Assembly (NCBI GenBank): GCA_029242745.1
Contig: JAQWTI010000034.1
Coordinates: forward strand, 24 to 64,023
Reading direction: 5' to 3'
Length of the DNA: 64,000 nucleotides
DNA from: Acidimicrobiales bacterium
GTDB taxonomy: Bacteria > Actinomycetota > Acidimicrobiia > Acidimicrobiales > MedAcidi-G1
In this document: piece by piece, positions 1 to 64,000 of the stretch
Layout of the letters: each line of letters begins with the position of its first letter
Position numbering within the stretch: position 1 is the first letter of the stretch
Program-made: the position numbers and the translations under genes
Notes under the pieces: model-generated
The model's input: only the letters and a program-made list of their open reading frames with translations
The model's database searches: none
What the model was told of the DNA's origin: nothing

Positions 1-92
1 TTCATTCGCTCTCAGGAGCGTGGGTTCGAAGGCATGCTTCACCATACAGACGGTTGAAGATCGGGGTGAGAGTTCAATGGAAAGTTGGACTG

Positions 93-413
93 CTACCCCA
101 GAGGGGAGAAGTCGGTCGGCCGAAGAATTTCGGTTGAGCTGGCGATCAAGAAAGGCAGGTTCTTTTCGCGAAAGTCCGTATTTCTCGGATCTGAACGCAC
201 TCTCTCATAAGCGGCATCGCGATCGCTGAGATTGGACCACCTCAGCATCCATAAGAGATCAGCAGAACTTCCGTCACCGATTTCGACGGTCCAGGCGCCG
301 ACAAGATCGAACCCACTGTCCTGAAGCACCGGTAGGAGGTCTAGTCCAAACCTGGTCTGAAACTCAGTCGCAGCGGCAAATGTGGTTTTGTAGTGGCGAA
401 GTTCGTAAAGCAC
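93..413 (-). CDS. NIPSNAP-family protein (small alpha/beta barrel)
   Basis: 106-aa ORF. MLYELRHY...LLWMLRWSNLSDRDAAY pattern resembles the NIPSNAP domain. Only 6 nt from ORF 420..920. Family call by eye only. Confidence 0.5.
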   Translation of the reverse strand: MLYELRHYKTTFAAATEFQTRFGLDLLPVLQDSGFDLVGAWTVEIGDGSSADLLWMLRWSNLSDRDAAYERVRSDPRNTDFREKNLPFLIASSTEILRPTDFSPLG

Positions 414-419
414 AAGCAG

Positions 420-920
420 CTACACCGACTCCGAAGTCAACTTCCAGCCTTCACCAATCTCTCCCATATGGCGAATGGTAAGGCCAATCTTGGTGAACTT
501 TCCGCAACCGTCTTTTACCTTCACCCGCATGGAGTAGGTCCCCCAGCCGATAATCGACTTGGATTCCTCTCCAGCGGTCCACAGGAAATATGCATCAATG
601 TGCACGGTGCCGTCACCGAGCCAACGGGGTGTCATATTCGTGACGAAATGTGACTTACGCGACGGGTCGGCGGCAAACGCCGACTGAAAGAAGTCGACAA
701 CGCTGTCGTAGCCCTCGACAGTCATTTCGCCCGCAGACAGGGCGACCGTGCGGTCGAGTTGTGAAGAGATTGCTGTTAGGTCTTGGGCGTCGACCGCAGC
801 CGCATAGTTGGCTAGGAGAATCCGGGCCGCCTCGGCCCCCTCTAGCGCTGCAAGTCGCTCTTCAATTCCATGATTTGCTTGATTTGTCCGACTACCGCCG
901 GTTTGCCGAAGGATGGCCAT
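420..920 (-). CDS. SnoaL-like / NTF2-superfamily protein
   Basis: 166-aa ORF. ANYAAAVDAQD...HFVTN...IDAYFLW layout is typical of SnoaL_4-like cone-fold proteins. Same strand and tightly spaced with its neighbours. Confidence 0.45.
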   Translation of the reverse strand: MAILRQTGGSRTNQANHGIEERLAALEGAEAARILLANYAAAVDAQDLTAISSQLDRTVALSAGEMTVEGYDSVVDFFQSAFAADPSRKSHFVTNMTPRWLGDGTVHIDAYFLWTAGEESKSIIGWGTYSMRVKVKDGCGKFTKIGLTIRHMGEIGEGWKLTSESV

Positions 921-945
921 TTAGTAACCGACCCCACTTGTCGAG

Positions 946-1785
946 TTAGCGCACAACGTAGCCACCGTCCATCGGAAGGGTGTGGCCGGTGATCCAGCGA
1001 GCATCATCGGACGCTAGGAAGGCGACGACAGCTGCCACGTCTTCAGCGACTGGCCAGCCGGGGATCGGATTCCAATTTTCGCGCTCAGCCCTGAATCCTT
1101 CGGGATCTTCAGAAGTTTCGATGAATGCCTCTACCATCGGGGTGAGTACAGCGGTTGGCGCGATCGCGTTGACCCGAATACCTTGCTTTGCATACTCAAC
1201 TGCCGCTGACCGAGTTATGCCGGTCACACCGGCTTTGGAATACGAGTAGGCCGAGATGTTCAACTGAGCGGTGAGAGCGGCAGTGGACGACGTATTGATG
1301 ATGCTTCCCCCTCCGGACTTCAACATTGCGGTAATCCCGTGCTTGAGCACATAGAAAACTCCGTCGCCGTTCAGAGCGTTGACGGCTCGCCAGTTTTCCT
1401 CGGTGTACTCGTGCAGTGCCTGTTGTTCTCCGGCAATGCCGGCATTGTTGAAAATTATGTCGATCTTCCCAAAGTGCTGCACTGTGGTAGCAATGGCACG
1501 CTCGACTGCTGTGCCATCTGTGACGTCTACTTGAAGACTCAAGGCACCGGGTATAGCCGCAGCGACGCGATCCGCTTCGTCACTGTTGATGTCGACGATG
1601 GCAACATTGGCCCCTTCTTCTGAAAGACGTAGTGCCGTAGCTTCACCAAGACCAGCACCGCCACCGGTAATGAAGGCAACACGGTCTTCGAGCCGGTAGC
1701 ACGCCGCTTGTCGACGCCGAGAATCTCCTGTGCTGCGCATCAGGATCGATGGGTTTATCTGACCAGGTCGATCAGCGCCTGCCAT
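946..1785 (-). CDS. short-chain dehydrogenase/reductase (SDR)
   Basis: TGGGAGLG cofactor motif, NNAG, catalytic YSYSK. The true start may be the internal ATG at 1740. Confidence 0.85.
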   Translation of the reverse strand: MAGADRPGQINPSILMRSTGDSRRRQAACYRLEDRVAFITGGGAGLGEATALRLSEEGANVAIVDINSDEADRVAAAIPGALSLQVDVTDGTAVERAIATTVQHFGKIDIIFNNAGIAGEQQALHEYTEENWRAVNALNGDGVFYVLKHGITAMLKSGGGSIINTSSTAALTAQLNISAYSYSKAGVTGITRSAAVEYAKQGIRVNAIAPTAVLTPMVEAFIETSEDPEGFRAERENWNPIPGWPVAEDVAAVVAFLASDDARWITGHTLPMDGGYVVR

Positions 1786-2001
1786 ATTCTTTACTCCTTC
1801 GATCAGGACTCCGTGGTCAAGAAGCCAGCGCTGTTTGGACTACTAACTGCCGACTATTTGTTGGTTGTATGTCTGATTCTGTCTATCAAGTCACCCTCTG
1901 TGATACAGAATCGCATGTTTGACAAGAAAACAATGTTATAGCATAATCCGGCAAGGCTTGGCCTTTAATTTCTTGCAATCCATCGAGGGGGTAGTACGAC
2001 A

Positions 2002-3657
2002 GTGTTGCGTGCATCGAGAGGCTTCATCCGGATTTTGTTTGTTGCACTACTGGCGGTAGTGGCTGCTAGTTGTGGCAGTGACACTTCTAGTACGAGTAGC
2101 AGTTCGTCGGCTTCTGCTTCGACGGCTGCTCCGGCTACCACGGCTGCGGCTGCTCCGGCTACCACCGCTGCGGCTGCAAGTGATGCTCCTGCAGCTGAGG
2201 CTGAGGCTGAGGCTGCTCCAGCGGTCGAGTATGAGGCACCACCCGAAGACAGCAGTATCGGCTACGCCTGGTCGATTCCGTTGCGGAGCCTTGATCCACA
2301 TGCGACTCCATCAAACTTCGACCCGATCTATATCGGGTTGGCTTATGACACATTGATTGTCCGCGAGTTCGATGGGACGTTCTCACCGATGCTCGCCACG
2401 TCGTGGGAGTTCGTTGAACCAGACGTTCTGGAACTGAAGTTGCGCGAGGGGGTTACGTTCCACGGAGGCCGTGCCTTTGACGCAGAAGCCGTGGTTCTGA
2501 ACTTCGAGCGTGTCACCACAGGGGAGACCTCTACTCGAGGTGGTCCACTGGCCGCTGCCATAGCGTCGGTTGAAGCCGTCGATTCCCTGACGGTCCGAAT
2601 GACGTTGGGTGACGGGCCCGGTGTGATCTTTGGTGCCCTGTCGAGCATGGGTGGCATGATGATTAACCCCGATGCGTTCGATACGGATCTTTCCGTTACC
2701 GCTGACGGCACCGGTCCCTACCGGGTGACTCAGGTTCTAGCCGCCGAGTCGGTCACATTTAAGCGATTCGAGAATACCTGGGCGCCTGAAGACGCACGGG
2801 TCTCGAACCTGAAGATTGTGACCAACAAGGACAGCGCTCAGCGCGTGAACCTTCTTCTCACTGGCGATGTGGATGCCACCAATATTGACACCCACCAGAT
2901 TGAAATGCTGGAGGAGAAGGGATACACCACTCACTTCCGGGTCGGTGACGACGCATTCGTCATGCAACTCAATTGGGAGCGGCTCCCGGATGTCGCGGCT
3001 CGTCAGGCGATTGAGAGTTCGATAGATCGAGCCTTGATCCTTGAGGGGATCCACAAGGGTGTCAGTGAGGCCGGCGGGCAGGTCCAGACCATGGGTGATC
3101 CGGCGTACAACTCCGGTGTCAGTCCTGATCCCGATATCGCGAGGGCAATCCAACTTGCTGCGGATTCGGGTCTTGAGGGGTCGACTCTGAAGTTAATGAC
3201 TGCTGGTGTGCCGAACCTTGAGGCGTATGCCCAGGCGATTCAGCCAATGCTTGAGCAGTTGGGTGTGACGGTAGAGATCACGTTGGTGGAGTGGGGACAG
3301 TTGAACCCTGAGTGGGCCACTGGCAACTACGACCTCTCTCTCATCTACTTCACAGGCAACTCCGACCTTGCGCTCTCCTATGACGCTCTGCTCGGTGCTG
3401 ACTCGGCACTGAACCCTGCTGGCACGGCCCCGGGCGGAATCGATGCCCTAATTGCCGCGACCTTCTCGGAGACAGACCCCGAAGTGCGCACCCAGCAGTT
3501 CAGTGACTTGGCTGCGGCTGTCGACGAAGAGGCCGTTGTAGGGGTGTTGGTGCATCCCGTTCAGCCGATCGTCACGGCACCAGGCATCGAGATCAACGCT
3601 GACCGGCTACGCCTGTTCGGTGGATTCAACCTGCGAGGTATCCACCGAGTCGGCTAG
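2002..3657 (+). CDS. ABC transporter substrate-binding lipoprotein, family 5 (peptide/opine/nickel type)
   Basis: GTG start with GAGGGGG about 10 nt upstream. Signal peptide plus lipobox (LLAVVAASCGS), Ser/Thr/Ala-rich linker, then a family-5 SBP body (SLDPH..., ATSWEFVEPDVLELKLREGVTFHGG). Confidence 0.85.
   Translation: MLRASRGFIRILFVALLAVVAASCGSDTSSTSSSSSASASTAAPATTAAAAPATTAAAASDAPAAEAEAEAAPAVEYEAPPEDSSIGYAWSIPLRSLDPHATPSNFDPIYIGLAYDTLIVREFDGTFSPMLATSWEFVEPDVLELKLREGVTFHGGRAFDAEAVVLNFERVTTGETSTRGGPLAAAIASVEAVDSLTVRMTLGDGPGVIFGALSSMGGMMINPDAFDTDLSVTADGTGPYRVTQVLAAESVTFKRFENTWAPEDARVSNLKIVTNKDSAQRVNLLLTGDVDATNIDTHQIEMLEEKGYTTHFRVGDDAFVMQLNWERLPDVAARQAIESSIDRALILEGIHKGVSEAGGQVQTMGDPAYNSGVSPDPDIARAIQLAADSGLEGSTLKLMTAGVPNLEAYAQAIQPMLEQLGVTVEITLVEWGQLNPEWATGNYDLSLIYFTGNSDLALSYDALLGADSALNPAGTAPGGIDALIAATFSETDPEVRTQQFSDLAAAVDEEAVVGVLVHPVQPIVTAPGIEINADRLRLFGGFNLRGIHRVG
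2124..2171. repeat. 2 x 24-bp direct repeat (1 mismatch) in the low-complexity linker of the SBP, followed by (GCTGAG)x3 at 2194..2211
   Basis: ggctgctccggctaccacggctgc / ggctgctccggctaccaccgctgc read directly. Encodes AAPATTAA twice, in frame. Confidence 0.8.
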
Positions 3658-3721
3658 AAGGGTGTCGTCGAGTGTTTACTAGGCTCGACCGGGTGAGAAA
3701 TCGAAAAGGAGAGATACGTAG

Positions 3722-4021
3722 ATGACTGAAGATAAATATGCAGACTTTCCGACGCTTCTCGTACTTGAGGTGACAGGAATGTTGGATGCGGCCGTAGTGG
3801 TCGACGCCATATTTAAAGCGGCTGATATCTCATTGATAGAATCCCTACGAACAGGGGGAGGCCGAATTGCGATCTGGGCAGGCGGTGAGCTCAGCGCTAT
3901 AAACACGGCAACAGATGCGGCGTACCTCGCGTTGGCCGATTCGAGAGAGGCCCGATCGTGCATCTTCACCCTTCCCAGCGACGTGGTTCGTGAGTTCATG
4001 TCGATGTCGGTGAGCGCGTGA
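3722..4021 (+). CDS. bacterial microcompartment shell protein, BMC-H (single Pfam00936-type domain), copy 1
   Basis: AAAGGAGAG RBS about 10 nt upstream. LLVLEV...VDAIFKAADISL...RTGGGRIAIWAGGELSAINTATDAA matches the canonical BMC-domain order (edge Lys helix, G-G-G pore loop, GDVxAV-like helix). Confidence 0.8.
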   Translation: MTEDKYADFPTLLVLEVTGMLDAAVVVDAIFKAADISLIESLRTGGGRIAIWAGGELSAINTATDAAYLALADSREARSCIFTLPSDVVREFMSMSVSA

Positions 4022-4064
4022 CTAACGTGAAGAGGTACGGAATGACTCAGGAGAGGCGGATGTC

Positions 4065-4376
4065 GTGGCAAGTCAAGTGAGAGCTATCGGAGTTATCGAG
4101 GGTCGTTTGCTCCTTCCGTTGATTAACATTTCTAACGCAATGCGGAAAGTGGCCGATGTGTCCCTTCACCACCTCCAACCAATCGGGGGTGGGATCACTT
4201 TGGCGGTAATCAGCGGAGAGGTTGGCGCTGTGCGAGTTGCGCTTGAGACCGCTGACGCAGCGGCGGTGGAGTATGAAGATTCGACTCGAACCCAAGTCTT
4301 CGCCCATCCTGGTCCGGAGGTGTGGGAGTTGTTCGAGAACCTCGGCGTAAATGTTGATCTCACTCAGAGTCTGTAA
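4065..4376 (+). CDS. bacterial microcompartment shell protein, BMC-H, copy 2
   Basis: GTG start with AGGAG 11 nt upstream. AIGVIEG...SNAMRKVADVSL...PIGGGITLAVISGEVGAVRVALETA. Confidence 0.8.
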   Translation: MASQVRAIGVIEGRLLLPLINISNAMRKVADVSLHHLQPIGGGITLAVISGEVGAVRVALETADAAAVEYEDSTRTQVFAHPGPEVWELFENLGVNVDLTQSL

Positions 4377-4418
4377 TGAATGTCTATTCAATGACGAAAA
4401 ATGCGAGGACGGAAATCG

Positions 4419-4754
4419 ATGTTTGGTAACTCAGTCGCAGTCGGAATTATCGAGATAGACGGCTACGTGGCGATGGCTGCTGCGGTGGAAGCGATGTTCA
4501 AGGCGTCTGACGCCGAGTTCGTCGGATCGCAGCGATCAGGCGGTATCACTTTCTGTGGGGTAGTGCGGGGCGAAATCTCGGCCGTCGAGTATGCGCTCGA
4601 GGCAGGTGTCGAGGCTGCGCGTCAGGCTGATGCCAACGTGAAGACGTCGCTTCTTGTACGACCTGATGGTGACGTCGGAAGTCTTCTCAGCCGTCCTGGA
4701 GCGATGCGGAGAGTTTTCGCTGAAAGTGCCAACGAGACGGATGCCGGAGAGTAG
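4419..4754 (+). CDS. bacterial microcompartment shell protein, BMC-H, copy 3
   Basis: ORF opens at 4401, but the ATG at 4419 has GAGGA 10 nt upstream. AVGIIEIDG...VEAMFKASDAEFVG...RSGGITFCGVVRGEISAVEYALEAG. About 25-aa C-terminal tail. Confidence 0.8.
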   Translation: MFGNSVAVGIIEIDGYVAMAAAVEAMFKASDAEFVGSQRSGGITFCGVVRGEISAVEYALEAGVEAARQADANVKTSLLVRPDGDVGSLLSRPGAMRRVFAESANETDAGE

Positions 4755-4759
4755 TTGGT

Positions 4760-5044
4760 ATGAGGCTCGCACTTGTCAAAGGTATTGCTTGGCCCTCTCG
4801 GAAGATCGACGGAATCGAGGGCACGCGTATCGTGTTGGTTTCTCCGGCTGGTTCAACTGACGAGGGCGAAACTCTGGCAGCTGCAGATCCGTTGCAGGCG
4901 AGCGTGGGTGACTACGTGTTGATCACCGAGGGTCAGGCGGCTGGGGCGGCTCTGCAGCCGGGGAATCCGCGCGCCTACCCACTCGACGCAGCAATCGTGG
5001 CGATCATTCAACCGGACGAGGTCAGGCCTCGTCTATTGGACTGA
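4760..5044 (+). CDS. bacterial microcompartment vertex protein, BMC-P (EutN/CcmL, Pfam03319-type)
   Basis: GGAG 10 nt upstream and 5 nt after the BMC-H3 stop. MRLALVKG...GTRIVLVSP...VGDYVLITEGQAAG...PLDAAIVAII follows the EutN/CcmL consensus layout. Confidence 0.8.
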   Translation: MRLALVKGIAWPSRKIDGIEGTRIVLVSPAGSTDEGETLAAADPLQASVGDYVLITEGQAAGAALQPGNPRAYPLDAAIVAIIQPDEVRPRLLD

Positions 5045-5730
5045 TGGCACAGGTAAGAGTTGCAAGGGGGGGATCACCGGAGCGTCGACCTCATCTTGGC
5101 AGTGCAGTTTCGGCAGCAAACGCTGACGGCGTGCGGCGTGCACTTGTTGCAGGTGGCATGCGGATGCAGTGGAGTAAGACGGGCGGGAGCGATCTAGCGT
5201 CACATCAGCTCTTCGGTCCGGTTCGAGTGCTTAAGCATGCCGTTCATGACTTAGACGCTTGGCTGGAGCAATTCGTTGCTCTCGGTATTGGTCCTTGGTG
5301 GGTTACTCGGGGGCAAGCCCCAGAATCGTTTATCCACCGTGGCAAGCAGAGTGACACCAAGTTCGACTGGGGGCTGACATGGTCAGGTGATGTCATGTAT
5401 GAGCTGATTCAGCCTCTCGACGACCTACCGTCTCCTTACCGTGAGTTTTTGGACGCAGGTCGAGAAGGTCTTCAGCATGGAGCCTTCTATCCGCCCAATT
5501 TTGAAGCCGCAATCGAAGACCTACGTCGATCTGGAAAGACGCCGATCCTCGAAGGCCACTCGGGTGACGCCAAGTTTATGTACTTCGAAGGTCTCGGCTC
5601 GCCTCCCGAACCGATCGAACTTCAGTATCTACCCGAGGACGTGATAGCTAAACACCGTGCCCTGAAAGCGGTCTGCAATAATTGGGACGGCAGCGATCCT
5701 TTCCGTGGCCCACCGCGGAAATGGTGGTGA
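5044..5730 (+). CDS. VOC-family (glyoxalase/bleomycin-resistance/dioxygenase fold) metalloenzyme with N-terminal extension
   Basis: ATG overlaps the BMC-P stop (TGATG at 5042..5046). VOC metal-ligand pattern: VLKHAVHDLD, MYELIQP, GLQHGAFY, PIELQY. About 55 aa precede the VOC core. Confidence 0.7.
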   Translation: MAQVRVARGGSPERRPHLGSAVSAANADGVRRALVAGGMRMQWSKTGGSDLASHQLFGPVRVLKHAVHDLDAWLEQFVALGIGPWWVTRGQAPESFIHRGKQSDTKFDWGLTWSGDVMYELIQPLDDLPSPYREFLDAGREGLQHGAFYPPNFEAAIEDLRRSGKTPILEGHSGDAKFMYFEGLGSPPEPIELQYLPEDVIAKHRALKAVCNNWDGSDPFRGPPRKWW

Positions 5731-6703
5731 TCTCCGAGCAGGGGGTTTTGTCGTTAGTTTGATCCGGGTTGCCTTTGCGCGGCTCCTGGCCGCGATTCCG
5801 ATGATGATTCTCGTATCGCTGATCATCTTCTCTATACCGTATTTCATCCCCGGCGACCCTGCGTTCACGATCGCTGGCCCAAATGCCACGATGGACGACA
5901 TCGCTCGAATTCGATCTGATCTGGGTTTGGACCGCCCCATACCGGGCCAGTACATCGCATGGCTGGGCAATGCAGTCACCCTTGACTTCGGCGACTCCTA
6001 CCTGGTCGGACGAGACGTCCGTACCATGATTGGTGAACGGATGGAGGTGATGCTGTCACTTGCGCTCCTCAGCACCCTGTTTGCCGGCCTGATTGGCATC
6101 CCGCTCGGCATCATTGCTGCATCGAGAATCGGCGGCGTGCGGGATCGTCTCGCAGTCGGATCGGCGTCTATGGGAGTCGCTATACCAAATTATTGGCTTG
6201 CGGCGATCCTTGTGACATACCTCGCGGTCGAGTGGGGTTGGTTTCCTGCGGCAGGCTATGTGCGCATAGGCGATGACCCAGGCCAATGGCTTTGGCATTT
6301 GATTTTGCCGACAATCGCACTCGGGGCGATCTCCGCTGCTGAGGTCACCCGGCAGACGCGCGGCATGATGGCACAAACCATGAACCTCGATTACATCCGC
6401 ACGGCGCGGATGAAGGGGTTGCCGCCTCGAATAGTAATCGGCAAGCACGCGCTTAAGAACGCAGCGATACCTGTCATCACAGCCCTCGGCCTGCAACTGA
6501 CCATTGTTCTTGGAGGGTCGGTAATTGTTGAACAGATTTTTGGGATGCCTGGCCTTGGAGAATTGGCGATCACTGCAGTTCTGGGTCGTGACATCCCAGT
6601 AATTCAGGGAATCGTTCTGCTGACTACTGTGGTGGCGGTCAGCACCAACCTTCTTGTAGACATCGTTACGTCGCACTTGGATCCACGAGTGGTCATCTCA
6701 TGA
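5705..6703 (+). CDS. ABC transporter permease (DppB/OppB-like)
   Basis: N-terminal LIRVAFARLLAAIPMMILVS and a multi-TM body with the EAA-like loop (DYIRTARMKGL). The likely real start is the TTG at 5759, where homologs begin; the ORF opens at GTG 5705. Confidence 0.85.
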   Translation: MAHRGNGGDLRAGGFVVSLIRVAFARLLAAIPMMILVSLIIFSIPYFIPGDPAFTIAGPNATMDDIARIRSDLGLDRPIPGQYIAWLGNAVTLDFGDSYLVGRDVRTMIGERMEVMLSLALLSTLFAGLIGIPLGIIAASRIGGVRDRLAVGSASMGVAIPNYWLAAILVTYLAVEWGWFPAAGYVRIGDDPGQWLWHLILPTIALGAISAAEVTRQTRGMMAQTMNLDYIRTARMKGLPPRIVIGKHALKNAAIPVITALGLQLTIVLGGSVIVEQIFGMPGLGELAITAVLGRDIPVIQGIVLLTTVVAVSTNLLVDIVTSHLDPRVVIS

Positions 6704-7623
6704 CGGTGGTTCCTTCAGAGGGTGCAGCCGGGTCAACTACCGGAGAGGCGACATTCCTAAGGAAACGATATGAGTCTCCTTCGAGACGATTTGCTCGGCG
6801 CTTACTCTCTCAAAAGGTCGCGACAGCATCAGGGGTGATTCTGATTCTCGTTGTCCTGTCTGCGATATTTGCCCCACTTCTTGCCCCGCTTGATCCCAAC
6901 AAGACCGATCTCCGAAACACCCTTTTGCCCCCCGGCTCTGCTGATTTCCTACTAGGCACCGACTATCTCGGGAGAGACGTTCTCAGCCGACTGTTGTTTG
7001 CTGGGCGAGTGTCGTTAGTCGCAGCGGTCCAGGCAGTCAGTGTTGGCCTGATTCTCGGGGTCGCCCCCGCCTTGGTTGCCGGGTATGTCGGGCGGTGGTG
7101 GGACTGGCTACTTATGAGATTTACGGACGCGCTGTTGGCCTTCCCTCCACTGATCCTCGCTATTACGGTTATAGGGATACTCGGTACCGGTCTGACCAAC
7201 GCGATGATTGGAGTCGGGATCATCTTTGCTCCAAGATTTGCTCGGATCACCCGGTCCGCCGTGTTAAGCGTCCGAGAAGAGACTTTCGTCGAAGCCGCTA
7301 AAAGTATGGGACTCAGTCAACCCCGAATCATCTGGCGACACGTGCTTCCGCACCTCCTTTCGCCATTGGTCGTGACTGCCACAGTGTTGGCAGGAATGGC
7401 GATGATTATCGAGGCTGGTTTGAGTTTCATCGGTCTCGGAGTCCAAGTCCCCCAAGCGAGCTGGGGATCAATGCTGTCGACGGCATATCGGTTTATCAGG
7501 GTTTCACCAACACTAATTCTTTGGCCAGGTTTGGCCATCATGATCACCGTGCTCAGCGTCAACCTTTTGGGTGATGGCATTCGTGACGCTCTCGGCCGTG
7601 AAGTGCGAGACATGTCCTCATGA
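6700..7623 (+). CDS. ABC transporter permease (DppC/OppC-like)
   Basis: ATGA overlap with the preceding permease. LGTDYLGRDVLSR motif and FVEAAKSMGLS EAA loop. Confidence 0.85.
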   Translation: MTVVPSEGAAGSTTGEATFLRKRYESPSRRFARRLLSQKVATASGVILILVVLSAIFAPLLAPLDPNKTDLRNTLLPPGSADFLLGTDYLGRDVLSRLLFAGRVSLVAAVQAVSVGLILGVAPALVAGYVGRWWDWLLMRFTDALLAFPPLILAITVIGILGTGLTNAMIGVGIIFAPRFARITRSAVLSVREETFVEAAKSMGLSQPRIIWRHVLPHLLSPLVVTATVLAGMAMIIEAGLSFIGLGVQVPQASWGSMLSTAYRFIRVSPTLILWPGLAIMITVLSVNLLGDGIRDALGREVRDMSS

Positions 7624-8624
7624 CCGTCCAGGACTCTGCCACTACAGCGCTCAGGGTCAAAGAGCTGTGCGTAGATGTCGCCACACCGGAGGGCTGGGCT
7701 ACCGTCGTCGAGGACGTGAGCCTCGCTGTTGATGTAGGTGAGATCCACGGTCTAGTGGGGGAGTCGGGAAGCGGAAAGTCGCTTACGGCCATGGCCATCA
7801 TGGGCCTGATCACCCATTCCCAGAGTGCTCGAGTTACCGGGGGTGAGGTGCTGCTTGGTGACGTCGATCTGCTGAAACTGTCCAATCGAGACCTCCGCAG
7901 ACACCAAGGCAAGGACCTTGCCATGGTGTTTCAAGAACCAATGACGAGTCTGAACCCAGCATTCACCGTTGCTGATCAGATCGGAGAGTCCATCCGCTAC
8001 CACCTCGGCGCATCGCGAAAAGAGGCCAGGGAACGCTCGATAGAACTTTTAGAGGAGGTCGGTATCGCCGACGCTCGTCGGCGCTGCAACGACTACCCAC
8101 ATCAGTTCTCTGGCGGAATGCGTCAACGGGTGATGCTGGCCGTGGCCCTCGCCTGTGAACCGAGACTTCTAATCGCTGATGAACCAACGACTGCGCTCGA
8201 TGTCACAGTTCAGGCACAGATGCTCGAACTTATTCGGTCACTAGTAGAACGTCATGGGATGGCGGTAATTTTTATTACCCACGATCTCGGCGTAATAGCG
8301 GAGATATGTGACCGAACGACAGTCTTTTACGCTGGCCAAGTGATCGAGAGCGGTCTCGTAGGAGAGGTCATTAAGGGGCCGCGTCATCCATATACCGAGG
8401 GGTTGTTGCGCTCGGTTCCCGCTGACGACGATCTTCCTTTGTGGTGGATCGACGGATCACCGCCCCTCCCGGGACAAGTGTCATCAGGGTGCAGGTTCAG
8501 CCCACGTTGCGAGTACAGCAAGAATGAGTGCGACACCCACGCTGTTCCGTTACGCCTGAGTGCTGATGGGCGAGCAATTAGATGCGCGCTCGCTGATGAT
8601 CTCTCTCTGAACGGGAGAGACTGA
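7620..8624 (+). CDS. ABC transporter ATP-binding protein (DppD/OppD-like)
   Basis: ATGA overlap. Walker A GESGSGKS, signature FSGGMRQR, Walker B LLIADEPTTALD, C-terminal oligopeptide-type Cys motif (GCRFSPRC). Confidence 0.9.
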   Translation: MTVQDSATTALRVKELCVDVATPEGWATVVEDVSLAVDVGEIHGLVGESGSGKSLTAMAIMGLITHSQSARVTGGEVLLGDVDLLKLSNRDLRRHQGKDLAMVFQEPMTSLNPAFTVADQIGESIRYHLGASRKEARERSIELLEEVGIADARRRCNDYPHQFSGGMRQRVMLAVALACEPRLLIADEPTTALDVTVQAQMLELIRSLVERHGMAVIFITHDLGVIAEICDRTTVFYAGQVIESGLVGEVIKGPRHPYTEGLLRSVPADDDLPLWWIDGSPPLPGQVSSGCRFSPRCEYSKNECDTHAVPLRLSADGRAIRCALADDLSLNGRD

Positions 8625-8626
8625 CG

Positions 8627-9679
8627 TTGACCCAGGTCCTCGAAGTTTCTGAAATGAGTGTTTCGTTTCCCAGACGCTCCGGCCTGTTGGGGAAGTCGCA
8701 ACCGTTACGCGTCGTGGAGAACGTATCGTTTGAGGTGGGTAAGGGCGAAGTGGTGGCCCTTGTTGGCGAGTCTGGCTCGGGAAAGTCCACCATTGCTCGG
8801 GCTGTTCTGCGTTTGTTGCCAATCGACAATGGGCGGATAACTCTCGCAGATGTGGATATCACGACGCTGTCACAACGAGCCCTGCGGCCGCACCGTCGGA
8901 ACGCACAGCTTGTTTTCCAGGACCCCTATTCATCGCTCGATCCATCGATGACGGCTATTGAGATTGTCGAAGAACCCCTTCGTGGGTTTGCTATGAGTCG
9001 TGAGGAGCGCCTGCGCTCCGCCCAAGAGTTGCTTGCCAGCGTCGGCCTCGCCGGGGTTGAAGGCCGCTACCCCTATGAATTCTCAGGTGGTCAACGACAA
9101 CGGATCGCTATTGCTAGAGCCCTTGCTCCCCGGCCGGCGTTGATCATCTGCGATGAACCTGTATCCGCTCTGGATCTGTCAACACAGAACCAGATCATCT
9201 CGCTACTTGACTCTCTTCGGCAGAGTTTGGGAGTTTCTTATCTATTCATTAGCCATGATCTATCCGTCGTGCGTCGTATCGCTGATCGAGTTTTGGTGAT
9301 GTACGCCGGCGAGATTGTGGAAGAGGGACCGACGGAGCGAGTGTTTCGCGATCCTGTCCACCCCTACACCCTGGCTCTTCTTTCTGCCGTACCTGCAGTT
9401 GTAGGTGACCGGTCAAAGCATGCCAAGCGAATTGTCTTGGAAGGCGACCTTCCCGTGCCCGGAGCGCCTCCACCGGGATGCCGATTCCATACACGGTGCC
9501 CGTTTGCTATGGATGTCTGTCGCTCGGAGGTTCCTGCATGGACAGAGTTTGATCACGGCGTATCGGGAAGGTGTCATCTGCACACCTCCGGGTCAACACT
9601 AGGTTTCTCCGGTCTAACTCAGTTTGCAGAAGATGCGATGGCATCTACGGACAGAGACCGAGGTCAGACATCTATTTAA
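8627..9679 (+). CDS. ABC transporter ATP-binding protein (DppF/OppF-like)
   Basis: Starts 2 nt after the previous stop. GESGSGKST, FSGGQRQR, LIICDEPVSALD, GCRFHTRCP. Confidence 0.9.
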   Translation: MTQVLEVSEMSVSFPRRSGLLGKSQPLRVVENVSFEVGKGEVVALVGESGSGKSTIARAVLRLLPIDNGRITLADVDITTLSQRALRPHRRNAQLVFQDPYSSLDPSMTAIEIVEEPLRGFAMSREERLRSAQELLASVGLAGVEGRYPYEFSGGQRQRIAIARALAPRPALIICDEPVSALDLSTQNQIISLLDSLRQSLGVSYLFISHDLSVVRRIADRVLVMYAGEIVEEGPTERVFRDPVHPYTLALLSAVPAVVGDRSKHAKRIVLEGDLPVPGAPPPGCRFHTRCPFAMDVCRSEVPAWTEFDHGVSGRCHLHTSGSTLGFSGLTQFAEDAMASTDRDRGQTSI

Positions 9680-9705
9680 CCGGTGAGACTAAGGATGGAT
9701 TTGTA

Positions 9706-10110
9706 GTGGTACCGGCTGAGTTGTCGGACCTTTTGGACCGGCCGCTTGTAGCGGCTCTGGCCACCGAACGCCCTGACGGCACGCTGCAATGCAATCCAAT
9801 GTGGTTCCGCTTCGATGGAACTGAGATAAAGATGAGCCACACATCAACGAGGCAGAAGATTCGCAACTGGGATGCAAACACGGCTGTGAGCTTGTGCATC
9901 ACGGATCCTGCGAACACTTTTCGATATGTGGAGGTTCGTGGTTTCGTAACTGGTTTGGCGAGCGACCTTGATGCACAATTCCACCGAGAGCTTCGTGTCC
10001 GGTACGGCATGGACGCAACCAACGTTCCTGATGCCGCTGAACGTGTGGTCGTCACTATCCGGATTACCTACATCGGTGGTCGGGAGATGGCAGATCAGAC
10101 GAAAACATGA
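9706..10110 (+). CDS. PPOX-class (pyridoxamine-5'-phosphate-oxidase-fold) FMN/F420-dependent enzyme
   Basis: ORF opens at 9571 inside the ATPase gene. The GTG at 9706 has AAGGA about 10 nt upstream. LLDRPLVAALATERPDGTLQCNPMWF...VSLCITDP...YVEVRG is typical of split-barrel PPOX/F420 family proteins. Confidence 0.65.
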   Translation: MVPAELSDLLDRPLVAALATERPDGTLQCNPMWFRFDGTEIKMSHTSTRQKIRNWDANTAVSLCITDPANTFRYVEVRGFVTGLASDLDAQFHRELRVRYGMDATNVPDAAERVVVTIRITYIGGREMADQTKT

Positions 10111-10462
10111 CAAGAGTGGTGACTTGCGTCAAGTGCGTCGTGAATGAGACGGCACGCTCGCCAGAGTGATGTTCGGATTCGGACAAATGACTGCATGCCG
10201 TCATTGATTCAGCCCTGATCCGACTTTTACGGGGACCACTGTCCTCCTAGCCGCTGTCCGGTTTTACTGGTGGGCGCCTACTGGCCGCAGCGGTAAGAGT
10301 AAGGGCGCTGTTTGCGGTGGCGGAGAGCCGGCGGACAATAGATCTAGTATCGACTTGTCGAAATCGTTAAAATCTAATGTCGATCAGTATCGAGTTCATT
10401 TAGGAGCACGTCGTATGTGCTCACTGTTCCATCGGCGATGCGACGACAGCAGCGTGCCAGTG

Positions 10463-11680
10463 CTAGTGCGGTTTTGATGCGATGACGCCGGAGAGTTCGA
10501 GAGCGTTCAGTTCCTCATCGGACATTCCGAGAAGGCCGCCAAGTACAGCTGCATTGTGTTCGCCGAGAGCCGCCGGCTGATAATTGTCGATGGGCAGTGG
10601 GTCGGTGCTCTTGATGGGAAAGCCGGGGATTGTGACGTGTCCGGCAAGCGGGTCGTCGACAATGCGCACCATCTTGCGTTCGACGAAATGGGGATGTACA
10701 ACGATCTGGCTGGGGGTGAGAACGGGTCCAGCAGGGACGCGTGCCGATGTCAGTGCGTCGAGTACCTCATTATCTGTCTCGAAAGTCGCCATCCAGGTTT
10801 CGATGATCTCAGTCAGTTCATCGCGATGTTTAATGCGGTCAGGATTGGACCTGAACCGGTCGTCTTCTCCTAGTTCCGGTCTCCCTAACGCGGACCACAG
10901 ATTCGCCATCTGCGCTTCGGTGGACAAGATGACGATCCATCCGACGGGACCACGGAATGCGCCTGCTGGTGACAGGGTTGGAAAGTGTTGGCCCTGGCGA
11001 ATCGGCTCGGGCCCATCAGGGTCCATCGAGACGGTGTGAATGGACATGTCGTGAAAGTGCAACAGGGCATCAACCATGGAGATATCGAGGTGGGTGCCTC
11101 GGCTGGTTCGTTCCCTGTGGTACAGCGCATGACCGATAGCGCCAAAGGCATGCGCACCAGCGTTAGTGTCGGCGACTCCGATCCCGGCGATGGTGGGTGG
11201 CCCATCGGGATCACCGGTCATGTGCATGAGGCCACTCATGGCCTGTGCCACCAAGTCGAAGCAAGGACGCTCAGAGAATGGCCCAGTCTGTCCAAACCCG
11301 GAGATCGACACCATAATCAGGTCCGGTTTGATTCTCCGAAGATCCTCGTACCCGAGGCCTTTATGCGCCATCACCCCTGGGCTGAAGTTCTCGACCAACA
11401 CGTCGATGCGTGCGATCAGGGCCTTGATGATTGCGATCCCGTCATCGGTGTTGAGGTCCAGACACACGCTGCGCTTACCACGATTCTGCTGAATGTGCGC
11501 GCCTGCTCGACGATTGATGCGTGGGCGGTTTGACCGATTCGGATCTCCGTAGGGGGGTTGCTCGATCTTGATTACATCGGCGCCCAACTCCACCAACATG
11601 CGGGTGCAGGCAGGTCCTGCTAGATACCGGGTGAGGTCGAGCACGGTAACGCCCTCCAACCATCTCCGATCGTCGCTCAC
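10463..11680 (-). CDS. family III CoA-transferase (CaiB/BaiF type)
   Basis: GVTVLDLTRYLAGPACTRMLVELGADVIKIE N-terminus. The GTG start overlaps the upstream ACAD stop (GTGA at 11680..11677). The ORF track extends it to 11791. Confidence 0.85.
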   Translation of the reverse strand: MSDDRRWLEGVTVLDLTRYLAGPACTRMLVELGADVIKIEQPPYGDPNRSNRPRINRRAGAHIQQNRGKRSVCLDLNTDDGIAIIKALIARIDVLVENFSPGVMAHKGLGYEDLRRIKPDLIMVSISGFGQTGPFSERPCFDLVAQAMSGLMHMTGDPDGPPTIAGIGVADTNAGAHAFGAIGHALYHRERTSRGTHLDISMVDALLHFHDMSIHTVSMDPDGPEPIRQGQHFPTLSPAGAFRGPVGWIVILSTEAQMANLWSALGRPELGEDDRFRSNPDRIKHRDELTEIIETWMATFETDNEVLDALTSARVPAGPVLTPSQIVVHPHFVERKMVRIVDDPLAGHVTIPGFPIKSTDPLPIDNYQPAALGEHNAAVLGGLLGMSDEELNALELSGVIASKPH

Positions 11681-12804
11681 GCTGCTGCCCCTGTTCGAGG
11701 TTCGCGTGGAAGCTTTAAGACTCGCTCTCCGAGGATATTGCGCATGATTTCTGACATTCCGCCCTGAATTGTGTACGCCGACGCGTAGCAAATAGCGTTG
11801 GGCACGTCATCGCCAACCATGGCAGCTGGTCCGAGCACCTCTGCTGCGAACCGTGCTACCCGTTGCTCGTGCTCTGTACAGAATAGTTTAGTGCCGGCGC
11901 TGAAGTCGGTTGGGCCCTGCTGGAGAGCGCCTCTGTAGACCATGAGACGCCCCAGATGGTACCCAGACTCAATAGTTGCGATCTCTTGACGCACCCTCGG
12001 GTCAGAGCGGTCGGCATGCTCGAGGGCAAGGTCGTAGAGCGGTCGATTCGATACAAGCCGGTCGATACCTCCTCGTTCGTGGGCCAACTGGACCATGGTT
12101 TGTTTGAAGGCGGCACCTTCGACACCAACGAGATTTTCGACCGGCACCTCAACATCGGTGAAAAATACTTCGCAAAAGTGCTTGTTGCTAACCATGTCCA
12201 CGACAGGGCGCACTTCGATCCCAGCGAGGTCCATGGGAACGATTAGCTCACTCACCCCCTCATGAGGTGGCCCGGAGGTATCCGTACGACAGATCAAATA
12301 GCAGTATGTCGCTTCTGCTGCGAGACTCGTCCAGATCTTCTGGCCGTTAACTACAAAAACCGAACCCACACGTACCGCAGAGGTACTCAGTGTGGCCAAG
12401 TCGGATCCGGCGTCGGGTTCGCTCATACCGATGCACCACGTCGCTTCGCCCGAGAGTATCCCCGGAAGGAATTCTGTCTTCTGATCGTTGGTGCCATAGG
12501 TGTAAATAGCGGGGCCCATCTGGCGATCGGCTATCCAACTCGCCGCAATCGGCGCCCCTGCGCTGATCATCTCCTCGGCCATGATGACGCGTTCGATGCC
12601 TGGTCGATTGCCACCTCCGACCTCCCGGGGCCAGGTCATACCGATCCAACCTTCTGACGCCAATATCCGGGCGAAGTCCTTCGAGTAGCCGTTGATCCAA
12701 GAGTCGTGCCACTTGCCATATTCGACGACGCCGTGTTGGGCGATTTCTCGGGCTCGGTGTTGGAGATCCCTCCATTCGGGAGGCATTGCGAACTCGAGAC
12801 TCAT
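11677..12804 (-). CDS. acyl-CoA dehydrogenase
   Basis: GMSEPDAGSD and C-terminal YTIQGGMSEIMRNILGE motifs. 4-nt overlap with the upstream amidohydrolase gene. Confidence 0.85.
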   Translation of the reverse strand: MSLEFAMPPEWRDLQHRAREIAQHGVVEYGKWHDSWINGYSKDFARILASEGWIGMTWPREVGGGNRPGIERVIMAEEMISAGAPIAASWIADRQMGPAIYTYGTNDQKTEFLPGILSGEATWCIGMSEPDAGSDLATLSTSAVRVGSVFVVNGQKIWTSLAAEATYCYLICRTDTSGPPHEGVSELIVPMDLAGIEVRPVVDMVSNKHFCEVFFTDVEVPVENLVGVEGAAFKQTMVQLAHERGGIDRLVSNRPLYDLALEHADRSDPRVRQEIATIESGYHLGRLMVYRGALQQGPTDFSAGTKLFCTEHEQRVARFAAEVLGPAAMVGDDVPNAICYASAYTIQGGMSEIMRNILGERVLKLPREPRTGAAA

Positions 12805-13829
12805 GAGATTCGGTAGACCCGAGTCGCAGTGCCGGAGAAGAGGTCATCTTGTTCGGCATCGGTGTAGTCGGCGGCAATGATTTGAAACGAGTTCCAGATT
12901 ACTGGGTACGACAGCGTTTGTCGGTCGACAGGAAAGTTCGATTCGAACATGCATCGCTCAGATCCGAACAGATCGATGCAGAATCGAAGGTCGTCAGCCC
13001 AGTAGTCAGCAACTTCGCTTGAACTTGGTGGTGCTTGGCGGGTCGACCAACCGGTGGCGAAGTAATCATCCATTCCCACCCCGCCGAGTTTTAGAAATAC
13101 GTTAGGGCTGTCTGCAACACGCCGCATGCCAGCCCTCCAAGCCGCATGGGCCTTGCTGCGGATCCGTCCGTACGGTCCAACCGCCAACGGTCCTCCAAGA
13201 TGATTGAGGACGATGACTAGGTCGGGAACCGTCGTGGCCAAAGTAGCGACCTCTGGCAACTGGGGGTGATACAACCACGCATCGAAACTCAGCCCCATCG
13301 ATGCGAGTGTTCGAGCGGCAGACCGGAACTCGCTTGCGGCCATCATGAGCGGGGTCACCTTCCTGTGGCCGTTGCGGATGTCGCCGCTCGCGTCCCATGC
13401 GGTCGTGTACCGGATCCCCCGAAAGCGGCCACCACTCGCGTCGATGTGTGCGACGAGTACATCGGCGATGCCTCGTCCGAGCATCATGTCAGCATGGCCG
13501 ATGATTCCAGCGAGAATCGGACCGCCTCCAGTGTCGGTTTGATCCGCCTCTCTGGCTGCGAACGTGGTCTCCCCAATGGGCCAGAAATGCTCGGAGCGTT
13601 CCTTGTCGTAGTTGGCTCGACACTCCACAAAGATGGTTTTAACCACATTGTGGGTGCCGGTTATGTCATCGAGCAACTGCGGGGCAAGGTACGTGCTTCC
13701 ACCTCGATCCCAGAGATGATGGTGTGGATCAACGATTACGCGATCAGGATCGATTGCCCGCTCCTGGCGCAAGGCAAGCCATTCGAACCGGTCGAGTTCC
13801 AAGACGTCCTTCCCAACTTTCCGGTCCAA
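12801..13829 (-). CDS. amidohydrolase-2 family metal-dependent hydrolase (lactonase/decarboxylase-like)
   Basis: VDPHHHLWD N-terminal metal motif, NHLGGP, and ...MFESNFPVD C-terminal motif typical of PF04909-type proteins. Confidence 0.75.
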   Translation of the reverse strand: MDRKVGKDVLELDRFEWLALRQERAIDPDRVIVDPHHHLWDRGGSTYLAPQLLDDITGTHNVVKTIFVECRANYDKERSEHFWPIGETTFAAREADQTDTGGGPILAGIIGHADMMLGRGIADVLVAHIDASGGRFRGIRYTTAWDASGDIRNGHRKVTPLMMAASEFRSAARTLASMGLSFDAWLYHPQLPEVATLATTVPDLVIVLNHLGGPLAVGPYGRIRSKAHAAWRAGMRRVADSPNVFLKLGGVGMDDYFATGWSTRQAPPSSSEVADYWADDLRFCIDLFGSERCMFESNFPVDRQTLSYPVIWNSFQIIAADYTDAEQDDLFSGTATRVYRIS

Positions 13830-13854
13830 CGAATCTAGTGCGACATAATACTAT

Positions 13855-15000
13855 GTGAGCATGTTGAATGATTTAACGAGCTTGTCGGAACGCCATCGAA
13901 GTGTCGTTAGTGAGGCGAGAACTCTTGCGGCGAGTGTCGAGGCTGTGGCGATGGAGGCAGATGAGAGTTCGACGCTGCACCCGGTGGTGGTCGACGCCCT
14001 GCGCACTAGCACCCTCAGCGAACTCATGGTGCCAGCCGCGTACGGCGGTCGCTTCGAAAAGATCGACCCTCTGGCTGTTTGCGTGGCACGTGAGGCGTTG
14101 ATGAAGACCTCCGCACATCTTGATTCTCTGTTTGCACTCCAAGGAATCGGTAGCTACGCCATTTCACGGGCCGGCACTGCTGCGCAACGCTCCGAGTGGT
14201 TGCCGTTAGTCGCGCGCTGTGAAGCAATCGCGGCGCTGGCTTTGACAGAACCGGTTGCGGGGTCCGACTTGAAGGCTATTTCCACAACGGCAACTGAACG
14301 CAACGGTGAACTCGTGATCAGCGGGTCCAAGTCGTTCATCTCGAATGCCGGGGCGGCTGCGTTCTACACCACGCTTGTCAGGGAGGGTGATGGTTATTCG
14401 CTTGTGCTCGTTCCTGCTGATACGGCCGGTCTCACGATCTCACCATCTCCTGAGATCATTGCGCCTCACGTGCTAGGTGATCTGGTATTCGACGAGGTTG
14501 TCCTTCCTGCTACGGCTCGACTTGGTGAACCGGGGACAGCGTGGAAGCACGTGCTCGCTACTTTGGCTGTGTTCCGCGTTTCGGTTGCGGGTGCGGCAGT
14601 TGGGTTGATGGAAGGTGCGCTCGAAGAGGCGGTTCGACATACGCGTGAACGTGAGCAGTTCGGAAAGCCGCTCTCCCGGCAGGGGCCCGTTGCAGGCATG
14701 CTGGCTGACTCGTGGGCTGACCTTGAATCTGCCCGCCTGCTGACCCGGCAGGCTGCGGCCATGGCGGTAGACAACCCGGCCGACGCCCTGGATCACAGTT
14801 CTCTTGCGAAGCTCCATGCGACCGAGTCGGCAGGGCGGGTGGTCGATCGCTGTGTGCAGTGCATGGGCCGGTGGGGTCTTATTCGAGGATCCAAGATCGA
14901 AAAGTATTATCGACAGGCGCGGCCGATGCGTTTGTACGAAGGAGCGTCAGAGGTGCTGCGGCTGGGGGTTGCCGCCCGGCTGACTAGGGAGGTCGACTGA
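13855..15000 (+). CDS. acyl-CoA dehydrogenase
   Basis: LTEPVAGSDL and YEGASEVLRLGVA motifs. Start is GTG 13855 or ATG 13861. Confidence 0.85.
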   Translation: MSMLNDLTSLSERHRSVVSEARTLAASVEAVAMEADESSTLHPVVVDALRTSTLSELMVPAAYGGRFEKIDPLAVCVAREALMKTSAHLDSLFALQGIGSYAISRAGTAAQRSEWLPLVARCEAIAALALTEPVAGSDLKAISTTATERNGELVISGSKSFISNAGAAAFYTTLVREGDGYSLVLVPADTAGLTISPSPEIIAPHVLGDLVFDEVVLPATARLGEPGTAWKHVLATLAVFRVSVAGAAVGLMEGALEEAVRHTREREQFGKPLSRQGPVAGMLADSWADLESARLLTRQAAAMAVDNPADALDHSSLAKLHATESAGRVVDRCVQCMGRWGLIRGSKIEKYYRQARPMRLYEGASEVLRLGVAARLTREVD

Positions 15001-15752
15001 TGGACCTCGAGATTGACAGATTCGGCGTGATCGTGACTGGGGCCAGCCGAGGCCTCGGAGCGGCGATCACCAAGGCGATGGTCGCTGAGGGAGCCAGTGT
15101 CGTTGCGGTGGCTCGTTCAACGGATGACCTCGCTGTCCTCGCAGCCAGCGCTCCAGAGCGAATCGCGCCGGTGTCATGCGATATGCGAGATACAGAGGCA
15201 GTTGAGAACCTGGTCGGTACGTGCCTCGATCGGTTCGGCCGGGTCGATGCAGTTGTCAACAACGCAGGTATCGCGCCGGCGGGCAAGTTTGTCGAGACCG
15301 ACATCGCCATCATGGAAGAAGCCCTCGCCGTAAACGTGATTGGTCCTGCCGCTTTGGCACGTAGCGCAGCGAAGCACTGGATAGCGTCCGAAGAGGCAGG
15401 GGTAGTCGTTAATATCGCCTCACTGTCTGGGCTGAGGGGCAAGGCGCTGCTGTCTGGTTATTCAGCCTCAAAGGGTGCTGTAGTTCGATTAACCGAGTCG
15501 CTTGCTGTCGAGTGGGCCCGGCACAACATCCGAGTCAACACAATCGCTCCAGGGGCGTTCCAAACCGATGCGCAGGCCGCTGTCCTTGACGACCCAGCGA
15601 CTCTGGAGGCCCGGTTGCGAAAAATTCCGTTGCGTCGAATGGCCAAACCGTACGAGATCGGCCCTCTGGTGGCCTATCTAGTCTCTCCTTTATCGTCCTT
15701 TGTGACAGGATCCTGTTTTGTCATCGATGGAGGCGAACTAGCCAGGTTGTGA
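15000..15752 (+). CDS. short-chain dehydrogenase/reductase (SDR)
   Basis: ATG overlaps the previous stop (TGATG). TGASRGLG, NNAGIA, YSASKGA. Confidence 0.85.
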   Translation: MDLEIDRFGVIVTGASRGLGAAITKAMVAEGASVVAVARSTDDLAVLAASAPERIAPVSCDMRDTEAVENLVGTCLDRFGRVDAVVNNAGIAPAGKFVETDIAIMEEALAVNVIGPAALARSAAKHWIASEEAGVVVNIASLSGLRGKALLSGYSASKGAVVRLTESLAVEWARHNIRVNTIAPGAFQTDAQAAVLDDPATLEARLRKIPLRRMAKPYEIGPLVAYLVSPLSSFVTGSCFVIDGGELARL

Positions 15753-16072
15753 TGGCTCTACCAGACGATGGAGCACGAAATAGCTCTTGAATCTGCGTGG
15801 CCATCGGACGGCCCACAGATTGCCTTTTCGTTTCGGAACGACTAAAGCGGTGATTGCATCCCTGCTCTGAACGCCGACGGAACGGGTCTCTCTTCGATCG
15901 GCTAACGGGGTGGCCCTACGTTCGGTCTTGTGGCCCTTGAGTACGCGAGCAGTGACGAGGGGTGTTCGAGTTCCGTCCAACATGAGACGAGTGTGCGGCG
16001 GCAGTCCTGCTTGACAGCAACTCGCGTGGCTTGGAAACTGAGGCCAGTCGATTGAGGGGTAAGTTTTTGAAA

Positions 16073-17092
16073 ATGCATGAGTTTTTACGTCGGATTCCAA
16101 AAGTCAGTCTGCACTGCCACCTAGAGGGATCGATCCAGCCCGAGACGGTTATCGATCTGTCGGTCAAGCATGGCATCGAGTTGCCCGACTACGACGATCC
16201 AGGCGACCTGTATAGCTACTCCGACATCTACGAATTCTTAAAGATGTACGACGTCGCCGCTCATTCAGTTCGGGACCACGACGATTTCCGGCGAGTTACC
16301 TACGAAACCCTCAAGGAGGCGGCCGATCACAGCGTGCGATATCGGGAGATGTTCTGGAGTCCAATGGCGCACATGGAGTCGGACGTCGCATACGGAACTG
16401 CGGTCGACGGCATTATCGAGGGCATGCAGGATGCAGAGGCCGACTTCGGCATTCAGTGCCGCTTAATTGCTGACATCAATCGGATGGATACGGCGGAGCA
16501 TGGGTACGAGATGGTTTCCATCATCGCCGAGAACCCTCGACCGGAGCTGATAGGAATCGGTCTGGATTACGCCGAGGCTGGCAACCCGCCTGAGAAGTTC
16601 GAGGCCGCATTTCAGTTGGCTGGCCAGAACGGGTTGCATCGCACGGCGCACTGCGCCGAGGACGGGCCGGCCGCCAACATCACTACAGCACTCGATCTCC
16701 TCAAGTGCGAGCGCATCGACCACGGCTACCACATCCTCGGTGATGACGCGGTGGTACAGCGCTGCGTGGAGGATGAGGTGGTTTTCACGTGTACGCCTAA
16801 ATCGACAGAGTGGGTGTATTTCGGTAATGGCATGGCTAATCACCCGATCAAAGAGATGGTGAGCCGAGGACTCAAGGTCATGATTGACTGCGACGACCCA
16901 CCGATGTTTAAGACGGACCCGACGAATGACTACATCGAGGCGGCTGACCACATGGGCTTCGATTCAGCAGATTTCAAGCGGTTTGTGCTCAACGGCATCG
17001 ATGGGTGCTGGATTGATGACAGCACACGTCAACAATGGCGACAGTCGTTTGGTGCGGAGATCGACGAACTAGCCACGCAACTAACGGACTAG
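16073..17092 (+). CDS. adenosine/adenine deaminase-family amidohydrolase, paralog 1
   Basis: ATG at 16073 gives MHEFLRRIPKVSLHCHLEGS (HxH metal motif). Also AHCAED (HAGE variant), RIDHGYH, DCDDPPMF. The ORF track opens at 16031. Confidence 0.8.
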   Translation: MHEFLRRIPKVSLHCHLEGSIQPETVIDLSVKHGIELPDYDDPGDLYSYSDIYEFLKMYDVAAHSVRDHDDFRRVTYETLKEAADHSVRYREMFWSPMAHMESDVAYGTAVDGIIEGMQDAEADFGIQCRLIADINRMDTAEHGYEMVSIIAENPRPELIGIGLDYAEAGNPPEKFEAAFQLAGQNGLHRTAHCAEDGPAANITTALDLLKCERIDHGYHILGDDAVVQRCVEDEVVFTCTPKSTEWVYFGNGMANHPIKEMVSRGLKVMIDCDDPPMFKTDPTNDYIEAADHMGFDSADFKRFVLNGIDGCWIDDSTRQQWRQSFGAEIDELATQLTD

Positions 17093-17150
17093 GTTCGGCT
17101 CCACCCTGCTGTTCGGGACGGTCGAGAAGGCGCCAGATTGGCGGCGACTG

Positions 17151-18407
17151 CTAATTGGTGCGCTTTCTCTCAACGAAGGGTAGTGCTCGTGTTGTTGCTC
17201 TGACTTCGCCGACCTCCTCACCCGCTTCTCGCCAAGCAAGCTTGACTTCCGTCCCTGGCTTGGCGGCCCGGGGGGCGATCCGGGCAAGTCCGATGAGGCC
17301 GTTTACGTTCGCGCTCCAGGCGATGCTGCCGACATGACCGACCGGAGTGCCGTCCAGTCTCAGTTCGAGCAGTGGGAACCGCTGGACACGTCCGGGGACT
17401 CGGGGCGGGCGGCCGGATGCCTCTTGAAGCGAGACGATGTCTCGCCAGTTGACCTCGATACCAACGAGCTTTGTCTTCGGGCCGCCGCCTTCGCGTTCAG
17501 CAACGAGGGCGTCGCGCCCGATGAAATCGCCCTTGTCGAAGTCGATGAAACGACCTGCGCCGATCTCGTCGGGAGTCGCCAACCATTGCACGGACTGCGG
17601 GCCGGTGGGGTCGCTGTCTTGCCTAGGGGCGTCCAGTCCCGCCAAGGTGTAGTCGATGACTGGTAGGACGAGACCTGCTTCGATTCGACACACGTCTTCG
17701 GAGGCGTCGCCCAAGTGTTCCAGTCCGTGGGGTTTTCCGGCTTCGACCAGAGCGTCGAACACGGGGAGCGCCCCATCGGAAGGGACCCACACTTCGAAGC
17801 CGCGTTCGCCTCCGAAGCCGACGCGCCACAGCCAGACGTCCACACCGGCCAGTTGCGTCTGAGCCCCGCGACCGAAACGCAGATCACTCCAATCTTGGCC
17901 AGTCGCGGCGGTGACGATATCGAACGCTGCGGGACCCTGCAGGTGGAGATTTCCCCAGTCGGTGGTCTCCTCTTCGATCTCGACATCGAACCCTTCGCGG
18001 TGTGCGGCGAACCAGTTATCCATAGGGCCGGATGTGTAGCAGTAGCGATCATCAGCGACGCGGAAGAGGACGCCGTCGATGATGACGTGACCGTCTTCAT
18101 CGCAGAACACGATGTATTTCGACACACCAACGTCCCAGGCGTCGACGTCTCGGATAATCAGGCGTTGGAGTAATGCAGCGGCGTCAGGTCCAGAGAAGAA
18201 ATACATCGACAACGGTGACTTGTCTTCGAGGACGGCGTGCTGGCGCATTGCGATGACGGCCGCCTCGTGGTTTCCAAACTCAGCCGGTCGCACGTAGACC
18301 TTCACGCCGTTCATCCAGTCGGACCATGTGCTGGATCTGTTCAACTGGGCATGGCGCGGGGTGAACGGCGTGACCGCCAAGGAGAGTTGGGGCTCATCGT
18401 TTGCCAT
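17151..18407 (-). CDS. GcvT-family aminomethyltransferase-like folate-binding protein
   Basis: 418-aa ORF with GcvT/DmdA-like layout (...LEDKSPLSMYFFSGPDA..., GFGGERGFEVW, CRIEAGL, C-terminal barrel). Divergent from the oxygenase operon. Confidence 0.7.
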   Translation of the reverse strand: MANDEPQLSLAVTPFTPRHAQLNRSSTWSDWMNGVKVYVRPAEFGNHEAAVIAMRQHAVLEDKSPLSMYFFSGPDAAALLQRLIIRDVDAWDVGVSKYIVFCDEDGHVIIDGVLFRVADDRYCYTSGPMDNWFAAHREGFDVEIEEETTDWGNLHLQGPAAFDIVTAATGQDWSDLRFGRGAQTQLAGVDVWLWRVGFGGERGFEVWVPSDGALPVFDALVEAGKPHGLEHLGDASEDVCRIEAGLVLPVIDYTLAGLDAPRQDSDPTGPQSVQWLATPDEIGAGRFIDFDKGDFIGRDALVAEREGGGPKTKLVGIEVNWRDIVSLQEASGRPPRVPGRVQRFPLLELRLDGTPVGHVGSIAWSANVNGLIGLARIAPRAAKPGTEVKLAWREAGEEVGEVRATTRALPFVERKRTN

Positions 18408-18945
18408 GGCAACCTTCCCTTCTCGTCTTGATACAGAGCGTGAGTCTAGTTCTGTTGAGCTGACCGAAGTTTAATTGGTGTGTTGACAGGTGAGCGTCGC
18501 GTCCCATCCTTCAGCAGTGCCAACGAGGCGCACGAGAAGATCGGCGGAATACCTCTGCTGTACCTCCACTGATCACAACAAGGTCACCATCCACGCTGCA
18601 CCTTGGACCTGACCGTTCCCGTCACCGAACTCAACAAGGAGGTCATCGCTGTTGTCAAACTAATCAGTAACAGATCAGAACCAAAAGAGGTTCCTCTCGA
18701 TTAACTCTCTGGCCGTTGGTGCTACCAGCGTGTCGCTCGATGGTCCTAGGAGTGCTTGATTTGCAGGGGTGATTTTGGAACAGGGACCTTCGCTCAGCTC
18801 TGAGAGTTGCATGCCAGCCCCGAAGCAGTGCTCTACGAGCCTCACTGCAAACTTCAGGTGGGGTAGTCTTGCAGGGCGGCTTTTGTTGATGCTTAAGTAC
18901 AGGCATGTGCGGAATTTAGGATTCGGGGGCTTGGAGCATCCTGTC

Positions 18946-19860
18946 ATGAACCTTCTAGGAAACCCAGAGGTATGTACGAACGGAGCCATTCTTGACCTTT
19001 GGCATCCGGTGGTTCCTACCAGTGAGATCGAAGTGGGAATAGTGCGGCAGGTGGTGCTGCTTGGGCAAGCAGTCAGTTACTCATTAACAGCGCCAGGGAC
19101 TTACTTTGCCTGGCGAACGGACCCTGCCATTCCCGCAGGAACAGTGTTTATGCCGTCGGTGGTAACTGAAAATCTTCCTGTTCTGCATCGGTATGGGTAT
19201 CTCTGGACAAGTCTTGGAGACCCAAGCGAAAGTCTCTTTGAAATTCCTGAATATGACGAACCAGATAGAAGAAATATCCACGCGGCGACGATTGGTGTCT
19301 ACTGCTCGGCGCCTCGGGCAGTAGAGAACTTTTTGGACTTGGGCCATTTTCCATACGTCCACACTGGGGTTCTAGGCATTGAGCCTCATACGGAAGTCGT
19401 CGAATACGACGTGCATGTAGATCCCGAGAACAATGAGCTCTGGGCTACTAACTGCCGCTTCTTTCAACCAATGGCGGCAGCCACCTCCACAACGGGCAAG
19501 ACGGTCGGGTACGAATTCCGGGTACCCCACCCTTACTGTTGTCTTCTCTACAAGACATCGCCTCTTGACAGCTCGCGTGTGGACGCAATTGGACTGTTTG
19601 TTCGATCGGTTGCTCCTGACTACATTGAGGCGAACATGTTTCTGAGCCTGCTTGATGAATCGAGTAGTGATTCGTTTATCCGCCAGTTCCAGCAATTAAT
19701 TTTTGCTCAGGACAAGCCCATCCTCGAAAATCAGAACCCAAAACTGCTACCGCTCGACCCTCGGGCCGAGACGCCTGTCCGGTCCGACAAGTTGGCAATC
19801 GCATATCGACGGTGGCTTTCTGACCTAGGCGTCACTTATGGCGTGCTTCCAAAGACTTGA
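18946..19860 (+). CDS. Rieske-less non-heme-iron oxygenase component (VanA/NdmC-like catalytic domain)
   Basis: ATG at 18946 with GGAG 9 nt upstream; the ORF track opens at 18769. Mononuclear iron motif ENFLDLGHFPYVH is present. The N-terminal WHPVV...RYGYLWTSLGDP frame of a Rieske domain is retained, but no CxH...CxxH ligands. Confidence 0.75.
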   Translation: MNLLGNPEVCTNGAILDLWHPVVPTSEIEVGIVRQVVLLGQAVSYSLTAPGTYFAWRTDPAIPAGTVFMPSVVTENLPVLHRYGYLWTSLGDPSESLFEIPEYDEPDRRNIHAATIGVYCSAPRAVENFLDLGHFPYVHTGVLGIEPHTEVVEYDVHVDPENNELWATNCRFFQPMAAATSTTGKTVGYEFRVPHPYCCLLYKTSPLDSSRVDAIGLFVRSVAPDYIEANMFLSLLDESSSDSFIRQFQQLIFAQDKPILENQNPKLLPLDPRAETPVRSDKLAIAYRRWLSDLGVTYGVLPKT

Positions 19861-19864
19861 GCCG

Positions 19865-21625
19865 ATGAGTAAAAGTTTGACGAATCTCTGGCATCCGATC
19901 GCGAGCGCTGAGGACCTGCCGTATCGCCACATCTTCCAGGGCCAGTTGCTTGGTCGTGAGCTTGCCGTGTGGCGAGCCGATGACGATTTTGTCAACATCT
20001 GGGAGAATCGCTGTCTGCATCGCGGTGTGCGACTCTCGATCGGGAGGAACGAGGGGCTTGAGCTTAAGTGTCAGTATCACGGCTGGCGCTACGCCAATCG
20101 ATCGGCTGGCTGTACCTACATTCCTGCTCATCCAGCGGACGCACCGGCTCGTACCATCTGCAACCGAACATTCCCGGTCTGTGAACGTTACGGACTGATC
20201 TGGTCGGGGGAGGACCCAACGGGAGATCCTCCTGAGATTTCACTCTTAGAGAAAGGTCGAACGCTCCCGTTGCGGAGCATCGCGGTCAACGCATCGCTGA
20301 ATCTCGTCCTGGAACACCTAGCCAACTATCGCTTTTCCCTCAACGGTGATCCTGGAAACCTTGCCGTGACCACTGCGGACTATCTGGACCAGTGTTCTCT
20401 TTCGGTAACTGCGACTTGCGATAGCAAACAATCGACAGTCCTCTTCTTCGTTCAGCCGGTTGACTCAAATCGATCCGTGATTCGAGGCGTCCTTTGCAGC
20501 AGCCCAACGGATTCTGAGCGGCTCCTGACGCTGCGACATCACAGCACGGAATTGTCTCACCTCCGCGAGAAAGTCGAACTCGACGCCCTTAAGGCCCCGC
20601 TGATTCAGCCAATGACGCCCACTATCGAACAGGTTCCTATCACCAGTTACGAAATAATGATGCCTTCTTCTGGTCGTAAGGCATCACTCCGCGTGCAAGT
20701 GCTTCGCAAATGGGTGACCGCCGAAGGGATTGTGGGTCTGGAACTCGAATCGATCGGCAAACCTCTACCAACTCCCCAGCCTGGCGCCCATATCGACGTG
20801 CACCTGCCCAATGGGTTGGTGCGGCAGTATTCGCTGACAAATGCACCAGGGCAGGGATCGCTATATCGGCTGGGGGTCAAACTTGAATCAGATTCACGTG
20901 GTGGTTCTTCCTGCCTCCACGAAACGGTCAAAGAAGGAGACGTCTTAGCCATTTCTGAGCCGCGGAACAACTTTTCGCTACGCCGCGACGCCGTGAAGAC
21001 GCTCTTGGTGGCTGGTGGGATCGGAGTGACGCCCCTGTTGTCAATGGCTCACACGCTAAGAAACAACAAATTAGACTACGAACTGCATTACTTCGCACAG
21101 ACCGATGGGCATCTCGCCTTTCCTGAGGTACTGCAGGAGTTTGGTGATGCAGTAGTGCTCCATCTCGGCCTATCGCCAGAGGCAACGAGCAAGGAACTGA
21201 CTGCGTTGCTTTTGGGATACAAGTCAGCAATGCACGTCTATGTATGTGGACCTGGACCCATGCTCGAGGCCGCTCGCCGTATTGCTTCTGAGGAGGGTTG
21301 GCCTGATACGGCCGTGCACTTTGAGTATTTCAGGAACACCATCGAGATTGACAGTTCATCTTCGTTCGAAGTCAGTTTGGCCAGATCAGCCCTCACACTT
21401 GAGATTCCGAGCGGCAAGACTATTCTCGAGATTCTTCGCGCAAACGGCATAACACTGATGTCGTCCTGTGAGCAAGGTGCATGTGGCACGTGCGAAGTAC
21501 CGGTGGTCGAAGGTGACCCAGAACATCAAGATGTCTACCTCAACGACTCAGAGAAGGCGGCAGGTCAGAGAATCATGACTTGTGTCTCTCGTGCGAAGTC
21601 GCCCCGTCTGGTTCTAGACATCTAG
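19865..21625 (+). CDS. Rieske [2Fe-2S] + FNR-like flavin/NAD(P)H + plant-type [2Fe-2S] ferredoxin fusion reductase (NdmD-like)
   Basis: Starts 4 nt after the previous stop. Rieske CLHRG...CQYHGW. FNR-like RQYSLTN, LLVAGGIGVTP, YVCGP. C-terminal CEQGACGTC...C ferredoxin motif. Confidence 0.8.
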   Translation: MSKSLTNLWHPIASAEDLPYRHIFQGQLLGRELAVWRADDDFVNIWENRCLHRGVRLSIGRNEGLELKCQYHGWRYANRSAGCTYIPAHPADAPARTICNRTFPVCERYGLIWSGEDPTGDPPEISLLEKGRTLPLRSIAVNASLNLVLEHLANYRFSLNGDPGNLAVTTADYLDQCSLSVTATCDSKQSTVLFFVQPVDSNRSVIRGVLCSSPTDSERLLTLRHHSTELSHLREKVELDALKAPLIQPMTPTIEQVPITSYEIMMPSSGRKASLRVQVLRKWVTAEGIVGLELESIGKPLPTPQPGAHIDVHLPNGLVRQYSLTNAPGQGSLYRLGVKLESDSRGGSSCLHETVKEGDVLAISEPRNNFSLRRDAVKTLLVAGGIGVTPLLSMAHTLRNNKLDYELHYFAQTDGHLAFPEVLQEFGDAVVLHLGLSPEATSKELTALLLGYKSAMHVYVCGPGPMLEAARRIASEEGWPDTAVHFEYFRNTIEIDSSSSFEVSLARSALTLEIPSGKTILEILRANGITLMSSCEQGACGTCEVPVVEGDPEHQDVYLNDSEKAAGQRIMTCVSRAKSPRLVLDI

Positions 21626-21634
21626 GGCGTGGTG

Positions 21635-22294
21635 ATGATCAAACTCTTCGATTACATCCTTTCAGTGAACTGCTATAAGCAGAGATTGATAATGAGCATC
21701 CTGGACGTGCCCTTTGAGTCGATACCCGTCGACTTCTACCCGGGATTGGAACACAAGGGTGAGGAGTTCAAGAAGATCAATCCACTTGGGCATATACCGG
21801 TCATCGACGACGACGGCTTCATGCTGCGAGATGCCCACGCAATCCTCGTATATCTCGCGTCAAAGTACGACCCAACCGGCCTTTGGTACCCAGTTAACTC
21901 CCCAGAGCTCGTTGGCGAAACTACCCAGTGGATGCTTTTTGCTGAAGGAACCACCAACACGGCTTCTGCGGCTCGTCTGCACGTGAACCTCGGTTACGAA
22001 TTCGACATTGATTCGTGTCGAGAGGGAGCCCACCGTCTGTTTCGCGTACTCGACGAGCATCTTTGGTTCAGAGAGCAAGAAAACCGGGACTGGGTGTGTT
22101 CAGGCGAACACCCCACCATCGCTGATATCGCGATATTCCCTGATGTAATCCTCTCCGAGGAAGGGGGTATTGCCCGTATCGATTACCCAGCGATTCGAAG
22201 GTGGACCGATCGGGTGAAACGACTTCCCGGGTTCCTGCCTATGCCGGGAATCTTCCCAACAGCTGATGCTCGGCCGCTATCTCACGAAGTTTGA
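21635..22294 (+). CDS. glutathione S-transferase-like protein (NdmE-like position)
   Basis: Thioredoxin-like N-domain (INPLGHIPVIDDDGFMLRDAHAILVYLA) plus a helical C-domain. Starts 9 nt after the reductase stop. Confidence 0.75.
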   Translation: MIKLFDYILSVNCYKQRLIMSILDVPFESIPVDFYPGLEHKGEEFKKINPLGHIPVIDDDGFMLRDAHAILVYLASKYDPTGLWYPVNSPELVGETTQWMLFAEGTTNTASAARLHVNLGYEFDIDSCREGAHRLFRVLDEHLWFREQENRDWVCSGEHPTIADIAIFPDVILSEEGGIARIDYPAIRRWTDRVKRLPGFLPMPGIFPTADARPLSHEV

Positions 22295-22554
22295 CCGGTC
22301 GCCCGCAGGAAGGAATTCCTTTCCCGTTCGGTCGTTTGAAAGGCAGGCGGCGGGCTTCGCTGATGCGAGTTGGCGGTTATTCCTAAACTCTTTCTACAAA
22401 CGCAAAGCAGGTGAGTCAGATACCAGAGGGCGGCTCAACCTCTCTGCTAGTGGAGAGTTGTTATCGTTCCCGTATCGCTTCAGAGTTATTTTGCTCTGAC
22501 CTTGCGTACTGACTTGCAGCGAGTTGTTGCAGAAAAGACTGGGGGGTAGACAAG

Positions 22555-23586
22555 TTGGACTATGCCGAGTTCTTACGGAAGATCCCAAAGGTCGAGTTGC
22601 ACTGCCACCTTGAGGGGAGCGTGCGAGCAACAACGGCCGTCGAACTTGCTAAGAAGTACTCAGTTCGCCTTCCGACCTACGAGCCGGAAGAGTTGTACCA
22701 GTACGAAGGAATCGTTGAGTTCCTCGAACGCTACATCCAGATATCTCATGCCATTATTGACCGTGAGGACTTTGCCCGTATCGCCTACGAAGCACTGGCG
22801 GATGGAGTGGCATTTGGCAACCTCCGTTATCGGGAGATGTTCCTGAACCCGACGAACCACTATGCCGACGGCGTGTCCTACGACACCGTGATCGATGGGG
22901 CTATCGATGGGATTCGGCAGGCAGAGCGGGATTATGGGGTTCAATGCCGACTGATCGTCGGCATCAATCGAGCGGAGTCTCCAAGTGATGCCGTCACCCT
23001 TGTTCAGCAGGTCGTCGATTCACCGCGCGATGAGGTAGTCGGGATTGGTCAGGACCATCTGACCCCTGACAACGAGGAAAATCCAGGCCGGTTCACTGAG
23101 GCGTACAGGCTCGCTGTAGCAAATGGATTAAACATCACCGCTCATGCCGGTGAGATCGACTCCTCGACCTCTGCGGATGTCGCAGCGGCTCTTGATCTGG
23201 GGTGTTTGCGCATTGATCACGGCTACAAGATTCTCGAAGACTCAGAACTCTTAAAGCGGGCTCGTGACAACAATGTTTATTTCACGTGCTGTCTCTTCTC
23301 GAGCAGGATTCTCTCCGGTTGGCACGATCTCGCAAATCATCCGATTCGACACATGATTGACGCGGGGCTCAATGTGACACTCAATACCGACGACCCGACA
23401 ATGATGAACACCCACATCGGGAAAGAGTACGAGGAGGGTTGCGTGGAGATGGGCCTTGGTCTGGACCAGGTGATAAAAATCGTGTTCAATGGCGTCGATG
23501 CTGCGTGGATGAATGGTGCCGACAAACAGGCACTACGCCATGAGTTTGAAGAAGCGATTAACTCACTCGGCTCCGAGTTGAATTGA
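22555..23586 (+). CDS. adenosine/adenine deaminase-family amidohydrolase, paralog 2
   Basis: TTG start with a G-rich RBS. ELHCHLEGS, ITAHAGE, RIDHGYK, LNTDDPTMM. Confidence 0.8.
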   Translation: MDYAEFLRKIPKVELHCHLEGSVRATTAVELAKKYSVRLPTYEPEELYQYEGIVEFLERYIQISHAIIDREDFARIAYEALADGVAFGNLRYREMFLNPTNHYADGVSYDTVIDGAIDGIRQAERDYGVQCRLIVGINRAESPSDAVTLVQQVVDSPRDEVVGIGQDHLTPDNEENPGRFTEAYRLAVANGLNITAHAGEIDSSTSADVAAALDLGCLRIDHGYKILEDSELLKRARDNNVYFTCCLFSSRILSGWHDLANHPIRHMIDAGLNVTLNTDDPTMMNTHIGKEYEEGCVEMGLGLDQVIKIVFNGVDAAWMNGADKQALRHEFEEAINSLGSELN

Positions 23587-23691
23587 CCCTCTGGAGATGG
23601 CTTACAGTGCGACAAAGCCTCAACCTGCGAGCCGAGTTCCGTGGGAAGCCAACTGCGACCAGCATTGCCTGTCTAATCTAGGAGGGTCTCG

Positions 23692-24720
23692 ATGAACATT
23701 GACGAAGCACTCCGCCTGATGCCAAAGACGGAACTTCACCTCCATCTTGAGGGGGCGGTGGACTCAACTACGTTCGCTGAACTTGCAGCGAAACACAGAC
23801 TTGAATTGCCGCCTCATGCCGTGGCGTCAGATCTTTACGAGTACGACAGCTTGGCTGATTTCCTTGATGTGTACTCGTTGGTGTCTCACTCGATACGAGA
23901 TCGTGATGATTTCCAGAGGGTGACCTACGAATGTCTTGAGCGCTGCGTGAACAGCGGTGCACGGTATGTCGAATTATTTTTTAGCCCCGAGTCGCACCTT
24001 CAAGTTGGAGTTAGTTACGAGACAATGCTTGAGGGCGTGCTCCAGGGTGTGGAAGATATCCAAGTAGACCTCGGTTTGGTTAGCAACCTCGTACCCGCGA
24101 TTAATCGTGAACTTGGCGGATATAGGGCCGTGGAATTTGTTCAGATGGTGGCGGACCACCGCCACGATCGAATAATTGGTGTGGGGCTGGATTTCAACGA
24201 GTTGGGCCACCCACCAGAAGCCTTCGTGGACGCCTTCCGTCTGGCCAGCCAAGTCGGCTTACATCGCACATCCCACGCTGGTGAGGTCGGACCCGCGCAG
24301 AACATTCGAACCGGAATCGAACTCCTTGATTGCCAAAGAGTCGACCATGGCTACAACATCGTGGAGGACGCTCGTTTGCTTGCAGATTGCGCGGCTAGCC
24401 AGATTCCTTTCACTGCATGTCCAACAACGACCACTTACACGAGTGCCTTTCGTGATCTAGGAGCCCCTGACCACGCAATTCGTCAAATGGCCGATGCAGG
24501 TCTAAAACTCACCATCAACTCTGACGATCCGCCAATGTTTGGTATCGATCTGGCAATGGAGTACTGCACCCTTTATCACCAGATGGGTTTCACTCCAGAC
24601 GACCTCAAGACGTTTGCGCTCAACGGCATCGATGCGGCGTGGATCGATGACCAAACTAAACGAGAATGGCGCTCCACCTGGAGCAACGAAATTGATGGCC
24701 TCCTTAGTCAGGTGGTCTGA
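23692..24720 (+). CDS. adenosine/adenine deaminase-family amidohydrolase, paralog 3
   Basis: AGGAGGG RBS. ELHLHLEGA, TSHAGE, RVDHGYN, INSDDPPMF. Confidence 0.8.
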   Translation: MNIDEALRLMPKTELHLHLEGAVDSTTFAELAAKHRLELPPHAVASDLYEYDSLADFLDVYSLVSHSIRDRDDFQRVTYECLERCVNSGARYVELFFSPESHLQVGVSYETMLEGVLQGVEDIQVDLGLVSNLVPAINRELGGYRAVEFVQMVADHRHDRIIGVGLDFNELGHPPEAFVDAFRLASQVGLHRTSHAGEVGPAQNIRTGIELLDCQRVDHGYNIVEDARLLADCAASQIPFTACPTTTTYTSAFRDLGAPDHAIRQMADAGLKLTINSDDPPMFGIDLAMEYCTLYHQMGFTPDDLKTFALNGIDAAWIDDQTKREWRSTWSNEIDGLLSQVV

Positions 24721-24941
24721 TCTTCAGGGGAAAGACTGGAATTAATTTGATCCACGAGTTCGCCGCGGAGACCGCATCTTCAGGGCTGAGATTTTAGATC
24801 GAGTATCGCCTCAATGTCTTGAATCGGTCCAGTTTTGGCCTTTTCCTATGGCCCCTGGGCCGAGAAAGCCTCAGAGCGCTGCCACTGCTAATGTGCGCAA
24901 TGTTGTTTGGGGCGAGAGGCTGGAGAAACAAAACTGTGGAC

Positions 24942-25961
24942 ATGGAGGCCTTTCTAAAAGCCATTCCAAAGGTGAGTCTGCATCTTCACTTGATGGGTTC
25001 GGTGCAGGCGCGTACCGCTGTGGAATTGTGTCAGAAACATGGGGTGGTACTGCCGGATTTTGAGGAGCCAGAGGATCTCTACGACTATCCAGACATTTAC
25101 AAGTTTCTCCACATGTATGACAACACTGCTCTTGGTGTGGTCGATAGAGAAGATTTTGAGCGAATTTGCTACGAGACCCTAAGCGAAGCGGCGGACCACA
25201 ACGTTCGCTACCGCGAAATGTCCTTTAACCCCACCACGCATATGGCGGCCGGCGTGGATTATGGGACTTGCGTCGACGGTCTCATTGATGGCATCAACGC
25301 GGCTCGGACCGATTATGGCATCGAGTGTCGCCTGGTCGCTGCAGTGAACCGGATGGAAAGTCCCGAACTCGCCGTCGAGATGGTCGAGACAATGCTGGCA
25401 AATCCCCGAGACGAGGTAATCGGAATTGGCTTGGACTACGCGGAGGACTCAGGGACCTCACCCGAGAGATTCTGGAAGGCCTATGGGATGGCACGCCGCG
25501 CTGGATACCGGTTGACAGCACACGCATCTGAGGCTGAACCACCTCGCAACATCGAGACGTGTTTAGATCTATTGGGCTGTGAGCGCGTTGACCACGGCTA
25601 TCACGTGGTCGAAAGTGAAGATGTGATGCGGCGCTGCCGAGACGAAGGCGTTGTTTTCACCTGCACCCCGGTTTCGACAGCATGGGTTTACTTTGATAAC
25701 GACTTTGACAACCACCCAATCGAACGCATGCGCGAATTTGGTTTGAAAATCAGCTTGGATTGCGATGATCCACCGATGTTCAAGACGGATCCAACAAAAG
25801 ACCTGGTCATGGCCCACAACCACATGGGCTTCGAAGTAGAGGACTTCCGACAGTGCATGCTTAACGGTATCGACGGGGCTTGGATTGACGAACCCGACAA
25901 GCGGTCAATGAGACGCCATTGGTCGACAGAGTTTGATGACCTGGCTGCGAATTTGGCCTAA
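24942..25961 (+). CDS. adenosine/adenine deaminase-family amidohydrolase, paralog 4 (variant motifs)
   Basis: ATG at 24942 gives MEAFLKAIPKVSLHLHLMGS. Also TAHASE, RVDHGYH, LDCDDPPMF. Closest to paralog 1. The ORF track opens at 24819. Confidence 0.75.
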   Translation: MEAFLKAIPKVSLHLHLMGSVQARTAVELCQKHGVVLPDFEEPEDLYDYPDIYKFLHMYDNTALGVVDREDFERICYETLSEAADHNVRYREMSFNPTTHMAAGVDYGTCVDGLIDGINAARTDYGIECRLVAAVNRMESPELAVEMVETMLANPRDEVIGIGLDYAEDSGTSPERFWKAYGMARRAGYRLTAHASEAEPPRNIETCLDLLGCERVDHGYHVVESEDVMRRCRDEGVVFTCTPVSTAWVYFDNDFDNHPIERMREFGLKISLDCDDPPMFKTDPTKDLVMAHNHMGFEVEDFRQCMLNGIDGAWIDEPDKRSMRRHWSTEFDDLAANLA

Positions 25962-26044
25962 GGTCGGAAGTAATATGTGCAATAGGGATTTAAGTAGTTG
26001 ACAAACTAGAGATACGACCGATAACGGGGAATGGGGCTTACTAA

Positions 26045-27214
26045 ATGAATAAGAATCAAACGGGAGGATTGCACCTTCCACCTTCTGCAAGTGGACCTGG
26101 TTACAGCCGGCGAGATGCACTTCGGCTAGGAGCCATTGGTGTTGGTGGCCTCGCCATAGGTGGTTCACTTCTGGCTGCTTGCGGCTCGGACGATTCTAGC
26201 ACAGGCGCCTCTGGCGGAGCCAAGGAGAGCATTAAGGCACATTGGGTCTACATCGGACCGCCTGACGATCAGGGTTGGACCCAGCGACACCATGAGGGCT
26301 ACTTGGCTGCTGTGGCTGCGATGGGGGACAAGATGGTTTCCGGGTACACACCCAACATAGGGTTCGACGCAGGCACCACTCAGCTCTTCCAGCAACTGGT
26401 AGATGACAAGAACGACATCATCTTTATGAACACGGAATACTCCGGACTCATGAGTGAGGTAGCGGACGCCAACCTTCAGGTGAAGTGGGCTGAGACCAAC
26501 GGCCATCATTTCACTGAGAACTGCTTTGGTTACTACCTCGCCCACGAAACCACTGCCTATCTGCTCGGAGTTGCAGCAGCTCATCTTGCTGACAATGGGC
26601 GGATTGGTTACATCGGAGCGTTTCCGACTGCGACTGCCTACAACGATGTCAATGGCATGCTCCTAGGGGCACGATCGGTTAACCCCGAGGCAACCGTTGA
26701 GACGGTTATGGTCAGCACGTTCTATGACCCTCAGGCGGCTGCGCAGGCATCTGACGCCCTGCTCAACAACGGTGTGGACTTCTTGTTTGGAGTGATGGAT
26801 GAACCAACCTTCCTCAACCTTGCAGAAGAGGCTGGCGTCTGGACTGGCTACTGGAACGGCGACTTCCCTGAGCAGGCGCCGAACATGTACACAGCCGGTT
26901 TCGATATCGGTCACGGCCTTGGCCCGTTCTACACCCAGCAGTGCCAAGCGGTTCTTAATGGTTCATGGGTCGCTCCAAGCGTGGCCACACTTCTTGACAC
27001 GCCACTGGGCGACTGGGGTCCAAAGGTTCCTCAGGACGTCAAAGATGCGGTCGCCGCAGCTGACGCTGCGCTGAAGAGTGGCGATCTCCACGTCTACGAA
27101 GGTCCGCTTATGGACAACAAGGGCAACCAGGTCTTGGCTGCCGGCGAGACAATTGACTCTCTGGGCGCCTACGAAATCAACTGGGCAGTTGAAGGCGTGT
27201 CGGGACTGGAGTGA
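26045..27214 (+). CDS. BMP-family (PnrA/Med-like) ABC substrate-binding lipoprotein, nucleoside/purine type
   Basis: Tat-like SRRDAL plus lipobox LLAACGS. The BMP-family body is a by-eye call (IGYIGAFP, FLFGVMDEP). Confidence 0.7.
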   Translation: MNKNQTGGLHLPPSASGPGYSRRDALRLGAIGVGGLAIGGSLLAACGSDDSSTGASGGAKESIKAHWVYIGPPDDQGWTQRHHEGYLAAVAAMGDKMVSGYTPNIGFDAGTTQLFQQLVDDKNDIIFMNTEYSGLMSEVADANLQVKWAETNGHHFTENCFGYYLAHETTAYLLGVAAAHLADNGRIGYIGAFPTATAYNDVNGMLLGARSVNPEATVETVMVSTFYDPQAAAQASDALLNNGVDFLFGVMDEPTFLNLAEEAGVWTGYWNGDFPEQAPNMYTAGFDIGHGLGPFYTQQCQAVLNGSWVAPSVATLLDTPLGDWGPKVPQDVKDAVAAADAALKSGDLHVYEGPLMDNKGNQVLAAGETIDSLGAYEINWAVEGVSGLE

Positions 27215-28746
27215 TCGAACCGGATCATTCGTATGCCGTCGAGGCGCGGGGCATTTCCAAGTATTTCGGAGGTGTCGCCGCCCTCGACGGTGTCGACTTT
27301 AAAGTTCATTGGGGCGAGGTCCATGCTCTCCTAGGTGAGAACGGTGCTGGAAAGACCACACTTTCCAACATTCTTGCTGGCATATATCGGGCGGACTCAG
27401 GTGAGATTGCCGTTGATGGACTCACCCATGAGGTTCGCACGCCTGCCCAGGCGATCGAAGCTGGAATTGGAATGGTTCACCAGCATTTCAAGCTCGTCGA
27501 AACTATGACAGTGGCCGAGAACGTCCACCTCGGTTGGCCTGATACCCCAACCTTGGTCAGCCAGCGGGTGTTGGTAGACCGGACTAACCATTTGATGGAA
27601 GAAATCGGACTTCATGTCGACCCGACTGCGAAGGTCTGGCAATTGTCGGTTGGAGAACAACAGCGAGTTGAGATCCTTAGAGTGTTAGCGCGAGGAGCCC
27701 AAATACTCATCCTCGACGAACCCACGGCGGTCCTGACTTCCCACGAAGCCAGAGACTTGTTCAAGGTCATGCGCGACCTCGTTTCGGGCGGCCGGACAGT
27801 CATCTTCATAAGTCACAAACTGAATGAAGTGCTCGAAGTTTCCGATCAGATCACAGTTCTCCGCGACGGGGTTCATGAGGTCACACGTTCGGCTGAAGGA
27901 GCGACACCGCGAGAGCTGGCACGGTTGATGACTGGTGAGGAAAGAACTCTTGAGGTTGAACATCGAGAGATTACGGGAGAAACTGTTCTGCAGCTCGAGG
28001 GTGTAACGGCGAGCAATGACCGCGGCGTTGTTGCTCTCAGCAGCGTTGATCTAGTAGCGCGGTCAGGTGAAATTCTTGGAATAGCCGGGGTGTCTGGCAA
28101 CGGCCAGACTGAACTTGCTGAGGTCATCTCAGCTATGCGCAGAGTGGACGGCGGGACAATCACTGTTGATGGCGAAGATGTTGCCAATGGCCTGGTCCGG
28201 AAGGTCACCGACCTTGGAGTTGGTCATATACCAGAGGATCGCATCGGTGTTGGCATAGTTGGGTCAGCCTCCGTTAAGGACAACGCTGTTCTCAGGCACT
28301 ACTGGACTGAGGGGTTATCGAGTGGCGTCACGCTGTTTCGCCAGGCAGTTGTCGACTTTGCGACCCGCTTGGTCGAAGTTGCTCGCGTGCAAACCCGATC
28401 AATTACTGCCACTGCCGGTCAGATGTCAGGGGGGAATCAGCAGCGTCTCGTAGCCCGACGTGAGGCCCTATTAGCGACCCGAGTGCTGATAGCCGTTCAC
28501 CCCACGCGTGGTCTAGACGTGCTTGCTGCTCAAGAGGTGCAAACCGCCGTAATCGGACAGCGCGATAGAGGTGCAGCTGTTCTCTTCATCTCGGACGATC
28601 TCGATGAAGTTCTCCTGATGAGTGACCGGATTGCAGTGATGTACGAAGGGCGCATCATGGGGATCTTCGATCGGGTAGATGCAGATCGTGAGGCGATTGG
28701 TTTGATGATGGGCGGCCACACGCTCGAAGAAGCGATGGCTAAATGA
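27211..28746 (+). CDS. ABC transporter ATP-binding protein, duplicated-domain (ribose/nucleoside type)
   Basis: GTGA overlap with the SBP stop. Walker A GENGAGKTT and degenerate GVSGNGQTE. Signatures LSVGEQQR and MSGGNQQR. Confidence 0.9.
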   Translation: MIEPDHSYAVEARGISKYFGGVAALDGVDFKVHWGEVHALLGENGAGKTTLSNILAGIYRADSGEIAVDGLTHEVRTPAQAIEAGIGMVHQHFKLVETMTVAENVHLGWPDTPTLVSQRVLVDRTNHLMEEIGLHVDPTAKVWQLSVGEQQRVEILRVLARGAQILILDEPTAVLTSHEARDLFKVMRDLVSGGRTVIFISHKLNEVLEVSDQITVLRDGVHEVTRSAEGATPRELARLMTGEERTLEVEHREITGETVLQLEGVTASNDRGVVALSSVDLVARSGEILGIAGVSGNGQTELAEVISAMRRVDGGTITVDGEDVANGLVRKVTDLGVGHIPEDRIGVGIVGSASVKDNAVLRHYWTEGLSSGVTLFRQAVVDFATRLVEVARVQTRSITATAGQMSGGNQQRLVARREALLATRVLIAVHPTRGLDVLAAQEVQTAVIGQRDRGAAVLFISDDLDEVLLMSDRIAVMYEGRIMGIFDRVDADREAIGLMMGGHTLEEAMAK

Positions 28747-29825
28747 GCACCTATCGTTTGGAGCGCCGACTCGAAGTCGACACGAAGAAGCAAGCACTCA
28801 CAAGAGTTGCTGGCGCGTTAATTGCCATGGCCGTAGCCGGGCTCGTTCTGTTGCTGACAGGTCGAAACTCGTTCAAAATTCTTTTTGATGGACTCGAAGC
28901 GATCTTCGGCAGTCAACGAGGCCTAGAAGGTGTAGCGCTCCGGGCCATTCCGATTCTCATGACAGCACTCGCCGTTGCGTTGTCGCTTCGCATGAAGATA
29001 TGGAATATTGGTTCGGGTGGTCAGTTTCTTATGGGTGCGTTCGCGGCACTTGGAGTCGGCATCCATGTGAACGGCCCGGGCTGGCTTGTCTTGATCTTGA
29101 TGGCACTTGCAGCGCTAGTCGCTGGTTCTCTATGGATTTTAGTTCCAGCGCTTGCCCGCGCCTATTGGGACGTCAATGAGATCATCACAACCTTGCTGCT
29201 CAACTTCGTCGCGGCACAGTTGGTGACCTGGGCTTCAATTGGATTTTGGCGTGATACTGAGGCAGCTGTTATTCAGTCCACCAAACGGGTGCCCTACAGG
29301 CTTGCTGAGTTGCCAGGCACCGACTCGTTGACTATTGCTCTATTGGTGCCGTTCGTCATCGCTTTAGTGCTGTTCTGGATATTTCGTTCGACGACTATTG
29401 GTTTTGAGATCGACACCATAGGAGGCAACGCGCGGGCTGCGGCCTTTGCCGGGATAAACGTTCGCCGCCGGATACTGCTGGTGATGCTCTGTACCGGAGC
29501 GATAGCGGGCCTTGGTGGAATGTTGCAACTTAGTGCCCCGGGGGCACGGCAACTCGGTCCAGGATACGAAGCGCAGTTTGGACTAACCGGCTTCATCGTT
29601 GCGGCCCTTGCCGGAGGGGCAATGATGGGCGTGTTAGTTGGTGGAACCTTCATTGCCTCGATGTTCTTTGCTGGCTTGGTGCTTCAGACCAAAGGCCTAT
29701 CCGTCTACATCATCTTTGGCATATATGGCCTAATTCTCACCGGGGTCGCGTTAGGCGAAATGGCTGCTAGATATCGACTGGTTCGGGTAGGGGATGCGGT
29801 TAGTAGCGAAAGAGTTGCATCATGA
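28743..29825 (+). CDS. ABC transporter permease (BPD_transp_2 type)
   Basis: ATGA overlap. Multi-TM protein typical of ribose/nucleoside-type permeases. Confidence 0.8.
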   Translation: MSTYRLERRLEVDTKKQALTRVAGALIAMAVAGLVLLLTGRNSFKILFDGLEAIFGSQRGLEGVALRAIPILMTALAVALSLRMKIWNIGSGGQFLMGAFAALGVGIHVNGPGWLVLILMALAALVAGSLWILVPALARAYWDVNEIITTLLLNFVAAQLVTWASIGFWRDTEAAVIQSTKRVPYRLAELPGTDSLTIALLVPFVIALVLFWIFRSTTIGFEIDTIGGNARAAAFAGINVRRRILLVMLCTGAIAGLGGMLQLSAPGARQLGPGYEAQFGLTGFIVAALAGGAMMGVLVGGTFIASMFFAGLVLQTKGLSVYIIFGIYGLILTGVALGEMAARYRLVRVGDAVSSERVAS

Positions 29826-30805
29826 CCTTTGCTCTCATCGAGAACGGCTTCCTCAGTCTCATCAGCTCCGCTATTCCTGCAAGCACCGTGGTTGTGCTTG
29901 CAGCTCTTGGTTGCCTAGTCGGAGAACGGGTGGGGGTCCTAAATTTGGGGCAAGAAGGCCTTATAGGCATAGGAGGGGTCTACGCGGTGATAGCCGTTGT
30001 GACTTGGGGTGTGGGTAGCCCTTGGGTCGCACTTGCCATAGGCATGGCAGCGGCAGGTATTGCTGGCCTGATGTTCGCTGTTGCCGTTGTGGTATTTAGA
30101 GCCAGCCAAGTGTTGGTTGGTCTGGCTCTGGCGCTAGGCGGGATCGGGTTGTCAAATCAGTTGGGAACCAACCGAAATGGCGTTCAGGTGAGAACGCAGT
30201 TCAGCGAGTTCAGTCTTGGCGGCAGCCTCGTCGATGGAGGTGTTCGTGAAGCCCTCTTCGCACATGACCCGATGGTCTACGTCGCGTATGTGTTACTCCC
30301 GCTTACTCTTTGGTTCATCCTGTTCCGCACCCGGCACGGGATGAATATGCGGGCAGTAGGTGAGAATCCAGCTGCAGCAGATGCTGTCGGTGTCAGCGTG
30401 ACCTGGTCCCGTATCGGCTACAGCGTTCTGGGTGCTGCGATTTCCGGAGCTGGAGGCGCATATATGGTGCTCTCATTCACGCCTACCTGGTCACCTGATA
30501 TAGCACGAGGTCGAGGCTGGGTTGCTCTCGCAGTCGTGATCTTCGCTGGTTGGCGGCCGGTCCGGGCTGTATTCGGAGCACTGCTCTACGGCACGATGTT
30601 CTCCTTAGGACTCACAGCACAGGCACGAGGTTGGGGCTTTCTGTTCAATGCTACGGACCTCGCTTTCTTCCTCTCGATGTTGCCATTTCTTGTGACCCTG
30701 GCGGCCATTCTCCTGCCTGCTGGTGCAGCCAAGATAGGGAAAAGGGTTCGTTCCACTGCCGCACCTGCGGCACTTGCCATCCCCTACTCCCGTGAGGAAC
30801 GGTAG
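29822..30805 (+). CDS. ABC transporter permease (BPD_transp_2 type)
   Basis: ATGA overlap. Multi-TM. Paralogous to the preceding permease. Confidence 0.8.
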   Translation: MTFALIENGFLSLISSAIPASTVVVLAALGCLVGERVGVLNLGQEGLIGIGGVYAVIAVVTWGVGSPWVALAIGMAAAGIAGLMFAVAVVVFRASQVLVGLALALGGIGLSNQLGTNRNGVQVRTQFSEFSLGGSLVDGGVREALFAHDPMVYVAYVLLPLTLWFILFRTRHGMNMRAVGENPAAADAVGVSVTWSRIGYSVLGAAISGAGGAYMVLSFTPTWSPDIARGRGWVALAVVIFAGWRPVRAVFGALLYGTMFSLGLTAQARGWGFLFNATDLAFFLSMLPFLVTLAAILLPAGAAKIGKRVRSTAAPAALAIPYSREER

Positions 30806-30823
30806 GGCAAAGAGGTCATTGCT

Positions 30824-31816
30824 GTGGGCAACATCCGTGATGAGTGGTTCCCCATTGCTAGTTCTGCCGACTTGCAGCCAGGAACGTGTTCAGCGTTGAC
30901 GTTGCTCGAAAATCGGTTGCTTCTGGGTGTCGGGAAAGATGGTCAACCATCACTGTTTCCTGACACGTGCCCTCACCGTGGGGCTCAACTGAGTCTCGGC
31001 TCATTTGACGGTGCGAAGTTCCAATGCCCCTACCATGGTTGGGAGTTCGGGCTCGATGGACGGTGCCTGCACCAGCCGGCCCATCCTGGCCGTGACCCAT
31101 CGGCGGCCTCAACTCTGCCGTCTTATTTGCTCCGTGAGGGATACGGATTGCTGTGGGCATGTTTAGGCGATAACCCAAAGTGTCTGCCAACGTACCCGGA
31201 ATACGAGGACGGCACTGGTCGAAGCCTTGTGCTGAAGGCAGCCCCGTTCGCTAGCTCAGGCCCGCGAATTATTGAGAACTTCCTTGACCTCGCACACTTT
31301 CCGTTTGTGCACGAGGGATACCTTGGTGATCCGCGAATCGCCGGCATCGACAGATACGTCGTTGAAGTCGTAGACGGAATGCTACGCCTCAGTGAGGTGT
31401 CGGTTTGGCAGCCAAATCCAGGGCCATTGGCGACCAGTGGGGGACCAGTGTCCTACGAGTACACCGTCTCACATCCTTATGCGGCAACCCTTGCGAAGAC
31501 CCCGAGCGAGGTTGATGGTGGGGAGCGCAGTGGCTTTTCAATTCTTTTGGTCGCTAGTCCCGTCAACGAGACCGAATGTTTAGTTTGGCGCGTCGTAACA
31601 GTTCGTGATCCTGGAGTAGACACCGATGCGCAGCGTGCCTTCAATCGCACAATCTTTGAGCAAGACATCAACGTGGTGGAATCGCAGCTTCCTAAGAGGT
31701 TGCCACTGGACTTACGTGCCGAAGTGCACCAACCAGCCGACGCTGGAAGCCTTGCCTACCGTAAGTGGCTCATCGATCGCGGAACGTCGTATGGGACGGT
31801 ACCCAAGACTGAATAG
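30824..31816 (+). CDS. Rieske non-heme-iron oxygenase, alpha-only VanA/NdmA/NdmB-like (complete)
   Basis: GTG start. Rieske CPHRG...CPYHGW and iron motif ENFLDLAHFPFVH. The C-terminal AYRKWLIDRGTSYGTVPKT tail is shared with ORF 18946..19860. Confidence 0.85.
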   Translation: MGNIRDEWFPIASSADLQPGTCSALTLLENRLLLGVGKDGQPSLFPDTCPHRGAQLSLGSFDGAKFQCPYHGWEFGLDGRCLHQPAHPGRDPSAASTLPSYLLREGYGLLWACLGDNPKCLPTYPEYEDGTGRSLVLKAAPFASSGPRIIENFLDLAHFPFVHEGYLGDPRIAGIDRYVVEVVDGMLRLSEVSVWQPNPGPLATSGGPVSYEYTVSHPYAATLAKTPSEVDGGERSGFSILLVASPVNETECLVWRVVTVRDPGVDTDAQRAFNRTIFEQDINVVESQLPKRLPLDLRAEVHQPADAGSLAYRKWLIDRGTSYGTVPKTE

Positions 31817-31926
31817 TTGCGAGGCAACTGGCTCATAGGGTTGCCACGGTTCGGCTGACACACTTGGCCCCTCCTGGCGTAGAAACTGCGTATCGGTCGC
31901 ACCACACCGAACCGTAGGATGGCGCC

Positions 31927-32217
31927 GTGGCCCACACTGTCTTCGTAGAGTTTAGATGTCAGCCAGGAAAGAGGGAAAAGCTCCTCTCGTCGCTCCTGCC
32001 TGCGTTGGATGAAACGAGAGCCTTCGCTGGCTGTCGTTCAATCGATACTTATGTTGATTGCAACGACCCTGACTTGGTGTTGCTTTGGGAGCATTGAGAT
32101 GCGGCTCACGATCATGCCGCCTACATGGCATGGCGGACTGAGGAAGGGCTGCTCGATCGACTCGGTCCGTTGTTCCGTGGAGATGCACGGGTCGTTCACA
32201 TGAATAAAGCTCTGTAG
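31927..32217 (+). pseudogene. ABM (antibiotic-biosynthesis-monooxygenase-like) domain gene interrupted by one in-frame TGA at 32095..32097
   Basis: My own translation from the GTG at 31927: VAHTVFVEFRCQPGKREKLLSSLLPALDETRAFAGCRSIDTYVDCNDPDLVLLWEH*DAAHDHAAYMAWRTEEGLLDRLGPLFRGDARVVHMNKAL*. The 96 codons match ABM-domain length and pattern. Both halves fall below the 60-aa ORF-track cutoff. Confidence 0.6.
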
Positions 32218-32229
32218 GGGAAAGTTCGA

Positions 32230-33213
32230 ATGATTTCAGTTCCGACAGTTGACATCGGTCCCGCTTTGGCCGGGGAGCCCGGCGCAGTAGCCAGAGCGGC
32301 TGCCGCCCTTGACGCTGCGTGCACGACCAGCGGCTTCTTCGTACTCACCGGTCATGGGGTCCCGTCGGAACTGGTCGAAGAGGTGATGGCTCAAGGAAGA
32401 AAATTTTTCTGTTTGCCTTTCGAGGAAAAGCAGCGAGTGGCTCCACCGGGGCCTGAACACTACCGGGGCTATCTCGGTATGGACACGACCTCGCTTGCCG
32501 CGACCCTCGGCAATGAGGCGCCTCCCGACCTGTGCGAGTCGTTCAACATCAATCGTTTCGACGACCCTGCAGTTCGAAGTCGGGCATACGTTGAGGGGGC
32601 AGAGGCCGCCGTGCACCCCAACTTGTGGCCAGAGAACCCGGCGGAGTTGCGACCTGTGCTGGAGCGTTACTACGCAGAAATGGAGCAACTGTGCGTAGGG
32701 TTGCTGCCGATTTTCGCAGGAGCGCTCGACCTCCCCTCAACGTGGTTCGACGACAAGGTGGCAGAGCACACTGCGTTGCTGCTGCTGAACTGGTATCCGC
32801 CAGTCAGTGGTGCGGCCCGGCCAGCACAGCTCCGGCGTGGCGCACACACCGACTATGGCGCATTCACGATTGTGGCTGCTGAGCAGATCCCAGGGCTGCA
32901 GATTCTCCTTGACGACAACTGGGTGGATGTACCGGCAGTGCCGGGTGGGTTCGTCGTGAACCTCGGCGATCTTATGGCGCGTTGGACCAACGATCGTTGG
33001 GTTTCCACCCTTCACCGGGTGGTGATCCCTGACGGGGCTGATCAGGAACGGGATCGCATGTCGGTGCCGTACTTCTTTCAGCCCTCCTACGGTGCGCTCA
33101 TAGAGACAATCCCGACCACGGTGACGACTAGCCGTCCCTCGAGGTACGAACCGGTGATTTCAGGCAAGTGGATTACCGCCAAATCCATGTCGATGCTTGA
33201 AGACCAAGAATGA
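32230..33213 (+). CDS. 2-oxoglutarate/Fe(II)-dependent oxygenase (isopenicillin-N-synthase-like family)
   Basis: HTDYGAFTIV (HxD), STLHRV (distal His), RMSVPYFFQP (RxS). Confidence 0.85.
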   Translation: MISVPTVDIGPALAGEPGAVARAAAALDAACTTSGFFVLTGHGVPSELVEEVMAQGRKFFCLPFEEKQRVAPPGPEHYRGYLGMDTTSLAATLGNEAPPDLCESFNINRFDDPAVRSRAYVEGAEAAVHPNLWPENPAELRPVLERYYAEMEQLCVGLLPIFAGALDLPSTWFDDKVAEHTALLLLNWYPPVSGAARPAQLRRGAHTDYGAFTIVAAEQIPGLQILLDDNWVDVPAVPGGFVVNLGDLMARWTNDRWVSTLHRVVIPDGADQERDRMSVPYFFQPSYGALIETIPTTVTTSRPSRYEPVISGKWITAKSMSMLEDQE

Positions 33214-33268
33214 GCGTCAACTTCCGACTTGTAAAGAAGTCTTGGCTCCTGCGTGTTCCGTGTTGCTG

Positions 33269-34288
33269 CTAACGAGCGGATGGTTGGATTAAAATCTTCA
33301 TATGAGTAGTTTCGGCGGCGCTTAACTCGTTAAACGCTTCTTCTGCGTTGTCTAACGAGACGACGCCAGTGACCATAGACCCGACCGGGATGACGCCAGA
33401 GGCCAATAGGGCGATTGCCCTCCCAAAGTCAGCGCGGGTATAGCCCGCAGCACCATTCACGTGAATTTCCTTCATTATCAAAGTATCGATGTCGATTTCA
33501 GAGCGCTTCATAGGCAGGCCAACGAGCACTAATCTGCCTTGCCGTCGCAACAACTTGAGAGCGGTATTGGTTGCGTTAGCTGAACCGGCACACTCGATTA
33601 CGGCTATTGGGTCCCTTGCCCCAAGGACGTTGAGACTGCTGGTTGGGTCTTCGTCTACCACAGTGTTAAACCCAAGGTTTTCTGCGATTTTCGCTCGAGC
33701 GGGATTCTGCTCGAGGATGACGACATTTTGGCTTCCCTGTGCCCTTAGAGCGACGCCGGTCAGGACGCCAATAGGGCCGGCGCCAATGACCAGGACCGGC
33801 TCTTGCGGGTCGAGATCCGCAACGGTCGCAGCAGCCCTGACCGAGACTGCTACCGGCTCGGTGAAGGCGCCGTGCTGCGGCGGCATGGAGTCAGGCAGAG
33901 GGTAGAGGGAGCCCGAATCCACGATGGCAGTATCTGCGTACCCTCCCGGCATGTGAACTCCTAAAACGCGACCGTTGTGCCCGCCGTTAAGACACTGAGT
34001 TTCATTTCCTACGCGGCAAAATGGACACTGACCGCAGTTTGTATACGGGAGGACAGCGACCGTATCTCCCGCCGACCAGCCGGTCACTTCGTGGCCGATT
34101 TCGCGAACTGTCCCAGCAAACTCATGACCGAATACCGCTCCTGGCCTGACCACTTTCCGCATGTGAAGGTCGGTCCCGCAGATGCCACAGAAGGTGACGT
34201 CGATGCGCACTTCTCCAGGGGTCAGGGTCCGGTCCGGTCGTTCAACAACCACGAGTTCACGAAACGCTCCAACTTGGACAACTCTCAT
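33269..34288 (-). CDS. zinc-dependent medium-chain alcohol/polyol dehydrogenase
   Basis: CGICGTDLH, GHEFAGTV, structural-zinc CGQCPFCRVGNETQC, GAGPIG Rossmann motif. Confidence 0.85.
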   Translation of the reverse strand: MRVVQVGAFRELVVVERPDRTLTPGEVRIDVTFCGICGTDLHMRKVVRPGAVFGHEFAGTVREIGHEVTGWSAGDTVAVLPYTNCGQCPFCRVGNETQCLNGGHNGRVLGVHMPGGYADTAIVDSGSLYPLPDSMPPQHGAFTEPVAVSVRAAATVADLDPQEPVLVIGAGPIGVLTGVALRAQGSQNVVILEQNPARAKIAENLGFNTVVDEDPTSSLNVLGARDPIAVIECAGSANATNTALKLLRRQGRLVLVGLPMKRSEIDIDTLIMKEIHVNGAAGYTRADFGRAIALLASGVIPVGSMVTGVVSLDNAEEAFNELSAAETTHMKILIQPSAR

Positions 34289-34588
34289 TAGGTCACAACC
34301 ATTTAGTTACCCCGCCTAGGTTTTACTTTGAATGGCTACTCGGGGGCAGCAGCCTCGTGGGCAATGTGGTAGCACCAATAGTCAAGGGTGGATTCAATGA
34401 ATGGGGTTGAACCGGATCGTAGAAGATGTGACCCGCCTGTGTGACCGAAGGATAAGTGCAGTGCAGTGAAGAAAGGCACCACACGTGAGTCCAGGCCAGT
34501 AATTATCTGACTTGGAAGCTGTGCGATCCAGCGAGAAGCACGCACCAGGCTCAAAGCCCGCTGTTGACCTTCTTGCCGTTTGGCTCCT

Positions 34589-35416
34589 TTACCCGACAGT
34601 GATCATTGAGATCGAAGTCACTGCAACTGCGAGCCCAATTGCCTGCCCCCCTGACACGCGTTCACGCAGAAAGAAGCGGGCTAGAAGAACAGTGACGGCA
34701 GGGTGAAGGCAACTAAGCACCGAGGAAATACTGAGGAGGCCGATGTTCAAGGCCTCCAAGAATAAAACGGCGGCGAGGACATCGGTAAAACTGGCGCCAG
34801 CGATGAACGGTCGCGCTCGAGAAGAGGCAATTGCGGGCCACGGCATTTTTGCAGCGACCAAGAGAACCACGATGGCCGGTAGAAGCCGGGCACCAAGGAC
34901 GGGCCATGGAGCAGAGATTGGGTCAGTGGTACTAATGATTATGTAGCCGAAACCGAAGCCCGTACCCGCCAGAACGCCGTTGATGATGGCGCCAAACTTC
35001 AAGTCGGAACCCCTCCAACCAGAGCCTGACACGAGAAGAATGGAGATAAGCCCAAGGGCCACGCCGATGAATTGCCAGACCGAAAGATGATCGCCGACGC
35101 CGAGCCCCCAGATCACTGGGAGGATGGCGCCCACTACACCCGTGATCGGCGCAACCGCAACCATATGGCTCCGCAACCCGAGGTAGAAAAATGCCACTCC
35201 GGCGGAGCCGAAAATTCCAGAGATTCCTCCGATTAGGAAGTCCCGAAAGATAAAACTTTCAGCGAGGAAGAATGCGAAGGGAAGTGCGAATAATGCGGCA
35301 AGCGCTTGATCCAGCACAAGCACCGCAAAGAGATTTGAACGACGTGCAGCTTGGCCGCCAAAGAAGGCTGCAAATCCCCAGAGAAAGGCCGAGGAGAGCG
35401 CCAGTGTGTTGGACAC
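34589..35416 (-). CDS. EamA/DMT-family transporter
   Basis: 275 aa, about 9-10 predicted TM helices, duplicated EamA-like halves. Confidence 0.7.
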   Translation of the reverse strand: MSNTLALSSAFLWGFAAFFGGQAARRSNLFAVLVLDQALAALFALPFAFFLAESFIFRDFLIGGISGIFGSAGVAFFYLGLRSHMVAVAPITGVVGAILPVIWGLGVGDHLSVWQFIGVALGLISILLVSGSGWRGSDLKFGAIINGVLAGTGFGFGYIIISTTDPISAPWPVLGARLLPAIVVLLVAAKMPWPAIASSRARPFIAGASFTDVLAAVLFLEALNIGLLSISSVLSCLHPAVTVLLARFFLRERVSGGQAIGLAVAVTSISMITVG

Positions 35417-35511
35417 CGTCGGAGCCTATTGCCTGACAGAATCTCCAGAAGTGTTGCTCGCTGCACCCATGCCGACGTGCGACGGTTGCCAGACGTAACT
35501 CGATTAACTAC

Positions 35512-35820
35512 CTACAGTTGATCGAGTTCTCTGGTTGAATGGATTAGGTCAACGAGAACGTCTCCGTGACAACTCAGTGGCGCACACCAGCAGCCCAGAC
35601 GCTGCCCAACAAGTTCCTGGAGTGACCCCATCAACTCTGGCTGCTTTACTATCCACTCGCGGTAAGCGTCGAGCACTCGTTCACGTTCGTCATCACTGTC
35701 GTCCTGAAGGACGAAGGGGTTGCCCCACTTGCTGGCGCTGCGGCCGTGCTCAGCTACTTCCCGGCCTATATAGACGTCGAAGTCTTCATGTAAATTATGG
35801 ACAACGGTGGTCTTGGACAA
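35512..35820 (-). CDS. DUF4326-like small protein
   Basis: DVYIGR...KWGNPF...GCWCAPLSCHGDVL pattern recalled from the DUF4326 family. Monocistronic. Confidence 0.5.
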   Translation of the reverse strand: MSKTTVVHNLHEDFDVYIGREVAEHGRSASKWGNPFVLQDDSDDERERVLDAYREWIVKQPELMGSLQELVGQRLGCWCAPLSCHGDVLVDLIHSTRELDQL

Positions 35821-36108
35821 GAGTGAACCTCTTTAAGTAGGTGTTTCCTGAGTTTGCTTCATCGTATTGCTGGTATGCCAATTGACTCTCAAGTAGCAAA
35901 CTGGAAGCTGAACTGTGGGCGCGGTGTCTCTGGTTTGACGCGTTGGCCGGCCGAATCCAAATTATTTCGCGAGTCGTAGTTTGTGGTCGAATCGAGTCAA
36001 CATCTCGTGAGAAACGGGCACTAGAACAGTGGTTTGCAGTTCGGTCGCCGATGACGAATATCCCCCGACGTCAGCAGGGAGAACGTTTACTCGATAGACC
36101 ATATAACT

Positions 36109-36432
36109 ATGTGTCCCACCCCGACCTCCAGAGCGCCTTCCGACGTCCAGGCCCGAACATTCTCTACATCAATGGTGGTGTCTGGAATTCGTTGCCTCCT
36201 AACTTACGTCCTGTTCCCGTGGCTGCTGCCGGCTCTCGGGGTTGCTACGAGTATTGGTCCAGCAATAGGTCTACCAATTGCCGTGGTGGCGATCTATTTC
36301 AACGTGACGAGTATTCTTCGTTTCAAAAGCGCGGGACATCGACTGAAGTGGCTGATTATCCCAATAAATGTCTCAGTGATTGCACTTCTTGTCGTTTTGA
36401 TGGGATTGGATATCGCTGACCTCAATGGATAA
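36109..36432 (+). CDS. small integral membrane protein (unknown function)
   Basis: Three hydrophobic helices. Chosen over the overlapping Arg/Cys-rich frame 35943..36419. 8-nt overlap with the next gene. Start uncertain. Confidence 0.45.
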   Translation: MCPTPTSRAPSDVQARTFSTSMVVSGIRCLLTYVLFPWLLPALGVATSIGPAIGLPIAVVAIYFNVTSILRFKSAGHRLKWLIIPINVSVIALLVVLMGLDIADLNG

Positions 36433-36883
36433 AGAACCAGCAACCCTAGATCCGGGGGGGGACAGTCCGGGACGAACCCTGAGTCGCGGCCCGGCACGTA
36501 TTCTCTGGTTGCTAATCGGGTGCCTATCGCTTGTTGTCGGGGGCATCGGGGTGGTGGTTCCTGGCCTTCCCACCACGGTGTTTATGATTGTTGCGGCGTC
36601 TTGTTTCGCTCGCTCTGTTCCCCGCTTCGAACGGTGGATATTGGCCTTACCGGGTGTCGGACCTTTGGTCCGGGACTACCGGAGAGGCCTCGGGATGCCA
36701 AGGCGGGCTAAACGTGCAGCAGTGACAACAATCCTGGTGATGAGCGGTGTGAGCGCTGGCGTCCTAGTTAACTCACTAGTTGTTAGGGGAAGCATTGTTG
36801 TGGTGGCGATAGTGGGTGTTTGGTATCTAATCTGGCGCGTACCAACCCGACTAGCGGACCGTACCAACGCCCCTGATGAATGA
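36425..36883 (+). CDS. DUF454 (YbaN-like) inner-membrane protein
   Basis: GGIGVVVPGLPTTVFMIVAASCFARS motif characteristic of the YbaN family. Confidence 0.6.
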   Translation: MDKEPATLDPGGDSPGRTLSRGPARILWLLIGCLSLVVGGIGVVVPGLPTTVFMIVAASCFARSVPRFERWILALPGVGPLVRDYRRGLGMPRRAKRAAVTTILVMSGVSAGVLVNSLVVRGSIVVVAIVGVWYLIWRVPTRLADRTNAPDE

Positions 36884-37673
36884 AGTTTGTGCACACATCG
36901 ATGGGGAACCCATCGAGCTAATCGCAGGGGATCCATCGACATTTCCAAGTGATGCTGAACTGGCGCGTACCCTCGTCGCTACGCGAACCGAAGCGACCTT
37001 GCACACTCTGGGCAATAAAGCTTTTCCCCACGCAGGTGTCGTGTCCTATGCGGTAGGAGATGATGGTAAACCGATTATTCTTATCTCTGAACTAGACGAG
37101 CACGCTGTGAACGCTCGTAGGAATCGATGGGCTGTGCTGCTGGTCACCGCTGAGAGTTCAGACGGCGGGGGCCTACCTAAGCTGGCCCAAATTGCTCTCA
37201 GTGGTTGTGTGAAGGTGCTCGAAGAGCCGCACGAGGCGCGAACCTGTTATTTGGACTGCCATCCGGATTCTTACCGTTACGCCGACTGTAGTGACTTCAA
37301 TTTTTGGCAACTTAGTGTCGAACAATGTGACCTTACTAGCGAGCCTGGCCAAAGGACTGGGGTGCCAGCGGCGGCCTATGCGGCGGCGAGTGTTGATCCC
37401 ATACAGAGAGTTGCGGTCTCTATTTTGGAACACATGAACCAAGATCATTCAGATGCCAACCTCGCCTATGCACGTCATTTGGCGGGCCTCACTGAAGCGA
37501 TTGATGCTGAAATGATGGGGATTGATCGGTACGGAGTAACCCTCCGGACGAATTCTCTCGCAGGGGTGCGAATGGCTCGCGTGCCGTTCGGTGACGTCCT
37601 TTCAGATCCGGCTCAAGCGCGACCAGCAGTTATAGAACTACTTGAACGAGCCCGCAGTGTTGGCGCACCGTAG
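36876..37673 (+). CDS. PNPOx-fold / DUF2470 protein (HugZ-like family)
   Basis: N-terminal split-barrel-like region (ATLHTL...HAGVVSYAV) and a C-terminal DUF2470-like segment (ILEHMNQDHSDANLAYARHLAG). 8-nt overlap with the previous gene. Confidence 0.55.
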   Translation: MNEVCAHIDGEPIELIAGDPSTFPSDAELARTLVATRTEATLHTLGNKAFPHAGVVSYAVGDDGKPIILISELDEHAVNARRNRWAVLLVTAESSDGGGLPKLAQIALSGCVKVLEEPHEARTCYLDCHPDSYRYADCSDFNFWQLSVEQCDLTSEPGQRTGVPAAAYAAASVDPIQRVAVSILEHMNQDHSDANLAYARHLAGLTEAIDAEMMGIDRYGVTLRTNSLAGVRMARVPFGDVLSDPAQARPAVIELLERARSVGAP

Positions 37674-38575
37674 TGTCGGGTTGGTCAAAGGCTTTAATTG
37701 CGTCCTTGGATAAACGGGCTACCGTCATTTCCACCAAGTACGGACTGGTTCAGGTACCTAAAGAAGGTGCCGTACCCCAGGTGTCGAGCATTCATGGGTC
37801 TCCTGGCGGGTTTGATCAAGGCTTGTTGTGGGCTGAACACTTGCAAGCCGGTGGCTGTGAAATAATCGCGCCGTCGCGGCCAGGGTACCTTCGGACACCG
37901 CTGGACTCTGGTGAGAGCCCAGCCCAGCGAGCGGATCTATATGCGGCGATGCTAGATGTCCTCCTCATTGAGAAGGTGACAGTGCTCGGAATTTCGTCGG
38001 GTGGTCCTTCAGCGGTTCACTTTGCTGCCCGGCATCCAGATCGAACTGTCGCCCTACTTCTTGACGCGGCAGTTCTTTTGCCAATAACTCCGGACAACAA
38101 CTGGATTGAGAGAACAATAGTTGAGTCCAACGCAGGCACATGGGCCTCGTGTCAGATAGCTAAGCGGTGGCCGAAACTGTCGACTGCGTTACTTGTAGAC
38201 GCCCTCTCAAGTGGCCTAACCAGAACTAGCAGAAAGGCTGCGGTTGATTGGATCACCTCCCATCCAGCCCGGCTGAAAAGCGCTGCAGGTCTGACAAGCT
38301 CCCTTGCTCCACGAAAGTTTCGACACTCAGGACACAAGAATGACGAAGGCAATGAGATCAACCTTGACCCCCTCCCGTTTGCGGATATCAAAGCACCAAC
38401 TCTCATAAGCCAAGGCGCTAATGATGCATTCCCCCTTATTGAGCATGCGGTAAGCGCTCTTGGCCAGATAGTTGGCGCGGAGTTCATACTTGTCGAAGAG
38501 GGACACCACGGGTTGCCCTGGTGCCGACGGTTTGCAGAAGTGGCGGAGCGCCAGATTTTCCTTACCCATAACTAG
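37673..38575 (+). CDS. alpha/beta-fold hydrolase
   Basis: GTG overlaps the previous TAG. Nucleophile elbow GISSGG. C-terminal EEGHHG region. Confidence 0.7.
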   Translation: MSGWSKALIASLDKRATVISTKYGLVQVPKEGAVPQVSSIHGSPGGFDQGLLWAEHLQAGGCEIIAPSRPGYLRTPLDSGESPAQRADLYAAMLDVLLIEKVTVLGISSGGPSAVHFAARHPDRTVALLLDAAVLLPITPDNNWIERTIVESNAGTWASCQIAKRWPKLSTALLVDALSSGLTRTSRKAAVDWITSHPARLKSAAGLTSSLAPRKFRHSGHKNDEGNEINLDPLPFADIKAPTLISQGANDAFPLIEHAVSALGQIVGAEFILVEEGHHGLPWCRRFAEVAERQIFLTHN

Positions 38576-38639
38576 ATTGCGGCGGGCGGGCCGCCGACCT
38601 GGTCCAGCTCAGGAACCAAGTTCTCGCGACAAGTTGAAA

Positions 38640-39695
38640 CTAAGTTTCTGCGATCAAGTCCAACATTTTCTTAGCTCCTTCGATGGTTTCGCTAAGGCCC
38701 TCAAACATGGACCCCCGTGCCACCGCAGCAAGGTTGAAACTGGCGCCATCAACACCCAGCGCCAAGAGAGTCTTAAGTTGCTCAGCGCACTGCTCAGGTG
38801 TTCCGGCAATTGCAAACTGTTGGGCGAGTTCGTTATCAATCAACCGCATGAGCTCGGGGGGGTCGTACCGATCTGTGTCGAAGTACCAGCCTGTCGCTTG
38901 CGCTAGAGCCGTCTCGATGGCATCTCTCAGGGAGCTATCAATTTTCGGGCCTTGTTCACCAAGAATCGATAAGTAGTGGGCGGCGTATCGCTTAACGCTG
39001 TGGATGGCTAAGTCCGCATCGGATGAAATGCACAAGGTGACACGCGGAAGAATCTCGAGGTTCCGGAGGTTCCGCCCAGTGCGGCTAGCCCCCAACGCCA
39101 GCCAGTCCCGGTATTCCTCGAGGAGTTCATGTGTAAGGTGGCGAGCTCCAATTAGCGCAACGTCGGCCAGCTCACCAGCGAGGCGCATGACTCCTGGACT
39201 TCGTGTACCGATTGCTACTGGAACGGGTTTATTGAGTTCGCGCAGCAACCGGCTGTTCTGAATGGATACGTACTCACCCTGAACGGTGGTGCTTTCTCCA
39301 CTCAATAGTTGACGGAAGGCTGTGATGGTCTCGCGTAGTGTTTGTACAGGTTTGTTGTAGGAGAAGCCCAGTTCTTCGAGGCCCGCTCCAACTCCAATGC
39401 CTAAAAAGGCTCGCCCTTCTGAGACCTCTTGCAACGTAGCGACGGCGCTTGCATGAACCGCAACATGTCGGGTGTACGGGTTCGTGACCATGGAGCCGAT
39501 TTGAATTGTCTCGGTCCTATCTGCGATAAGCGTTTGTATTTGGTATGTATCAGGCCATAACGCCACACAGGAAACTCCAATCCGATGGAAGCCAGCGGCC
39601 TCTACCTGTACGCCAAGGTCAACCGCATCAAGCGGGCTCATTCCTGGCGTAATCTCCGCTTCGAAGACGGGCCCGCTGGTGAGGTCATGAAGCAT
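38640..39695 (-). CDS. LLM-class (luciferase-like) flavin/F420-dependent oxidoreductase
   Basis: TIM-barrel LLM pattern (GFHRIGVS..., FLGIGVGAG..., GTPEQCAEQLKTL). Confidence 0.75.
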   Translation of the reverse strand: MLHDLTSGPVFEAEITPGMSPLDAVDLGVQVEAAGFHRIGVSCVALWPDTYQIQTLIADRTETIQIGSMVTNPYTRHVAVHASAVATLQEVSEGRAFLGIGVGAGLEELGFSYNKPVQTLRETITAFRQLLSGESTTVQGEYVSIQNSRLLRELNKPVPVAIGTRSPGVMRLAGELADVALIGARHLTHELLEEYRDWLALGASRTGRNLRNLEILPRVTLCISSDADLAIHSVKRYAAHYLSILGEQGPKIDSSLRDAIETALAQATGWYFDTDRYDPPELMRLIDNELAQQFAIAGTPEQCAEQLKTLLALGVDGASFNLAAVARGSMFEGLSETIEGAKKMLDLIAET

Positions 39696-39832
39696 TGTGT
39701 GAAGTTCGTAACCTTCGGTTAGTCGCTGTGATCGAAAAGCCGGATGTAGGACTTTCCGTAAAGTTACTGGTCTAAGTATCGTTATTAAGTGGTCATCTTT
39801 ACGGTTAAAAATAGTTGCGTTGGAGATGGAGT

Positions 39833-41392
39833 ATGAATATTGGTCAAATTTCGGCCAAGTGGGCGCGCCAGACCCCGAATAGCGAGGCGATTTTCGATTC
39901 CACCACTGGCCGACGGATCAACTTTGCGGATCTGGACAAGGAAGTTCGTCAGCTTGCGAATGGGCTTCTCGAATTAGGTCTAAAACCCGGAGACCGCGTT
40001 GGTGTCCTCAGCACAAACAGCATCGAGTACTGCGCCATCTTCTTCGCGTGTGGCCGTGTGGGATTAGTAGCACAGCCGATGAATTGGCGTTTGTCGGTAT
40101 CCGAGTTGGTGAAGATTGTGGCCAATGGTGAACCGAAAGTTGTTGTTACGCAAGGCCAGTATGCGGAGGTAACCGCAGAACTCTCGGATCTGGTCAACGG
40201 CGTGGACCACTGGCTCCAATACGGCGACGGTGGTGACGGAAGTTACGAGAGGCTGGTCAAAGCGGCGACCGACACAGAGCCTCGAGAGTCTGACGCCGTT
40301 GAAGACCACCACCCATTCCTGATCCTCTACACGGGAGGCACGACGGGTGATTCCAAAGGGGTGCTCCACAGCCACCGGAGCGTCGGTGCAATGATGCTCA
40401 ACCAGACAACGGCTGAACGCATAGTCCCTAGCGATGTATACCTCCTCACTGGTCAGATGTTTCACATCCCGATCGTCTTGGCGCTCAACTATTTAGGCCA
40501 CGGCTGCCCACTGGTGTTGATGAACTTCGATGCCCGATTGGCGCTGGATTTAATTCAGAAAGAGCGAGTCTCTGCCTTCCTGGGTGTGACCACAATGTTG
40601 AACTGGATGATGGCTCTACCCGACTTTGACACCTATGACCTGTCGAGCCTTCGGAATATTCAATACGGAGGTGGGCCAATGCCGTCACGTGTGATCGAAG
40701 AGGCAATGGCAAAATTTCCCTGCACGCTAATTCAGGGGTACGGGCAGACCGAGGGTGCAGGTATGACATTCCTGTCCCAAGAAGATCATCTGAGGGCTAT
40801 CAAGGATGGCTATCACCCGGAGCGGCTCAAGTCGTGTGGGCGTGAGGGATTGATCACGTCGGTACGTGTAGTCGATGACCGCGGTAGTGACGTACCTACT
40901 GACGGAGTTACCCCTGGACAGATCATTGTGAAGTCAGACACCAACATGATGGGCTACTTCAGGCGCCCTGATCTCACGGACGCAACAATTCGTGACGGCT
41001 GGATGTACACCGGCGACATCGCAACCATGGACAGTGAACGGTACGTGTACATCGTGGACCGAGCAAAGGACATGATTATCTCAGGCGGTGAAAATATCTA
41101 TTCGGTGCAGGTTGAAGATGCCATCGCTCAACATCCGGCTGTGCTTGAAACAGCGGTCATCGGTATCCCGGATGACGAGTGGGGTGAACGTGTAAAGGCG
41201 TACGTGGTTCTGAAGCCGGAGACCAACGTTACCGAAGAAGAAATAATTGAGACTGCCAAAACTCACCTCGCTTCTTACCAAAAGCCGCGACTGGTCGAGT
41301 TCATCGATGAGTTGCCGAAGGCGACGACGGGAAAGATACTCAAACGCCTGCTGCGGGATCCTTATTGGGCCGACAAGAGGCGGGACGTCTAA
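39833..41392 (+). CDS. AMP-dependent acyl-CoA synthetase/ligase
   Basis: ATG at 39833 with GGAG upstream. AMP motif YTGGTTGDSKGV, YGQTEG, TGDIA...VDRAKDMIISGGENIY, C-terminal GKILKR. Confidence 0.9.
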   Translation: MNIGQISAKWARQTPNSEAIFDSTTGRRINFADLDKEVRQLANGLLELGLKPGDRVGVLSTNSIEYCAIFFACGRVGLVAQPMNWRLSVSELVKIVANGEPKVVVTQGQYAEVTAELSDLVNGVDHWLQYGDGGDGSYERLVKAATDTEPRESDAVEDHHPFLILYTGGTTGDSKGVLHSHRSVGAMMLNQTTAERIVPSDVYLLTGQMFHIPIVLALNYLGHGCPLVLMNFDARLALDLIQKERVSAFLGVTTMLNWMMALPDFDTYDLSSLRNIQYGGGPMPSRVIEEAMAKFPCTLIQGYGQTEGAGMTFLSQEDHLRAIKDGYHPERLKSCGREGLITSVRVVDDRGSDVPTDGVTPGQIIVKSDTNMMGYFRRPDLTDATIRDGWMYTGDIATMDSERYVYIVDRAKDMIISGGENIYSVQVEDAIAQHPAVLETAVIGIPDDEWGERVKAYVVLKPETNVTEEEIIETAKTHLASYQKPRLVEFIDELPKATTGKILKRLLRDPYWADKRRDV

Positions 41393-41741
41393 TCCACTGA
41401 CTACGTCGAAGAAAAATGTGTTTCCCGGGTGTTGCCCGAACATGTTTGATTTGCTGGGGCCTTTGCCAAGTCGCCAAACCGCTGGACTCCATTTAACTGG
41501 GCATGCTTACCTGACTGAGAAGAAACCTTCCTCGCCCCCGGCTAAGGGGTTGTCCTACTTCTGTCCGTCTATTCGGAATCAGGTTTTGTGGTGGCGCGCC
41601 TTAGGTGGAGCAGAGTCGACAGGGGCGCCATCTAATCGCAACAAGGCAGCGTGTGGCTGGGGTGAAAGGAGTCTGACAGATTGCAAGTGGCTCTCGCGAA
41701 GCCGATGTTTCTGTGGGACGTTTTTATCACCAGAGGGCTGC

Positions 41742-42848
41742 TCATGGCATTTGTAGTTCCTCTTCGGCGGGATCACACGGATCCACGTCGTAGCGTTTGT
41801 CTGCGCGCCAGGGACCGGCCTCCCATCCTGGTTGAAGTGACAGACCAGCATCGCCCAGAATTGAGGTTGCGATAATTTGGGCGGCTATTCGGGCGCCCTC
41901 CCGGCAGATATGGACACCGTCGACCTTACGTATCGGAAACTTGTTTGGTGGGCGACCAATGTGGCTTACATAGCCACCAGCCGAGTCAGTAAATCCGGTA
42001 GTCAAGTCGATAATGGACGTACGGGAATGTGCGTCAACGGCGTCAAATAGGAGTTGGTTCAGTTTCTCAGGCCAACTTGAATGCGGTGATGGAAGCATTG
42101 TGAGCCAATAGACGTGAGCGCCGTCACCCGCTAGCACATCGGTGGCTATGTGAATCAGGGACATGAATGATTCCTCCCAGTCTGGGTCATCGGGTCGGGG
42201 GATGCGATCATCTCCCCCCCATACGTCGTCGACATCCCAGGTGCCTGTCTGCACAACTATGGCCTCAGGCCTTGCCGCAGCAATGAACTGGGGCCAGAGC
42301 TCCGCCCATGGGTAGACGGGCCACCGACTAAGGCCAAAGCCAACCTGTGTCCGGTTGGCGGCGACAGCGAGCCCCGTTTGTTCAAGGGCTGCGGTAAGCC
42401 CGGGCTCGATTTCGAAAGTGACGCTGTCTCCGATCAGCATCACTCGCAATGGTTCTCCGAGTGTTGGGCTGCGCAGCATCTGGTTGCTGATGGCAAGAGC
42501 GTCGTTCTGGTCCAATGGGCTCGTGGTTGAGGGTGTCGAAGATGCCGGAACTGGACTACTAGTAGAGGTAGTAGAGGTAGTAGAGGTAGTAGAGGTAGTA
42601 GAGGTAGTAGAGGTAGCGGCAGCAGCAGTGTTGGATGATTCTTCCAAGAGCTCGGACATAGCATCCAGTCGGCTCCTTAACTCCACGGACTCTTTTTGTA
42701 GGTTGTGGAGATCAGGGGGACTACCGCAACCGGCGCCAGTGATGACAAATAGGGCAATTGAAAAGGCACAGGGGAGTACTCGGCGATAGTCAGGGGAGCG
42801 ATGTGGCGGCCAGCCAGTCACACAATCGACGCTTCGACTCATTGTCAT
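41742..42848 (-). CDS. SGNH/GDSL-fold hydrolase lipoprotein with Thr/Ser-rich linker
   Basis: Lipobox ITGAGCGS, (TST)n linker, block I MLIGDSV, C-terminal DGVHICREG (block V-like). Confidence 0.65.
   Translation of the reverse strand: MTMSRSVDCVTGWPPHRSPDYRRVLPCAFSIALFVITGAGCGSPPDLHNLQKESVELRSRLDAMSELLEESSNTAAAATSTTSTTSTTSTTSTTSTSSPVPASSTPSTTSPLDQNDALAISNQMLRSPTLGEPLRVMLIGDSVTFEIEPGLTAALEQTGLAVAANRTQVGFGLSRWPVYPWAELWPQFIAAARPEAIVVQTGTWDVDDVWGGDDRIPRPDDPDWEESFMSLIHIATDVLAGDGAHVYWLTMLPSPHSSWPEKLNQLLFDAVDAHSRTSIIDLTTGFTDSAGGYVSHIGRPPNKFPIRKVDGVHICREGARIAAQIIATSILGDAGLSLQPGWEAGPWRADKRYDVDPCDPAEEELQMP
42561..42614. repeat. perfect 6 x 9-bp tandem repeat (agtagaggt) inside the SGNH lipoprotein gene
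   Basis: Counted directly. Encodes (TST)x6 on the minus strand, in frame. Confidence 0.95.
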
Positions 42849-42905
42849 GCCTTCTCTGTAGCTACAGCCAGCGTCATAGCGGAGGTGTCGGCTCTCTCAA
42901 TCAAA

Positions 42906-43739
42906 TTAGCCGAGAGCTATCAAAGCGACCGCAATGCTTGAAGCGGCCAGTCCGACTCCTTGGCACCACCAAAGTCTTTGGCCACGAAATAAGACCCCGA
43001 GTAGAACGGCAACTGCGGCATACTGCGAGGCCAGAATACTTACCACAGCGAGGCTGCCTCCCCGCAGGGCTAGGACGAAAACAATCACAGCGGCGATAGC
43101 GAAAAGGCCAGCCGCAAAGGCAACCAAGAAGTCTCGCCGTTTGGCCGGGAAGATTCGTGGCCCGGTGGAACGGGTAACCGCCATAGCAACTAGGAAGGCG
43201 AGGCCTCGCTGGACTAAGAGCGGTGATCCACCGGCGTCGTTGCTGATATAGCTCAACTGCACAAACATCACGCCGAAAACGAGGCCCGATAAAATCGCAA
43301 AGATTAGCCCTCCGCGATTGGACTCCGGCCCTCGACGCTCGTAGGACGTCATAGCGATGGCGATGACCCCCAGCACCAAGCCGATGGATGCAATAGTCGA
43401 AGGTGAGTTGCCCGAAACGAGTACGTCCCACAACACGGGCATACTCGACATGATTACGGCCGCAGTTGGTGCTGTGGAGCCAAGCGAAGCGCGCGAGTAG
43501 GCGAACAGCAGCAATAGAACACCCAGTCCGTTAGCTACACCGGCGAGTGCTCCGTGCAGCAAATCAGAGTTTGTCGGATGACCAGTCCAGAAAAGAGAGC
43601 TGGCCGCCATCACTATCAGTCCCGCAAACAGCACTGTGGAACTAACCTCGTTGGCGCGCGTTCGCTTAGTGACATTGGATGCGTAGAAGTCGCTCAGGCC
43701 AATGGAACACGTGGAGAGCAGCGCAAAAATAATGGACAC
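42906..43739 (-). CDS. EamA/DMT-family transporter
   Basis: 277 aa, about 10 hydrophobic helices. Confidence 0.65.
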   Translation of the reverse strand: MSIIFALLSTCSIGLSDFYASNVTKRTRANEVSSTVLFAGLIVMAASSLFWTGHPTNSDLLHGALAGVANGLGVLLLLFAYSRASLGSTAPTAAVIMSSMPVLWDVLVSGNSPSTIASIGLVLGVIAIAMTSYERRGPESNRGGLIFAILSGLVFGVMFVQLSYISNDAGGSPLLVQRGLAFLVAMAVTRSTGPRIFPAKRRDFLVAFAAGLFAIAAVIVFVLALRGGSLAVVSILASQYAAVAVLLGVLFRGQRLWWCQGVGLAASSIAVALIALG

Positions 43740-44190
43740 TAAACGAAAGTATGCACTTGGTCAGTTGTGTTGCGGTTCCCCAAATGTGGCTTCAGAGGGC
43801 TTCGACGGTCCACGGGAAAAAGCAAATGGGGGTTTCACTCTGTAGTCAGTTTGAGCATGGAGAACTTTCCAATGCGTCCGATCTCTCTGCCGTGCATCAA
43901 CCGATTCGAGGACAGTTGTTTCGAAAGGTGACCCAGCCTGTCTGTTGTTGTCGTGGGTTCATGACTGACAGTGGCGGTCAGGAGTTGGGGATTGGTGTGG
44001 GTGACGGTTGGTATGCTTGGGCGCGGGCCGCCAACGTGGCGGGGTTCGGCAGCGAAAAGACGTCGGCGTTCGTCGAGGTCTGATCACCCGCTACCGCAAA
44101 TAACAGGTGGTCATTCTGCGTTACGTGTCGGCGTAGTTGGCGGCTGGAACAGCAGTGAGCCTGATACTGAGAGTTTGGTAGGTAACAATC

Positions 44191-46467
44191 GTGGGACTAC
44201 TCGGATCGCCGGTTAGGCGGAGCGAAGACCGAGCGCTGCTAGTGGGTTCGGGCACGTACGTAGGTGACGTGGCGCCAGAAGGTGCTCTTCACGCAGTGTT
44301 TGTACGTTCCGTGATTCCGCACGGTGAGATCCAGACCGTTGACGCCGCAGAGGCTTCCTCACTCCCCGGAGTTGCTGCGGTATTCACTGCCAGCGACCTT
44401 GGTATCAAACCAGTTGCTCCGGCGCTACCAGGGCTCGACACAGCTATGACACGTACCGCACTGGCGACCGACCGAGTTCGGTTCGTCGGAGAACCGGTTG
44501 CCATTGTGCTCGCCGAGTCGATAGCTCTTGCCGCTGATGCGGCCGAACTTGTAGTCGTGGATGTGGAGCCCCTCCCGGCAGTAGTGGGGCTGGACACTGC
44601 TCGCACAGATGAGATATTGCTCCATCCAGCAGCCGGGACGAATCGCTGTTTCACACTGGGAGGTGAGCCCGACAACGATCTATTTAGTGATTGTGAGATT
44701 GTGGTAAGTCTTGAGTTCGACAACCCGCGTCTCAGTGGTGCGCCTCTTGAACCGCGGTGCGCTGTTTCTTCCTGGTCGGAATCTGACGCCGGCCTTCGGC
44801 TCACACAGTGGTCGTGCACCCAGTTTCCCCACCGGGCCCAGGAAGCCCTGGCTGTTGGGTGTGGAGTAACTGCAGAAGAAGTGCGCGTGATCACTCCGGA
44901 GGTTGGGGGCGGATTCGGTGCTAAAAACGGGGCCTACCCCGAAGACATTGTTGTCGCTCTGGCTGCGAGGAAGATCGGTCAGCCGGTCCGCTGGACTGAG
45001 ACCAGATCTGAGTCGATGCTCAACCTCGCTCATGGACGGGGCTTACGGCTTACGGCAACCCTCGGTGGGGATCGAGACGGAAAACTCTCCACCTACAAAC
45101 TTCACATGGACCAGGACGGTGGGGCCTATCCGGGGATCGGGGCTGTCTTACCTATGTTTGGACACATGATGGTTACTGGGTCCTACACCATCGAAAAAGT
45201 CGAGTTCACTGCGGCGTCGTACGTCACCAATACGGTCCCTATGGGTGCGTACCGAGGTGCCGGCCGGCCAGAGGCGACCCACGGAATCGAACGAATTGTC
45301 GATAGGTACGCCATGGAAATCGGCATGGACCCTGCGGAGCTGCGTCGCCGGAACTTCATTTCCCCTCAAGCCTTTCCGTATACAACGTTGTCCGGACAGG
45401 TCTACGACAGTGGGGCGTATGAAGATGCACTCGACGCAGTCCTCGGGGTCTTGGATATCGAACCTTTACGACAAGAACAATCCCGACGCCGAACGGGAGA
45501 CGGAAGAGAACCATTCCTGGGTATCGGCTACGCCGCATACGTGGAGATCACCAACCCCCTGAGGAACTCTGAGTTTGGTCGGGTGGCAATCCGCCCAGAT
45601 GGTTCAGCACTGGTCTTGACGGGTTCCTCAGCGCATGGTCAAGGACACCACACTACGTTTGCCCAACTTGCGGCGGATGCTCTGGGGATTCCGTTCGATC
45701 AGATTGAAGTGCGCCATGGTGACACCGACGAGGTACCGCGCGGGGGCGGGACCGGAGGCTCGAAGTCTGTTCAAGTCGGGGGATCTGCCGTCAATCGGGC
45801 CAGTGAGGCCGTCGTTGACGAAGGACGCCGTATTGCCGCCGACCTGTTGGAGGCAAACTTGGAAGACGTCATCGGGGACAAGGATGCTGGCGGATTCGTA
45901 GTAGTTGGGTCACCTTCGGTTCGGGTCGGATGGGCCACCGTGGCAGCCGAAGTGGAAAAGCGTGGTGGCGAATTGGCAGCTGAGGTGGATTTCCAGCCCT
46001 CGGGGGCGACCTTCCCATTTGGGGTTCACGCCAGTGTTGTCGAGGTCGATAGAGATACTGGCGGAGTCACCATCCTGCGTCACGTTGCCTGTGACGATGC
46101 CGGAGTAATCGTAAACCCAACCATTGTCGACGGACAGGTACACGGCGGTGTGGCTGGTGGCATTGCTCAAGCGCTCATGGAGGAGTTTCAGTACGCAGAT
46201 GACGGAACGCCCATGACGACCAACTTCATGGATTACGGCTTTATTTCCGCCGCAGAGTTGCCGTCGTTTGAGAGAGTAGAGCACGTCACACCTACTGACT
46301 TGAATCCCCTCGGCGTGAAGGGGATTGGCGAAGCTGGTACTATCGGCGCGACTCCCGCAGTTCAGAATGCAGTGGTCGACGCGATTGCTCACCTCGGAAT
46401 TGAACACATCGATATTCCCGTTACCTCTGAACGGGTCTGGCGTGTCATGAACGGCGCTACTTGTTGA
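44191..46467 (+). CDS. molybdopterin-binding large subunit of the xanthine dehydrogenase / aldehyde oxidase / CoxL family
   Basis: GTG start. N-terminal GSPVRRSEDRALLVGSGTYVGD hammerhead motif. 758 aa. GGGFG, AYRGAGRPE and C-terminal GIGEAGTIGATPAV motifs. Confidence 0.85.
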   Translation: MGLLGSPVRRSEDRALLVGSGTYVGDVAPEGALHAVFVRSVIPHGEIQTVDAAEASSLPGVAAVFTASDLGIKPVAPALPGLDTAMTRTALATDRVRFVGEPVAIVLAESIALAADAAELVVVDVEPLPAVVGLDTARTDEILLHPAAGTNRCFTLGGEPDNDLFSDCEIVVSLEFDNPRLSGAPLEPRCAVSSWSESDAGLRLTQWSCTQFPHRAQEALAVGCGVTAEEVRVITPEVGGGFGAKNGAYPEDIVVALAARKIGQPVRWTETRSESMLNLAHGRGLRLTATLGGDRDGKLSTYKLHMDQDGGAYPGIGAVLPMFGHMMVTGSYTIEKVEFTAASYVTNTVPMGAYRGAGRPEATHGIERIVDRYAMEIGMDPAELRRRNFISPQAFPYTTLSGQVYDSGAYEDALDAVLGVLDIEPLRQEQSRRRTGDGREPFLGIGYAAYVEITNPLRNSEFGRVAIRPDGSALVLTGSSAHGQGHHTTFAQLAADALGIPFDQIEVRHGDTDEVPRGGGTGGSKSVQVGGSAVNRASEAVVDEGRRIAADLLEANLEDVIGDKDAGGFVVVGSPSVRVGWATVAAEVEKRGGELAAEVDFQPSGATFPFGVHASVVEVDRDTGGVTILRHVACDDAGVIVNPTIVDGQVHGGVAGGIAQALMEEFQYADDGTPMTTNFMDYGFISAAELPSFERVEHVTPTDLNPLGVKGIGEAGTIGATPAVQNAVVDAIAHLGIEHIDIPVTSERVWRVMNGATC

Positions 46468-46674
46468 TCTGCAGAATGTGTTGTCGGTTATTGCATCAGC
46501 GACGCCGTCGACCATGAGCAAAGCCTCCGTACTTACAGCACGCGAAATCACTGGCTGTAGTAGTGATACCACCAGCAATGTTGTCCAGCTGGATAACCAA
46601 AGTGAGCGGATCGCAACTCCGGTTATCGAATTGCGACCACTCGCAGGACATGAATCGTCAGTTCCTGCAGGAAT

Positions 46675-47559
46675 GTGTCCTCGAGGGAGCAGGCATCTAA
46701 CGTCGTTCCAGTGGAGACTCCAACACCGCGTCCTGCACCAGTTGATTCTGGTGAACGGAGTGCTGCTCAACCAGTTGTTTGTTATCCGCCCGATCAACTT
46801 CCAATACTTGATTGGATCTCAATCGCCGCTGCGCGGGCAGGCCAAAAAAGAGTTGCGGAGGTAGTGGTTCCCCCAAGAGAGGCCCGTGTTTTCGAAGTCA
46901 AGGCGGGTCAGTTCTTCCGGATTGTAAGTATCGAAGGCTCACAAGTCGGTGACCTCAATCTTCACCATGCCCTTGACCTGACCGAGCGGTTCTTTTCTGG
47001 CAAAACTCGGGCGTTACACGGCACCCACTTGACGACCGGAGACCGGCTGTGGAGCACCTTTCCCCATTTACGCCCCCTTGCCACCATCACTGATGACACG
47101 CTGGACTGGTATGGGTATGACGCTGACGGAGGTGGTGTCCATGACGTAATTGGTACTCGTTGCGACCCGTACACGCATCGACTTCTAGGGGGAGGCCAGT
47201 ACCACAACTGCTGCCATTCCAATCTCACCCGAGCGTTGGCGGCTTACTCGGGCACTAGTGAGCGCGAAGTTGAGCACTTGGTGCATGACGTGCTGAATGT
47301 CTTCATGTGCACTGGATTCTCCCTGGACCTGCACCAATACTTCATGAAAGCCAGCCCTGCCCGACCTGGTGACCATCTTGAGTTCCTCGCCGACGTAGAT
47401 CTGCTCGGTGTCCTGTCGGCCTGTCCCGGTGGTGACTGCAGCGAAGAACACTCGTCTGATGTGGCGGTATGCCACCCACTTCTCGTGGAGATATTCGATG
47501 GGCCGCCACCTCTCGGCTGGCTGCCAGCGGAAGCATCGGATTATGTCTGGCCAGCATGA
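46675..47559 (+). CDS. DUF1989 (urea-carboxylase-associated / YcgI-like) protein
   Basis: VPPREARVFEVKAGQFFRIVSIEGSQVGDL...NCCHSNL...LGVLSACP pattern recalled from DUF1989. Start uncertain. Confidence 0.6.
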   Translation: MSSREQASNVVPVETPTPRPAPVDSGERSAAQPVVCYPPDQLPILDWISIAAARAGQKRVAEVVVPPREARVFEVKAGQFFRIVSIEGSQVGDLNLHHALDLTERFFSGKTRALHGTHLTTGDRLWSTFPHLRPLATITDDTLDWYGYDADGGGVHDVIGTRCDPYTHRLLGGGQYHNCCHSNLTRALAAYSGTSEREVEHLVHDVLNVFMCTGFSLDLHQYFMKASPARPGDHLEFLADVDLLGVLSACPGGDCSEEHSSDVAVCHPLLVEIFDGPPPLGWLPAEASDYVWPA

Positions 47560-47569
47560 TGAGTGGTAC

Positions 47570-48742
47570 TTAAGTTCGTAAGAACGCCCCAACAGTTTCG
47601 ACGTGAGACGTATCGGGGAATAGGTCAACGATAATTAAACGAGTGAGGGTTAGTCCAGCCACTGCCAGTAAGGCCGCGTCTCGAGCGAACGAAGAGTGAT
47701 CACAACTTATCAAGATGAGCAAATCTGGTTGGGAGCCAAGAAGGGCTTTAACGCTGGCATGCCCTAAGCCCGCCCGGGCTGGGTCTGCTAGAACAGTCGC
47801 GGCAGGAGTCGCCCGCCAACTTTCAACAGAAGAACCCACGATACGAGCACCACTGTCCGCAAGATTGATTCGGGCGTCAGCAAGCGAGTCTGCGCTGCGT
47901 TCAACGGCGGTGACAGGGCGATCTACTCCAACCGTGCCTGCGAATATTCCAACCCCTGCAAAGGCGTCAATCATTGGTCCGTCCGAGCCGTAGTCGCTTA
48001 CCATTTGCTGGACTATTTGGACGAGGGCGTCTACGGCCGCCGGCCGGTTCTGGAAAAAGGACCGAGCAGAGACCCTCCAACGTCGCCCACCGGCTTCTTC
48101 ATGGATCCAAGCACGTTTTCCGCCCGCAAGTTCAGCCTTACTGACTTTCAACACGTCGGAGGGCACTGTTAGTTCAGCGGTATCACCATCCACGAGCACG
48201 AGCCGCTCACCGGTCCGAGCACCCACTCGAAGGGTTGCACCGGACGCATCACCAAACCGGCCTTCAACAAGCAACTCTTCCAAGATGGGATCAACAGCGC
48301 TGCAGTCCTCAGGGACAACCAGTTCATTAGATCCGGCAATTCGGTAAGCGGCCCGACCGCCAATTACGCCTACTTGTACGGTGGTCCGACCCTCATCATT
48401 GATGAGCGCGTGAAACTCGGGGTCAGGTGCGAGAACTTCAGAGCGTTCGAGCTGGTCGACGACCATGCTCAGTTTCATAGCAGTTTGATGGTCTTTGGCG
48501 ACGTGGAGCAGATCGCAGCCACCACAACCAGCAGTTCGGTGGTTGCACGACACATCGACTCGATGTGGGGACGGTTCAAGCATCTGAACAATCTGTGCGC
48601 GTGCCCAGCGCCTATCCATGTGGTCTACACGGGCCCGCACAACTTCGCCAGGAAGTCCTCCTTCTACGAATATCACCCGCCCATCTTCGGCCCGAGCTAC
48701 TCCTGCGCCGTCGCGCGCAGTGGCGGTAATCACGAGTTCCAT
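47570..48742 (-). CDS. SAM-dependent RNA (uracil-5)-methyltransferase, RumA/TrmA family with TRAM domain
   Basis: N-terminal TRAM-like barrel, Cys cluster (CNHRTAGCGGCDLLH), SAM motif DAFAGVG, C-terminal ISCD...VDLFPDTSHVE. Confidence 0.75.
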   Translation of the reverse strand: MELVITATARDGAGVARAEDGRVIFVEGGLPGEVVRARVDHMDRRWARAQIVQMLEPSPHRVDVSCNHRTAGCGGCDLLHVAKDHQTAMKLSMVVDQLERSEVLAPDPEFHALINDEGRTTVQVGVIGGRAAYRIAGSNELVVPEDCSAVDPILEELLVEGRFGDASGATLRVGARTGERLVLVDGDTAELTVPSDVLKVSKAELAGGKRAWIHEEAGGRRWRVSARSFFQNRPAAVDALVQIVQQMVSDYGSDGPMIDAFAGVGIFAGTVGVDRPVTAVERSADSLADARINLADSGARIVGSSVESWRATPAATVLADPARAGLGHASVKALLGSQPDLLILISCDHSSFARDAALLAVAGLTLTRLIIVDLFPDTSHVETVGAFLRT

Positions 48743-48820
48743 CCGCTGACCGTAGCCGGGGTCTACCTTTACTGCGGACCGATCAAATAGTTCGGCAAGG
48801 CCAATAAAGGAGAAACAAGA

Positions 48821-49186
48821 ATGCAGGAATCCACATGGGCGTCAATCATGGCTACTAGGAGCAGGGCGGGAAACTCTCTTGTCCTTCCTTTTGTAATCCT
48901 CCACAGTGTGGTGTTGGTGATACTCGCCTTTGAGAGCGCTGCCCTCGACGCTTCGAGCGTGCAGCTGGTCCTTGCTGCATCGACAGTGATTGGAACCCTC
49001 TGGCTCACCATCAACTTTGATTCAGTCTTTGCGGACTTTGACGCGCTTACCAAGGACATGAGCGAGAGCGTTGCCTCTTCGAATCTTGGCCGCAACTGGG
49101 CCCGGATGCCGATCGGAGCAATGCGAGTCATGGGAATAGCATTTTCTGCGATCCTCGTAATCGTCGAGTTGCTGGCGATTTATTAG
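48821..49186 (+). CDS. hypothetical membrane protein
   Basis: AAAGGAG RBS 8-9 nt upstream. Three hydrophobic helices. No family recognised. Confidence 0.45.
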   Translation: MQESTWASIMATRSRAGNSLVLPFVILHSVVLVILAFESAALDASSVQLVLAASTVIGTLWLTINFDSVFADFDALTKDMSESVASSNLGRNWARMPIGAMRVMGIAFSAILVIVELLAIY

Positions 49187-49566
49187 ATCCAGCGTTCACG
49201 ACTGAAGTGATGGGAAGAGAGGGATCAGGTCGCATTACCTAATCCAAGGCACTTACAACACCAGTGGGACCACGGGGCTTGTAACAGAAGGAGGTACTAG
49301 CCGCATCACGGAGGCCGCTGCGCTGATCAGGGAACTCGGTAGCACCCTTGAGTGCTTGTATTTCGTTTGGGGGAGCGACGATGTGGTGGGCATATGCGAA
49401 AACCTGACGATGCCTCGGCTGTTGGGGCGAGTTTGGCAGTGTCGTCGAGTGGCAAGGTTGGTGTGAGAATGACCCCGCTACTCGATCCGACGGCCCTTGA
49501 CGCCGCCGCCGAAATGGCCCGGGCAGTTACCTATCGTGCCCCCGGGAACTGACCAACAGTATTTCT

Positions 49567-49610
49567 GGACCTACATTTCCCGGCTGAAATCAGCCGGGAA
49601 ATGTAGGTCC
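49567..49610. terminator. perfect 20-bp-stem hairpin (4-nt loop), no U-tract
   Basis: ggacctacatttcccggctg-aaat-cagccgggaaatgtaggtcc read directly. Lies 75 nt downstream of the minus-strand nitrilase stop, between convergent genes. Confidence 0.4.
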
Positions 49611-49684
49611 AGGGATTGGGTCCGTCTGGAGCTCTTTGCAGTTTTCTTGATTGGGCCACGAGCCGAACGCTCCTGACAAGATCG

Positions 49685-50596
49685 TCAGGCTGTATAGCGG
49701 GAACGGTTCACCTCTAGGTGTAGGACATCGGGTCGGCTGTAGTGACCTGTGGGGTCAAAGTTCTGGCGGTGGCGTGCGACTTCCTCCAAGTCAAGATCAG
49801 CCCAAACGATTCCCTTGTCGTTCCGCACAGGTTCCACAATCCACTTGCCGTCTGGGCCCGCTATGCAAGTTCCTCCGTTGTGGTATTCCTGTCCAGCCTC
49901 CAGTTGGTCTCGAAGAGGGAAGTCGCGGGGAATCATGTTGTTCTCGTAGACGCCGCCCACACTGATTACGAACATACGCCCTTCCTTCGCTACGAACCTC
50001 GTGACATCTTCTGTAAGGCCAACTGAACCAGGCCAGGCCGCTACATGAACCTGTGAGCCAGTGGCATACATAGCGGTTCTGGCCAAGGGCATCCAATTCT
50101 CCCAGCAGTTCAGGCCGGTAATCAGGGTGCCCATGTGACTGTGCGCCACGAGTCCAGCGCCGTCTCCGTCGGCCCATAACAGGCGCTCACCGTGGGTGGG
50201 CTTCAGTTTCCGGTGGACACCAATGACACCGACGTGCGGGTCTATAGCCACGAGGGAGCAGTACACAGATCCGCCTGAGGCTGCGCGCTCAACCACACCT
50301 AAGTAGGTGAATGCGCCAGAGTCACGAACGGCACCGACAACGGAAGTGAACTCATCTCCGTCAAGGTCAACTGACTGGTCAAGGTATAGGGCAAAAGCCT
50401 CTTGTTGGGCGGTCTCTTCCCAAGCCGATGCGTTCGTCAAATCCAACCACACTGGGTAACCACTGACGAAAACCTCTGGAAAGGCAATCAGATTGGCACC
50501 ACCGGCGGCAGCCTCAATAATGCGTTCACACACCCTTTCAATCGTGCCTGAACGATCTAGAAACATTGGCGAGTCTTGGACAGCAGCAATGCGCAT
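49685..50596 (-). CDS. nitrilase-superfamily carbon-nitrogen hydrolase (nitrilase-like)
   Basis: MRIAAVQ...FPEVFVSGYP (catalytic Glu), HRKLKPT (Lys), GLNCWENW (Cys). The ORF track opens at 50617. Confidence 0.85.
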   Translation of the reverse strand: MRIAAVQDSPMFLDRSGTIERVCERIIEAAAGGANLIAFPEVFVSGYPVWLDLTNASAWEETAQQEAFALYLDQSVDLDGDEFTSVVGAVRDSGAFTYLGVVERAASGGSVYCSLVAIDPHVGVIGVHRKLKPTHGERLLWADGDGAGLVAHSHMGTLITGLNCWENWMPLARTAMYATGSQVHVAAWPGSVGLTEDVTRFVAKEGRMFVISVGGVYENNMIPRDFPLRDQLEAGQEYHNGGTCIAGPDGKWIVEPVRNDKGIVWADLDLEEVARHRQNFDPTGHYSRPDVLHLEVNRSRYTA

Positions 50597-50620
50597 CGTG
50601 TTACGGCCTCGATTCAATTT

Positions 50621-52186
50621 TCATTTGGTGGACTTGGTCCGCAAGTTGGGAGCGTCGAACGACATGACCCCGTCGTCAATCGCCCCTCGTCTAATCATCT
50701 TGACATCGCGCCGGTAGTCCTGAGGGTTCAGCCACGGTTCTCTATCCCCTTGTCGGGGAAGCAAGTGCATCGAGCGTTGCATGTAGCCGGCTGGAAAGTC
50801 CTCGATCCATTGGCGTTCTGGCATTTCGGCATCCTCGAGTCGAAGATTGGGGGTGCAACGTGTGGCTTTAACGGCGGCCATGTGGTTGAGCAACCGACAC
50901 ACATACTCAGAGGTGAGATCAGCCTTTAGCGTCCAAGATGCGTTGACGTAACCGAAGGTTGAAACCAGATTTGGGATTCCCGAATATGCCAGACCCCGGT
51001 AAGTCCAGGTGCGGCTGAAATCCACCAACTGGCCATCAACTTCAAATTCCATCTCCCCAAGCGTCACGAGATTTAGTCCGGTAGCAGTAACAATGAGGTC
51101 AGCTTCCAGTTCTAGTCCAGATGAGAGGCGAAGGCCCTTTTCTGTAAAGGTTTCAATCTGCTCGGTGACGATGGACACTTTTCCTGAGCGAATGGTCTTA
51201 AACAGATCGCCGTCGCGTATGAGGCAGAGTCGTTGGTCCCAGGGGTTGTAGGAGGGACTGAAGTGCCTATCAACGTCGTAATCGGGGCCAAGCCCTTCAC
51301 GGACTCCCGCCAGCAAAAGCTTTCTGACTTTGTCGGGTTCCGTGCGTGTCTTGCGATATACGAGACCTTGGTTAAAGATGTTCTTCCGACGAATAACGGC
51401 GTATGCAAGCCGATCGGGCAGGAACTTTCGTATACGGTTTGCGATTGCGTCGCGAGCGGGACGGGCCACTACGTAGGTAGGAGAGCGCTGGACCATCGTT
51501 ACATGTGCTGCAGTTTCTGCTAGGGCTGGAACCAGAGTCATGGCCGTAGCTCCTGATCCGATGACCACTATGCGCTGCCCATTGTAATCAATATCTTCCG
51601 GCCAATTCTGAGGGTGGATAATGGTCCCCTGGAAGTCATCTCGGCCAGAAAAAGCCGGGGTATAACCCTCGCGGTAGCTGTAATACCCGGAACACATAAA
51701 CAAGAAGCCACAGGTGAGCGTGGTGGTTTGAACCGCTCCTGAAGTTGTGTCTGTGCGCTCTGCAGTCACCGTCCATTGTGCCTCCGTACTGGACCATTGG
51801 GCCTTGGAGACCTTGTGGCTGAAACGGATATGTCGGGCTAAGTCGTTTTCGCTCACGACCTCGTTGAGGTAGTCGAGAATCACCGCCCCGTCAGCAATCG
51901 ACTTCTCGTGCTTCCAAGGCTTGAACCGGTAGCCGAGAGTGTGCATGTCGCTGTCCGAACGTACCCCGGGGTAGCGAAATAGGTCCCACGTACCACCAAG
52001 CGCAGGCCGGCCTTCTAGCAGGGCAAAGCTGGCGTTGGGGCAGCGCTCCTGAAGATGGACGGCACCACCAATACCCGAGATACCGGCACCAACAATCAGG
52101 ACATCTAAATGTTCTTGAGTCACGTGTTCCGCCTGCTGAACATCAGACACGGGGTATTCCGATTGCAAGTCGGCTGTGGTTGCCAT
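50621..52186 (-). CDS. type I Baeyer-Villiger / flavin-containing monooxygenase (EthA-like)
   Basis: GAGISGIG FAD motif, BVMO fingerprint FQGTIIHPQNWP, second Rossmann motif GSGATA. Start is ambiguous (52186, 52192 or TTG 52219). Confidence 0.85.
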   Translation of the reverse strand: MATTADLQSEYPVSDVQQAEHVTQEHLDVLIVGAGISGIGGAVHLQERCPNASFALLEGRPALGGTWDLFRYPGVRSDSDMHTLGYRFKPWKHEKSIADGAVILDYLNEVVSENDLARHIRFSHKVSKAQWSSTEAQWTVTAERTDTTSGAVQTTTLTCGFLFMCSGYYSYREGYTPAFSGRDDFQGTIIHPQNWPEDIDYNGQRIVVIGSGATAMTLVPALAETAAHVTMVQRSPTYVVARPARDAIANRIRKFLPDRLAYAVIRRKNIFNQGLVYRKTRTEPDKVRKLLLAGVREGLGPDYDVDRHFSPSYNPWDQRLCLIRDGDLFKTIRSGKVSIVTEQIETFTEKGLRLSSGLELEADLIVTATGLNLVTLGEMEFEVDGQLVDFSRTWTYRGLAYSGIPNLVSTFGYVNASWTLKADLTSEYVCRLLNHMAAVKATRCTPNLRLEDAEMPERQWIEDFPAGYMQRSMHLLPRQGDREPWLNPQDYRRDVKMIRRGAIDDGVMSFDAPNLRTKSTK

Positions 52187-52464
52187 AGCCATGACCTTAC
52201 GGAAGCAGTGGGGGAGCAAGGGAAGCGGGGATGGGTGTTGGTTGAGTATCCCTGTTGAAGTTGGATGGAGTTACCTAGCCCATGGACGACGCCATAGCAT
52301 TGAACGATTATTGCGGTAGAGGGTGGGGTGGACTCATGGCAGATTTGACACGAAGTGCTGCGGTAAGCGCAGAGACAATGCCTTTGTGCGGAATTTCAAT
52401 CGAAGGTGTCTTGGAGTGGGCGCTGAATTCTTGTGAAACCCTCGCTCTGGGCAGAGGCTGAAGC

Positions 52465-53364
52465 GTGTCGCGCACTCACTTGAACCAGTTGGAAGCTGAG
52501 GCCGTCCACGTTATGCGAGAGGTCGTCTCTCAGTGCGACAACCCGGTGATGCTTTACTCCATTGGCAAGGATTCCTCGGTGCTCCTACACCTCGCCCGTA
52601 AAGCATTTGCACCGGGCCCCATCCCTTTTCCACTGCTGCACATCGATACCACTTGGAAGTTTCGACAGATGATCGAGTTTCGTGACCGGATCACTGCCAG
52701 CCTGGGTGTTGACTTGATAGTCCACTCAAACCCTCAGGGAGTGGCAGACAGAATTAATCCATTCGACCACGGTTCGAGGAATTACACCGACATCATGAAG
52801 ACTCAGGCGCTACGCCAAGCGTTGGATGCCGGAAGATATGACGCAGCGTTTGGTGGGGCCCGGCGTGACGAGGAACGGGCTCGAGCCAAGGAACGAATCT
52901 TCAGTTTTCGAGATCGACACCATAGGTGGGACCCGAAGGCTCAGCGTCCTGAACTCTGGAGCCTCTACAACGGTCGGGTCGAACGAGGTGAAAGCATTCG
53001 GGTCTTTCCGATCAGCAACTGGACCGAGTTGGACGTATGGCAGTACATCCACTTAGAGGGTATTGAAATTGTTCCGCTCTATCGTTCGGCCATCCGGCCA
53101 GTGGTGGAGCGCGGTGGAACACTCATCATGGTCGATGATGACCGTTTCCAGTTTGTGGACAAAGAAAAGCCAGAGATGCGCTCGGTGCGTTTTCGTACGT
53201 TGGGTTGTTACCCGTTGTCGGGTGCTGTCGAATCAACGGCTGTCACGATTCCTGAAATAATTCAGGAGATGCTCTTAGCGACTCGGTCTGAACGCGAGGG
53301 TCGAGTAATTGACCATGACCAGTCGGACTCAATGGAGGAGAAAAAACGCGAGGGTTACTTCTAA
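52465..53364 (+). CDS. cysD: sulfate adenylyltransferase subunit 2
   Basis: GTG start. [12 protein letters not shown]..., PAPS-reductase-fold SIGKDSSV, C-terminal [10 protein letters not shown] typical of CysD. Confidence 0.9.
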
Positions 53365-55283
53365 TGTTGGAATCCTCGGACCTGATTGCCACCGATATCG
53401 AGACGTACCTTTCCGAACACGAACGTAAAGGCCTTCTGCGTTTCCTCACTTGCGGCAGTGTGGATGACGGAAAATCCACACTTATTGGGCGCTTACTCCA
53501 TGATACGAAGCTGATCTACGAGGACCAGTTGCTGGGGTTAAGGGCCGACTCCGCAATCATGGGTTCAGCAGGTGATCGCCTCGATTTGGCTCTACTTATG
53601 GATGGGCTTAAGGCTGAGCGGGAGCAAGGAATTACCATCGATGTTGCCTACCGCTACTTCTCCACCACTCGTCGCAAGTTCATCGTGGCGGACACACCTG
53701 GCCATGAGCAGTACACCCGGAACATGGCGACCGGCGCGTCGAACTGCGAACTAGCGGTGATTCTGATTGACGCACGCAGTGGGGTGTTGAATCAGACTCG
53801 TCGCCACAGTTGCATCTCGAGCTTGCTGGGCATCCGAAATGTGGTGGTGGCTATCAACAAGATGGACTTAGTGGATTGGTCTGCTGAGCGGTTTCACGAA
53901 ATCAAAGATGAGTATCAGGCTTTCTCTAAAGAACTGAACTTTACCGACACCTACTTTGTACCTATGTCGGCGCTGCTGGGAGACAACGTCGTTGAACAAA
54001 GCGGTCATCTCACCTGGTTTGACGGACCGCCCTTGATGGAATACCTGGAGACGGTGGAGGTCGGCGGGGCAGATGGCCTTGAAGATCTTCGCTTTCCCGT
54101 TCAGTTGGTAGTCCGTCCAGACTTGGACTTTCGCGGATTCGCGGGCACGGTGGCTGCTGGTGTTTTGCACCCTGGAGACGCCGTCGTAGCGCTGCCGTCC
54201 GGGGTCTCGTCAACCATCGATCGCATCGTGACATTTGTTGGTGACCAAGACGAAGCTAGAGCGGGGGACGCCATCACCGTCACACTGACAGACGAGATTG
54301 ATGTCAGCCGTGGAGACCTCTTGGTCGGAGTAGAGAACCCACCAAACATATCTCATGACATCGACGCCGTGATTGTTTGGATGGCCGACTCGACACTGGA
54401 ACCAGGTCGCCAATACCTGCTTCAGTCGGTCGCTGGACTTGGTGGCGCGTCGGTTACGGCAGTTAATTATCGAGTGGACGTCAACACGCTTGAGCAGGTC
54501 TCCGCTGACAATCTGGCCCTCAACGAGATTGGCTGCTGCGCCATCACGGTTGACAGGCCTCTGGTCTTTGATCCTTACGTAGAAAATCGCCAAACTGGAT
54601 CGTTTGTCCTTATTGACAGGATGAGCAATTCCACCCTGGCCGCTGGAATGATTCTTGGGGTGTCCTCGGGTTGGGACCGACGCCCCGATGCTGGACTGGT
54701 CCGGCAGTCATCAGAGATCGAGCCCAGCGAACGGGCAGCACGGTACGGTCAACTACCGGCAACAGTTTTGCTTACTGGGCTGACGGCGGCGGGTAAGTCG
54801 ACGATAGCCACGGCACTCGAACGACGGCTCTTCGATCGTGGTCGTGCGACGGTTCGCCTAGACGGTGAGAACATGCGTCTCGGAATCAGTCGTGACCTGA
54901 GTTTTAGTGCACAAGACCGGTCTGAGAATCTTCGGCGTGTGGCTGAAGTGGCTCGGCTAGTCAACAATCAGGGCCTGATAGCGATAGCGGCTCTAGTCGC
55001 CCCAAAGGCTGACGTACGAGAAAGGGCACGCAAACTTGTGGGAGCTGATCGCTGGATCGAGGTCTTTGTTGACACTCCCTTGGCTGTCTGCCGTGAGCGC
55101 GACCCCATGGGTTTGTATCAACAAGCCGAGGCGGAAGAGATCCAGCAGTTCCCAGGAGTGTCGGCCCCGTACGAGCGGCCCACCGATATGGATCTACGAG
55201 TGGACACGTCGGTCGACAGTGTGGAGAAATGCGTGGACTCCATCCTGGCGTTGCTCGAAAGCCGCGGGATCCTAAATGCCTAG
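53364..55283 (+). CDS. cysNC: sulfate adenylyltransferase subunit 1 (GTPase) fused to an APS-kinase-like domain
   Basis: ATG overlaps the cysD stop (TAATG). G-motifs [19 protein letters not shown]-terminal about 175 aa are APS-kinase-like with variant motifs ([18 protein letters not shown]). Confidence 0.85.
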
Positions 55284-55902
55284 TCTCACGCCCAGTTCGG
55301 CAGGTTCGCGCAACGTCACCCGAGTAGACGGCCGTGTAGATGGCATGCAGCGTGCGGAAGTGACCGGGCACCGTGGACAAACCGTCTGGTTTACGGGCCT
55401 CTCAGGATCAGGTAAGTCAACTTTGGCGTTTGCCGTAGAAGAAGTTCTGATCGGGCGTGGTGTAGCGGCTTATGTACTTGATGGCGACAACGTACGTATG
55501 GGGCTCAACCGAGATCTGGGTTTCTCACCGAAAGAACGCTCGGAAAATATCCGTCGGGTTGGCGAAGTCTGCTGCCTGTTCCAGGATGCGGGTCTCGTGG
55601 TCTTGACTGCTTTTATTTCGCCGTACTGCTCTGATCGTGATGGCGCACGGGCCCTCCATCCAGCAGGGGCCTTTACTGAGGTGCACGTAGATACGCCGTT
55701 AGCGGTTTGCGAACAGCGTGACGTGAAGGGGCTTTACGCCAAAGCCCGATCTGGTGAAATTCCCGATTTCACGGGTATATCAGCTCCGTATGAGGCACCT
55801 ACTGCGCCCGAGTTGCGTATTGATACGAGCCAATCTCTTGATTTGTGTGTGGCGCAGGTAGTGAATTCACTGATTCTAGATGTTGCACCGAGGACGGACT
55901 AG
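55276..55902 (+). CDS. cysC: adenylylsulfate (APS) kinase
   Basis: 8-nt overlap with cysNC. Canonical [61 protein letters not shown]. Confidence 0.9.
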
Positions 55903-55962
55903 CAATATGACTTCGGGCATGTTTGTCCCGTGGCGCATTAACGACACGGTGGAGTCGGGACA

Positions 55963-58050
55963 GTGCTAGATCCTTTGCTTCAGCCGTTCGACCTAGCTGG
56001 ACTCAAACTTCGCAACCGGATTTTTTCGAGTAGCCACTCGCCAGGTTTCAACGTGGACGGTACCCCAAGTGACCGATATGTCCGCTACCACGAAGAAAAG
56101 GCAGCCGGTGGAATCGGCCTGACCATGATCGGTGGTTCATCAAATGTTTCACGCGATTCAGCTTCTTTGTGGGGGCAACTCAGTTTTACCACCGATGCAA
56201 TAATTGCCCCATTGGCTCAGATGGTTGACAGAGTTCATGACCACGGTGCAGCCATTATGTGTCAGCTCACGCATATGGGTCGGCGTAACGTCTCCAACGA
56301 CGGCGACTGGTTGCCCACAATTGCTCCATCGCCGGTACGTGAGCCCATGCACCGCTTCTGGCCAAAGCAAGCGGAGTTATCCGATCTTCGCCGTGTCGTA
56401 GCAGACTTTGCCGCCGCAGCTCGACGCGCAGCAGCCGCTGGTCTCGACGGAATCGAGTTATTGGCAACCAGCCATCTACTTGACCAGTTTTGGTCGCCTC
56501 TGGTGAATCACCGCTCAGATGAGTATGGAGGGTCATTGAATAACCGACTTCGGCTGACCATTGAGGTACTCGAAGCGGCTCAGGCAGCAGTTGATGGACA
56601 ACTCCTCATAGGCCTCCGGATGCTAGGAACTGAGGACCAGCCCGGGGGGCTCGACCAAAGTGATTGCTGCGAGATTGCCGCGACCCTTTCTTCCACTGGC
56701 CTCTTGGACTTCATTAACGTCGCTGGGCCAGCGATTGCCACGGACGACGGCCTCTCCAAGGCGATACCACCAGCTGGAACACCGTTGTCGCCTTATTTGG
56801 CGATGGCGGCCGCTATACGTCGCTCCGTCAATATTCCGATCCTGCATGCCACCCGAGTTAACGATCTGTCCGCAGCCCGACATGCCATTAAATCCGGCGC
56901 AGTCGATCTGGTGGGGATGACGAGAGCCCACATGGCTGACCCGCACCTAGTTGAAAAATTAAAGCGTGGTGAACCCAACCGAATTCGTACCTGCGTTGGT
57001 GCGTCGCTGTGTATAAACCGGCTACACCTAGGCCTTGACTCGGTATGCATTCAGAATCCGGCAACCGGACGAGAGGCCTCGGTACCCCAACTCGTAAGCC
57101 GAACTTCAGGACCTCGACGCCGAGTCGTTGTTGTTGGGGGTGGGCCAGCGGGCCTTGAGGCGGCACGTACTTGCGGCGAGAGGGGCCACGACGTGGTTCT
57201 GTTCGAGGCCCAAGATCGTTTGGGTGGGCAGTTAACCCTCATGGCCCGTGCTACCAAACGCCAACAGGAGGTGGCAGGGCTTGTCGACTGGTTGATTGCC
57301 GAGGTGGAATTGATAGGAGTTGATGTTCGACTGAATACACCAATCGATATGGAGGGCGTACTGGCGCAATCGCCCGATGTGGTTGTGGTGGCAACCGGTG
57401 GTTGGCCTGAAGTGGGCTACATGGAGTCCGGAGCCGACTTAGTGGTGACAGCCTGGGATGTCCTAAGTGGATACGCCCGACCCGAAGGTCGAGTTCTTTT
57501 TTACGATGACCACGGTGCCGAACGTGGCCTTTCGGTGTTGGAATTATTGGCTACGGAGAGGACTGTGCGAGGGGTGTCGACTCTGGAACTTGTTACGCCG
57601 GATAGACACGCTGGACTTGATCTGGCCACTCCACTTGGACCGGCCTACCTGCGCATGCTCTACGGACAGGAAGTGGCCATGACGCCAGATCACCGGTTGG
57701 TTAAGGTGCGGAGGGGTGAGTCCCGGGATGGGAGTAAAGTCGACTCTGATGTGACCTTGAGGGCCGTGATGCGCAACGAGTACACCCGTGAAGAGATCGT
57801 GCGAGAAGTGGACGCAGTGATTGTCGAACACGGTGTCGTGCCAGACGACGACCTGTATCAGTCTCTGCTCAGTCGGTCATTCAACAATGGAATAATCGAT
57901 CTTGATGCACTTTCTGACGGCCGACCACAGGCAGTATTTTCGTCTGATGCCTGGCCAGAGCCTTTGGTCTATCGAGTAGGAGACTGTGTGGCTAGCCGGG
58001 ACGTGGCCTCAGCTCTGCTCGATTCCCGCCGCCTGCTCCAGCATCTCTGA
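55963..58050 (+). CDS. two-domain flavoprotein: OYE-like FMN TIM barrel + FAD/NAD(P)-binding domain (FadH / TMADH / DgcA-StcD family)
   Basis: GTG start. NRIFSSSH...HDHGAAIMCQLTHMGR FMN-barrel motifs, a Cys motif region, then VVVVGGGPAGLEAA Rossmann. 695 aa. Confidence 0.8.
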   Translation: MLDPLLQPFDLAGLKLRNRIFSSSHSPGFNVDGTPSDRYVRYHEEKAAGGIGLTMIGGSSNVSRDSASLWGQLSFTTDAIIAPLAQMVDRVHDHGAAIMCQLTHMGRRNVSNDGDWLPTIAPSPVREPMHRFWPKQAELSDLRRVVADFAAAARRAAAAGLDGIELLATSHLLDQFWSPLVNHRSDEYGGSLNNRLRLTIEVLEAAQAAVDGQLLIGLRMLGTEDQPGGLDQSDCCEIAATLSSTGLLDFINVAGPAIATDDGLSKAIPPAGTPLSPYLAMAAAIRRSVNIPILHATRVNDLSAARHAIKSGAVDLVGMTRAHMADPHLVEKLKRGEPNRIRTCVGASLCINRLHLGLDSVCIQNPATGREASVPQLVSRTSGPRRRVVVVGGGPAGLEAARTCGERGHDVVLFEAQDRLGGQLTLMARATKRQQEVAGLVDWLIAEVELIGVDVRLNTPIDMEGVLAQSPDVVVVATGGWPEVGYMESGADLVVTAWDVLSGYARPEGRVLFYDDHGAERGLSVLELLATERTVRGVSTLELVTPDRHAGLDLATPLGPAYLRMLYGQEVAMTPDHRLVKVRRGESRDGSKVDSDVTLRAVMRNEYTREEIVREVDAVIVEHGVVPDDDLYQSLLSRSFNNGIIDLDALSDGRPQAVFSSDAWPEPLVYRVGDCVASRDVASALLDSRRLLQHL

Positions 58051-58062
58051 TCGGGTGGGATA

Positions 58063-59082
58063 ATGGCGAATCTGGCCGTGCCGTTTCCATCTGAGCAGCC
58101 CGCGGGCTACGAGTGGTTGGACGACGAACCGGGCTTTGATCCGGGGATTCATCTAGCCATAGAACCACCGAAGGTGCTTACGTGGTTGACCGACCTTGGG
58201 TATAAGCAAACCGATATTGCTTCAACAGCCACGCCAATTGCTTTCTCCGAACCATTTCGGGTGCTGTCGCCACTGGGCGCTTCAGTGATGTTGGATACGG
58301 CTCGCCGACTAGAACCATTCAAGGCACGAGCACGAGAGCGGATCGAAAACATGGTGCGAGGGGGTTGTTATCGATCCCGCTGGCTACGCGACCTATGTCT
58401 GAGTCCTGAGGTGACTGAAGCTATGGCGCAGATCTACGGTGTTCCGGTTGCACCACACTCCATGCCAGTTCACCTAGGCCACATGAACTTTGCACCAACA
58501 ACCGTTGGAGAGCCAGTGGACAAGTGGCACCACGACACCTTGGCGCTGGACTACGTGATGATGGTGACCGATCCAGCAAACTTGCCCGGGGGGCGTTTTG
58601 AAATCTTCCTTGGCACAAAGGGTGAAGCGTCAGCTCTGGCCGCCGAGGGCCGACAGCCACCGGATGACCGGATTCTTAGGCCCAAGTTTCCTGGTCCCGG
58701 ATGGGCTATTGCGCTTCATGGCAACATGGTTGTACACCGTGGCGCCTCGCTCACGAAAGCCGCTGAGCGAATCACGATGGTTAATGGCTACGTAGGACTT
58801 GATCGGCGGGTTGACGACCAGTCACGATCTCGAGATCTGATTGGTGTTGACGATCCCGGAGTCCTCGCCACTGAGTGGGCCCGCCACGCTGCGTGGCGAG
58901 GAATGGGTCGCCTCGGGTTACTGGTTGATGAATTGCAGTTCGGAATCGACAGCAACAGTGCTGCAGATCAACTCGAATCAGCAATCGTTGATGTTCGACG
59001 TGCCATCGACGACCTACGATCCGAACCGCCGCCTATCGAGCACTACGAGCGGATCAATACGGACACAAAAGAAATCAAGTGA
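58063..59082 (+). CDS. putative Fe(II)/2OG-oxygenase-like protein (uncharacterised family)
   Basis: Possible facial triad WHHD...HGNMVVHRG plus RITMV. No family confidently recognised. Confidence 0.4.
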   Translation: MANLAVPFPSEQPAGYEWLDDEPGFDPGIHLAIEPPKVLTWLTDLGYKQTDIASTATPIAFSEPFRVLSPLGASVMLDTARRLEPFKARARERIENMVRGGCYRSRWLRDLCLSPEVTEAMAQIYGVPVAPHSMPVHLGHMNFAPTTVGEPVDKWHHDTLALDYVMMVTDPANLPGGRFEIFLGTKGEASALAAEGRQPPDDRILRPKFPGPGWAIALHGNMVVHRGASLTKAAERITMVNGYVGLDRRVDDQSRSRDLIGVDDPGVLATEWARHAAWRGMGRLGLLVDELQFGIDSNSAADQLESAIVDVRRAIDDLRSEPPPIEHYERINTDTKEIK

Positions 59083-59969
59083 ACGCAAACGAACCACCAA
59101 CGACGGGCCCACTTACTGCAAAGCAGATCGAAGCCTTTTGGACTGATGGCTACATCATGATGGATGAGGCCATTACGCCTGCTGATCTATTCGACCTGCA
59201 GGCAGTGATCGGGGACTGGGTCGCTGAAAGTCGAAGCTACACCCAGCCTTGGGGCCAGACACTAGACGGCAGACCCCGATTTGATATCCAGCCAGGACAC
59301 ACCTTCGAACATCCGACCCTACGCAGGGTGGCGTCGCCCCAAGAGGTCTGTGCCGTCCATCGCCGAATCATGCGTTCCAGTCCGTTGGTGGATGCAGCAG
59401 CACAGTTGGTGGGCCCAAACCTGGCTGTGAACAACGTCAAGACGAACTGCAAACAGCCTGGGAGCGATACTTCGGTGAGGTTCCATCAGGATTTTGCCTA
59501 CGAGGCCCACAGTAATGACGATTTGGTAGCCGTGCTCCTGTTTGTAGACGACGTGACTCTCAACAACGGGCCGCTGGAAGTCATCCCAGGTACTCACCGC
59601 GGACCAATACACGACCATTGGCAGGATGGAAAGTTCACGGGAACCATCGCGCACGACGTCCTAGAAAGACTGGATAGTCCGGTGGCCTGCCATGGATTGG
59701 CTGGGTCTGCGTGCCTCATGCATTCCCGGCTGATCCACGGATCCCGGCCGAACCTTTCTGATCAACAGCGGACACTCTCGATCTTTAGTTACCGCTCGGA
59801 GGACAGCCGAATTTTGCACCCAAACCATCTACCTAGTGTCAACGAAGGAGAAGTAGTGCGGGGCTCAGTTACAGGTCGGGTCCGCGCAACGGCCTATGAA
59901 ATGGCGCTAGGTGAGAAACCGACCGGTGCATCGTTCTTTGAACAGCAGGCAAGCGGATCCAAGTCGTGA
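59079..59969 (+). CDS. phytanoyl-CoA dioxygenase (PhyH)-family Fe(II)/2OG oxygenase
   Basis: GTGA overlap. FWTDGYIMMDEAI, FHQDFAY (HxD), LEVIPGTHRG, distal HSRLIHGSRPN. Confidence 0.8.
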   Translation: MNANEPPTTGPLTAKQIEAFWTDGYIMMDEAITPADLFDLQAVIGDWVAESRSYTQPWGQTLDGRPRFDIQPGHTFEHPTLRRVASPQEVCAVHRRIMRSSPLVDAAAQLVGPNLAVNNVKTNCKQPGSDTSVRFHQDFAYEAHSNDDLVAVLLFVDDVTLNNGPLEVIPGTHRGPIHDHWQDGKFTGTIAHDVLERLDSPVACHGLAGSACLMHSRLIHGSRPNLSDQQRTLSIFSYRSEDSRILHPNHLPSVNEGEVVRGSVTGRVRATAYEMALGEKPTGASFFEQQASGSKS

Positions 59970-60751
59970 CCGCGTTAGATCTTCAGAAGTTGGCTTTCAC
60001 CACCGACAATGGTTTCGGTGACCGGGCTCGCATCGGTCTCGTCGTCTTAGAGAATGACCAGACGGTGGAAGCCGAACTGGCCTCACTGTGGCCAAGTGGA
60101 GTGGCTGCCTTTGTCACACGTATCCCGATGGAGGACCGGGTAACTCCAGAAGCCCTGTTATCAATGGAGGCTCGCATCCCTGAGGCTGCAGGTCTGCTAC
60201 CGGAAATACTCGATTTTGACGTCATCGGCTACGGCTGTACTTCTGGCGCGACCCTGATAGGCGAAAATCGGGTTTCGGCAGCAATCCGCTGTGCCCACCC
60301 CAAGACACCCAATACGAATCCGATCACCGCTGCTCAGGCAGCCCTTGCTGCGCTCGAGGCCCGTCGTATCGCCATTGTCACGCCTTACAACGCTCAAGTC
60401 ACGTCAGGAATTGCCAATCTCTTAACTGCTGGAGGCCTCGAGGTTCTGACTATCGGTTCCTTCTTCGAGGAGAGTGACGCCGTCGTTGCACACATCACCG
60501 AGGAAGCCGTTTCCGATGCCGTACGAACGGTCGTGAAGGATGTGGCCGGTCAAGTAGACGCTGTTTTCGTGTCTTGCACCAGCCTCCGCGCCTTCAGCGT
60601 GGCTGGACCACTCGAGGAGGAGTTGGGTATGCCAGTGTTGTCGAGCAATCTTGCCTTCGGTTGGCATCTTCTTCGCTTGGCCGGAATTGACGACAGGTTG
60701 GGTGGCCTTGGACGGCTTTACTCGCTCGGCCTACCAGGGGCTGAGCGGTGA
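59966..60751 (+). CDS. Asp/Glu/hydantoin-racemase-fold protein (maleate isomerase / arylmalonate decarboxylase / EutA-like)
   Basis: GTGA overlap. RIGLVVLENDQTVE..., two Cys-containing loops (GYGCTSG, VSCTSLR) typical of this fold. Confidence 0.7.
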   Translation: MTALDLQKLAFTTDNGFGDRARIGLVVLENDQTVEAELASLWPSGVAAFVTRIPMEDRVTPEALLSMEARIPEAAGLLPEILDFDVIGYGCTSGATLIGENRVSAAIRCAHPKTPNTNPITAAQAALAALEARRIAIVTPYNAQVTSGIANLLTAGGLEVLTIGSFFEESDAVVAHITEEAVSDAVRTVVKDVAGQVDAVFVSCTSLRAFSVAGPLEEELGMPVLSSNLAFGWHLLRLAGIDDRLGGLGRLYSLGLPGAER

Positions 60752-61926
60752 GTCTCCTGGAGCGCGGCTTCCCCGACAGTGAGTTCGAAGCTCGAGCTGC
60801 CGGTGCCCAAGCCCTGATGGCTGACCTTGGCTTGGATGTCCTCCTAGTCTGTACGGAACCTGAAGTTCGCTACCTGACCGGTTTCCACACGCCATTCTGG
60901 CAAAGCCCAACTCGACCTTGGTTTGTGGTCTTGCCCGCTGAAGGGCGACCAGTGGCCGTAATACCAAGTATTGGGGCGTCAGCAATGAACGCCACCTGGG
61001 TGAACGACATTCGGACCTGGCCTTCACCCCGACCATCTGACGACGGCCTAGGGCTACTAGTTGAGACACTCGCTGAATTGGTAGGTCAAACTTCCTCTAA
61101 CGAAAATGTTTCTATTGGCCTGCCCATGGGTCACGAGACTCACGTACGAATGCCACTTGCCGACCTAGATGTGCTCAGAGAACGGGTGGCACCAGCCAGG
61201 TTTGTTGACGCTACTGAAGTGGTCCGGACTCTGCGGATGGTGAAATCTGACCGTGAGATCGCCAAAATGGCTCATATCTGTGACGTGGTATCCGGAGCGT
61301 TTGAGGGGTTGGGGGAACTCCTGTCGATTGGGATGACCGAACGGGAGGCGTTCAAGTCATTCCGTATAGACCTATTGCAACGTGGTGCTGACGATGTTCC
61401 CTATCTCGTAGGGGCATCGGGACCTGGCTTCGATGACATCATCAAGCAACCATCCGATCGGGTTATCGAACGTGGTGATCTATTGATGTTTGACACCGGC
61501 TCGCTGTATGACGGGTATTCCAGCGACTTCGATCGATACGTGGCCTTTGGGCGGGCGGGTGCGGATGCACAGCGGGCCTACTCGACTGTCTGGGCGGCCA
61601 CGGAAGCTGGTCTGGCAGCGGCACGTCCTGGGGCGACCACAAGTGACCTTTGGCGGGCCATGGCGGACGTACTCGATGCCGGCGGATCCCTTGGTAACTC
61701 AGTTGGACGCCTGGGCCACGGCCTCGGTATGCAGGTAACTGAATGGCCGTCCAACACGGCAGATGACAATACTGTTTTGCAGGAGGGCATGGTGCTAACC
61801 CTGGAGCCGGGTCTCACTTGGGCGCCTGGTCGGATGATGGTGCACGAAGAGAACTTCGTGGTCAGGGCAGATGGGCCTGAGATGCTGTCGCGCCGAGCAT
61901 CTTCTGAACTGCCCATCCTGAAGTGA
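60748..61926 (+). CDS. M24-family metallohydrolase (Xaa-Pro dipeptidase / creatinase / ectoine hydrolase DoeA-EutD-like)
   Basis: GTGA overlap. Creatinase-like N-domain plus pita-bread domain with DTG...D..R, GHGLGM, LTLEPG, HEEN metal-ligand blocks. Confidence 0.8.
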   Translation: MSLLERGFPDSEFEARAAGAQALMADLGLDVLLVCTEPEVRYLTGFHTPFWQSPTRPWFVVLPAEGRPVAVIPSIGASAMNATWVNDIRTWPSPRPSDDGLGLLVETLAELVGQTSSNENVSIGLPMGHETHVRMPLADLDVLRERVAPARFVDATEVVRTLRMVKSDREIAKMAHICDVVSGAFEGLGELLSIGMTEREAFKSFRIDLLQRGADDVPYLVGASGPGFDDIIKQPSDRVIERGDLLMFDTGSLYDGYSSDFDRYVAFGRAGADAQRAYSTVWAATEAGLAAARPGATTSDLWRAMADVLDAGGSLGNSVGRLGHGLGMQVTEWPSNTADDNTVLQEGMVLTLEPGLTWAPGRMMVHEENFVVRADGPEMLSRRASSELPILK

Positions 61927-61945
61927 ACAGATGGGGCAAAACAAA

Positions 61946-62743
61946 ATGACGGGTTTGCAGTTTTTTCAGATTGACTCATTTACTGATCGACCCTTCGCTG
62001 GTAATCCCGCTGCCGTCGTGGTCCTTGACGGACCAGCTGAAGTCCCCTGGATGCAGGCGGTTGCCCTTGAGATGAACCTTTCTGAGACTGCATTTTGTTA
62101 TCCGTCAAGTTCAGCAGAAGGGGAGTGGGACCTCCGCTGGTTTACACCTATAGCGGAGGTGGCGCTGTGTGGTCACGCAACACTGGCAGCAGCGCACGCT
62201 CTGACCACCGAGTACCACATAGTTGGTGAAATTACGTTTAATACTCGGTCAGGACAGTTGACCGCCCTGAAAAATGACTATGGCCTCCGACTTGATTTTC
62301 CAGCGGACCACCTACTGACGGTGCCTGTGGTCGAAGCCATGGAGGCAGCTGTCAACTGCACGGTGGAGGCTGCGGCAACTGGATCTACCGACCTGTTGCT
62401 GGAACTCGGATCAGCAGCTGACGTCCGTCGATGTAAGCCTGACTTTAGGTTGCTTGCCAGTCTTGCCGACCGGAGCGTAATTGTGACTGCAGTGTGCACC
62501 GACCGTGATGACGTAGACATCGTTTCACGGGTATTTGCTCCGAAGGTCGGAATCCTCGAGGATCCCGTCACCGGCTCAGCGCACACCACCTTGGTGGCAT
62601 GGTGGGCTGCTCGGCTTGGTCCCAAACTTCGAGCGGAACAAGCCTCGCCTCGCGGTGGTGAGCTCGATGTCGAATTAGTGGGCGACCGGGTTTACCTGAC
62701 CGGTCAGGCGGTAACGGTGGCCCGCGGTAATCTGCTGGTGTGA
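61946..62743 (+). CDS. PhzF-family isomerase-like protein
   Basis: MTGLQFFQIDSFTDRPFAGNPAAVV N-terminus, SETAF, FTP..EVALCGHATLA, EDPVTGSAH. The ORF track opens at ATG 61931. Confidence 0.8.
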   Translation: MTGLQFFQIDSFTDRPFAGNPAAVVVLDGPAEVPWMQAVALEMNLSETAFCYPSSSAEGEWDLRWFTPIAEVALCGHATLAAAHALTTEYHIVGEITFNTRSGQLTALKNDYGLRLDFPADHLLTVPVVEAMEAAVNCTVEAAATGSTDLLLELGSAADVRRCKPDFRLLASLADRSVIVTAVCTDRDDVDIVSRVFAPKVGILEDPVTGSAHTTLVAWWAARLGPKLRAEQASPRGGELDVELVGDRVYLTGQAVTVARGNLLV

Positions 62744-63414
62744 ACGCCAAAACGCAGCTTAATCGGAAGCCGTCACGGGCAGTGTTCGACCGTAACGGCA
62801 TCTATGCGGTGCTAGATGAGGGGCTGGTCGCACACGTCGGGCTTATTGCCGGCGACACTCCAGATGTTCACCCGATCGTGATCCCGATGCTGTACGCACG
62901 TGACGGTGACATGTTACTCCTGCACGGCTCACCGGCTAGTCGCCTACTTCGCAACGCAAAGGGTGGCCGGGATGTGTGTGTGACCGTCACCCTCCTGGAT
63001 GCTTTAGTCCTAGCGCGTTCCGGGCTCCATCATTCAATGAACTACCGATCGGTCGTTGTTATGGGCTGCGCATCTGAGATAACAGATCCTGATGCGAAAG
63101 TGGCCGCCTTGGACCGGCTGGTCGAGCACACCGTTCCTGGTCGGTCGAAACAAATACGTCCGGCGCACGATAAAGAAGTTAAAGCCACAACGGTTCTCAT
63201 CCTGTCGTTGGATGAGTGTTCTATGAAGGTTAGGACCGGTGGTCCAATTGATGATCTAGACGATCTCGATGAACCATCCTGGGCAGGTCTCGTCCCTCTC
63301 GGTGTGTTCATCGGTGAACCAGAGCCTGACGAGGGGTCGACTGGCGACCCGGTGCCCGGTCACGTGGCCTTCTGGTCCCGTGGTCCCGGTCAGGTCAACG
63401 GCCGGGCTGGCTGA
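62740..63414 (+). CDS. pyridoxamine-5'-phosphate-oxidase-fold flavin-binding protein (COG3467/NimA-like)
   Basis: GTGA overlap. [22 protein letters not shown]...HGSPASR...SVVVMG pattern. Confidence 0.6.
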
Positions 63415-63416
63415 TC

Positions 63417-64000
63417 GTGTCTCCCGGCGCGGCCTCCGTCAGCGGTGGCTCCCTCGTCGGAGCCATCGACCAGGGCACCACAAGTACCCGATTCATAATC
63501 TTCGACGAGACGGGCTCGGTAGTGGCGGCAGCTCAGAGGCCCCACGCCCAGCACTTTCCCCAGCCCGGCTGGGTGGAGCACGACGCAGCCGAGATCCTGA
63601 CCAACACGAGGGCGGTGATCGACGAGGCACTGTCATCTGCCGATCTGTCAACAGGTGATTTGGCGGCCGCGGGCATCACCAACCAGCGCGAAACCCTCGT
63701 GGTCTGGGACCCTGTCACCGGTAAACCGCTGAGTCACGCCATCGTCTGGCAAGACACCCGTACCGATAACATCGTCGCCCGGCTGGCTAACGGTAATCTG
63801 GACCGATTCCGCGCCGTCACAGGCCTGCCGCTAACCACCTACTTCAGCGGTCCCAAGGCCACATGGCTCCTCGAGAACGTGGACGGGTTGCGGGCCCGTG
63901 GCGAGGCTGGCCAGGCACTATTCGGCACCGTCGATTCTTGGCTGCTTTGGAACCTGACCGGTGGCCCCGACGGTGGCCGTCACGCCACTGATGTCACCAA
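63417..64000 (+). CDS. glpK: glycerol kinase (5' part; runs off the window)
   Basis: My own translation from the GTG at 63417: ...[17 protein letters not shown]...[15 protein letters not shown]...[13 protein letters not shown]...IVWQDTRT...[14 protein letters not shown]. Not in the ORF track because it has no stop in the window. Confidence 0.9.

What the first reader, a model, noticed from the sequence alone, without database searches (positions are those of the whole stretch)
2002..10110. BMC shell genes embedded inside a family-5 ABC importer operon, with no canonical metabolosome or carboxysome core
The co-directional gene order is: SBP (2002), BMC-H x3, BMC-P, VOC enzyme, permease, permease, ATPase, ATPase, PPOX-class enzyme (ends 10110).

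Junctions are 65, 43, 42 (or 24) and 5 nt, then TGATG, a short gap or overlap, ATGA, ATGA, 2 nt and 26 nt. This looks like a single transcription unit opposite a divergent SDR gene.

Known BMC loci are built around signature enzymes: aldehyde dehydrogenase, phosphotransacylase, alcohol dehydrogenase, diol/ethanolamine/glycyl-radical lyases, or RuBisCO with carbonic anhydrase. None of these is in or next to this operon.

To my knowledge, splitting a peptide/opine-type uptake system with a shell module is not a described architecture. It implies the imported substrate, or a reactive product of it, is handled inside a compartment.

An alternative is a satellite shell locus whose enzymatic core lies elsewhere in the genome.
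Basis: partly seen in the sequence, partly recalled or inferred. Interest (0 to 1): 0.9.

Follow-up and report, generated by a model that had tools for sequence, protein, structure and literature searches.

The report
Uncatalogued microcompartment locus inside ABC importer
Marine Acidimicrobiia carry a conserved, apparently undescribed bacterial microcompartment locus whose four shell genes and one methylmalonyl-CoA-epimerase-like enzyme sit inside a nutrient-importer operon, with none of the usual aldehyde- or CO2-processing core enzymes nearby.

Summary
Window 2002-10110 encodes, co-directionally and tightly spaced: a family-5 binding protein, three diverged BMC-H proteins, one BMC-P, a VOC enzyme, two permeases, two ATPases and an F420-type PPOX protein.

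This 11-gene order is invariant in at least 8 metagenomic lineages, with VOC identity down to 53% and BMC-P down to 37%. All that can be placed are marine Acidimicrobiia.

No aldehyde dehydrogenase, phosphotransacylase, Fe-alcohol dehydrogenase, radical lyase, RuBisCO or carbonic anhydrase was found in about 55 ORFs across the 64 kb window, nor in related loci. I found no matching type in the 2021 BMC catalogue or the searched literature.

New findings:
- The VOC is structurally closest to methylmalonyl-CoA epimerases.
- The VOC, and the SDR and SnoaL-like enzymes of the divergent operon, carry disordered Arg/Ser/Thr/Gly-rich N-terminal extensions. Their nearest shell-less homologues lack them.
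- A shell-less version of the same CoA-linked pathway exists with a different ABC importer.

Best reading: a new "BMC of unknown function" type that encapsulates VOC, SDR and SnoaL steps of an imported organic-acid pathway. Substrate and chemistry remain inferred.

The parts
93..413 (-). NIPSNAP-family protein. Third gene of the divergent SDR-SnoaL-NIPSNAP-(CoA ligase) operon; the ligase is cut off by the window start.
   Evidence: Pfam PF07978, 50 bits. Orthologues sit beside the shell operon in L001, L002, L005, L012 and L015.
420..920 (-). SnoaL_4 (NTF2-fold) enzyme with a clade-specific 17-aa N-terminal peptide, MAILRQTGGSRTNQANH. Candidate cargo.
   Evidence: Pfam PF13577. An N-terminal M-x-I-[ILF]-R-x-(R)-[TS]-G-G motif is shared with L012, L001, L002 and L015. 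Of 168 relatives among 1.84 billion representatives, only 2 of the 150 listed align from residue 1-2; the rest start at about residue 14-20. The shell-less orthologue in L060 lacks the peptide.
946..1785 (-). SDR oxidoreductase with a clade-specific N-terminal extension of about 28 aa (SILMRSTGD motif). Candidate cargo.
   Evidence: Pfam and NCBIfam alignments start at residue 31-36. Twelve hits at 69-95% identity follow; ten of them, 277-302 aa long, carry [ST]-S-I-x-[MV]-R-S-T-x-D or a looser form of it, and two shorter gene calls do not show it. The next homologues at 63-65% identity are 250-252 aa and lack the extension. AF2 gives pLDDT below 50 for residues 1-25.
1786..2001 (.). Divergent intergenic control region. 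Sigma-70-like promoter at 1919-1947 (+) and palindrome TCTGTGATACAGA at 1897-1909.
2002..3657 (+). Family-5 (Opp/Dpp/Nik-type) substrate-binding lipoprotein. Signal/lipobox ...VVAASC, then a Ser/Thr/Ala/Pro-rich linker.
   Evidence: PF00496, 181 bits. Best NCBIfam and PDB relatives are NikA, opine (AgaA, AccA) and GsiB binders, all far below the family cut-offs.
3722..4021 (+). BMC-H paralogue H1, the most diverged of the three.
   Evidence: PF00936, 35 bits. Forms an orthologous group across loci; interface Lys (PduA K26) and pore Gly are conserved. Best PDB match is 48 bits or less.
4065..4376 (+). BMC-H paralogue H2.
   Evidence: PF00936, 51 bits. Orthologous group shown.
4401..4754 (+). 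BMC-H paralogue H3. The likely true start is 4419.
   Evidence: PF00936, 55 bits. A Shine-Dalgarno GAGGA precedes the ATG at 4419, and orthologues start there. The closest solved natural shell proteins are HO-5815 and RMM MSM0272, at about 50 bits.
4760..5044 (+). BMC-P (pentamer/vertex protein).
   Evidence: PF03319, 61 bits. Isolated clade: 17 clusters at 119-161 bits, then the next hit at 57 bits. Identical to NCBI MDG2428260.1 from an Acidimicrobiales MAG.
5044..5730 (+). VOC enzyme, methylmalonyl-CoA-epimerase-like. It has a disordered N-terminal extension of about 55 aa and a clade-specific C-terminal GPPRxWW. It is the only enzyme in the shell block and the prime candidate cargo or signature enzyme.
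   Evidence: PF13669 matches residues 66-171. Alignment A1 shows that shell-less homologues lack the N-extension and the C-terminal tail. M1, G9 and G38 are invariant in the extension. AF2 gives pLDDT below 50 for residues 1-51 and a fold over 58-212. Top Foldseek hits are 3gm5 and methylmalonyl-CoA epimerases (sequence profile).
5705..6703 (+). ABC permease 1 (DppB/OppB-like). The start may be near 5747.
   Evidence: PF00528 + PF19300.
6700..7623 (+). ABC permease 2 (DppC/OppC-like).
   Evidence: PF00528 + PF12911. ATGA overlap with the preceding gene.
7620..8624 (+). ABC ATPase 1 (DppD-like).
   Evidence: PF00005 + PF08352.
8627..9679 (+). ABC ATPase 2 (DppF-like).
   Evidence: PF00005 + PF08352.
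9706..10110 (+). F420-dependent PPOX-class oxidoreductase (the longest ORF starts at 9571). It belongs to the pathway rather than the transporter.
   Evidence: TIGR03618, 96 bits against a cut-off of 79. The orthologue in the shell-less cluster L060 sits beside the NIPSNAP and CoA-ligase genes.
10463..11791 (-). Family III CoA-transferase. Flanking pathway gene in the window lineage.
   Evidence: PF02515, 364 bits. The best NCBIfam match, succinyl-CoA:mesaconate CoA-transferase at 271 bits, is below its cut-off. Conserved in L008 and L011.
11677..13829 (-). Acyl-CoA dehydrogenase (11677-12804) and Amidohydro_2 (12801-13829). Flanking pathway genes.
13855..15752 (+). Acyl-CoA dehydrogenase ACAD2 (13855-15000) and a second SDR (15000-15752). 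This pair is conserved beside the locus in all long contigs and in the shell-less cluster.

Best explanation
This is the main locus of a previously uncatalogued bacterial microcompartment type, a 'BMC of unknown function' in the catalogue's terms. It is found in marine Acidimicrobiia.

The 11-gene operon is probably transcribed from one promoter in the divergent intergenic region. It encodes three things:
1. A lipoprotein-anchored family-5 ABC importer.
2. A minimal shell of three BMC-H paralogues and one BMC-P, with no BMC-T.
3. A methylmalonyl-CoA-epimerase-like VOC enzyme.

Proposed mechanism:
- The importer brings in a small polar organic, probably carboxylated, compound. This is inferred.
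- Inside the shell the compound is processed by the VOC, together with the SDR and the SnoaL-like (NTF2-fold) enzyme of the divergent operon. This is also inferred.
- These three enzymes would be recruited through short, disordered, positively charged Arg/Ser/Thr/Gly-rich N-terminal peptides containing a hydrophobic-Arg-Ser/Thr motif. The VOC may also use its C-terminal GPPRxWW. These peptides are not the canonical amphipathic-helix encapsulation peptide.
- The extensions themselves and their absence from shell-less homologues are shown. Their targeting role is inferred.
- The shell would confine a reactive carbonyl-type intermediate made by the SDR, and possibly a cofactor pool.
- The product then leaves the shell. 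It is activated by the neighbouring AMP-dependent CoA ligase or family-III CoA-transferase, and degraded by the flanking acyl-CoA dehydrogenases, enoyl-CoA hydratase and 3-hydroxyacyl-CoA dehydrogenase.

The shell module appears to be an add-on to an older pathway that also exists without any shell.
For: Gene content:
- The domains and tight or overlapping junctions are confirmed.
- A promoter-like site lies upstream, and there is no excess of internal terminator-like sites.

Conservation:
- The order SBP-H1-H2-H3-P-VOC-permease-permease-ATPase-ATPase-PPOX is identical in the window, L007, L011/L008, L012-14, L001, L002, L015, L005, L009, L018 and L019. The flanking genes are rearranged.
- Three orthologous BMC-H groups are each conserved across the loci. 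The hexamer-interface Lys is invariant.

Isolation of the shell clade:
- BMC-P hits drop from 119 bits or more to 57 bits, and the first outgroup is a glycyl-radical locus.

No canonical core:
- None in about 55 window ORFs, nor in the related loci.

Candidate cargo:
- The VOC N-extension and C-terminal tail occur only in the shell-linked clade. The N-extension is predicted to be disordered.
- The SDR extension with its conserved motif occurs only in shell-linked orthologues. Homologues at 63-65% identity lack it.
- The SnoaL peptide is likewise clade-specific.
- The extensions have net positive charge, are 40-63% G/S/T/A/P, and show no strong amphipathic helix.

Natural comparator:
- L060 carries orthologues of SDR, SnoaL, NIPSNAP, PPOX, CoA ligase, ACAD2, SDR2, 3HCDH and GntR at 48-64% identity.
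- It has no shell, no 228-aa VOC, no extensions, and a CUT2 importer instead.

VOC fold:
- It is nearest to methylmalonyl-CoA epimerases. This fits the CoA-centred neighbourhood.

Source and literature:
- The source is an Acidimicrobiales or Acidimicrobiaceae MAG, and relatives occur in Tara and JGI marine samples.
- No matching type was found in the catalogue or in the papers searched.
Against: - No compartment has been seen; everything here is sequence inference.
- None of the three BMC-H paralogues keeps the full PRPH edge motif, and the Arg equivalent to PduA R79 is not conserved. Canonical tiling is therefore not assured.
- There is no BMC-T.
- The N-terminal peptides are not amphipathic helices.
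- Cross-family similarity of their motifs is only suggestive. A motif matrix built from one family ranks the other families' sites 12th or about 20th-33rd of 67,514, which is roughly p = 0.02-0.05 per protein.
- The motif-bearing SDR and SnoaL genes are outside the shell operon.
- The substrate is unknown. The binding protein is at most 33% identical to anything in the plasmid collection and lies far below every NCBIfam cut-off.
- If the VOC acts on acyl-CoA, the shell would have to pass or recycle CoA, and no phosphotransacylase-like recycler is present.
- The full genomes could not be scanned for a second BMC locus.
Confidence: 0.6

Rival explanations
1. Satellite or auxiliary shell locus. 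The shell genes here supplement a canonical metabolosome encoded elsewhere in the genome, and the VOC and ABC genes are merely ancillary.
For: The catalogue reports that satellite loci are common. No enzyme here carries a canonical encapsulation peptide.
Against: - The locus contains both BMC-H and BMC-P, which is the catalogue's criterion for a main locus.
- The BMC-P clade is isolated, and every readable contig of it shows this architecture.
- Three adjacent enzymes have extensions specific to the shell-linked clade.
- No Acidimicrobiia appear in the held catalogue trees.
Confidence: 0.12
2. The shell proteins are repurposed and do not form a closed organelle. For example, they could form sheets, tubes or a scaffold that organises pathway enzymes near the importer.
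For: All three BMC-H paralogues are highly diverged (35-55 bits) and lack a conserved PRPH/R79 edge motif. There is no BMC-T. The genes sit physically inside a membrane-transporter operon.
Against: A BMC-P vertex protein, needed only to close polyhedra, is strictly conserved. The interface Lys is invariant. From my own knowledge rather than anything tested here, shells made of BMC-H and BMC-P without BMC-T are known, for example in GRM2 and in synthetic minimal shells.
Confidence: 0.12
3. The importer takes up a metal chelate (Ni or Co with a metallophore) that serves the metal-dependent VOC, rather than the catabolic substrate.
For: The best NCBIfam and PDB relatives of the binding protein are NikA and staphylopine/metallophore binders. 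VOC enzymes are metal dependent (established knowledge of the superfamily).
Against: - All those matches are far below the family cut-offs (105 bits against 393-800).
- In the shell-less cluster, a sugar-type CUT2 importer occupies the equivalent position. This argues that the transporter carries the pathway substrate.
- GntR/FCD regulators, which typically sense organic acids, accompany the locus.
Confidence: 0.06
4. The adjacency is fortuitous: a mobile shell cassette dropped into a transporter operon, with no functional link.
For: None specific. Shell loci are known to move horizontally.
Against: - The order is invariant in at least 8 lineages with protein identities down to 37-53%, while the flanks rearrange.
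- Genes overlap or are tightly spaced.
- No mobile-element genes are present in the locus.
Confidence: 0.03

Closest known systems
BUF-class loci of the Sutter et al. 2021 BMC catalogue (BMCs lacking an aldehyde dehydrogenase), especially the actinobacterial BUF2
   Same: A main locus with BMC-H and BMC-P, no pfam00171 aldehyde dehydrogenase, no detectable canonical encapsulation peptide, few enzymes between the shell genes, and an actinobacterial host (for the BUF2 description).
   Different: BUF2 has a methyltransferase-like protein, a 260-aa CDxxDxCSCGC protein and a BMC-T(dp), and occurs in Micromonosporales. This locus has none of those. It has three BMC-H, a VOC enzyme and a complete ABC importer interleaved with the shell genes, and it occurs in Acidimicrobiia.
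Canonical metabolosomes (PDU, EUT, GRM, RMM, ARO)
   Same: Shell genes are clustered and co-transcribed with catabolic enzymes, a transporter and (in relatives) a regulator. The likely logic is also shared: confining a reactive intermediate of an imported substrate, with CoA-thioester chemistry downstream.
   Different: There is no signature lyase, aldehyde dehydrogenase, phosphotransacylase or Fe-alcohol dehydrogenase. Candidate cargo are VOC, SDR and NTF2-fold enzymes. The candidate targeting peptides are disordered and Arg/Ser/Thr-rich rather than amphipathic helices.
Opp/Dpp/Nik-type (family 5) ABC importers
   Same: A full component set in the usual order: SBP_bac_5, BPD_transp_1 twice (one with OppC_N), and ABC_tran + oligo_HPY twice.
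   Different: Five unrelated genes (four shell genes and the VOC) are inserted between the binding-protein gene and the permease genes, and this insertion is conserved across lineages. The binding protein is remote from all characterised members.
Methylmalonyl-CoA epimerase and PDB 3gm5 (VOC superfamily, Glyoxalase_4)
   Same: The predicted fold and best structural matches agree (Foldseek E = 6e-10 to 1e-5). His and Glu residues that may bind the metal (H145, E192, E120/E141; not checked against the model) are conserved.
   Different: Identity is only 15-24%. The protein has a 55-aa disordered N-extension and a GPPRxWW tail. The NCBIfam epimerase model scores 15.5 bits against a cut-off of 115, so it is not an equivalog.
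Shell-less orthologous pathway cluster (L060, JGI Ga0645763_0000040)
   Same: It carries orthologues of SDR, SnoaL_4, NIPSNAP, PPOX, CoA ligase, ACAD2, SDR2, 3HCDH and GntR (48-64% identity), plus ECH, a small glyoxalase and Amidohydro_2 by Pfam family. An ABC importer is adjacent.
   Different: It has no shell genes, no 228-aa VOC and no N-terminal extensions on SDR or SnoaL. Its importer is of the CUT2 type (Peripla_BP_4 / BPD_transp_2) rather than family 5.

Membership tests
Bacterial microcompartment main locus (Sutter et al. 2021 definition) | Contiguous genes include at least one BMC-H (PF00936) and at least one BMC-P (PF03319). | tested here: met
   Three PF00936 hits (35, 51 and 55 bits) and one PF03319 hit (61 bits), all above the gathering cut-offs. 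The definition is quoted.
Bacterial microcompartment main locus (Sutter et al. 2021 definition) | Shell proteins keep the conserved tiling residues: the interface Lys (PduA K26) and the PRPH/R79 edge motif, in at least one 'basal' BMC-H. | tested here: inconclusive
   The Lys is invariant in all 15 sequences. The Arg equivalent to R79 is present in window H3 but is not conserved in orthologues, and is absent from H1.
Bacterial microcompartment main locus (Sutter et al. 2021 definition) | Cargo enzymes carry an amphipathic-helix encapsulation peptide on a flexible linker. | tested here: not met
   No strong amphipathic helix in the VOC, SDR or SnoaL extensions. AF2 predicts them to be disordered. 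Non-canonical clade-specific peptides are present instead. The catalogue notes that BUF2 and BUF3 also lack detectable encapsulation peptides.
Bacterial microcompartment main locus (Sutter et al. 2021 definition) | A closed polyhedral protein shell forms in vivo. | not testable with these tools
   Needs expression and electron microscopy.
Canonical metabolosome | Acylating aldehyde dehydrogenase (PF00171) in or near the locus. | tested here: not met
   Absent from about 55 ORFs across the window and from the gene tables of L001, L002, L005 and L009.
Canonical metabolosome | Phosphotransacylase (PduL PF06130 or Pta PF01515) and a Fe-alcohol dehydrogenase (PF00465) for cofactor recycling. | tested here: not met
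   The same searches found none. The only alcohol dehydrogenase is a Zn-type MDR at 33269-34288, 23 kb away and absent from the related loci examined.
Canonical metabolosome | A signature enzyme: diol or ethanolamine lyase, glycyl-radical enzyme, class II aldolase, aminotransferase and so on. | tested here: not met
   None found.
Carboxysome | RuBisCO and carbonic anhydrase with CsoS2 or CcmM/N. | tested here: not met
   None in the window. Shell proteins score 12-50 bits against carboxysome equivalog models whose cut-offs are 89-270 bits.
Satellite BMC locus | Shell genes distal from a main locus, lacking the BMC-H plus BMC-P pair, with the core elsewhere in the same genome. | tested here: inconclusive
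   Both BMC-H and BMC-P are present, so by definition this is a main locus.
Catalogued actinobacterial types (BUF2, ARO, RMM) | BUF2: methyltransferase, CDxxDxCSCGC protein and BMC-T(dp). ARO: pfam02900 dioxygenases and an aldehyde dehydrogenase. RMM: class-III aminotransferase, APH kinase and an aldehyde dehydrogenase. | tested here: not met
   None of these domains is in the locus. PF00496, PF13669, PF00528 and PF01243 do not appear in the catalogue's held supplementary tables, although some of those files were truncated.
Family-5 Opp/Dpp/Nik ABC importer | SBP_bac_5 binding protein, two BPD_transp_1 permeases, and two ATPases with the oligo_HPY C-terminal region. | tested here: met
Family-5 Opp/Dpp/Nik ABC importer | Assignment to a substrate-defined subfamily (NikA, DppA, OppA, GsiB, CntA). 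| tested here: not met
   Best scores are 28-105 bits against cut-offs of 393-1005.
Methylmalonyl-CoA epimerase | Passes the equivalog model TIGR03081; epimerase activity on (2R/2S)-methylmalonyl-CoA. | tested here: not met
   15.5 bits against a cut-off of 115. Only the fold is similar. Activity cannot be tested here.

The most novel reading that the evidence does not exclude
This would be a new class of bacterial organelle in abundant marine Actinobacteria.

- A minimal shell of BMC-H and BMC-P is genetically welded to an ABC importer.
- It encloses non-aldehyde chemistry: SDR, NTF2-fold and methylmalonyl-CoA-epimerase-like VOC enzymes.
- It recruits cargo through a new kind of signal. This is a short, disordered, cationic hydrophobic-Arg-Ser/Thr peptide (possibly with a C-terminal GPPRxWW on the VOC), not an amphipathic helix.
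- The shell-less sister pathway shows that encapsulation was added to a pre-existing route. This gives a natural before-and-after pair for asking why a pathway becomes compartmentalised.
Probability: 0.35. Interest if true: 0.85.

Novelty: new variant of a known kind. Interest (0 to 1): 0.7.

Why it matters
BMC function is normally read from a signature enzyme and an aldehyde dehydrogenase. This locus has neither, so it points to encapsulated chemistry outside the known repertoire.

- It would extend BMCs to Acidimicrobiia, a widespread marine group that did not turn up in the parts of the 2021 catalogue I could search.
- Interleaving shell genes with a complete importer ties uptake and encapsulation into one conserved expression unit. 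That link is usually only inferred.
- The clade-specific, non-helical terminal peptides on three unrelated enzymes are a directly testable candidate for a new cargo-targeting signal, with possible use in engineering.
- The shell-less orthologous pathway gives a rare natural control for asking what selective problem the shell solves.

Tried and rejected
- **Exact look-ups.** Looking up the window BMC-P and its identical NCBI copy in the contig index found nothing. The source was identified only through cluster membership.
- **Cross-family motif tests.** A matrix built from the VOC motif ranks an SDR site 12th. A matrix built from the SDR motif ranks VOC sites about 20th-33rd of 67,514 positions. 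This is suggestive, not significant, so the claim of a 'shared motif' is kept as a hypothesis.
- **PPOX N-terminus as a further tagged protein.** Rejected, because start codons are inconsistent between lineages.
- **CoA ligase, NIPSNAP, small glyoxalase, ACAD2 and SDR2.** None has a clade-specific extension.
- **Substrate inference from the binding protein.** PDB, NCBIfam and plasmid tblastn give only remote hits of 33% identity or less.
- **Substrate inference from neighbours.** NCBIfam best hits all fall below their cut-offs. They include cyclohexanecarboxyl-CoA, pimeloyl-CoA and acryloyl-CoA-type dehydrogenases, mesaconate CoA-transferase and a lactonase-like Amidohydro_2. DMSP/MMPA, carnitine, alicyclic-acid and lignin-monomer ideas were considered, and none is supported specifically.
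- **A cultured homologue.** The Micromonospora SDR homologue (61% identity) is not in a comparable cluster, so no cultured model was found.
- **Literature.** Searches for microcompartments in Acidimicrobiia, or together with glyoxalase, SnoaL, ABC transporter or binding-protein terms, found nothing relevant.

Full report
**Observation**

- SBP_bac_5, 2002-3657.
- Three PF00936 BMC-H genes: 3722-4021, 4065-4376 and 4401-4754 (35, 51 and 55 bits; cut-off 24.5).
- A PF03319 BMC-P gene, 4760-5044 (61 bits).
- A Glyoxalase_4 VOC protein, 5044-5730.
- Two BPD_transp_1 permeases, 5705-6703 and 6700-7623.
- Two ABC_tran + oligo_HPY ATPases, 7620-8624 and 8627-9679.
- A TIGR03618 F420-dependent PPOX protein, ending at 10110.

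Junctions read from the DNA are 64, 43, 24 (or 42), and 5 nt, then TGATG, an overlap or short gap, ATGA, ATGA, 2 and 26 nt. H1, H2, H3 (at 4419) and P are preceded by Shine-Dalgarno-like sequences.

A near-consensus sigma-70-like promoter (11 of 12) lies at 1919-1947, in the 216-bp region shared with the divergent SDR gene. Terminator-like sites are no more frequent than in shuffled sequence. A single transcription unit is therefore plausible but not demonstrated.

**No canonical core**

About 55 ORFs covering the whole 64 kb window were scanned. None of the following was found: PF00171 aldehyde dehydrogenase, PduL or Pta, Fe-alcohol dehydrogenase, B12 lyase, glycyl-radical lyase, aldolase signature enzyme, RuBisCO or carbonic anhydrase.

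The immediate neighbours are:
- Upstream and divergent: SDR (946-1785), SnoaL_4 (420-920), NIPSNAP (93-413), and a CoA ligase cut off by the window edge.
- Downstream: a family-III CoA-transferase, two acyl-CoA dehydrogenases, an Amidohydro_2 protein and a second SDR (10463-15752).

**Conservation**

A homologue search with the VOC found 14 full-length relatives at 53-87% identity. Every contig long enough shows the same 11-gene block. A BMC-P profile search gave 17 clusters at 119-161 bits, followed by a gap to 57 bits. The first outgroup is a glycyl-radical locus.

Scans of genome and metagenome collections added more loci. A tblastn synteny table shows the order SBP-H1-H2-H3-P-VOC-permease-permease-ATPase-ATPase-PPOX is invariant. 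It holds in the window, L007, L008/L011, L012-14, L001, L002, L015, L005, L009, L018 and L019. That is at least 8 lineages, with BMC-P identity as low as 37%. The flanking genes change order and orientation.

The three BMC-H genes form three separate orthologous groups.

The window's BMC-P is identical to NCBI MDG2428260.1 from an Acidimicrobiales MAG, on a contig of 65,026 bp. Cluster members occur in Tara, JGI and ENA samples. L007 is an Acidimicrobiaceae MAG. L008 is binned as Dehalococcoidia, but its proteins are 87-95% identical to the window's, so it is probably misbinned.

**Shell proteins**

All three BMC-H keep the hexamer-interface lysine and the pore glycine. None keeps a conserved PRPH/R79 edge motif. 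They are remote from every solved natural shell protein, at about 52 bits or less. There is no BMC-T.

From my own knowledge, natural and synthetic shells made only of BMC-H and BMC-P exist (for example GRM2). A closed shell is therefore feasible, but it is unproven here.

**The VOC enzyme**

The Pfam domain covers only residues 66-171. The shell-linked clade has a 45-55-aa N-terminal extension and a C-terminal GPPRxWW. Homologues outside the clade lack the conserved N-terminal motifs and the GPPRxWW tail, including the 48%-identical homologue in a shell-less context, L006. M1, G9 and G38 are invariant within the extension, so it is translated.

AlphaFold2 gives mean pLDDT 66.8. It predicts residues 1-51 to be disordered and a VOC fold over 58-212. 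Foldseek and a sequence profile both place the protein nearest to PDB 3gm5 and to methylmalonyl-CoA epimerases. It fails the epimerase equivalog model (15.5 bits against a cut-off of 115). It works like an enolate-stabilising metallo-VOC that may act on acyl-CoA. Its membership of the epimerase family is not established.

**Candidate cargo signals**

The SDR and SnoaL_4 proteins of the divergent operon also have N-terminal extensions.

For the SDR:
- The top 12 hits are 69-95% identical. Ten of them are 277-302 aa and carry the motif [ST]-S-I-x-[MV]-R-S-T-x-D or a looser form of it. Two are shorter gene calls (263-264 aa) that do not show it.
- The next homologues, at 63-65% identity, are 250-252 aa and start exactly where the extension ends.
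- AF2 predicts residues 1-25 to be disordered.

For SnoaL:
- The N-terminus M-x-I-[ILF]-R-x-(R)-[TS]-G-G is shared by five of the six aligned lineages.
- Of 168 relatives among 1.84 billion representatives, only 2 of the 150 listed align from residue 1-2.

The VOC extension contains related elements: M-x-x-[VI]-R-V-x-G-G at the N-terminus, then one or two copies of G-G-x-x-[FIL]-R-[SL]-[ST].

All the extensions are cationic, rich in G/S/T/A/P, and lack a strong amphipathic helix.

Position-matrix tests across families were only suggestive. The robust statement is this: three unrelated enzymes encoded in or beside the shell operon carry clade-specific disordered N-terminal peptides. That the peptides share one motif and act as targeting signals is an inference, which I put at about 50%.

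CoA ligase, NIPSNAP, the small glyoxalase, ACAD2 and SDR2 have no such extensions.

**A shell-less comparator**

The closest extension-free SDR with a long contig (P0195) lies in cluster L060. That cluster contains:
- Orthologues of SDR, SnoaL_4, NIPSNAP, PPOX, CoA ligase, ACAD2, SDR2, 3-hydroxyacyl-CoA dehydrogenase and GntR/FCD (48-64% identity).
- An enoyl-CoA hydratase, a small glyoxalase and an Amidohydro_2 protein of the same Pfam families, more distant or not compared.
- A thiolase.

It has no shell genes, no 228-aa VOC and no extensions. An adjacent CUT2-type ABC importer replaces the family-5 one.

Two conclusions follow. The shell, the VOC and the peptides are a package added to an older CoA-linked catabolic pathway. 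And PPOX belongs to that pathway rather than to the transporter.

**What it probably does**

The following facts bear on function:
- The regulators that accompany the locus in L001, L015 and L005 are GntR/FCD proteins, typically organic-acid sensors.
- The binding protein is nearest, though remotely, to binders of small carboxylated ligands such as NikA, opine binders and GsiB.
- The flanks encode a CoA ligase or CoA-transferase, acyl-CoA dehydrogenases, a hydratase and a 3-hydroxyacyl-CoA dehydrogenase.

I therefore propose this sequence of events:
1. A small polar organic (acid) substrate is imported.
2. It is oxidised and isomerised inside the shell by the SDR, the SnoaL-like enzyme and the VOC, through a reactive carbonyl intermediate.
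3. The product is activated to a CoA thioester and degraded by beta-oxidation-like steps outside the shell.

The substrate cannot be named from these data. The specific chemistry has low confidence, about 20%. The rest of the window carries many oxygenases, CoA-transferases and dehydrogenases. This fits a generalist degrader of dissolved organic matter, but that is context only.

**Comparison with known systems**

In the Sutter et al. 2021 catalogue (PMC8217296), a main locus needs BMC-H plus BMC-P, and types without an aldehyde dehydrogenase are called BUF. None of the described BUF, ARO or RMM types matches. The Pfam families that characterise this locus are absent from the held supplementary tables, and no Acidimicrobiia appear there. 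Some supplementary files were truncated.

Literature searches found nothing on such a locus.

I classify it as a new variant of a known kind: a genuine BMC locus with a new enzyme complement, a new gene architecture and possibly a new targeting signal.

**Rivals**

- A satellite locus with a core elsewhere is disfavoured but not excluded, because whole genomes could not be scanned.
- A non-organelle scaffold role is possible, given the diverged edge motifs.
- A role for the importer in metal-chelate uptake is unlikely, given the comparator cluster.
- Chance adjacency is disfavoured by the conserved synteny.

**Verdict**

The locus is a conserved, apparently undescribed BMC type. Interest is 0.7.

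Noticed in passing
window 16031-33213: There are four adenosine-deaminase-family paralogues (16031-17092, 22555-23586, 23692-24720, 24819-25961). Clustered with them are a GcvT-like aminomethyltransferase (17151-18407, minus strand), three VanA/Rieske oxygenase genes (18769-19860; 19838-21625, a Rieske + Fer2 + DmmA-like reductase fusion; 30824-31816) and a GST. A Bmp/PnrA nucleoside-type ABC importer (26045-30805) and a 2OG-Fe oxygenase complete the cluster. It looks like an island for methylated purine or nucleoside demethylation and deamination.
   Followed up: no
L001 5457-5467; L002 about 6700-6733; L015 6732-6747; L005 6766-6777; window 1897-1909: In lineages that carry a GntR/FCD gene after PPOX, the region upstream of the binding-protein gene shares a palindrome, ATCATG-N2-4-CATGAT, usually followed by TAGCCTAAG. 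This is a likely operator. The window lineage lacks the adjacent GntR gene and has a different palindrome, TCTGTGATACAGA, upstream of the -35 box.
   Followed up: partly
L012 1899-5024: One metagenomic relative carries two tandem copies of the family-5 binding-protein gene ahead of the shell genes. A near-identical contig, L013, has only one.
   Followed up: no
L008 (CAUZRH010000062.1): This contig's proteins are 87-95% identical to those of this Acidimicrobiales locus, yet it is binned in a 'Dehalococcoidia bacterium' MAG. This is probably a binning error rather than horizontal transfer.
   Followed up: no
L060 (JGI Ga0645763_0000040, locus coordinates 4209-19992): This is a shell-less orthologous pathway cluster: 3HCDH, ACAD, Amidohydro_2, GntR, thiolase, ECH, SDR, SnoaL_4, NIPSNAP, PPOX, CoA ligase and glyoxalase, then a CUT2 ABC importer, SDR and ACAD. 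The pathway itself appears to be uncharacterised.
   Followed up: partly
window 38640-39695, 44191-46467, 50621-52219, 52465-55902: Several other genes lie in the same 64 kb: a luciferase-like monooxygenase, the large subunit of a molybdenum hydroxylase, an FMO/Baeyer-Villiger-type monooxygenase, and a CysD/CysNC/APS-kinase sulfate-activation set with a second stand-alone APS kinase.
   Followed up: no

Follow-up and report, generated by a model that had tools for sequence, protein, structure and literature searches.

The function of a bacterial microcompartment (BMC) is read from the genes that travel with its shell genes. Four consecutive small open reading frames (ORFs) of an Acidimicrobiales contig had been read as a complete minimal BMC shell gene set, and the question is whether these genes encode a functional shell and, if so, of what type and for which cargo. 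The window referred to below is the whole 64-kb stretch of DNA that was analysed.

Shell genes and their divergence

The Pfam hmmscan search gave a shell-domain match for each of the four ORFs, which lie exactly where they had been placed:
3722..4021, + strand, BMC-H paralogue H1, 99 residues (PF00936, 35.4 bits, E 1e-08)
4065..4376, + strand, BMC-H paralogue H2, 103 residues (PF00936, 51.3 bits, E 1.2e-13)
4419..4754, + strand, BMC-H paralogue H3, 111 residues, in an ORF that opens at 4401 (PF00936, 54.8 bits, E 9e-15)
4760..5044, + strand, BMC-P vertex pentamer protein (PF03319 EutN_CcmL, 60.9 bits, E 1.7e-16)

All four scores exceed the gathering cut-offs of 24.5 (PF00936) and 25 (PF03319), so that the profile search put forward as a check in the original prediction is significant for H1, H2, H3 and BMC-P alike, and four consecutive same-strand matches to shell domains exclude chance. 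The BMC-P match covers the EutN_CcmL model in full (positions 1-82 of 83), in keeping with the pentamer layout assigned to this ORF. The predicted H3 start at 4419 is backed by the orthologue in locus L007, which has no upstream start codon, and by those in L093 and L096, which begin at the same position.

The three BMC-H proteins had been described as non-permuted single-BMC proteins, and they are indeed collinear with PduA, EutM, HO-5815 and CsoS1, with alignments that start from residue ~3-13 of both partners. The motifs quoted for them are found in the sequence. The edge lysine is aligned in H1 (IFKAAD), H2 (MRKVAD) and H3 (MFKASD) and kept in all orthologues, and the pore loops read RTGGGR, PIGGGI and RSGGI, respectively. 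Judged by sequence, H1 is the most divergent BMC-H of the locus. All members of its family match PF00936 (12/12), and the family profile matches 63 solved BMC-domain chains in the non-permuted register over residues ~10-79, most of them BMC-H (PduA, EutM, CsoS1, HO-5815) and some BMC-T such as PduT; hhalign pairs the H1 and H3 families at 95.8% probability. From an alignment of 12 sequences, AF2 gave a single-chain H1 model with a pLDDT of 49.6, too low for a fold search, and the H1 fold is therefore drawn from sequence profiles. H3 is the most canonical of the three and probably the main facet protein; its closest PDB relatives are HO-5815 (52 bits) and RMM MSM0272. Those of BMC-P are CcmL, EutN and MSM0273, at E about 1e-5. 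In the alignment none of the three hexamer proteins has the P(R/K)PH lateral-contact motif; H1 reads LPSD, H2 HPGP and H3 VRPD instead. The arginine of the H3 motif is kept only in the subclade of the window (His in L096, L097, L098 and L089; absent in L090). This motif is typical, not obligatory: H_lipstickRed of the ARO BMC likewise lacks it (PMC10470539, PMC8217296).

Strong divergence from known shells had been claimed, and the low Pfam scores and low identities to other shells bear this out. Compared with the shell proteins of 80 other BMC loci, the top identities are at most 31% for H1, 41% for H2, 38% for H3 and 42% for BMC-P. A scan of 1.84 billion representatives with BMC-P yielded one genuine match better than 1e-10, itself a family member, and H1 is found in only 11 clusters among 5.8e9 proteins. 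Of the non-family BMC-P proteins traced to a locus, the nearest (P0083, 44% identity) belongs to a EUT-like locus with PTAC, EutH and EutQ (L141); P0082, at 46% identity, is closer. Two further candidates were rejected, P0009 (38% identity to BMC-P) lying in an unrelated aldolase-type locus, and P0080, the top match of the deep search, being a eukaryotic CUB-repeat protein that scored falsely through summed repeats. Queried with the BMC-P alignment, the GTDB species representatives gave generic BMC-P loci, all of 43% identity or less and none a family member among the matches listed; the GTDB scan also found canonical shell genes in other Acidimicrobiia (L070). There is no NCBIfam equivalog for any of the shell proteins, or for the substrate-binding protein and the VOC-superfamily enzyme described below.

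The gene content of three BMC-H plus a single BMC-P without BMC-T agrees with the prediction within the window, where no BMC-T or further BMC gene occurs among 60 Pfam-scanned ORFs. These comprise the listed ORFs of at least 180 aa and smaller ones around the locus, with evident overlapping or antisense ORFs and the last ORF (62740-63414) left out. The word "complete" thus holds for the gene set of the 64-kb window; elsewhere in the genome there may be a satellite locus. The PDB matches of the shell proteins include the HO, GRM2 and synthetic beta-carboxysome shells, and these solved structures establish that hexamers and pentamers suffice to close a shell; ARO loci, too, are without BMC-T (PMC10470539).

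Importer operon, conserved gene order and selection

The shell genes lie inside an operon for a Dpp-type ABC importer, in the order SBP5, H1, H2, H3, P, VOC, DppBCDF and F420-PPOX. The remaining features of the operon are:
1919..1947, + strand, sigma-70-like promoter candidate just upstream of the operon (TTGACA-17-CATAAT, 11/12)
2002..3657, + strand, ABC-transporter substrate-binding lipoprotein (SBP_bac_5, PF00496, 180.6 bits), the first operon gene
5044..5730, + strand, VOC-superfamily enzyme (Glyoxalase_4, PF13669) with a fold like that of methylmalonyl-CoA epimerase (MCE), the proposed signature cargo
5044-5208, + strand, N-terminal extension of the VOC enzyme (residues 1-55), disordered, only in shell-linked homologues
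5704-5727, + strand, C-terminal tail of the VOC enzyme, RGPPRKWW (family form RGPPRxWW), only in shell-linked homologues
5801..6703, + strand, DppB-like ABC permease (PF19300 and PF00528 in orthologues; 94% identity to L001)
6700..7623, + strand, DppC-like ABC permease (PF12911 and PF00528 in orthologues; conserved synteny)
7620..8624, + strand, DppD-like ABC ATPase (PF00005 and PF08352 in orthologues; conserved synteny)
8627..9679, + strand, DppF-like ABC ATPase (PF00005 and PF08352 in orthologues; conserved synteny)
9679..10110, + strand, F420-dependent PPOX-class oxidoreductase (PF01243; TIGR03618 at 97.2 bits, cut-off 79), the last conserved operon gene

The promoter candidate is a consensus match only, such sites being as numerous in the region as expected from shuffled sequence. 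The DppB-like ORF opens at 5705, and its likely start at ~5801 is taken from the gene calls of orthologues; the PPOX ORF opens at 9571 and the start of this gene is uncertain. The substrate-binding protein carries a signal sequence with a lipobox-like VAASC, and in NCBIfam it has weak, sub-threshold likeness to NikA, CntA and GsiB only. The importer operon and its shell-specific VOC gene, as the setting of the shell genes, were absent from the original prediction and are the most interesting part of the locus.

The same order from SBP5 to PPOX was found in about 20 metagenomic contigs (L001-L007, L089, L090, L092-L100), with the substrate-binding gene directly upstream of H1 in nine of them (L003, L007, L089, L090, L093, L094, L096, L097, L098) and the PPOX gene after DppF in six (L001, L089, L090, L092, L093, L096). 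The synteny persists down to ~52% identity for the VOC enzyme, 37-54% for BMC-P and 32% for H2, and orthologous H1/H2/H3/P sets are retained across relatives diverged to 32-60% identity; H2 has an orthologue in every related locus. The regulator in these relatives is of the GntR/FCD type.

SD-like sequences precede all four shell genes (AAGGAGAG, AGGAGAGG, GAGGACGG and CGGAGAG), and consecutive genes are separated by 43, 42 and 5 nt, both features being as originally claimed. In three comparisons the dN/dS of the shell genes was 0.05-0.14 overall, with 0.06-0.075 for H1, 0.09-0.10 for H2, 0.05-0.10 for H3 and 0.09-0.14 for BMC-P. The GC and GC3 of the shell genes are host-like. The low Pfam scores, and core enzymes that were not found nearby, could be taken to mean that a BMC locus was acquired horizontally and survives as a decaying or non-functional relic, but the purifying dN/dS values, the intact ORFs with SD sites, the host-like composition and the sets kept in distant relatives all speak against it. 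The selection and synteny data effectively refute this reading, to which we give almost no credence, and the view that the genes are not decayed is upheld. Recent horizontal insertion was likewise ruled out, there being no tRNA or mobile-element signal and no compositional anomaly.

Shell genes placed between substrate-binding and permease genes are unusual, and this arrangement might instead point to proteins that form no closed organelle and work as sheets, tubes or a scaffold together with the importer, for example as a membrane-proximal platform that channels the compound to the VOC enzyme. The PRPH contact motif is missing from H1 and H2, as such a reading would allow, and BMC-H expressed alone is known to form sheets and tubes (PMC10100840). 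On the other side, the edge lysine is present in all three H proteins, and the BMC-P gene is conserved under the selection given above. The sole known role of BMC-P is the capping of icosahedral vertices. We regard a scaffold without closure as improbable.

The text and complete type descriptions of the 2021 BMC catalogue contain no glyoxalase, PF13669, PF00496, ABC, acyl-CoA dehydrogenase, epimerase or Acidimicrobi, and no VOC- or Acidimicrobiales-type BMC was found in the literature searched. The locus matches no catalogued BMC type, being set apart by the catalogue text and by its gene content. We consider it fairly probable that these genes form a functional, co-transcribed shell operon of an uncatalogued BMC type in marine-type Acidimicrobiales.

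The VOC enzyme and other candidate cargo

The start of the VOC gene overlaps the stop codon of BMC-P (TGATG). All homologues of at least 52% identity are shell-linked, and at 48% identity or less none of 41 loci is. The tail residues G222, P223, P224, R225, W227 and W228 are invariant in 14/14 shell-linked members, and the N-terminal extension evolves at dN/dS 0.12-0.16. The VOC enzyme is translationally coupled to BMC-P, strictly co-occurs with the shell genes and has terminal extensions specific to shell-linked members; on these grounds we propose it as the signature cargo of the shell. In the AF2 model the core has pLDDT >90, residues 1-52 and 224-228 are disordered, and no helix is predicted before residue 53. 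Foldseek ranked 3gm5 first, followed by MCEs, at probability 1.0 and TM to target of 0.65-0.77; HPPD and HMS domains are also among the structural matches. E120, H145 and E192, conserved or nearly so in 45 VOC homologues, are putative metal ligands and align with three of the four metal ligands of MCE (His/Gln/His/Glu), which has Gln at the first of these three positions. MCE identity is not borne out by TIGR03081 (15.5 bits against a cut-off of 115), and the VOC family does not conserve the first His ligand, a typical feature of MCE and glyoxalase I; this leaves the reaction class uncertain. What the VOC enzyme has in common with 3gm5-type and MCE enzymes is the core fold and a neighbourhood of CoA-ester enzymes (non-BMC VOC homologues often adjoin ECH, CoA-transferase or ACAD genes); the identity is only 18-25%, and the ~55-residue disordered extension and RGPPRxWW tail belong to the VOC enzyme alone.

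No PF00171 AldDH and no PTAC (PduL PF06130 or Pta) occur in the 60 scanned ORFs of the window, and AldDH, PTAC and BMC-T are all missing from the flanks (~10 kb) of L089, L090 and L096. Such enzymes could lie elsewhere: the window covers only 64 kb of the genome, the 2021 catalogue includes types, e.g., ACI and FRAG, in which a satellite locus always encodes the AldDH (PMC8217296), and other Acidimicrobiia possess canonical shell genes (L070). The locus would then belong to an ordinary aldehyde-processing metabolosome with AldDH, phosphotransacylase, alcohol dehydrogenase and possibly BMC-T at satellite loci, and with the VOC enzyme, the SDR and the transporter as accessories. We consider this unlikely, since AldDH and PTAC are absent both from the 64 kb here and from ~10 kb at the three divergent loci, the strictly shell-linked VOC enzyme with its shell-specific termini follows the pattern of a signature enzyme, and the shell proteins are distant from those of every metabolosome type sampled.

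Further genes that adjoin or lie near the operon are:
93..413, - strand, NIPSNAP-domain protein (PF07978), forming a trio with the SDR and SnoaL genes next to the shell operon
420..920, - strand, SnoaL_4-like protein (PF13577 from residue 25), candidate third cargo
946..1785, - strand, SDR oxidoreductase (PF13561 and PF00106, domain from residue 35), candidate second cargo
13855-15000, + strand, acyl-CoA dehydrogenase (ACAD; Pfam family via L001)
15000-15752, + strand, second SDR (Pfam family via L001)

The trio is conserved in L089, L090, L093, L094 and L096. The SDR has an N-terminal extension of ~30 residues carrying ILMRST, additional to a complete SDR domain; the 25 best NCBIfam SDR models all begin aligning at residues 27-36, and the motif is kept in L093, L096, L089 and L090. 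The SnoaL-like protein has ~18 extra N-terminal residues (MAILRQTGGS), as seen in an alignment with shell-linked orthologues and one non-BMC SnoaL_4. A ΦRS[ST] island is conserved within the otherwise variable extensions of the SDR, VOC and SnoaL proteins; this shared motif was defined post hoc on 5-8 independent sequences per family, and it is degenerate in the window's own VOC enzyme (VRVARGGS / GGMRMQWS). A loose regular expression was discarded as motif detector, being too unspecific and also matching a few spurious antisense ORFs. The ΦRS[ST]-like motif of the SDR and the SnoaL-like protein may be a non-canonical targeting signal.

Between 10463 and 15752 lie genes for a CoA-transferase, an Amidohydro_2 protein, the ACAD and the second SDR, as assigned via the Pfam families of L001 and NCBIfam. 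Orthologues of the last two (62% and 55-58%) adjoin the locus in L089 and L096, and their best sub-threshold NCBIfam models are acryloyl-CoA reductase and cyclohexane-1-carbonyl-CoA dehydrogenase. A DMSP/acrylate pathway, suggested by GCV_T in the window and by AMP-ligase, ACAD and ECH at the locus, was dropped because GCV_T is not among the conserved genes of the locus and that pathway has no role for the SDR, SnoaL and VOC proteins.

By analogy with established BMC knowledge, the three diverged BMC-H proteins would tile the facets, H1 and H2 in specialised roles, and the single BMC-P would cap the vertices to give a closed shell of H and P only. Since the shell genes are inside the importer operon, the substrate importer and the organelle would be made together. 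The SDR and the SnoaL-like enzyme encoded next to the operon are probably co-encapsulated with the VOC enzyme. We speculate that the lumen confines a reactive carbonyl or enolate intermediate, which could arise from SDR oxidation of the imported, probably carboxylate-rich or alicyclic, compound and which the VOC and SnoaL enzymes could then rearrange. Their product might pass to enzymes outside the shell that are encoded nearby, namely CoA-ligase, acyl-CoA dehydrogenase, hydratase and 3-hydroxyacyl-CoA dehydrogenase. A CoA-ester substrate for the VOC enzyme would leave the passage of bulky acyl-CoAs through the shell without an explanation. A separate hypothesis is that the cargo would be recruited by short motifs in disordered termini, namely the N-terminal ΦxΦR[S/x][S/T] of VOC (two copies), SDR and SnoaL and the VOC tail RGPPRxWW, and not by an amphipathic-helix encapsulation peptide. 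That the locus represents a new BMC class without an AldDH core, with its own ABC importer and with VOC/SDR/SnoaL cargo targeted by short terminal motifs, by which marine Acidimicrobiia would catabolise a carboxylate-rich or alicyclic compound after its import, is a tentative proposal that we hold with low confidence.

Relation to known microcompartments

The ARO BMC of Micromonosporales and Pseudonocardiales (PMC8217296, PMC10470539) comes close in several respects: it is likewise actinobacterial and built of H and P only, its shell proteins are remote, one of its H proteins is close to canonical and the second is without PRPH, a canonical encapsulation peptide is missing, as may be the case here, and the signature enzyme adjoins the shell genes and has a BMC-specific N-terminal extension (30-35 residues in the ARO dioxygenase beta subunit; PMC10470539). 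Extradiol dioxygenases belong to the VOC superfamily, HPPD and HMS appear among the structural matches, and Rieske/VanA oxygenases are numerous in the wider window. One could therefore picture an ARO-like ring-cleavage compartment in which the VOC enzyme is an extradiol-type or HPPD-like dioxygenase and the H+P shell holds the unstable ring-fission product. However, ARO has two H paralogues, two pfam02900 subunits, a CoA-independent (aminomuconate-)semialdehyde dehydrogenase and an IclR regulator, and neither these enzymes nor this regulator were found here, the relatives having GntR/FCD; going by the ARO descriptions, the present locus differs in its three H paralogues, its VOC/MCE-like enzyme, the lack of AldDH and the ABC importer around the shell genes. 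The top structural matches of the VOC enzyme are single-domain MCEs, not two-domain extradiol dioxygenases, and its neighbours are CoA-ester enzymes. We find ring cleavage of the ARO kind quite unlikely, and retain the reading of an uncatalogued shell operon.

The BUF types (BMCs of unknown function) share with the locus the lack of AldDH and have no detectable canonical encapsulation peptide, which may hold here too, and BUF2 (Micromonosporales) is actinobacterial as well; BUF2 is described with a BMC-Tdp, with a methyltransferase-like protein and with a CDxxDxCSCGC protein of 260 residues between the shell genes, none of which is present here. Among minimal H+P shells (Haliangium ochraceum HO and derivatives, GRM2 6qn1, beta-carboxysome 6owf/6owg), H3 is nearest to HO-5815, and BMC-P to 6owf_C, MSM0273 and the HO pentamers. 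Identity to these shells is only about 35-45%, and they are aldehyde or CO2-fixing organelles with different cargo. The RMM BMC of Rhodococcus/Mycobacterium for aminoacetone/aminopropanol is actinobacterial, has an SDR-type dehydrogenase in its pathway and provides MSM0272 and MSM0273 among the best PDB matches, whereas its BMC-Tdp, class-III aminotransferase/phospholyase, kinase and AldDH have no counterpart at this locus.

The shell-specific termini of the VOC enzyme and SDR are candidate cargo-targeting signals of a new kind. If the proposal is true, ΦxΦRS[ST] repeats and RGPPRxWW would take the place of the amphipathic-helix encapsulation peptide that essentially all metabolosomes described so far use; the ARO studies likewise gave no account of how cargo enters when it lacks a canonical encapsulation peptide (PMC10470539). 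With its four genes and three very divergent hexamers, the H+P shell would also make an attractive orthogonal chassis for engineering. If confirmed, the locus would bring a new chemistry to the few BMCs that are not metabolosomes. Marine Acidimicrobiia are abundant, mostly uncultured heterotrophs, and confirmation would extend BMCs to this group.

Genomic context of the shell genes

The main new result is one of genomic context: four genes for bacterial-microcompartment (BMC) shell proteins, the BMC-H paralogues H1, H2 and H3 and the BMC-P gene P, are embedded in an ABC-importer operon, with a trio of genes on the opposite strand just upstream.

Table. Genes of the shell operon and of the upstream trio in the window (coordinates, strand, product)
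93-413, opposite to the operon, NIPSNAP (trio)
420-920, opposite to the operon, SnoaL_4 (trio)
946-1785, opposite to the operon, SDR (trio)
2002-3657, operon strand, SBP_bac_5 lipoprotein (SBP5), directly before the shell genes
3722-4021, operon strand, H1
4065-4376, operon strand, H2
4419-4754, operon strand, H3
4760-5044, operon strand, P
5044-5730, operon strand, VOC-superfamily protein (Glyoxalase_4), its ATG overlapping the BMC-P stop codon
About 5801-9679, operon strand, DppB, DppC, DppD and DppF, after VOC
To 10110, operon strand, F420-dependent PPOX-class oxidoreductase (TIGR03618 above cut-off), after DppF

The order SBP5-H1-H2-H3-P-VOC-DppBCDF-PPOX is common to all of the approximately 20 related contigs that turned up when proteins were looked up and JGI metagenomes scanned (tblastn map). 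These include L089, L096 and L090, where identity to the window's proteins is only 52-67% for VOC, 51-64% for H1, 32-55% for H2 and 37-71% for P. Divergent loci retain the SDR-SnoaL-NIPSNAP trio nearby, together with genes for an AMP-binding CoA ligase, a small PF00903 glyoxalase, a GntR/FCD regulator, an acyl-CoA dehydrogenase (ACAD)-SDR pair (window orthologues at 13855-15752), a 3-hydroxyacyl-CoA dehydrogenase and an enoyl-CoA hydratase (ECH). Neither the scanned ORFs of the 64-kb window nor the divergent-locus flanks yielded a PF00171 aldehyde dehydrogenase, PduL/Pta, BMC-T or any additional shell gene; for the window, the lack of BMC-T had been predicted. Directly upstream of the SBP gene there is one strong promoter-like site, a candidate by consensus match; inside the operon the search for terminators gave no convincing candidate.

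Two close relatives show irregularities. In L093 the SBP5 gene is present in two tandem copies upstream of H1 (2154-3560 and 3618-5024), which is either a gene duplication or an assembly repeat. Downstream of the L001 operon a CoA-transferase and an acyl-CoA dehydrogenase gene are each in two pieces (6849-8173, 8062-9185); frameshifts or assembly errors could explain this, and the genes may be pseudogenes.

The window also carries four adenosine-deaminase-family (PF00962) paralogues (16031-17092, 22555-23586, 23692-24720 and 24819-25961, three of them in tandem), adjoining a Bmp/PnrA-type ABC transporter (26045-30805). This unusual expansion points to the salvage or breakdown of a range of purine- or aminated-heterocycle compounds. 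A GCV_T-family aminomethyltransferase and adjacent Rieske/VanA-type oxygenase components (17151-18407 on the minus strand, 18769-21625, 30824-31816) look like a demethylation module outside the conserved BMC locus; one of the oxygenase components is a fusion with a DmmA-like reductase that has a 2Fe-2S domain. A sulfate-activation cluster (52465-55902) contains a CysD-like gene with a PAPS-reductase domain, a fusion of CysN and APS kinase, and a second APS kinase that stands alone.

Identity, divergence and integrity of the shell proteins

The original prediction had read the four ORFs as shell proteins, strongly diverged from Pdu/Eut/carboxysome shells, preceded by SD-like sites and not decayed, and both the observation and its interpretation were correct. 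The ORFs are present where they had been placed, and their Pfam matches exceed the curated cut-offs: H1, H2 and H3 score 35.4, 51.3 and 54.8 bits against PF00936 (cut-off 24.5), and P scores 60.9 bits as a full-length EutN_CcmL protein of PF03319 (cut-off 25). The H3 start at 4419, rather than the upstream ATG at 4401, is also correct because orthologues begin at the same position. In NCBIfam the four proteins resemble the EutM, CsoS1, CcmO, CcmL and EutN equivalogs, all sub-threshold; they are thus shell proteins, yet outside every named orthologous group. As the weakest of the calls, H1 was checked separately: PF00936 is matched by 12 of 12 H1 family members, 63 solved BMC-domain chains, most of them BMC-H, align with the H1 profile in the canonical register, and hhalign aligns the H1 and H3 families with a probability of 95.8%. 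AlphaFold modelling of H1 as a single chain gave a poor result (pLDDT 49.6, 12-sequence alignment), which was left out of the analysis. Mutual identity among the H paralogues is only 30-35%, the same range as to a canonical BMC-H; the edge lysine is aligned in all three, and the PRPH position reads LPSD (H1), HPGP (H2) and VRPD (H3).

The strong divergence is borne out by comparison with the shell genes of 80 other BMC loci (GTDB species representatives, among the matches listed), where top identity does not exceed 42% (H1 31%, H2 41%, H3 38%, P 42%), and by the closest BMC-P relatives outside the family, at 40-46% identity. One such relative lies in an EUT-like locus with PTAC, EutH and EutQ. 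The family is also rare. A word-indexed search of 5.8 billion proteins returned only eight close clusters for BMC-P and 11 for H1, and when 1.84 billion representatives at 50% identity were scanned exhaustively by HMMER with BMC-P, 55 matches fell below 1e-3, with a single genuine match below 1e-10 (P0081, 52% identity, the BMC-P of the related locus L097). The formal top match, a eukaryotic CUB-repeat protein, is a false positive. Another deep-search match, the 187-residue P0116, is 62% identical over its last 39 residues to BMC-P 56-94, LDAAVVAILQPDEVKPRLLD; its N-terminal part is unrelated, and chimeric assembly, a frameshift in the call or a true fusion could account for it. Another Acidimicrobiia MAG carries a canonical shell trio (L070, 140-1407) of a BMC-T-like protein (208 residues), a BMC-H with ARPH and a BMC-P 35% identical to P. 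The family described here is not related to this trio, so Acidimicrobiia hold at least two different BMC kinds.

The shell genes are intact. SD-like sites were found upstream of all four, and GC and GC3 are host-like. Pairwise Nei-Gojobori dN/dS between the window and three orthologous loci (L093, L001 and L007; dS 0.35-1.7) is 0.06-0.075 for H1, 0.09-0.10 for H2, 0.05-0.10 for H3 and 0.09-0.14 for P. This range of 0.05-0.14 indicates strong purifying selection, which excludes decay.

The VOC protein and a possible targeting motif

The VOC gene is strictly linked to the shell: all homologues of at least 52% identity are shell-linked, and a shell gene is present in 0 of 41 loci with homologues of at most 48% identity. 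Two additions are confined to the shell-linked VOCs: an N-terminal extension of approximately 55 residues and, at the C-terminus, an RGPPRxWW tail that does not vary among 14 of 14 sequences. The extension has a dN/dS of 0.12-0.16 and is therefore translated. In the AlphaFold2 model (45-sequence alignment) residues 53-223 have pLDDT above 90, and residues 1-52 and 224-228 are disordered. Since it is encoded beside the shell genes and has a specific extension, we infer from established BMC biology that VOC is the signature cargo.

In a Foldseek search of the PDB the top match is the putative methylmalonyl-CoA epimerase (MCE) 3gm5. The MCEs of M. tuberculosis, P. shermanii, S. coelicolor and human come next, and behind them HPPD domains, hydroxymandelate-synthase domains and glyoxalase I; a PDB-sequence profile search agrees. 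E120, H145 and E192, conserved or nearly so across the wider VOC family, align with three of the four metal-ligand positions of MCE, the first of these being Gln in MCE. The first His ligand is not conserved in the VOC family, and the score of VOC falls far short of the MCE equivalog threshold. Genes for ECH, family-III CoA-transferase or ACAD are frequent neighbours of the non-BMC homologues, which fits CoA-ester or enolate chemistry. The nearest of them (L091, 10001-10786, 48% identity) adjoins a cytochrome P450 and an IS481-family transposase, with AMP-ligase and SnoaL_4 genes on the same contig; this arrangement may resemble a shell-less ancestral pathway.

The SDR is extended as well: approximately 30 residues precede its complete domain, which starts at residue 35 in Pfam and at residues 27-36 in 25 of the 25 best NCBIfam SDR models. 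Comparison of five diverged orthologues shows a single island (ILMRST, IRMRST, MVFRSS or ARVRST) within an extension that otherwise varies. Similar islands occur at two places in the VOC extension, GGxxΦRS[ST] and GGΦxΦR[SL]S (for example GGAFRSTT, VSFRSSS, VTIRSS, VRLRSTT, VGLRSTS and MEVRLSS), which are degenerate in the window's own subclade (VRVARGGS and GGMRMQWS). The SnoaL-like protein has approximately 18 extra N-terminal residues, starting MAILRQTGGS, MTIFRHT, MIIRYRT or MKHRSTS. It is conceivable, if rather doubtful, that the three N-termini share a targeting motif; it was defined post hoc from few sequences, and a loose regular expression for it also matches some spurious ORFs. The AlphaFold model contains no helix in the VOC extension, which as modelled does not look like a classical amphipathic-helix encapsulation peptide (EP).

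Relation to known microcompartments and proposed function

The 2021 BMC catalogue of 68 types (Sutter 2021, PMC8217296), in its text and in its full supplement of type descriptions, does not mention glyoxalase, PF13669, PF00903, epimerase, PF00496, ABC, PF07978, PF13577, PF01243, acyl-CoA dehydrogenase, short chain or Acidimicrobi, and a literature search for VOC-, glyoxalase- or Acidimicrobiales-associated BMCs found nothing relevant. In its logic, the system nearest to this one is the actinobacterial ARO BMC, which has an H+P-only shell of remote proteins with one canonical H and one lacking PRPH (PMC8217296; Doron 2023, PMC10470539), and no canonical EP, its signature dioxygenase carrying a BMC-specific N-terminal extension (PMC10470539). 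The ARO-defining pfam02900 dioxygenases, semialdehyde dehydrogenase and IclR are all absent here; the window locus is therefore not ARO. With no aldehyde dehydrogenase among the scanned ORFs, the catalogue naming rule would put it in the catch-all 'BUF' class, within which it was compared with the BUF2 description and is unlike it.

PDB matches to the shell proteins include HO derivatives, GRM2 and synthetic beta-carboxysome shells, and H+P-only shells of these three kinds are known to close. By established BMC biology, the H paralogues would tile the facets and P would cap the vertices of a closed shell, with VOC as cargo. More speculatively, the SDR might oxidise an imported compound to a reactive carbonyl within the shell, which the VOC and SnoaL enzymes might then isomerise, epimerise or cleave, the product passing to the CoA-ligase and beta-oxidation-like pathway encoded nearby. 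Resemblance of the SBP to NikA, CntA and GsiB is only weak, and that of the ACADs to cyclohexane-carbonyl-, pimeloyl- and acryloyl-CoA enzymes is sub-threshold, so a carboxylate-rich or alicyclic acid as substrate is only a guess. The single genes are already recognisable to standard annotation (NCBI names a 100%-identical BMC-P cluster, from a 65-kb contig of an Acidimicrobiales MAG, EutN/CcmL family protein); the novelty is the locus type, set apart by the catalogue text and by gene content.

What the first reader, a model, noticed from the sequence alone, without database searches (positions are those of the whole stretch)
5044..5730. VOC-family metalloenzyme translationally coupled to the vertex gene: candidate encapsulated cargo with a long N-terminal extension
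The start codon overlaps the BMC-P stop (TGATG).

The VOC core begins around residue 55 (FGPVRVLKHAVHDLD) and keeps a plausible His/Glu/His/Glu metal set (KHAVH, YELIQP, LQHGAF, IELQY).

The preceding ~55 residues (MAQVRVARGGSPERRPHLGSAVSAANADGVRRALVAGGMRMQWSKTGGSD...) contain no domain I recognise. They are Gly/Pro/Ser/Arg-rich with a short, potentially helical stretch (NADGVRRALVAG). That is the general format of BMC encapsulation peptides: a short amphipathic helix plus a flexible linker.

VOC enzymes (glyoxalase I, epimerases, extradiol dioxygenases) often act on reactive carbonyl or catecholic intermediates, which would fit compartmentalisation.
Basis: inference. Interest (0 to 1): 0.7.

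Follow-up and report, generated by a model that had tools for sequence, protein, structure and literature searches.

The report
Microcompartment-linked VOC enzyme with disordered extension
A glyoxalase-fold (VOC) enzyme encoded directly after the shell genes of an apparently uncatalogued bacterial microcompartment in marine Acidimicrobiia carries an N-terminal extension and a C-terminal tail found only in microcompartment-linked copies, which makes it a strong candidate cargo, but the extension is not the usual amphipathic helix.

Summary
Window 5044-5730 is a real 228-aa VOC/Glyoxalase_4 gene. Its ATG overlaps the stop of a BMC-P gene (TGATG), downstream of three BMC-H genes.

The ~55-aa N-terminal extension is translated and under purifying selection. 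It is present in every shell-linked ortholog (53-94% identity; BMC-P lies immediately upstream in 9/9 loci with enough flank) and absent from the nearest shell-less homologs.

It is not an amphipathic helix.

The proposed His ligands are not conserved. The canonical first-ligand position is Val62; E120/H145/E192 match methylmalonyl-CoA epimerase ligands.

Two neighbouring enzymes (SDR, SnoaL-like) also carry N-terminal peptides. These are missing in homologous gene clusters that lack shell genes and the VOC.

The shell genes and VOC are nested inside an Opp-type ABC importer operon. No aldehyde dehydrogenase is in the window, and I found no description in the Sutter 2021 catalog or the searchable literature.

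Best reading: cargo, or cargo organiser, of a new microcompartment type with non-canonical targeting peptides.

The parts
1919..1947 (+). Promoter-like site (TTGACA-17-CATAAT, 11/12) upstream of the SBP gene; candidate operon promoter
   Evidence: Consensus scan only. The total number of sites in the region equals the shuffle expectation, so this is weak evidence.
2002..3657 (+). Family-5 (Opp/Dpp/Nik-type) ABC substrate-binding lipoprotein; first gene of the operon
   Evidence: PF00496, 180.6 bits. Below every NCBIfam equivalog cut-off. Occupies the same position in L001, L002, L006, L007 and L014.
3722..4021 (+). BMC-H paralog 1 (divergent)
   Evidence: PF00936, 35.4 bits. Orthologs in L001, L002, L006 and L014.
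4065..4376 (+). BMC-H paralog 2
   Evidence: PF00936, 51.3 bits. Orthologs aligned.
4401..4754 (+). BMC-H paralog 3 (most canonical). The true start is probably a few codons downstream of 4401.
   Evidence: PF00936, 54.8 bits. Best match to a natural PDB protein is the HO BMC-H 5djb at 52 bits; an engineered tandem BMC-H fusion, 6ner, scores higher. Alignment.
4760..5044 (+). BMC-P vertex pentamer gene; its stop overlaps the VOC start
   Evidence: PF03319, 60.9 bits. Best PDB matches reach only about 28 bits. Lies immediately upstream of the VOC in 9/9 loci with enough flank.
5044..5730 (+). VOC (Glyoxalase_4, methylmalonyl-CoA-epimerase-like fold) protein, 228 aa; the finding
5044..5208 (+). 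N-terminal extension, residues 1-55. Predicted disordered and rich in Gly, Ser, Arg and Pro; found only in shell-linked orthologs.
   Evidence: pLDDT below 50 for residues 1-49. pN/pS 0.15-0.18. Absent from P0015, P0016 and P0019-P0028.
5044..5076 (+). Conserved block 1: M-A-x-[VI]-R-[VI]-x-x-G-G-S (MAQVRVARGGS). Resembles the N-terminus of the neighbouring SnoaL-like protein (MAILRQTGGS).
   Evidence: Alignments A2 and A4. Ungapped similarity has only marginal support: 164/2000 shuffles reach the observed score.
5143..5175 (+). Conserved block 2: [LV]-V-x-G-G-[MIV]-x-[MVI]-[RQ]-x-S (LVAGGMRMQWS)
   Evidence: Alignment A2; G38 is invariant.
5707..5727 (+). Invariant C-terminal tail G-P-P-R-x-W-W (residues 222-228). 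Absent from shell-less homologs, which end at ...WDGxxP[IL]R.
   Evidence: Alignments A1 and A2. A six-frame motif scan finds it only in the VOC orthologs.
5705..6703 (+). ABC permease 1 (OppB/DppB type). The likely true start is TTG at 5759, about 28 nt after the VOC stop.
   Evidence: PF00528 and PF19300. The start is inferred from the sequence.
6700..9679 (+). ABC permease 2 (6700-7623) and two ATPases (7620-8624, 8627-9679)
   Evidence: ORFs. The same order is annotated in L001, L002, L006 and L014.
9571..10110 (+). F420-dependent PPOX-class oxidoreductase; last conserved gene of the operon (true start probably later than 9571)
   Evidence: PF01243. TIGR03618, 96.3 bits against a cut-off of 79.
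946..1785 (-). SDR oxidoreductase with a shell-locus-specific N-terminal extension of about 30 aa (conserved core S-I-L-M-R-S-T-x-D); candidate co-cargo
   Evidence: Twelve clusters of 263-302 aa (mostly 277-279; the two shortest are called from the MRST Met) versus hundreds of 250-252-aa homologs that begin at 'MRFEDK'. The Met of MRST is TTC in L001 and GTC in L002, so it is not a start codon there. AlphaFold2 pLDDT below 50 for residues 1-25. No extension in the shell-less clusters L015-L017.
420..920 (-). SnoaL_4 (NTF2-like) protein with the shell-locus-specific N-terminal block M-A-I-L-R-Q-T-G-G; candidate co-cargo
   Evidence: In the exhaustive profile search all non-shell relatives align only from profile position ~15-21. 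The block is missing in L015 and L016.
93..413 (-). NIPSNAP-family protein; conserved pathway neighbour without an extension
   Evidence: PF07978. Alignments.

Best explanation
The ORF encodes a VOC-fold protein that is a dedicated component of a bacterial microcompartment (BMC) locus type I could not find described. The organism is a marine Acidimicrobiia (Actinomycetota).

The protein has three parts:
- A disordered N-terminal extension of about 55 aa with two conserved Gly-Gly-centred blocks.
- A methylmalonyl-CoA-epimerase-like core that keeps three of the four metal-ligand positions.
- An invariant C-terminal GPPRxWW tail.

Shown: both appendages occur only in orthologs that sit directly behind a BMC-P gene. 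The VOC is gained and lost together with the shell genes.

Inferred: one or both appendages tether the protein to the inner face of the shell in an extended, non-helical manner. The VOC would then be lumenal cargo, together with the SDR and the SnoaL-like enzyme. Those two have acquired their own short basic N-terminal peptides only in shell-bearing genomes.

Inferred chemistry: isomerisation or epimerisation of a carbonyl or acyl-CoA-type intermediate derived from the solute imported by the surrounding Opp-type ABC transporter. This would occur within a CoA-ligase / acyl-CoA-dehydrogenase / hydratase catabolic pathway that also exists without a compartment in related bacteria.
For: **Gene and start**
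- ATG at 5044; it is the first start in the ORF in 6 of 7 loci.
- An in-frame stop lies 3-6 nt upstream in L001, L006 and L010.
- Extension pN/pS is 0.15-0.18.

**Linkage to the shell**
- The order SBP, three BMC-H, BMC-P, VOC, permeases, ATPases, PPOX recurs in the window, L001, L002 and L014, and as far as the shorter contigs extend in L004, L006 and L007.
- BMC-P lies directly upstream of the VOC in L009 and L010.
- The nearest shell-less VOC homologs (P0015 and P0016 at 47-48% identity; P0019 at 38%) lack both the extension and the tail. They have no shell genes nearby.

**Natural controls**
- L015 and L016/L017 carry the same pathway genes: SDR, SnoaL_4, NIPSNAP, PPOX, AMP-binding, small VOC, acyl-CoA dehydrogenases, 3HCDH, ECH, Amidohydro_2 and GntR.
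- They have no shell genes, no extended VOC and a different transporter.
- There the SDR is 251 aa without an extension, and the SnoaL-like protein lacks its N-terminal block.

**SDR and SnoaL peptides are shell-specific**
-.

**Motif similarity**
- The VOC extension of non-window clades shares FRS[ST] with the SDR's MRST. Shuffles reaching the observed score: 0/2000, 4/2000 and 2/2000 for widths 5, 6 and 8.
- The pattern hydrophobic-R-[ST]-[ST] occurs 11 times against 0.57 expected across five loci.

**Fold**
- Top Foldseek hits are methylmalonyl-CoA epimerases: 3gm5, 6bu2, 1jc4, 6wf6 and 3rmu.
- E120, H145 and E192 align with MCE ligands Q65, H91 and E141.
Against: - There is no physical evidence of encapsulation or even of shell assembly.
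- The extension lacks the amphipathic helix that defines all experimentally validated metabolosome encapsulation peptides.
- In the window's own clade the VOC extension does not carry the hydrophobic-R-S-[ST] motif. Its similarity to the SDR and SnoaL peptides is not significant (more than 1400/2000 shuffles reach the observed score).
- The motif was defined after seeing the data, and the loci are phylogenetically related, so the enrichment statistics are optimistic.
- The canonical first metal ligand is Val62 in all shell-linked orthologs, against Gln in shell-less relatives and 3gm5. Catalytic competence is therefore uncertain.
- The substrate is unknown. No NCBIfam model matches the VOC.
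Confidence: 0.55

Rival explanations
1. The VOC is mainly an organiser or scaffold derived from an enzyme, analogous to CcmM or CsoS2 in carboxysomes, rather than a catalytic cargo. As a (presumed) dimer, its two to three short motif copies in a disordered arm and its invariant C-terminal tail would cross-link shell and cargo during assembly.
For: - The VOC is gained and lost with the shell genes, not with the pathway enzymes. It is absent from the shell-less clusters L015-L017, which keep all other enzymes.
- The extension holds repeated Gly-Gly/hydrophobic-R-S-[ST] blocks in most clades.
- The first metal-ligand position has changed from Gln to Val in every shell-linked member.
- The gene sits directly after BMC-P in all loci.
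Against: - The core is under very strong purifying selection (pN/pS 0.05-0.08).
- It retains E120, H145 and E192 and many family-invariant active-site residues, as expected for an active enzyme.
- There are only two or three motif copies, far fewer than in known scaffolds.
- There is no evidence for multivalent binding.
Confidence: 0.17
2. The VOC is a cytosolic enzyme that is merely co-transcribed with the shell and transporter genes. The extension and tail would then serve another purpose, such as oligomerisation, regulation, stability, or docking to the ABC importer.
For: - The shell genes and VOC are embedded in the transporter operon in every locus. A link to import is as well supported genetically as a link to the lumen.
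- There is no helix-type encapsulation peptide.
- In the window clade the motif is not shared with the other candidate cargo.
Against: - This does not explain why the SDR and SnoaL-like orthologs acquire N-terminal peptides only where shell genes are present.
- It does not explain why the VOC always follows BMC-P directly.
- BMC loci typically encode their cargo next to the shell genes (general knowledge; Sutter 2021, PMC8217296).
Confidence: 0.2
3. The extension is an annotation artefact and translation starts at the internal Met (M39 or M41).
For: - There is no obvious Shine-Dalgarno sequence before 5044.
- In-frame ATGs exist at codons 39 and 41.
Against: - The internal Met is not conserved; orthologs have Ile, Val, Ala, Leu or Thr there.
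- Residues 1-14 are conserved at the protein level across loci sharing 53-94% identity.
- Stops lie immediately upstream of the conserved ATG in three loci.
- pN/pS is 0.15-0.18, with pS 0.38-0.72.
- The stop/start overlap provides translational coupling in the window.
Confidence: 0.02

Closest known systems
Canonical BMC encapsulation peptides (PduP, PduD, EutC, CcmN, aldehyde dehydrogenase extensions)
   Same: - A terminal appendage on an enzyme encoded next to shell genes.
- Joined to the catalytic domain by a poorly conserved low-complexity linker.
- Absent from homologs outside BMC loci.
- Other enzymes of the locus also carry terminal appendages.
   Different: - Canonical peptides are amphipathic alpha-helices of about 15-20 residues (established knowledge).
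- This extension is Gly/Pro-rich and predicted disordered. It has no G/P-free 11-mer in 12 of 14 orthologs.
- The conserved elements are Gly-Gly-centred blocks and, in most clades, hydrophobic-R-S-[ST].
- There is an additional invariant 7-residue C-terminal tail.
Disordered multivalent carboxysome organisers (CsoS2 with short [IV][TS]G-type repeats; CcmM) and encapsulin cargo-loading peptides
   Same: Short, extended, Gly-containing linear motifs in disordered regions that bind a protein shell. The motif is repeated within one polypeptide. This comparison is recalled from the literature and was not tested here.
   Different: - Here the motifs are attached to a folded VOC enzyme, with only two or three copies.
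- No sequence homology was tested or claimed.
- The shell is a metabolosome-like BMC-H/BMC-P shell without Rubisco, and it is not an HK97-fold encapsulin.
Methylmalonyl-CoA epimerase and the 3gm5-like Glyoxalase_4 subfamily (PF13669)
   Same: - Two-module beta-alpha-beta-beta-beta VOC fold.
- Best sequence and structure neighbours are 3gm5 (E = 3e-23 by profile; Foldseek TM 0.76 normalised to the target) and then bona fide MCEs.
- Three metal-ligand positions are conserved.
   Different: - No NCBIfam model, including any MCE equivalog model in that library, matches the VOC.
- Identity to MCEs is only 17-25%.
- The first ligand position is Val.
- The core is about 30 residues longer at the C-terminus, with a helix at 198-212.
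- The N-extension and C-tail are unique.
Actinobacterial and 'unknown function' BMC types of the Sutter 2021 catalog (ARO, RMM1/2, BUF1-3)
   Same: - A BMC-H plus BMC-P shell locus in Actinomycetota.
- Like the BUF types, it lacks an aldehyde dehydrogenase in the locus.
- Like ARO, it has few shell paralog types and no BMC-T.
   Different: - The enzyme set (VOC, SDR, SnoaL_4, NIPSNAP, CoA ligase) matches none of them.
- The shell genes are nested in an SBP_bac_5 ABC transporter operon.
- The catalog's main text and held supplementary files contain no pfam13669, pfam00903, pfam00496 or pfam00528.
- The class Acidimicrobiia is not linked to BMCs in any paper found.

Membership tests
VOC superfamily / Pfam Glyoxalase_4 (PF13669) | Significant match to the family model | tested here: met
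   42.2 bits against a gathering cut-off of 27, residues 66-171.
VOC superfamily / Pfam Glyoxalase_4 (PF13669) | Paired beta-alpha-beta-beta-beta modules forming the metal/substrate cavity | tested here: met
   The AlphaFold2 model has pLDDT above 90 over most of residues 56-212. Predicted strands: 62-66, 85-91, 95-98, 107-114, 117-124, 142-148, 167-173, 176-184 and 189-195. Predicted helices include 70-79, 131-137 and 153-162. 117 Foldseek PDB matches have E <= 0.001, and the top 50 listed are all VOC-fold proteins.
VOC superfamily / Pfam Glyoxalase_4 (PF13669) | Four metal ligands, one on each of strands beta1, beta4, beta5 and beta8 | tested here: inconclusive
   E120, H145 and E192 are conserved and align with MCE Q65, H91 and E141. 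The beta1 position is Val62 in all 14 shell-linked sequences, against Gln in shell-less relatives. The neighbouring K64 is invariant. Metal binding itself cannot be tested here.
Methylmalonyl-CoA epimerase (EC 5.1.99.1) | Match to a curated equivalog model | tested here: not met
   NCBIfam returned no family for the VOC at E <= 0.01. The profile versus PDB MCE 1jc4 gives only E = 1e-4, over the C-terminal half.
Methylmalonyl-CoA epimerase (EC 5.1.99.1) | His/Gln/His/Glu ligand set and the catalytic Glu pair | tested here: inconclusive
   Three ligand positions are retained and the first is lost. The second catalytic Glu (Glu48 in P. shermanii, recalled from memory) could not be aligned.
Canonical BMC encapsulation peptide | Terminal extension absent from homologs outside BMC loci | tested here: met
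Canonical BMC encapsulation peptide | Amphipathic alpha-helix of about 15-20 residues | tested here: not met
   There is no predicted helix in residues 1-49. No G/P-free 11-mer exists in 12 of 14 orthologs, and helix propensity is about 1.0 or lower. The candidate stretch is not conserved.
Canonical BMC encapsulation peptide | Related peptide shared by several cargo proteins of the same locus | tested here: inconclusive
   The SDR and SnoaL-like enzymes have shell-specific N-terminal peptides. Similarity between the SDR and VOC peptides is significant in other clades (0-4 of 2000 shuffles). It is not significant for the window clade's VOC.
Canonical BMC encapsulation peptide | Necessary and sufficient for shell association | not testable with these tools
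   Requires expression and pull-down experiments or complex structure prediction.
Bacterial microcompartment locus | BMC-H (PF00936) and BMC-P (PF03319) genes clustered together | tested here: met
   Three BMC-H genes and one BMC-P gene at 3722-5044, conserved in six further loci.
Metabolosome (aldehyde-processing BMC) | Aldehyde dehydrogenase (PF00171), phosphotransacylase and alcohol dehydrogenase core in the locus | tested here: not met
   No PF00171 was found among 52 window ORFs scanned against Pfam, covering nearly all ORFs of at least 200 aa up to position 58,050. None appears in the annotated genes of L001, L002, L006 or L014. A satellite locus elsewhere in the genome cannot be excluded.

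The most novel reading that the evidence does not exclude
A previously uncatalogued microcompartment type of marine Acidimicrobiia uses a new class of targeting signal. The signals would be short, disordered, basic, Gly-flanked linear peptides (M-A-x-hydrophobic-R..GG and hydrophobic-R-S-[ST]) instead of amphipathic helices, plus a GPPRxWW C-terminal anchor. They would recruit at least three enzymes (VOC, SDR, SnoaL-like). The shell operon is physically nested in, and functionally coupled to, an ABC importer. The VOC, gained together with the shell, would be the multivalent organiser or signature enzyme.
Probability: 0.3. Interest if true: 0.85.

Novelty: new variant of a known kind. Interest (0 to 1): 0.68.

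Why it matters
Every experimentally validated way of loading catabolic microcompartments relies on amphipathic helical encapsulation peptides. A natural system with short non-helical peptides and a C-terminal tail would broaden the rules used to predict cargo. It would also give engineers orthogonal targeting tags.

The locus appears to define a microcompartment type without an aldehyde dehydrogenase, in Acidimicrobiia that appear in marine metagenomes including Tara Oceans. The shell genes sit inside an ABC importer operon.

Sister gene clusters encode the same pathway without a shell. That is a rare natural with/without comparison for asking why a pathway becomes compartmentalised and what has to change in the enzymes when it does.

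Tried and rejected
1. **Internal start at M39/M41.** Rejected. The Met is not conserved, stops lie just upstream of the conserved ATG in three loci, and the extension is under purifying selection.
2. **Amphipathic-helix encapsulation peptide.** Rejected.
3. **KHAVH histidines as metal ligands.** Rejected, because they are not conserved. By register with the second module, the canonical position is Val62.
4. **PSSM of the SDR block scanned over the window, L001, L002 and L006 proteomes.** The VOC hits rank only 4th to 8th or lower of 4,000-19,000 positions, so the result is not decisive.
5. **Six-frame scan of the window and all loci for the VOC motifs and tail in other proteins.** None found apart from the VOC orthologs.
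6. **Extensions on the other neighbours.** ACADs, AMP-binding ligase, 3HCDH, ECH, second SDR, NIPSNAP, PPOX and small VOC show none.
7. **Riboswitch or other RNA clue to the substrate.** Rfam found nothing in the window.
8. **NCBIfam naming of the SBP, SDR, ACADs and CoA-transferase to infer the substrate.** Only sub-threshold hits: nickel/opine-type SBPs, and cyclohexanecarboxyl- or pimeloyl-CoA-type dehydrogenases.
9. **Literature.** Six full-text searches found no paper linking BMCs with VOC/glyoxalase cargo, SnoaL, methylmalonyl-CoA epimerase or Acidimicrobiia. The Sutter 2021 catalog text and held supplements lack the relevant Pfam numbers.
10. **Secretion signal (Tat or lipoprotein) as an alternative reading of the extension.** Rejected by inspection: there is no hydrophobic h-region.
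Full report
**1. The observation**

The window carries, on the + strand, the following genes:
- a family-5 ABC substrate-binding lipoprotein (2002-3657);
- three BMC-H genes (3722-4021, 4065-4376, 4401-4754);
- a BMC-P gene (4760-5044);
- a 228-aa ORF (5044-5730) whose ATG shares its A with the BMC-P TGA.

Two ABC permeases, two ATPases and an F420-type PPOX oxidoreductase follow.

The 228-aa protein hits Pfam Glyoxalase_4 over residues 66-171 (42.2 bits). No NCBIfam model matches it. An AlphaFold2 model built on 22 homologs has pLDDT above 90 over most of residues 56-212 and below 50 for residues 1-49. The description 'VOC core from about residue 55 preceded by a domain-less extension' is therefore accurate.

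**2. Is the extension real?**

- ATG 5044 is the first start codon in the ORF.
- In L001, L006 and L010 an in-frame stop lies 3-6 nt upstream of the homologous ATG, so the N-terminus cannot lie further upstream.
- The internal Met residues (39 and 41) are Ile, Val, Ala, Leu or Thr in orthologs.
- Between the window, L004 and L009 the extension has pN/pS 0.15-0.18 at pS 0.38-0.72. The core has 0.05-0.08.

The extension is translated and constrained, though less tightly than the core.

**3. Distribution**

A search of 5.8 billion protein clusters found 14 relatives at 53-87% identity; 13 are full length and carry the extension, and one is an N-terminally truncated call. A GTDB genome scan added a 94%-identical ortholog, L004. 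There is then a gap to homologs of 48% identity or less, which are mostly 160-180 aa and cover only the core.

Every extension-bearing gene with enough upstream DNA lies directly after a BMC-P gene: the window, L001, L002, L004, L006, L007, L009, L010 and L014. Where the contig is long enough, the whole order SBP, H, H, H, P, VOC, permeases, ATPases, PPOX is conserved.

The closest extension-less homologs (P0015, P0016, P0019) have no shell genes within 5-10 kb.

L004 comes from a MAG submitted as an uncultured Acidimicrobiaceae bacterium. It is collinear with window 1167-10199 at 91.4% nucleotide identity. This places the window in marine Acidimicrobiia. Several family members come from Tara and other marine metagenomes.

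**4. What the extension looks like**

- AlphaFold2 predicts no helix before residue 53.
- Gly plus Pro make up 15-27% of the extension.
- 12 of 14 orthologs lack any Gly/Pro-free 11-residue window.
- Mean helix propensity of the best windows is about 1.0 or lower. Three classical encapsulation peptides, written from memory, score 1.08-1.16.
- The stretch NADGVRRALVAG exists only in the window's clade.

Three elements are conserved across all shell-linked orthologs:
- (a) M-[AT]-x-[VI]-R-[VIT]-x-x-G-G at the extreme N-terminus.
- (b) [LV]-V-x-G-G-[MIV]-x-[MVI]-[RQ]-x-S around residues 34-44.
Its last seven residues extend beyond the ...WDGxxP[IL]R end of the shell-less homologs.

In the more distant clades, blocks (a) and (b) and an intervening G-G-[AS]-x-F-R-S-[ST] block form two or three copies of a hydrophobic-R-[ST]-[ST] unit.

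**5. The neighbours change in the same way**

Aligning the conserved neighbours across loci showed two further appendages.

*The SDR (946-1785, minus strand).* It has an N-terminal extension of about 30 aa with the conserved core S-I-[LRQ]-M-R-S-T-x-D.
- Twelve SDR clusters of 263-302 aa (mostly 277-279; 69-95% identity) carry all or part of the extension; two are gene calls that begin at the Met of the MRST block. Below 65% identity there is an abrupt switch to 250-252-aa SDRs that begin at MRFEDK.
- The Met of MRST is TTC in L001 and GTC in L002, so it is not a start codon there. Shine-Dalgarno-like sequences precede the upstream ATGs.
- AlphaFold2 gives pLDDT below 50 for residues 1-25.

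*The SnoaL_4 protein (420-920, minus strand).* It starts with M-[AT]-I-[LIF]-R-[HQ]-T-x-G.
- A word-based search found only shell-linked relatives.
- The exhaustive profile search of 1.84 billion representatives found 307 relatives. Of the 150 listed, only the shell-linked clusters align from the first few profile positions. The next best hits start at profile position about 15-21 and have short acidic N-termini.

No other neighbour shows an extension. This covers the ACADs, AMP-binding ligase, 3HCDH, ECH, second SDR, NIPSNAP, PPOX and small VOC.

**6. Natural controls**

Two independent gene clusters, L015 and L016/L017, encode the same pathway set: 3HCDH, two ACADs, Amidohydro_2, GntR, thiolase, ECH, SDR, SnoaL_4, NIPSNAP, PPOX, AMP-binding ligase and a small VOC.
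- They have no BMC-H, no BMC-P and no extended VOC.
- Their ABC transporter is of the Peripla_BP_4 type instead of the family-5 type.
- In them the SDR is 251 aa with no extension (57-63% identity), and the SnoaL-like protein lacks its N-terminal block.

The shell genes, the extended VOC and the family-5 transporter therefore behave as one module. The N-terminal peptides on the SDR and the SnoaL-like protein co-occur with that module. This is the strongest evidence obtainable here that the appendages are related to the compartment.

**7. How far the 'shared motif' goes**

- A column-shuffle profile comparison finds FRSTS (VOC, non-window clades) similar to MRSTG (SDR). Shuffles reaching the observed score were 0/2000, 4/2000 and 2/2000 for widths 5, 6 and 8.
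- SDR versus SnoaL (LMRSTG versus ILRHTD) gives 46-90/2000.
- The window clade's VOC extension is not significantly similar to either.
- Composition-preserving shuffles give 11 hydrophobic-R-[ST][ST] occurrences against 0.57 expected over five loci. In the window itself only the SDR has the motif.
- A PSSM scan over the locus proteomes was not decisive.

A common linear motif is therefore a well-founded lead for the family. It is not demonstrated for this particular VOC. Its N-terminus (MAQVRVARGGS) resembles the SnoaL N-terminus (MAILRQTGGS) only at a marginal level.

**8. The catalytic core**

- The best PDB sequence match is 3gm5 (E = 3e-23). The sequence table lists its molecule as 'lactoylglutathione lyase and related lyases', and the structure entry is titled a putative methylmalonyl-CoA epimerase. 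Genuine epimerases follow weakly.
- Foldseek ranks 3gm5 first, then epimerases from M. tuberculosis, P. shermanii, human and S. coelicolor, ahead of HPPD and glyoxalase I.
- From the HMM alignment, E120, H145 and E192 correspond to ligands Gln65, His91 and Glu141 of the P. shermanii enzyme.
- By register with the second module (H145...D152 then helix; V62...D69 then helix), the first-ligand position is Val62. It is invariant in shell-linked sequences, but Gln in shell-less relatives and in 3gm5. K64, two residues on and on the same face of the strand, is invariant only in the shell-linked clade.

The site is therefore remodelled. Whether it still binds metal cannot be decided here. Given the surrounding CoA ligase, CoA-transferase, ACADs and hydratases, an acyl-CoA epimerase/isomerase-type reaction is the most economical guess. 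It remains an inference.

**9. Comparison with what is known**

- The shell proteins are bona fide BMC-H and BMC-P domains but are distant from solved natural shell proteins: 28 bits for BMC-P, 28-32 bits for paralog 1 and 52 bits for paralog 3 (paralog 2 was not searched).
- No aldehyde dehydrogenase or phosphotransacylase is in the window or in the related loci. In catalog terms this would be a 'BMC of unknown function'.
- The Sutter 2021 catalog text and its held supplementary files mention none of the Pfam families that characterise this locus.
- Full-text searches found no paper linking BMCs with VOC/glyoxalase cargo, SnoaL, methylmalonyl-CoA epimerase or Acidimicrobiia.
- The library is incomplete, because subscription journals are missing. 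'Undescribed' here means not found.

**10. Verdict**

The interpretation, candidate encapsulated cargo with a targeting extension, is supported by comparative genomics. Its stated mechanism, an amphipathic helix, is contradicted, and the metal-site details need correction.

The most likely reading (about 0.55) is that the VOC is a compartment-dedicated protein tethered to the shell by non-helical appendages.

The main rivals are:
- an enzyme-derived organiser role (about 0.17);
- a cytosolic or transporter-associated role for the appendages (about 0.2).

I classify it as a new variant of a known kind: BMC cargo with a non-canonical candidate targeting signal, in a locus type I could not find described.

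Noticed in passing
window 2002-10110 (compare L001, L002, L006, L014 with L015, L016): The shell genes and VOC are inserted between the substrate-binding gene and the permease genes of an Opp/Dpp-type ABC importer operon in every locus. Shell-less sister clusters use a different (Peripla_BP_4) transporter. Shell, VOC and transporter therefore look like one exchangeable module, which hints at a functional link between import and the compartment.
   Followed up: partly
window 946-1785 (-) and 420-920 (-): The SDR and the SnoaL_4 protein next to the operon carry short N-terminal peptides (..PSILMRSTGD.. and MAILRQTGGS..). These occur only in shell-bearing loci and are missing in orthologs from shell-less clusters. 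They are candidate co-cargo.
   Followed up: yes
window 5707-5727: An invariant C-terminal tail GPPRxWW on the VOC is absent from all shell-less homologs and is more conserved than the N-terminal extension.
   Followed up: partly
window 5227-5235 (VOC residues 62-64): In all shell-linked VOCs the canonical first metal-ligand position is Val62 and K64 is invariant. Shell-less relatives have Gln and Gly at these positions. This suggests a remodelled active site.
   Followed up: partly
window 16031-25961: Four paralogous adenosine-deaminase-family genes lie at 16031-17092, 22555-23586, 23692-24720 and 24819-25961. They surround a GcvT-like gene, Rieske/VanA-type oxygenase components and a GST, and are followed by a Bmp/PnrA-type ABC transporter (26045-30805). 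This looks like an N-heterocycle or methylated-amine demethylation/deamination island.
   Followed up: no
L005 (CAUZRH010000062.1) compared with L004 (CAWVUB010000096.1): A contig 86% identical in nucleotide sequence to window 5187-11985 is binned in a MAG labelled Dehalococcoidia. The 91%-identical L004 is labelled Acidimicrobiaceae. This is probably a binning error rather than a transfer.
   Followed up: partly
window 3722-4021; L002 8934-9233: The first BMC-H paralog is very divergent (35 bits to PF00936). In L002 the ORF aligned with the second paralog (99 aa) has no precomputed Pfam hit at all. The three paralogs are each conserved as orthologous sets across loci.
   Followed up: no
window 52465-55902: A sulfate-activation cluster: a PAPS-reductase-domain protein (CysD/CysH-like), a fused CysN-type GTPase with APS kinase, and a second stand-alone APS kinase.
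   Followed up: no
window 10463-15752: A family III CoA-transferase, two acyl-CoA dehydrogenases, Amidohydro_2 and a second SDR follow the operon. Sub-threshold NCBIfam similarities point to cyclohexanecarboxyl-, pimeloyl- or glutaryl-CoA-type enzymes. This is a weak hint at an alicyclic or dicarboxylic acid substrate.
   Followed up: partly
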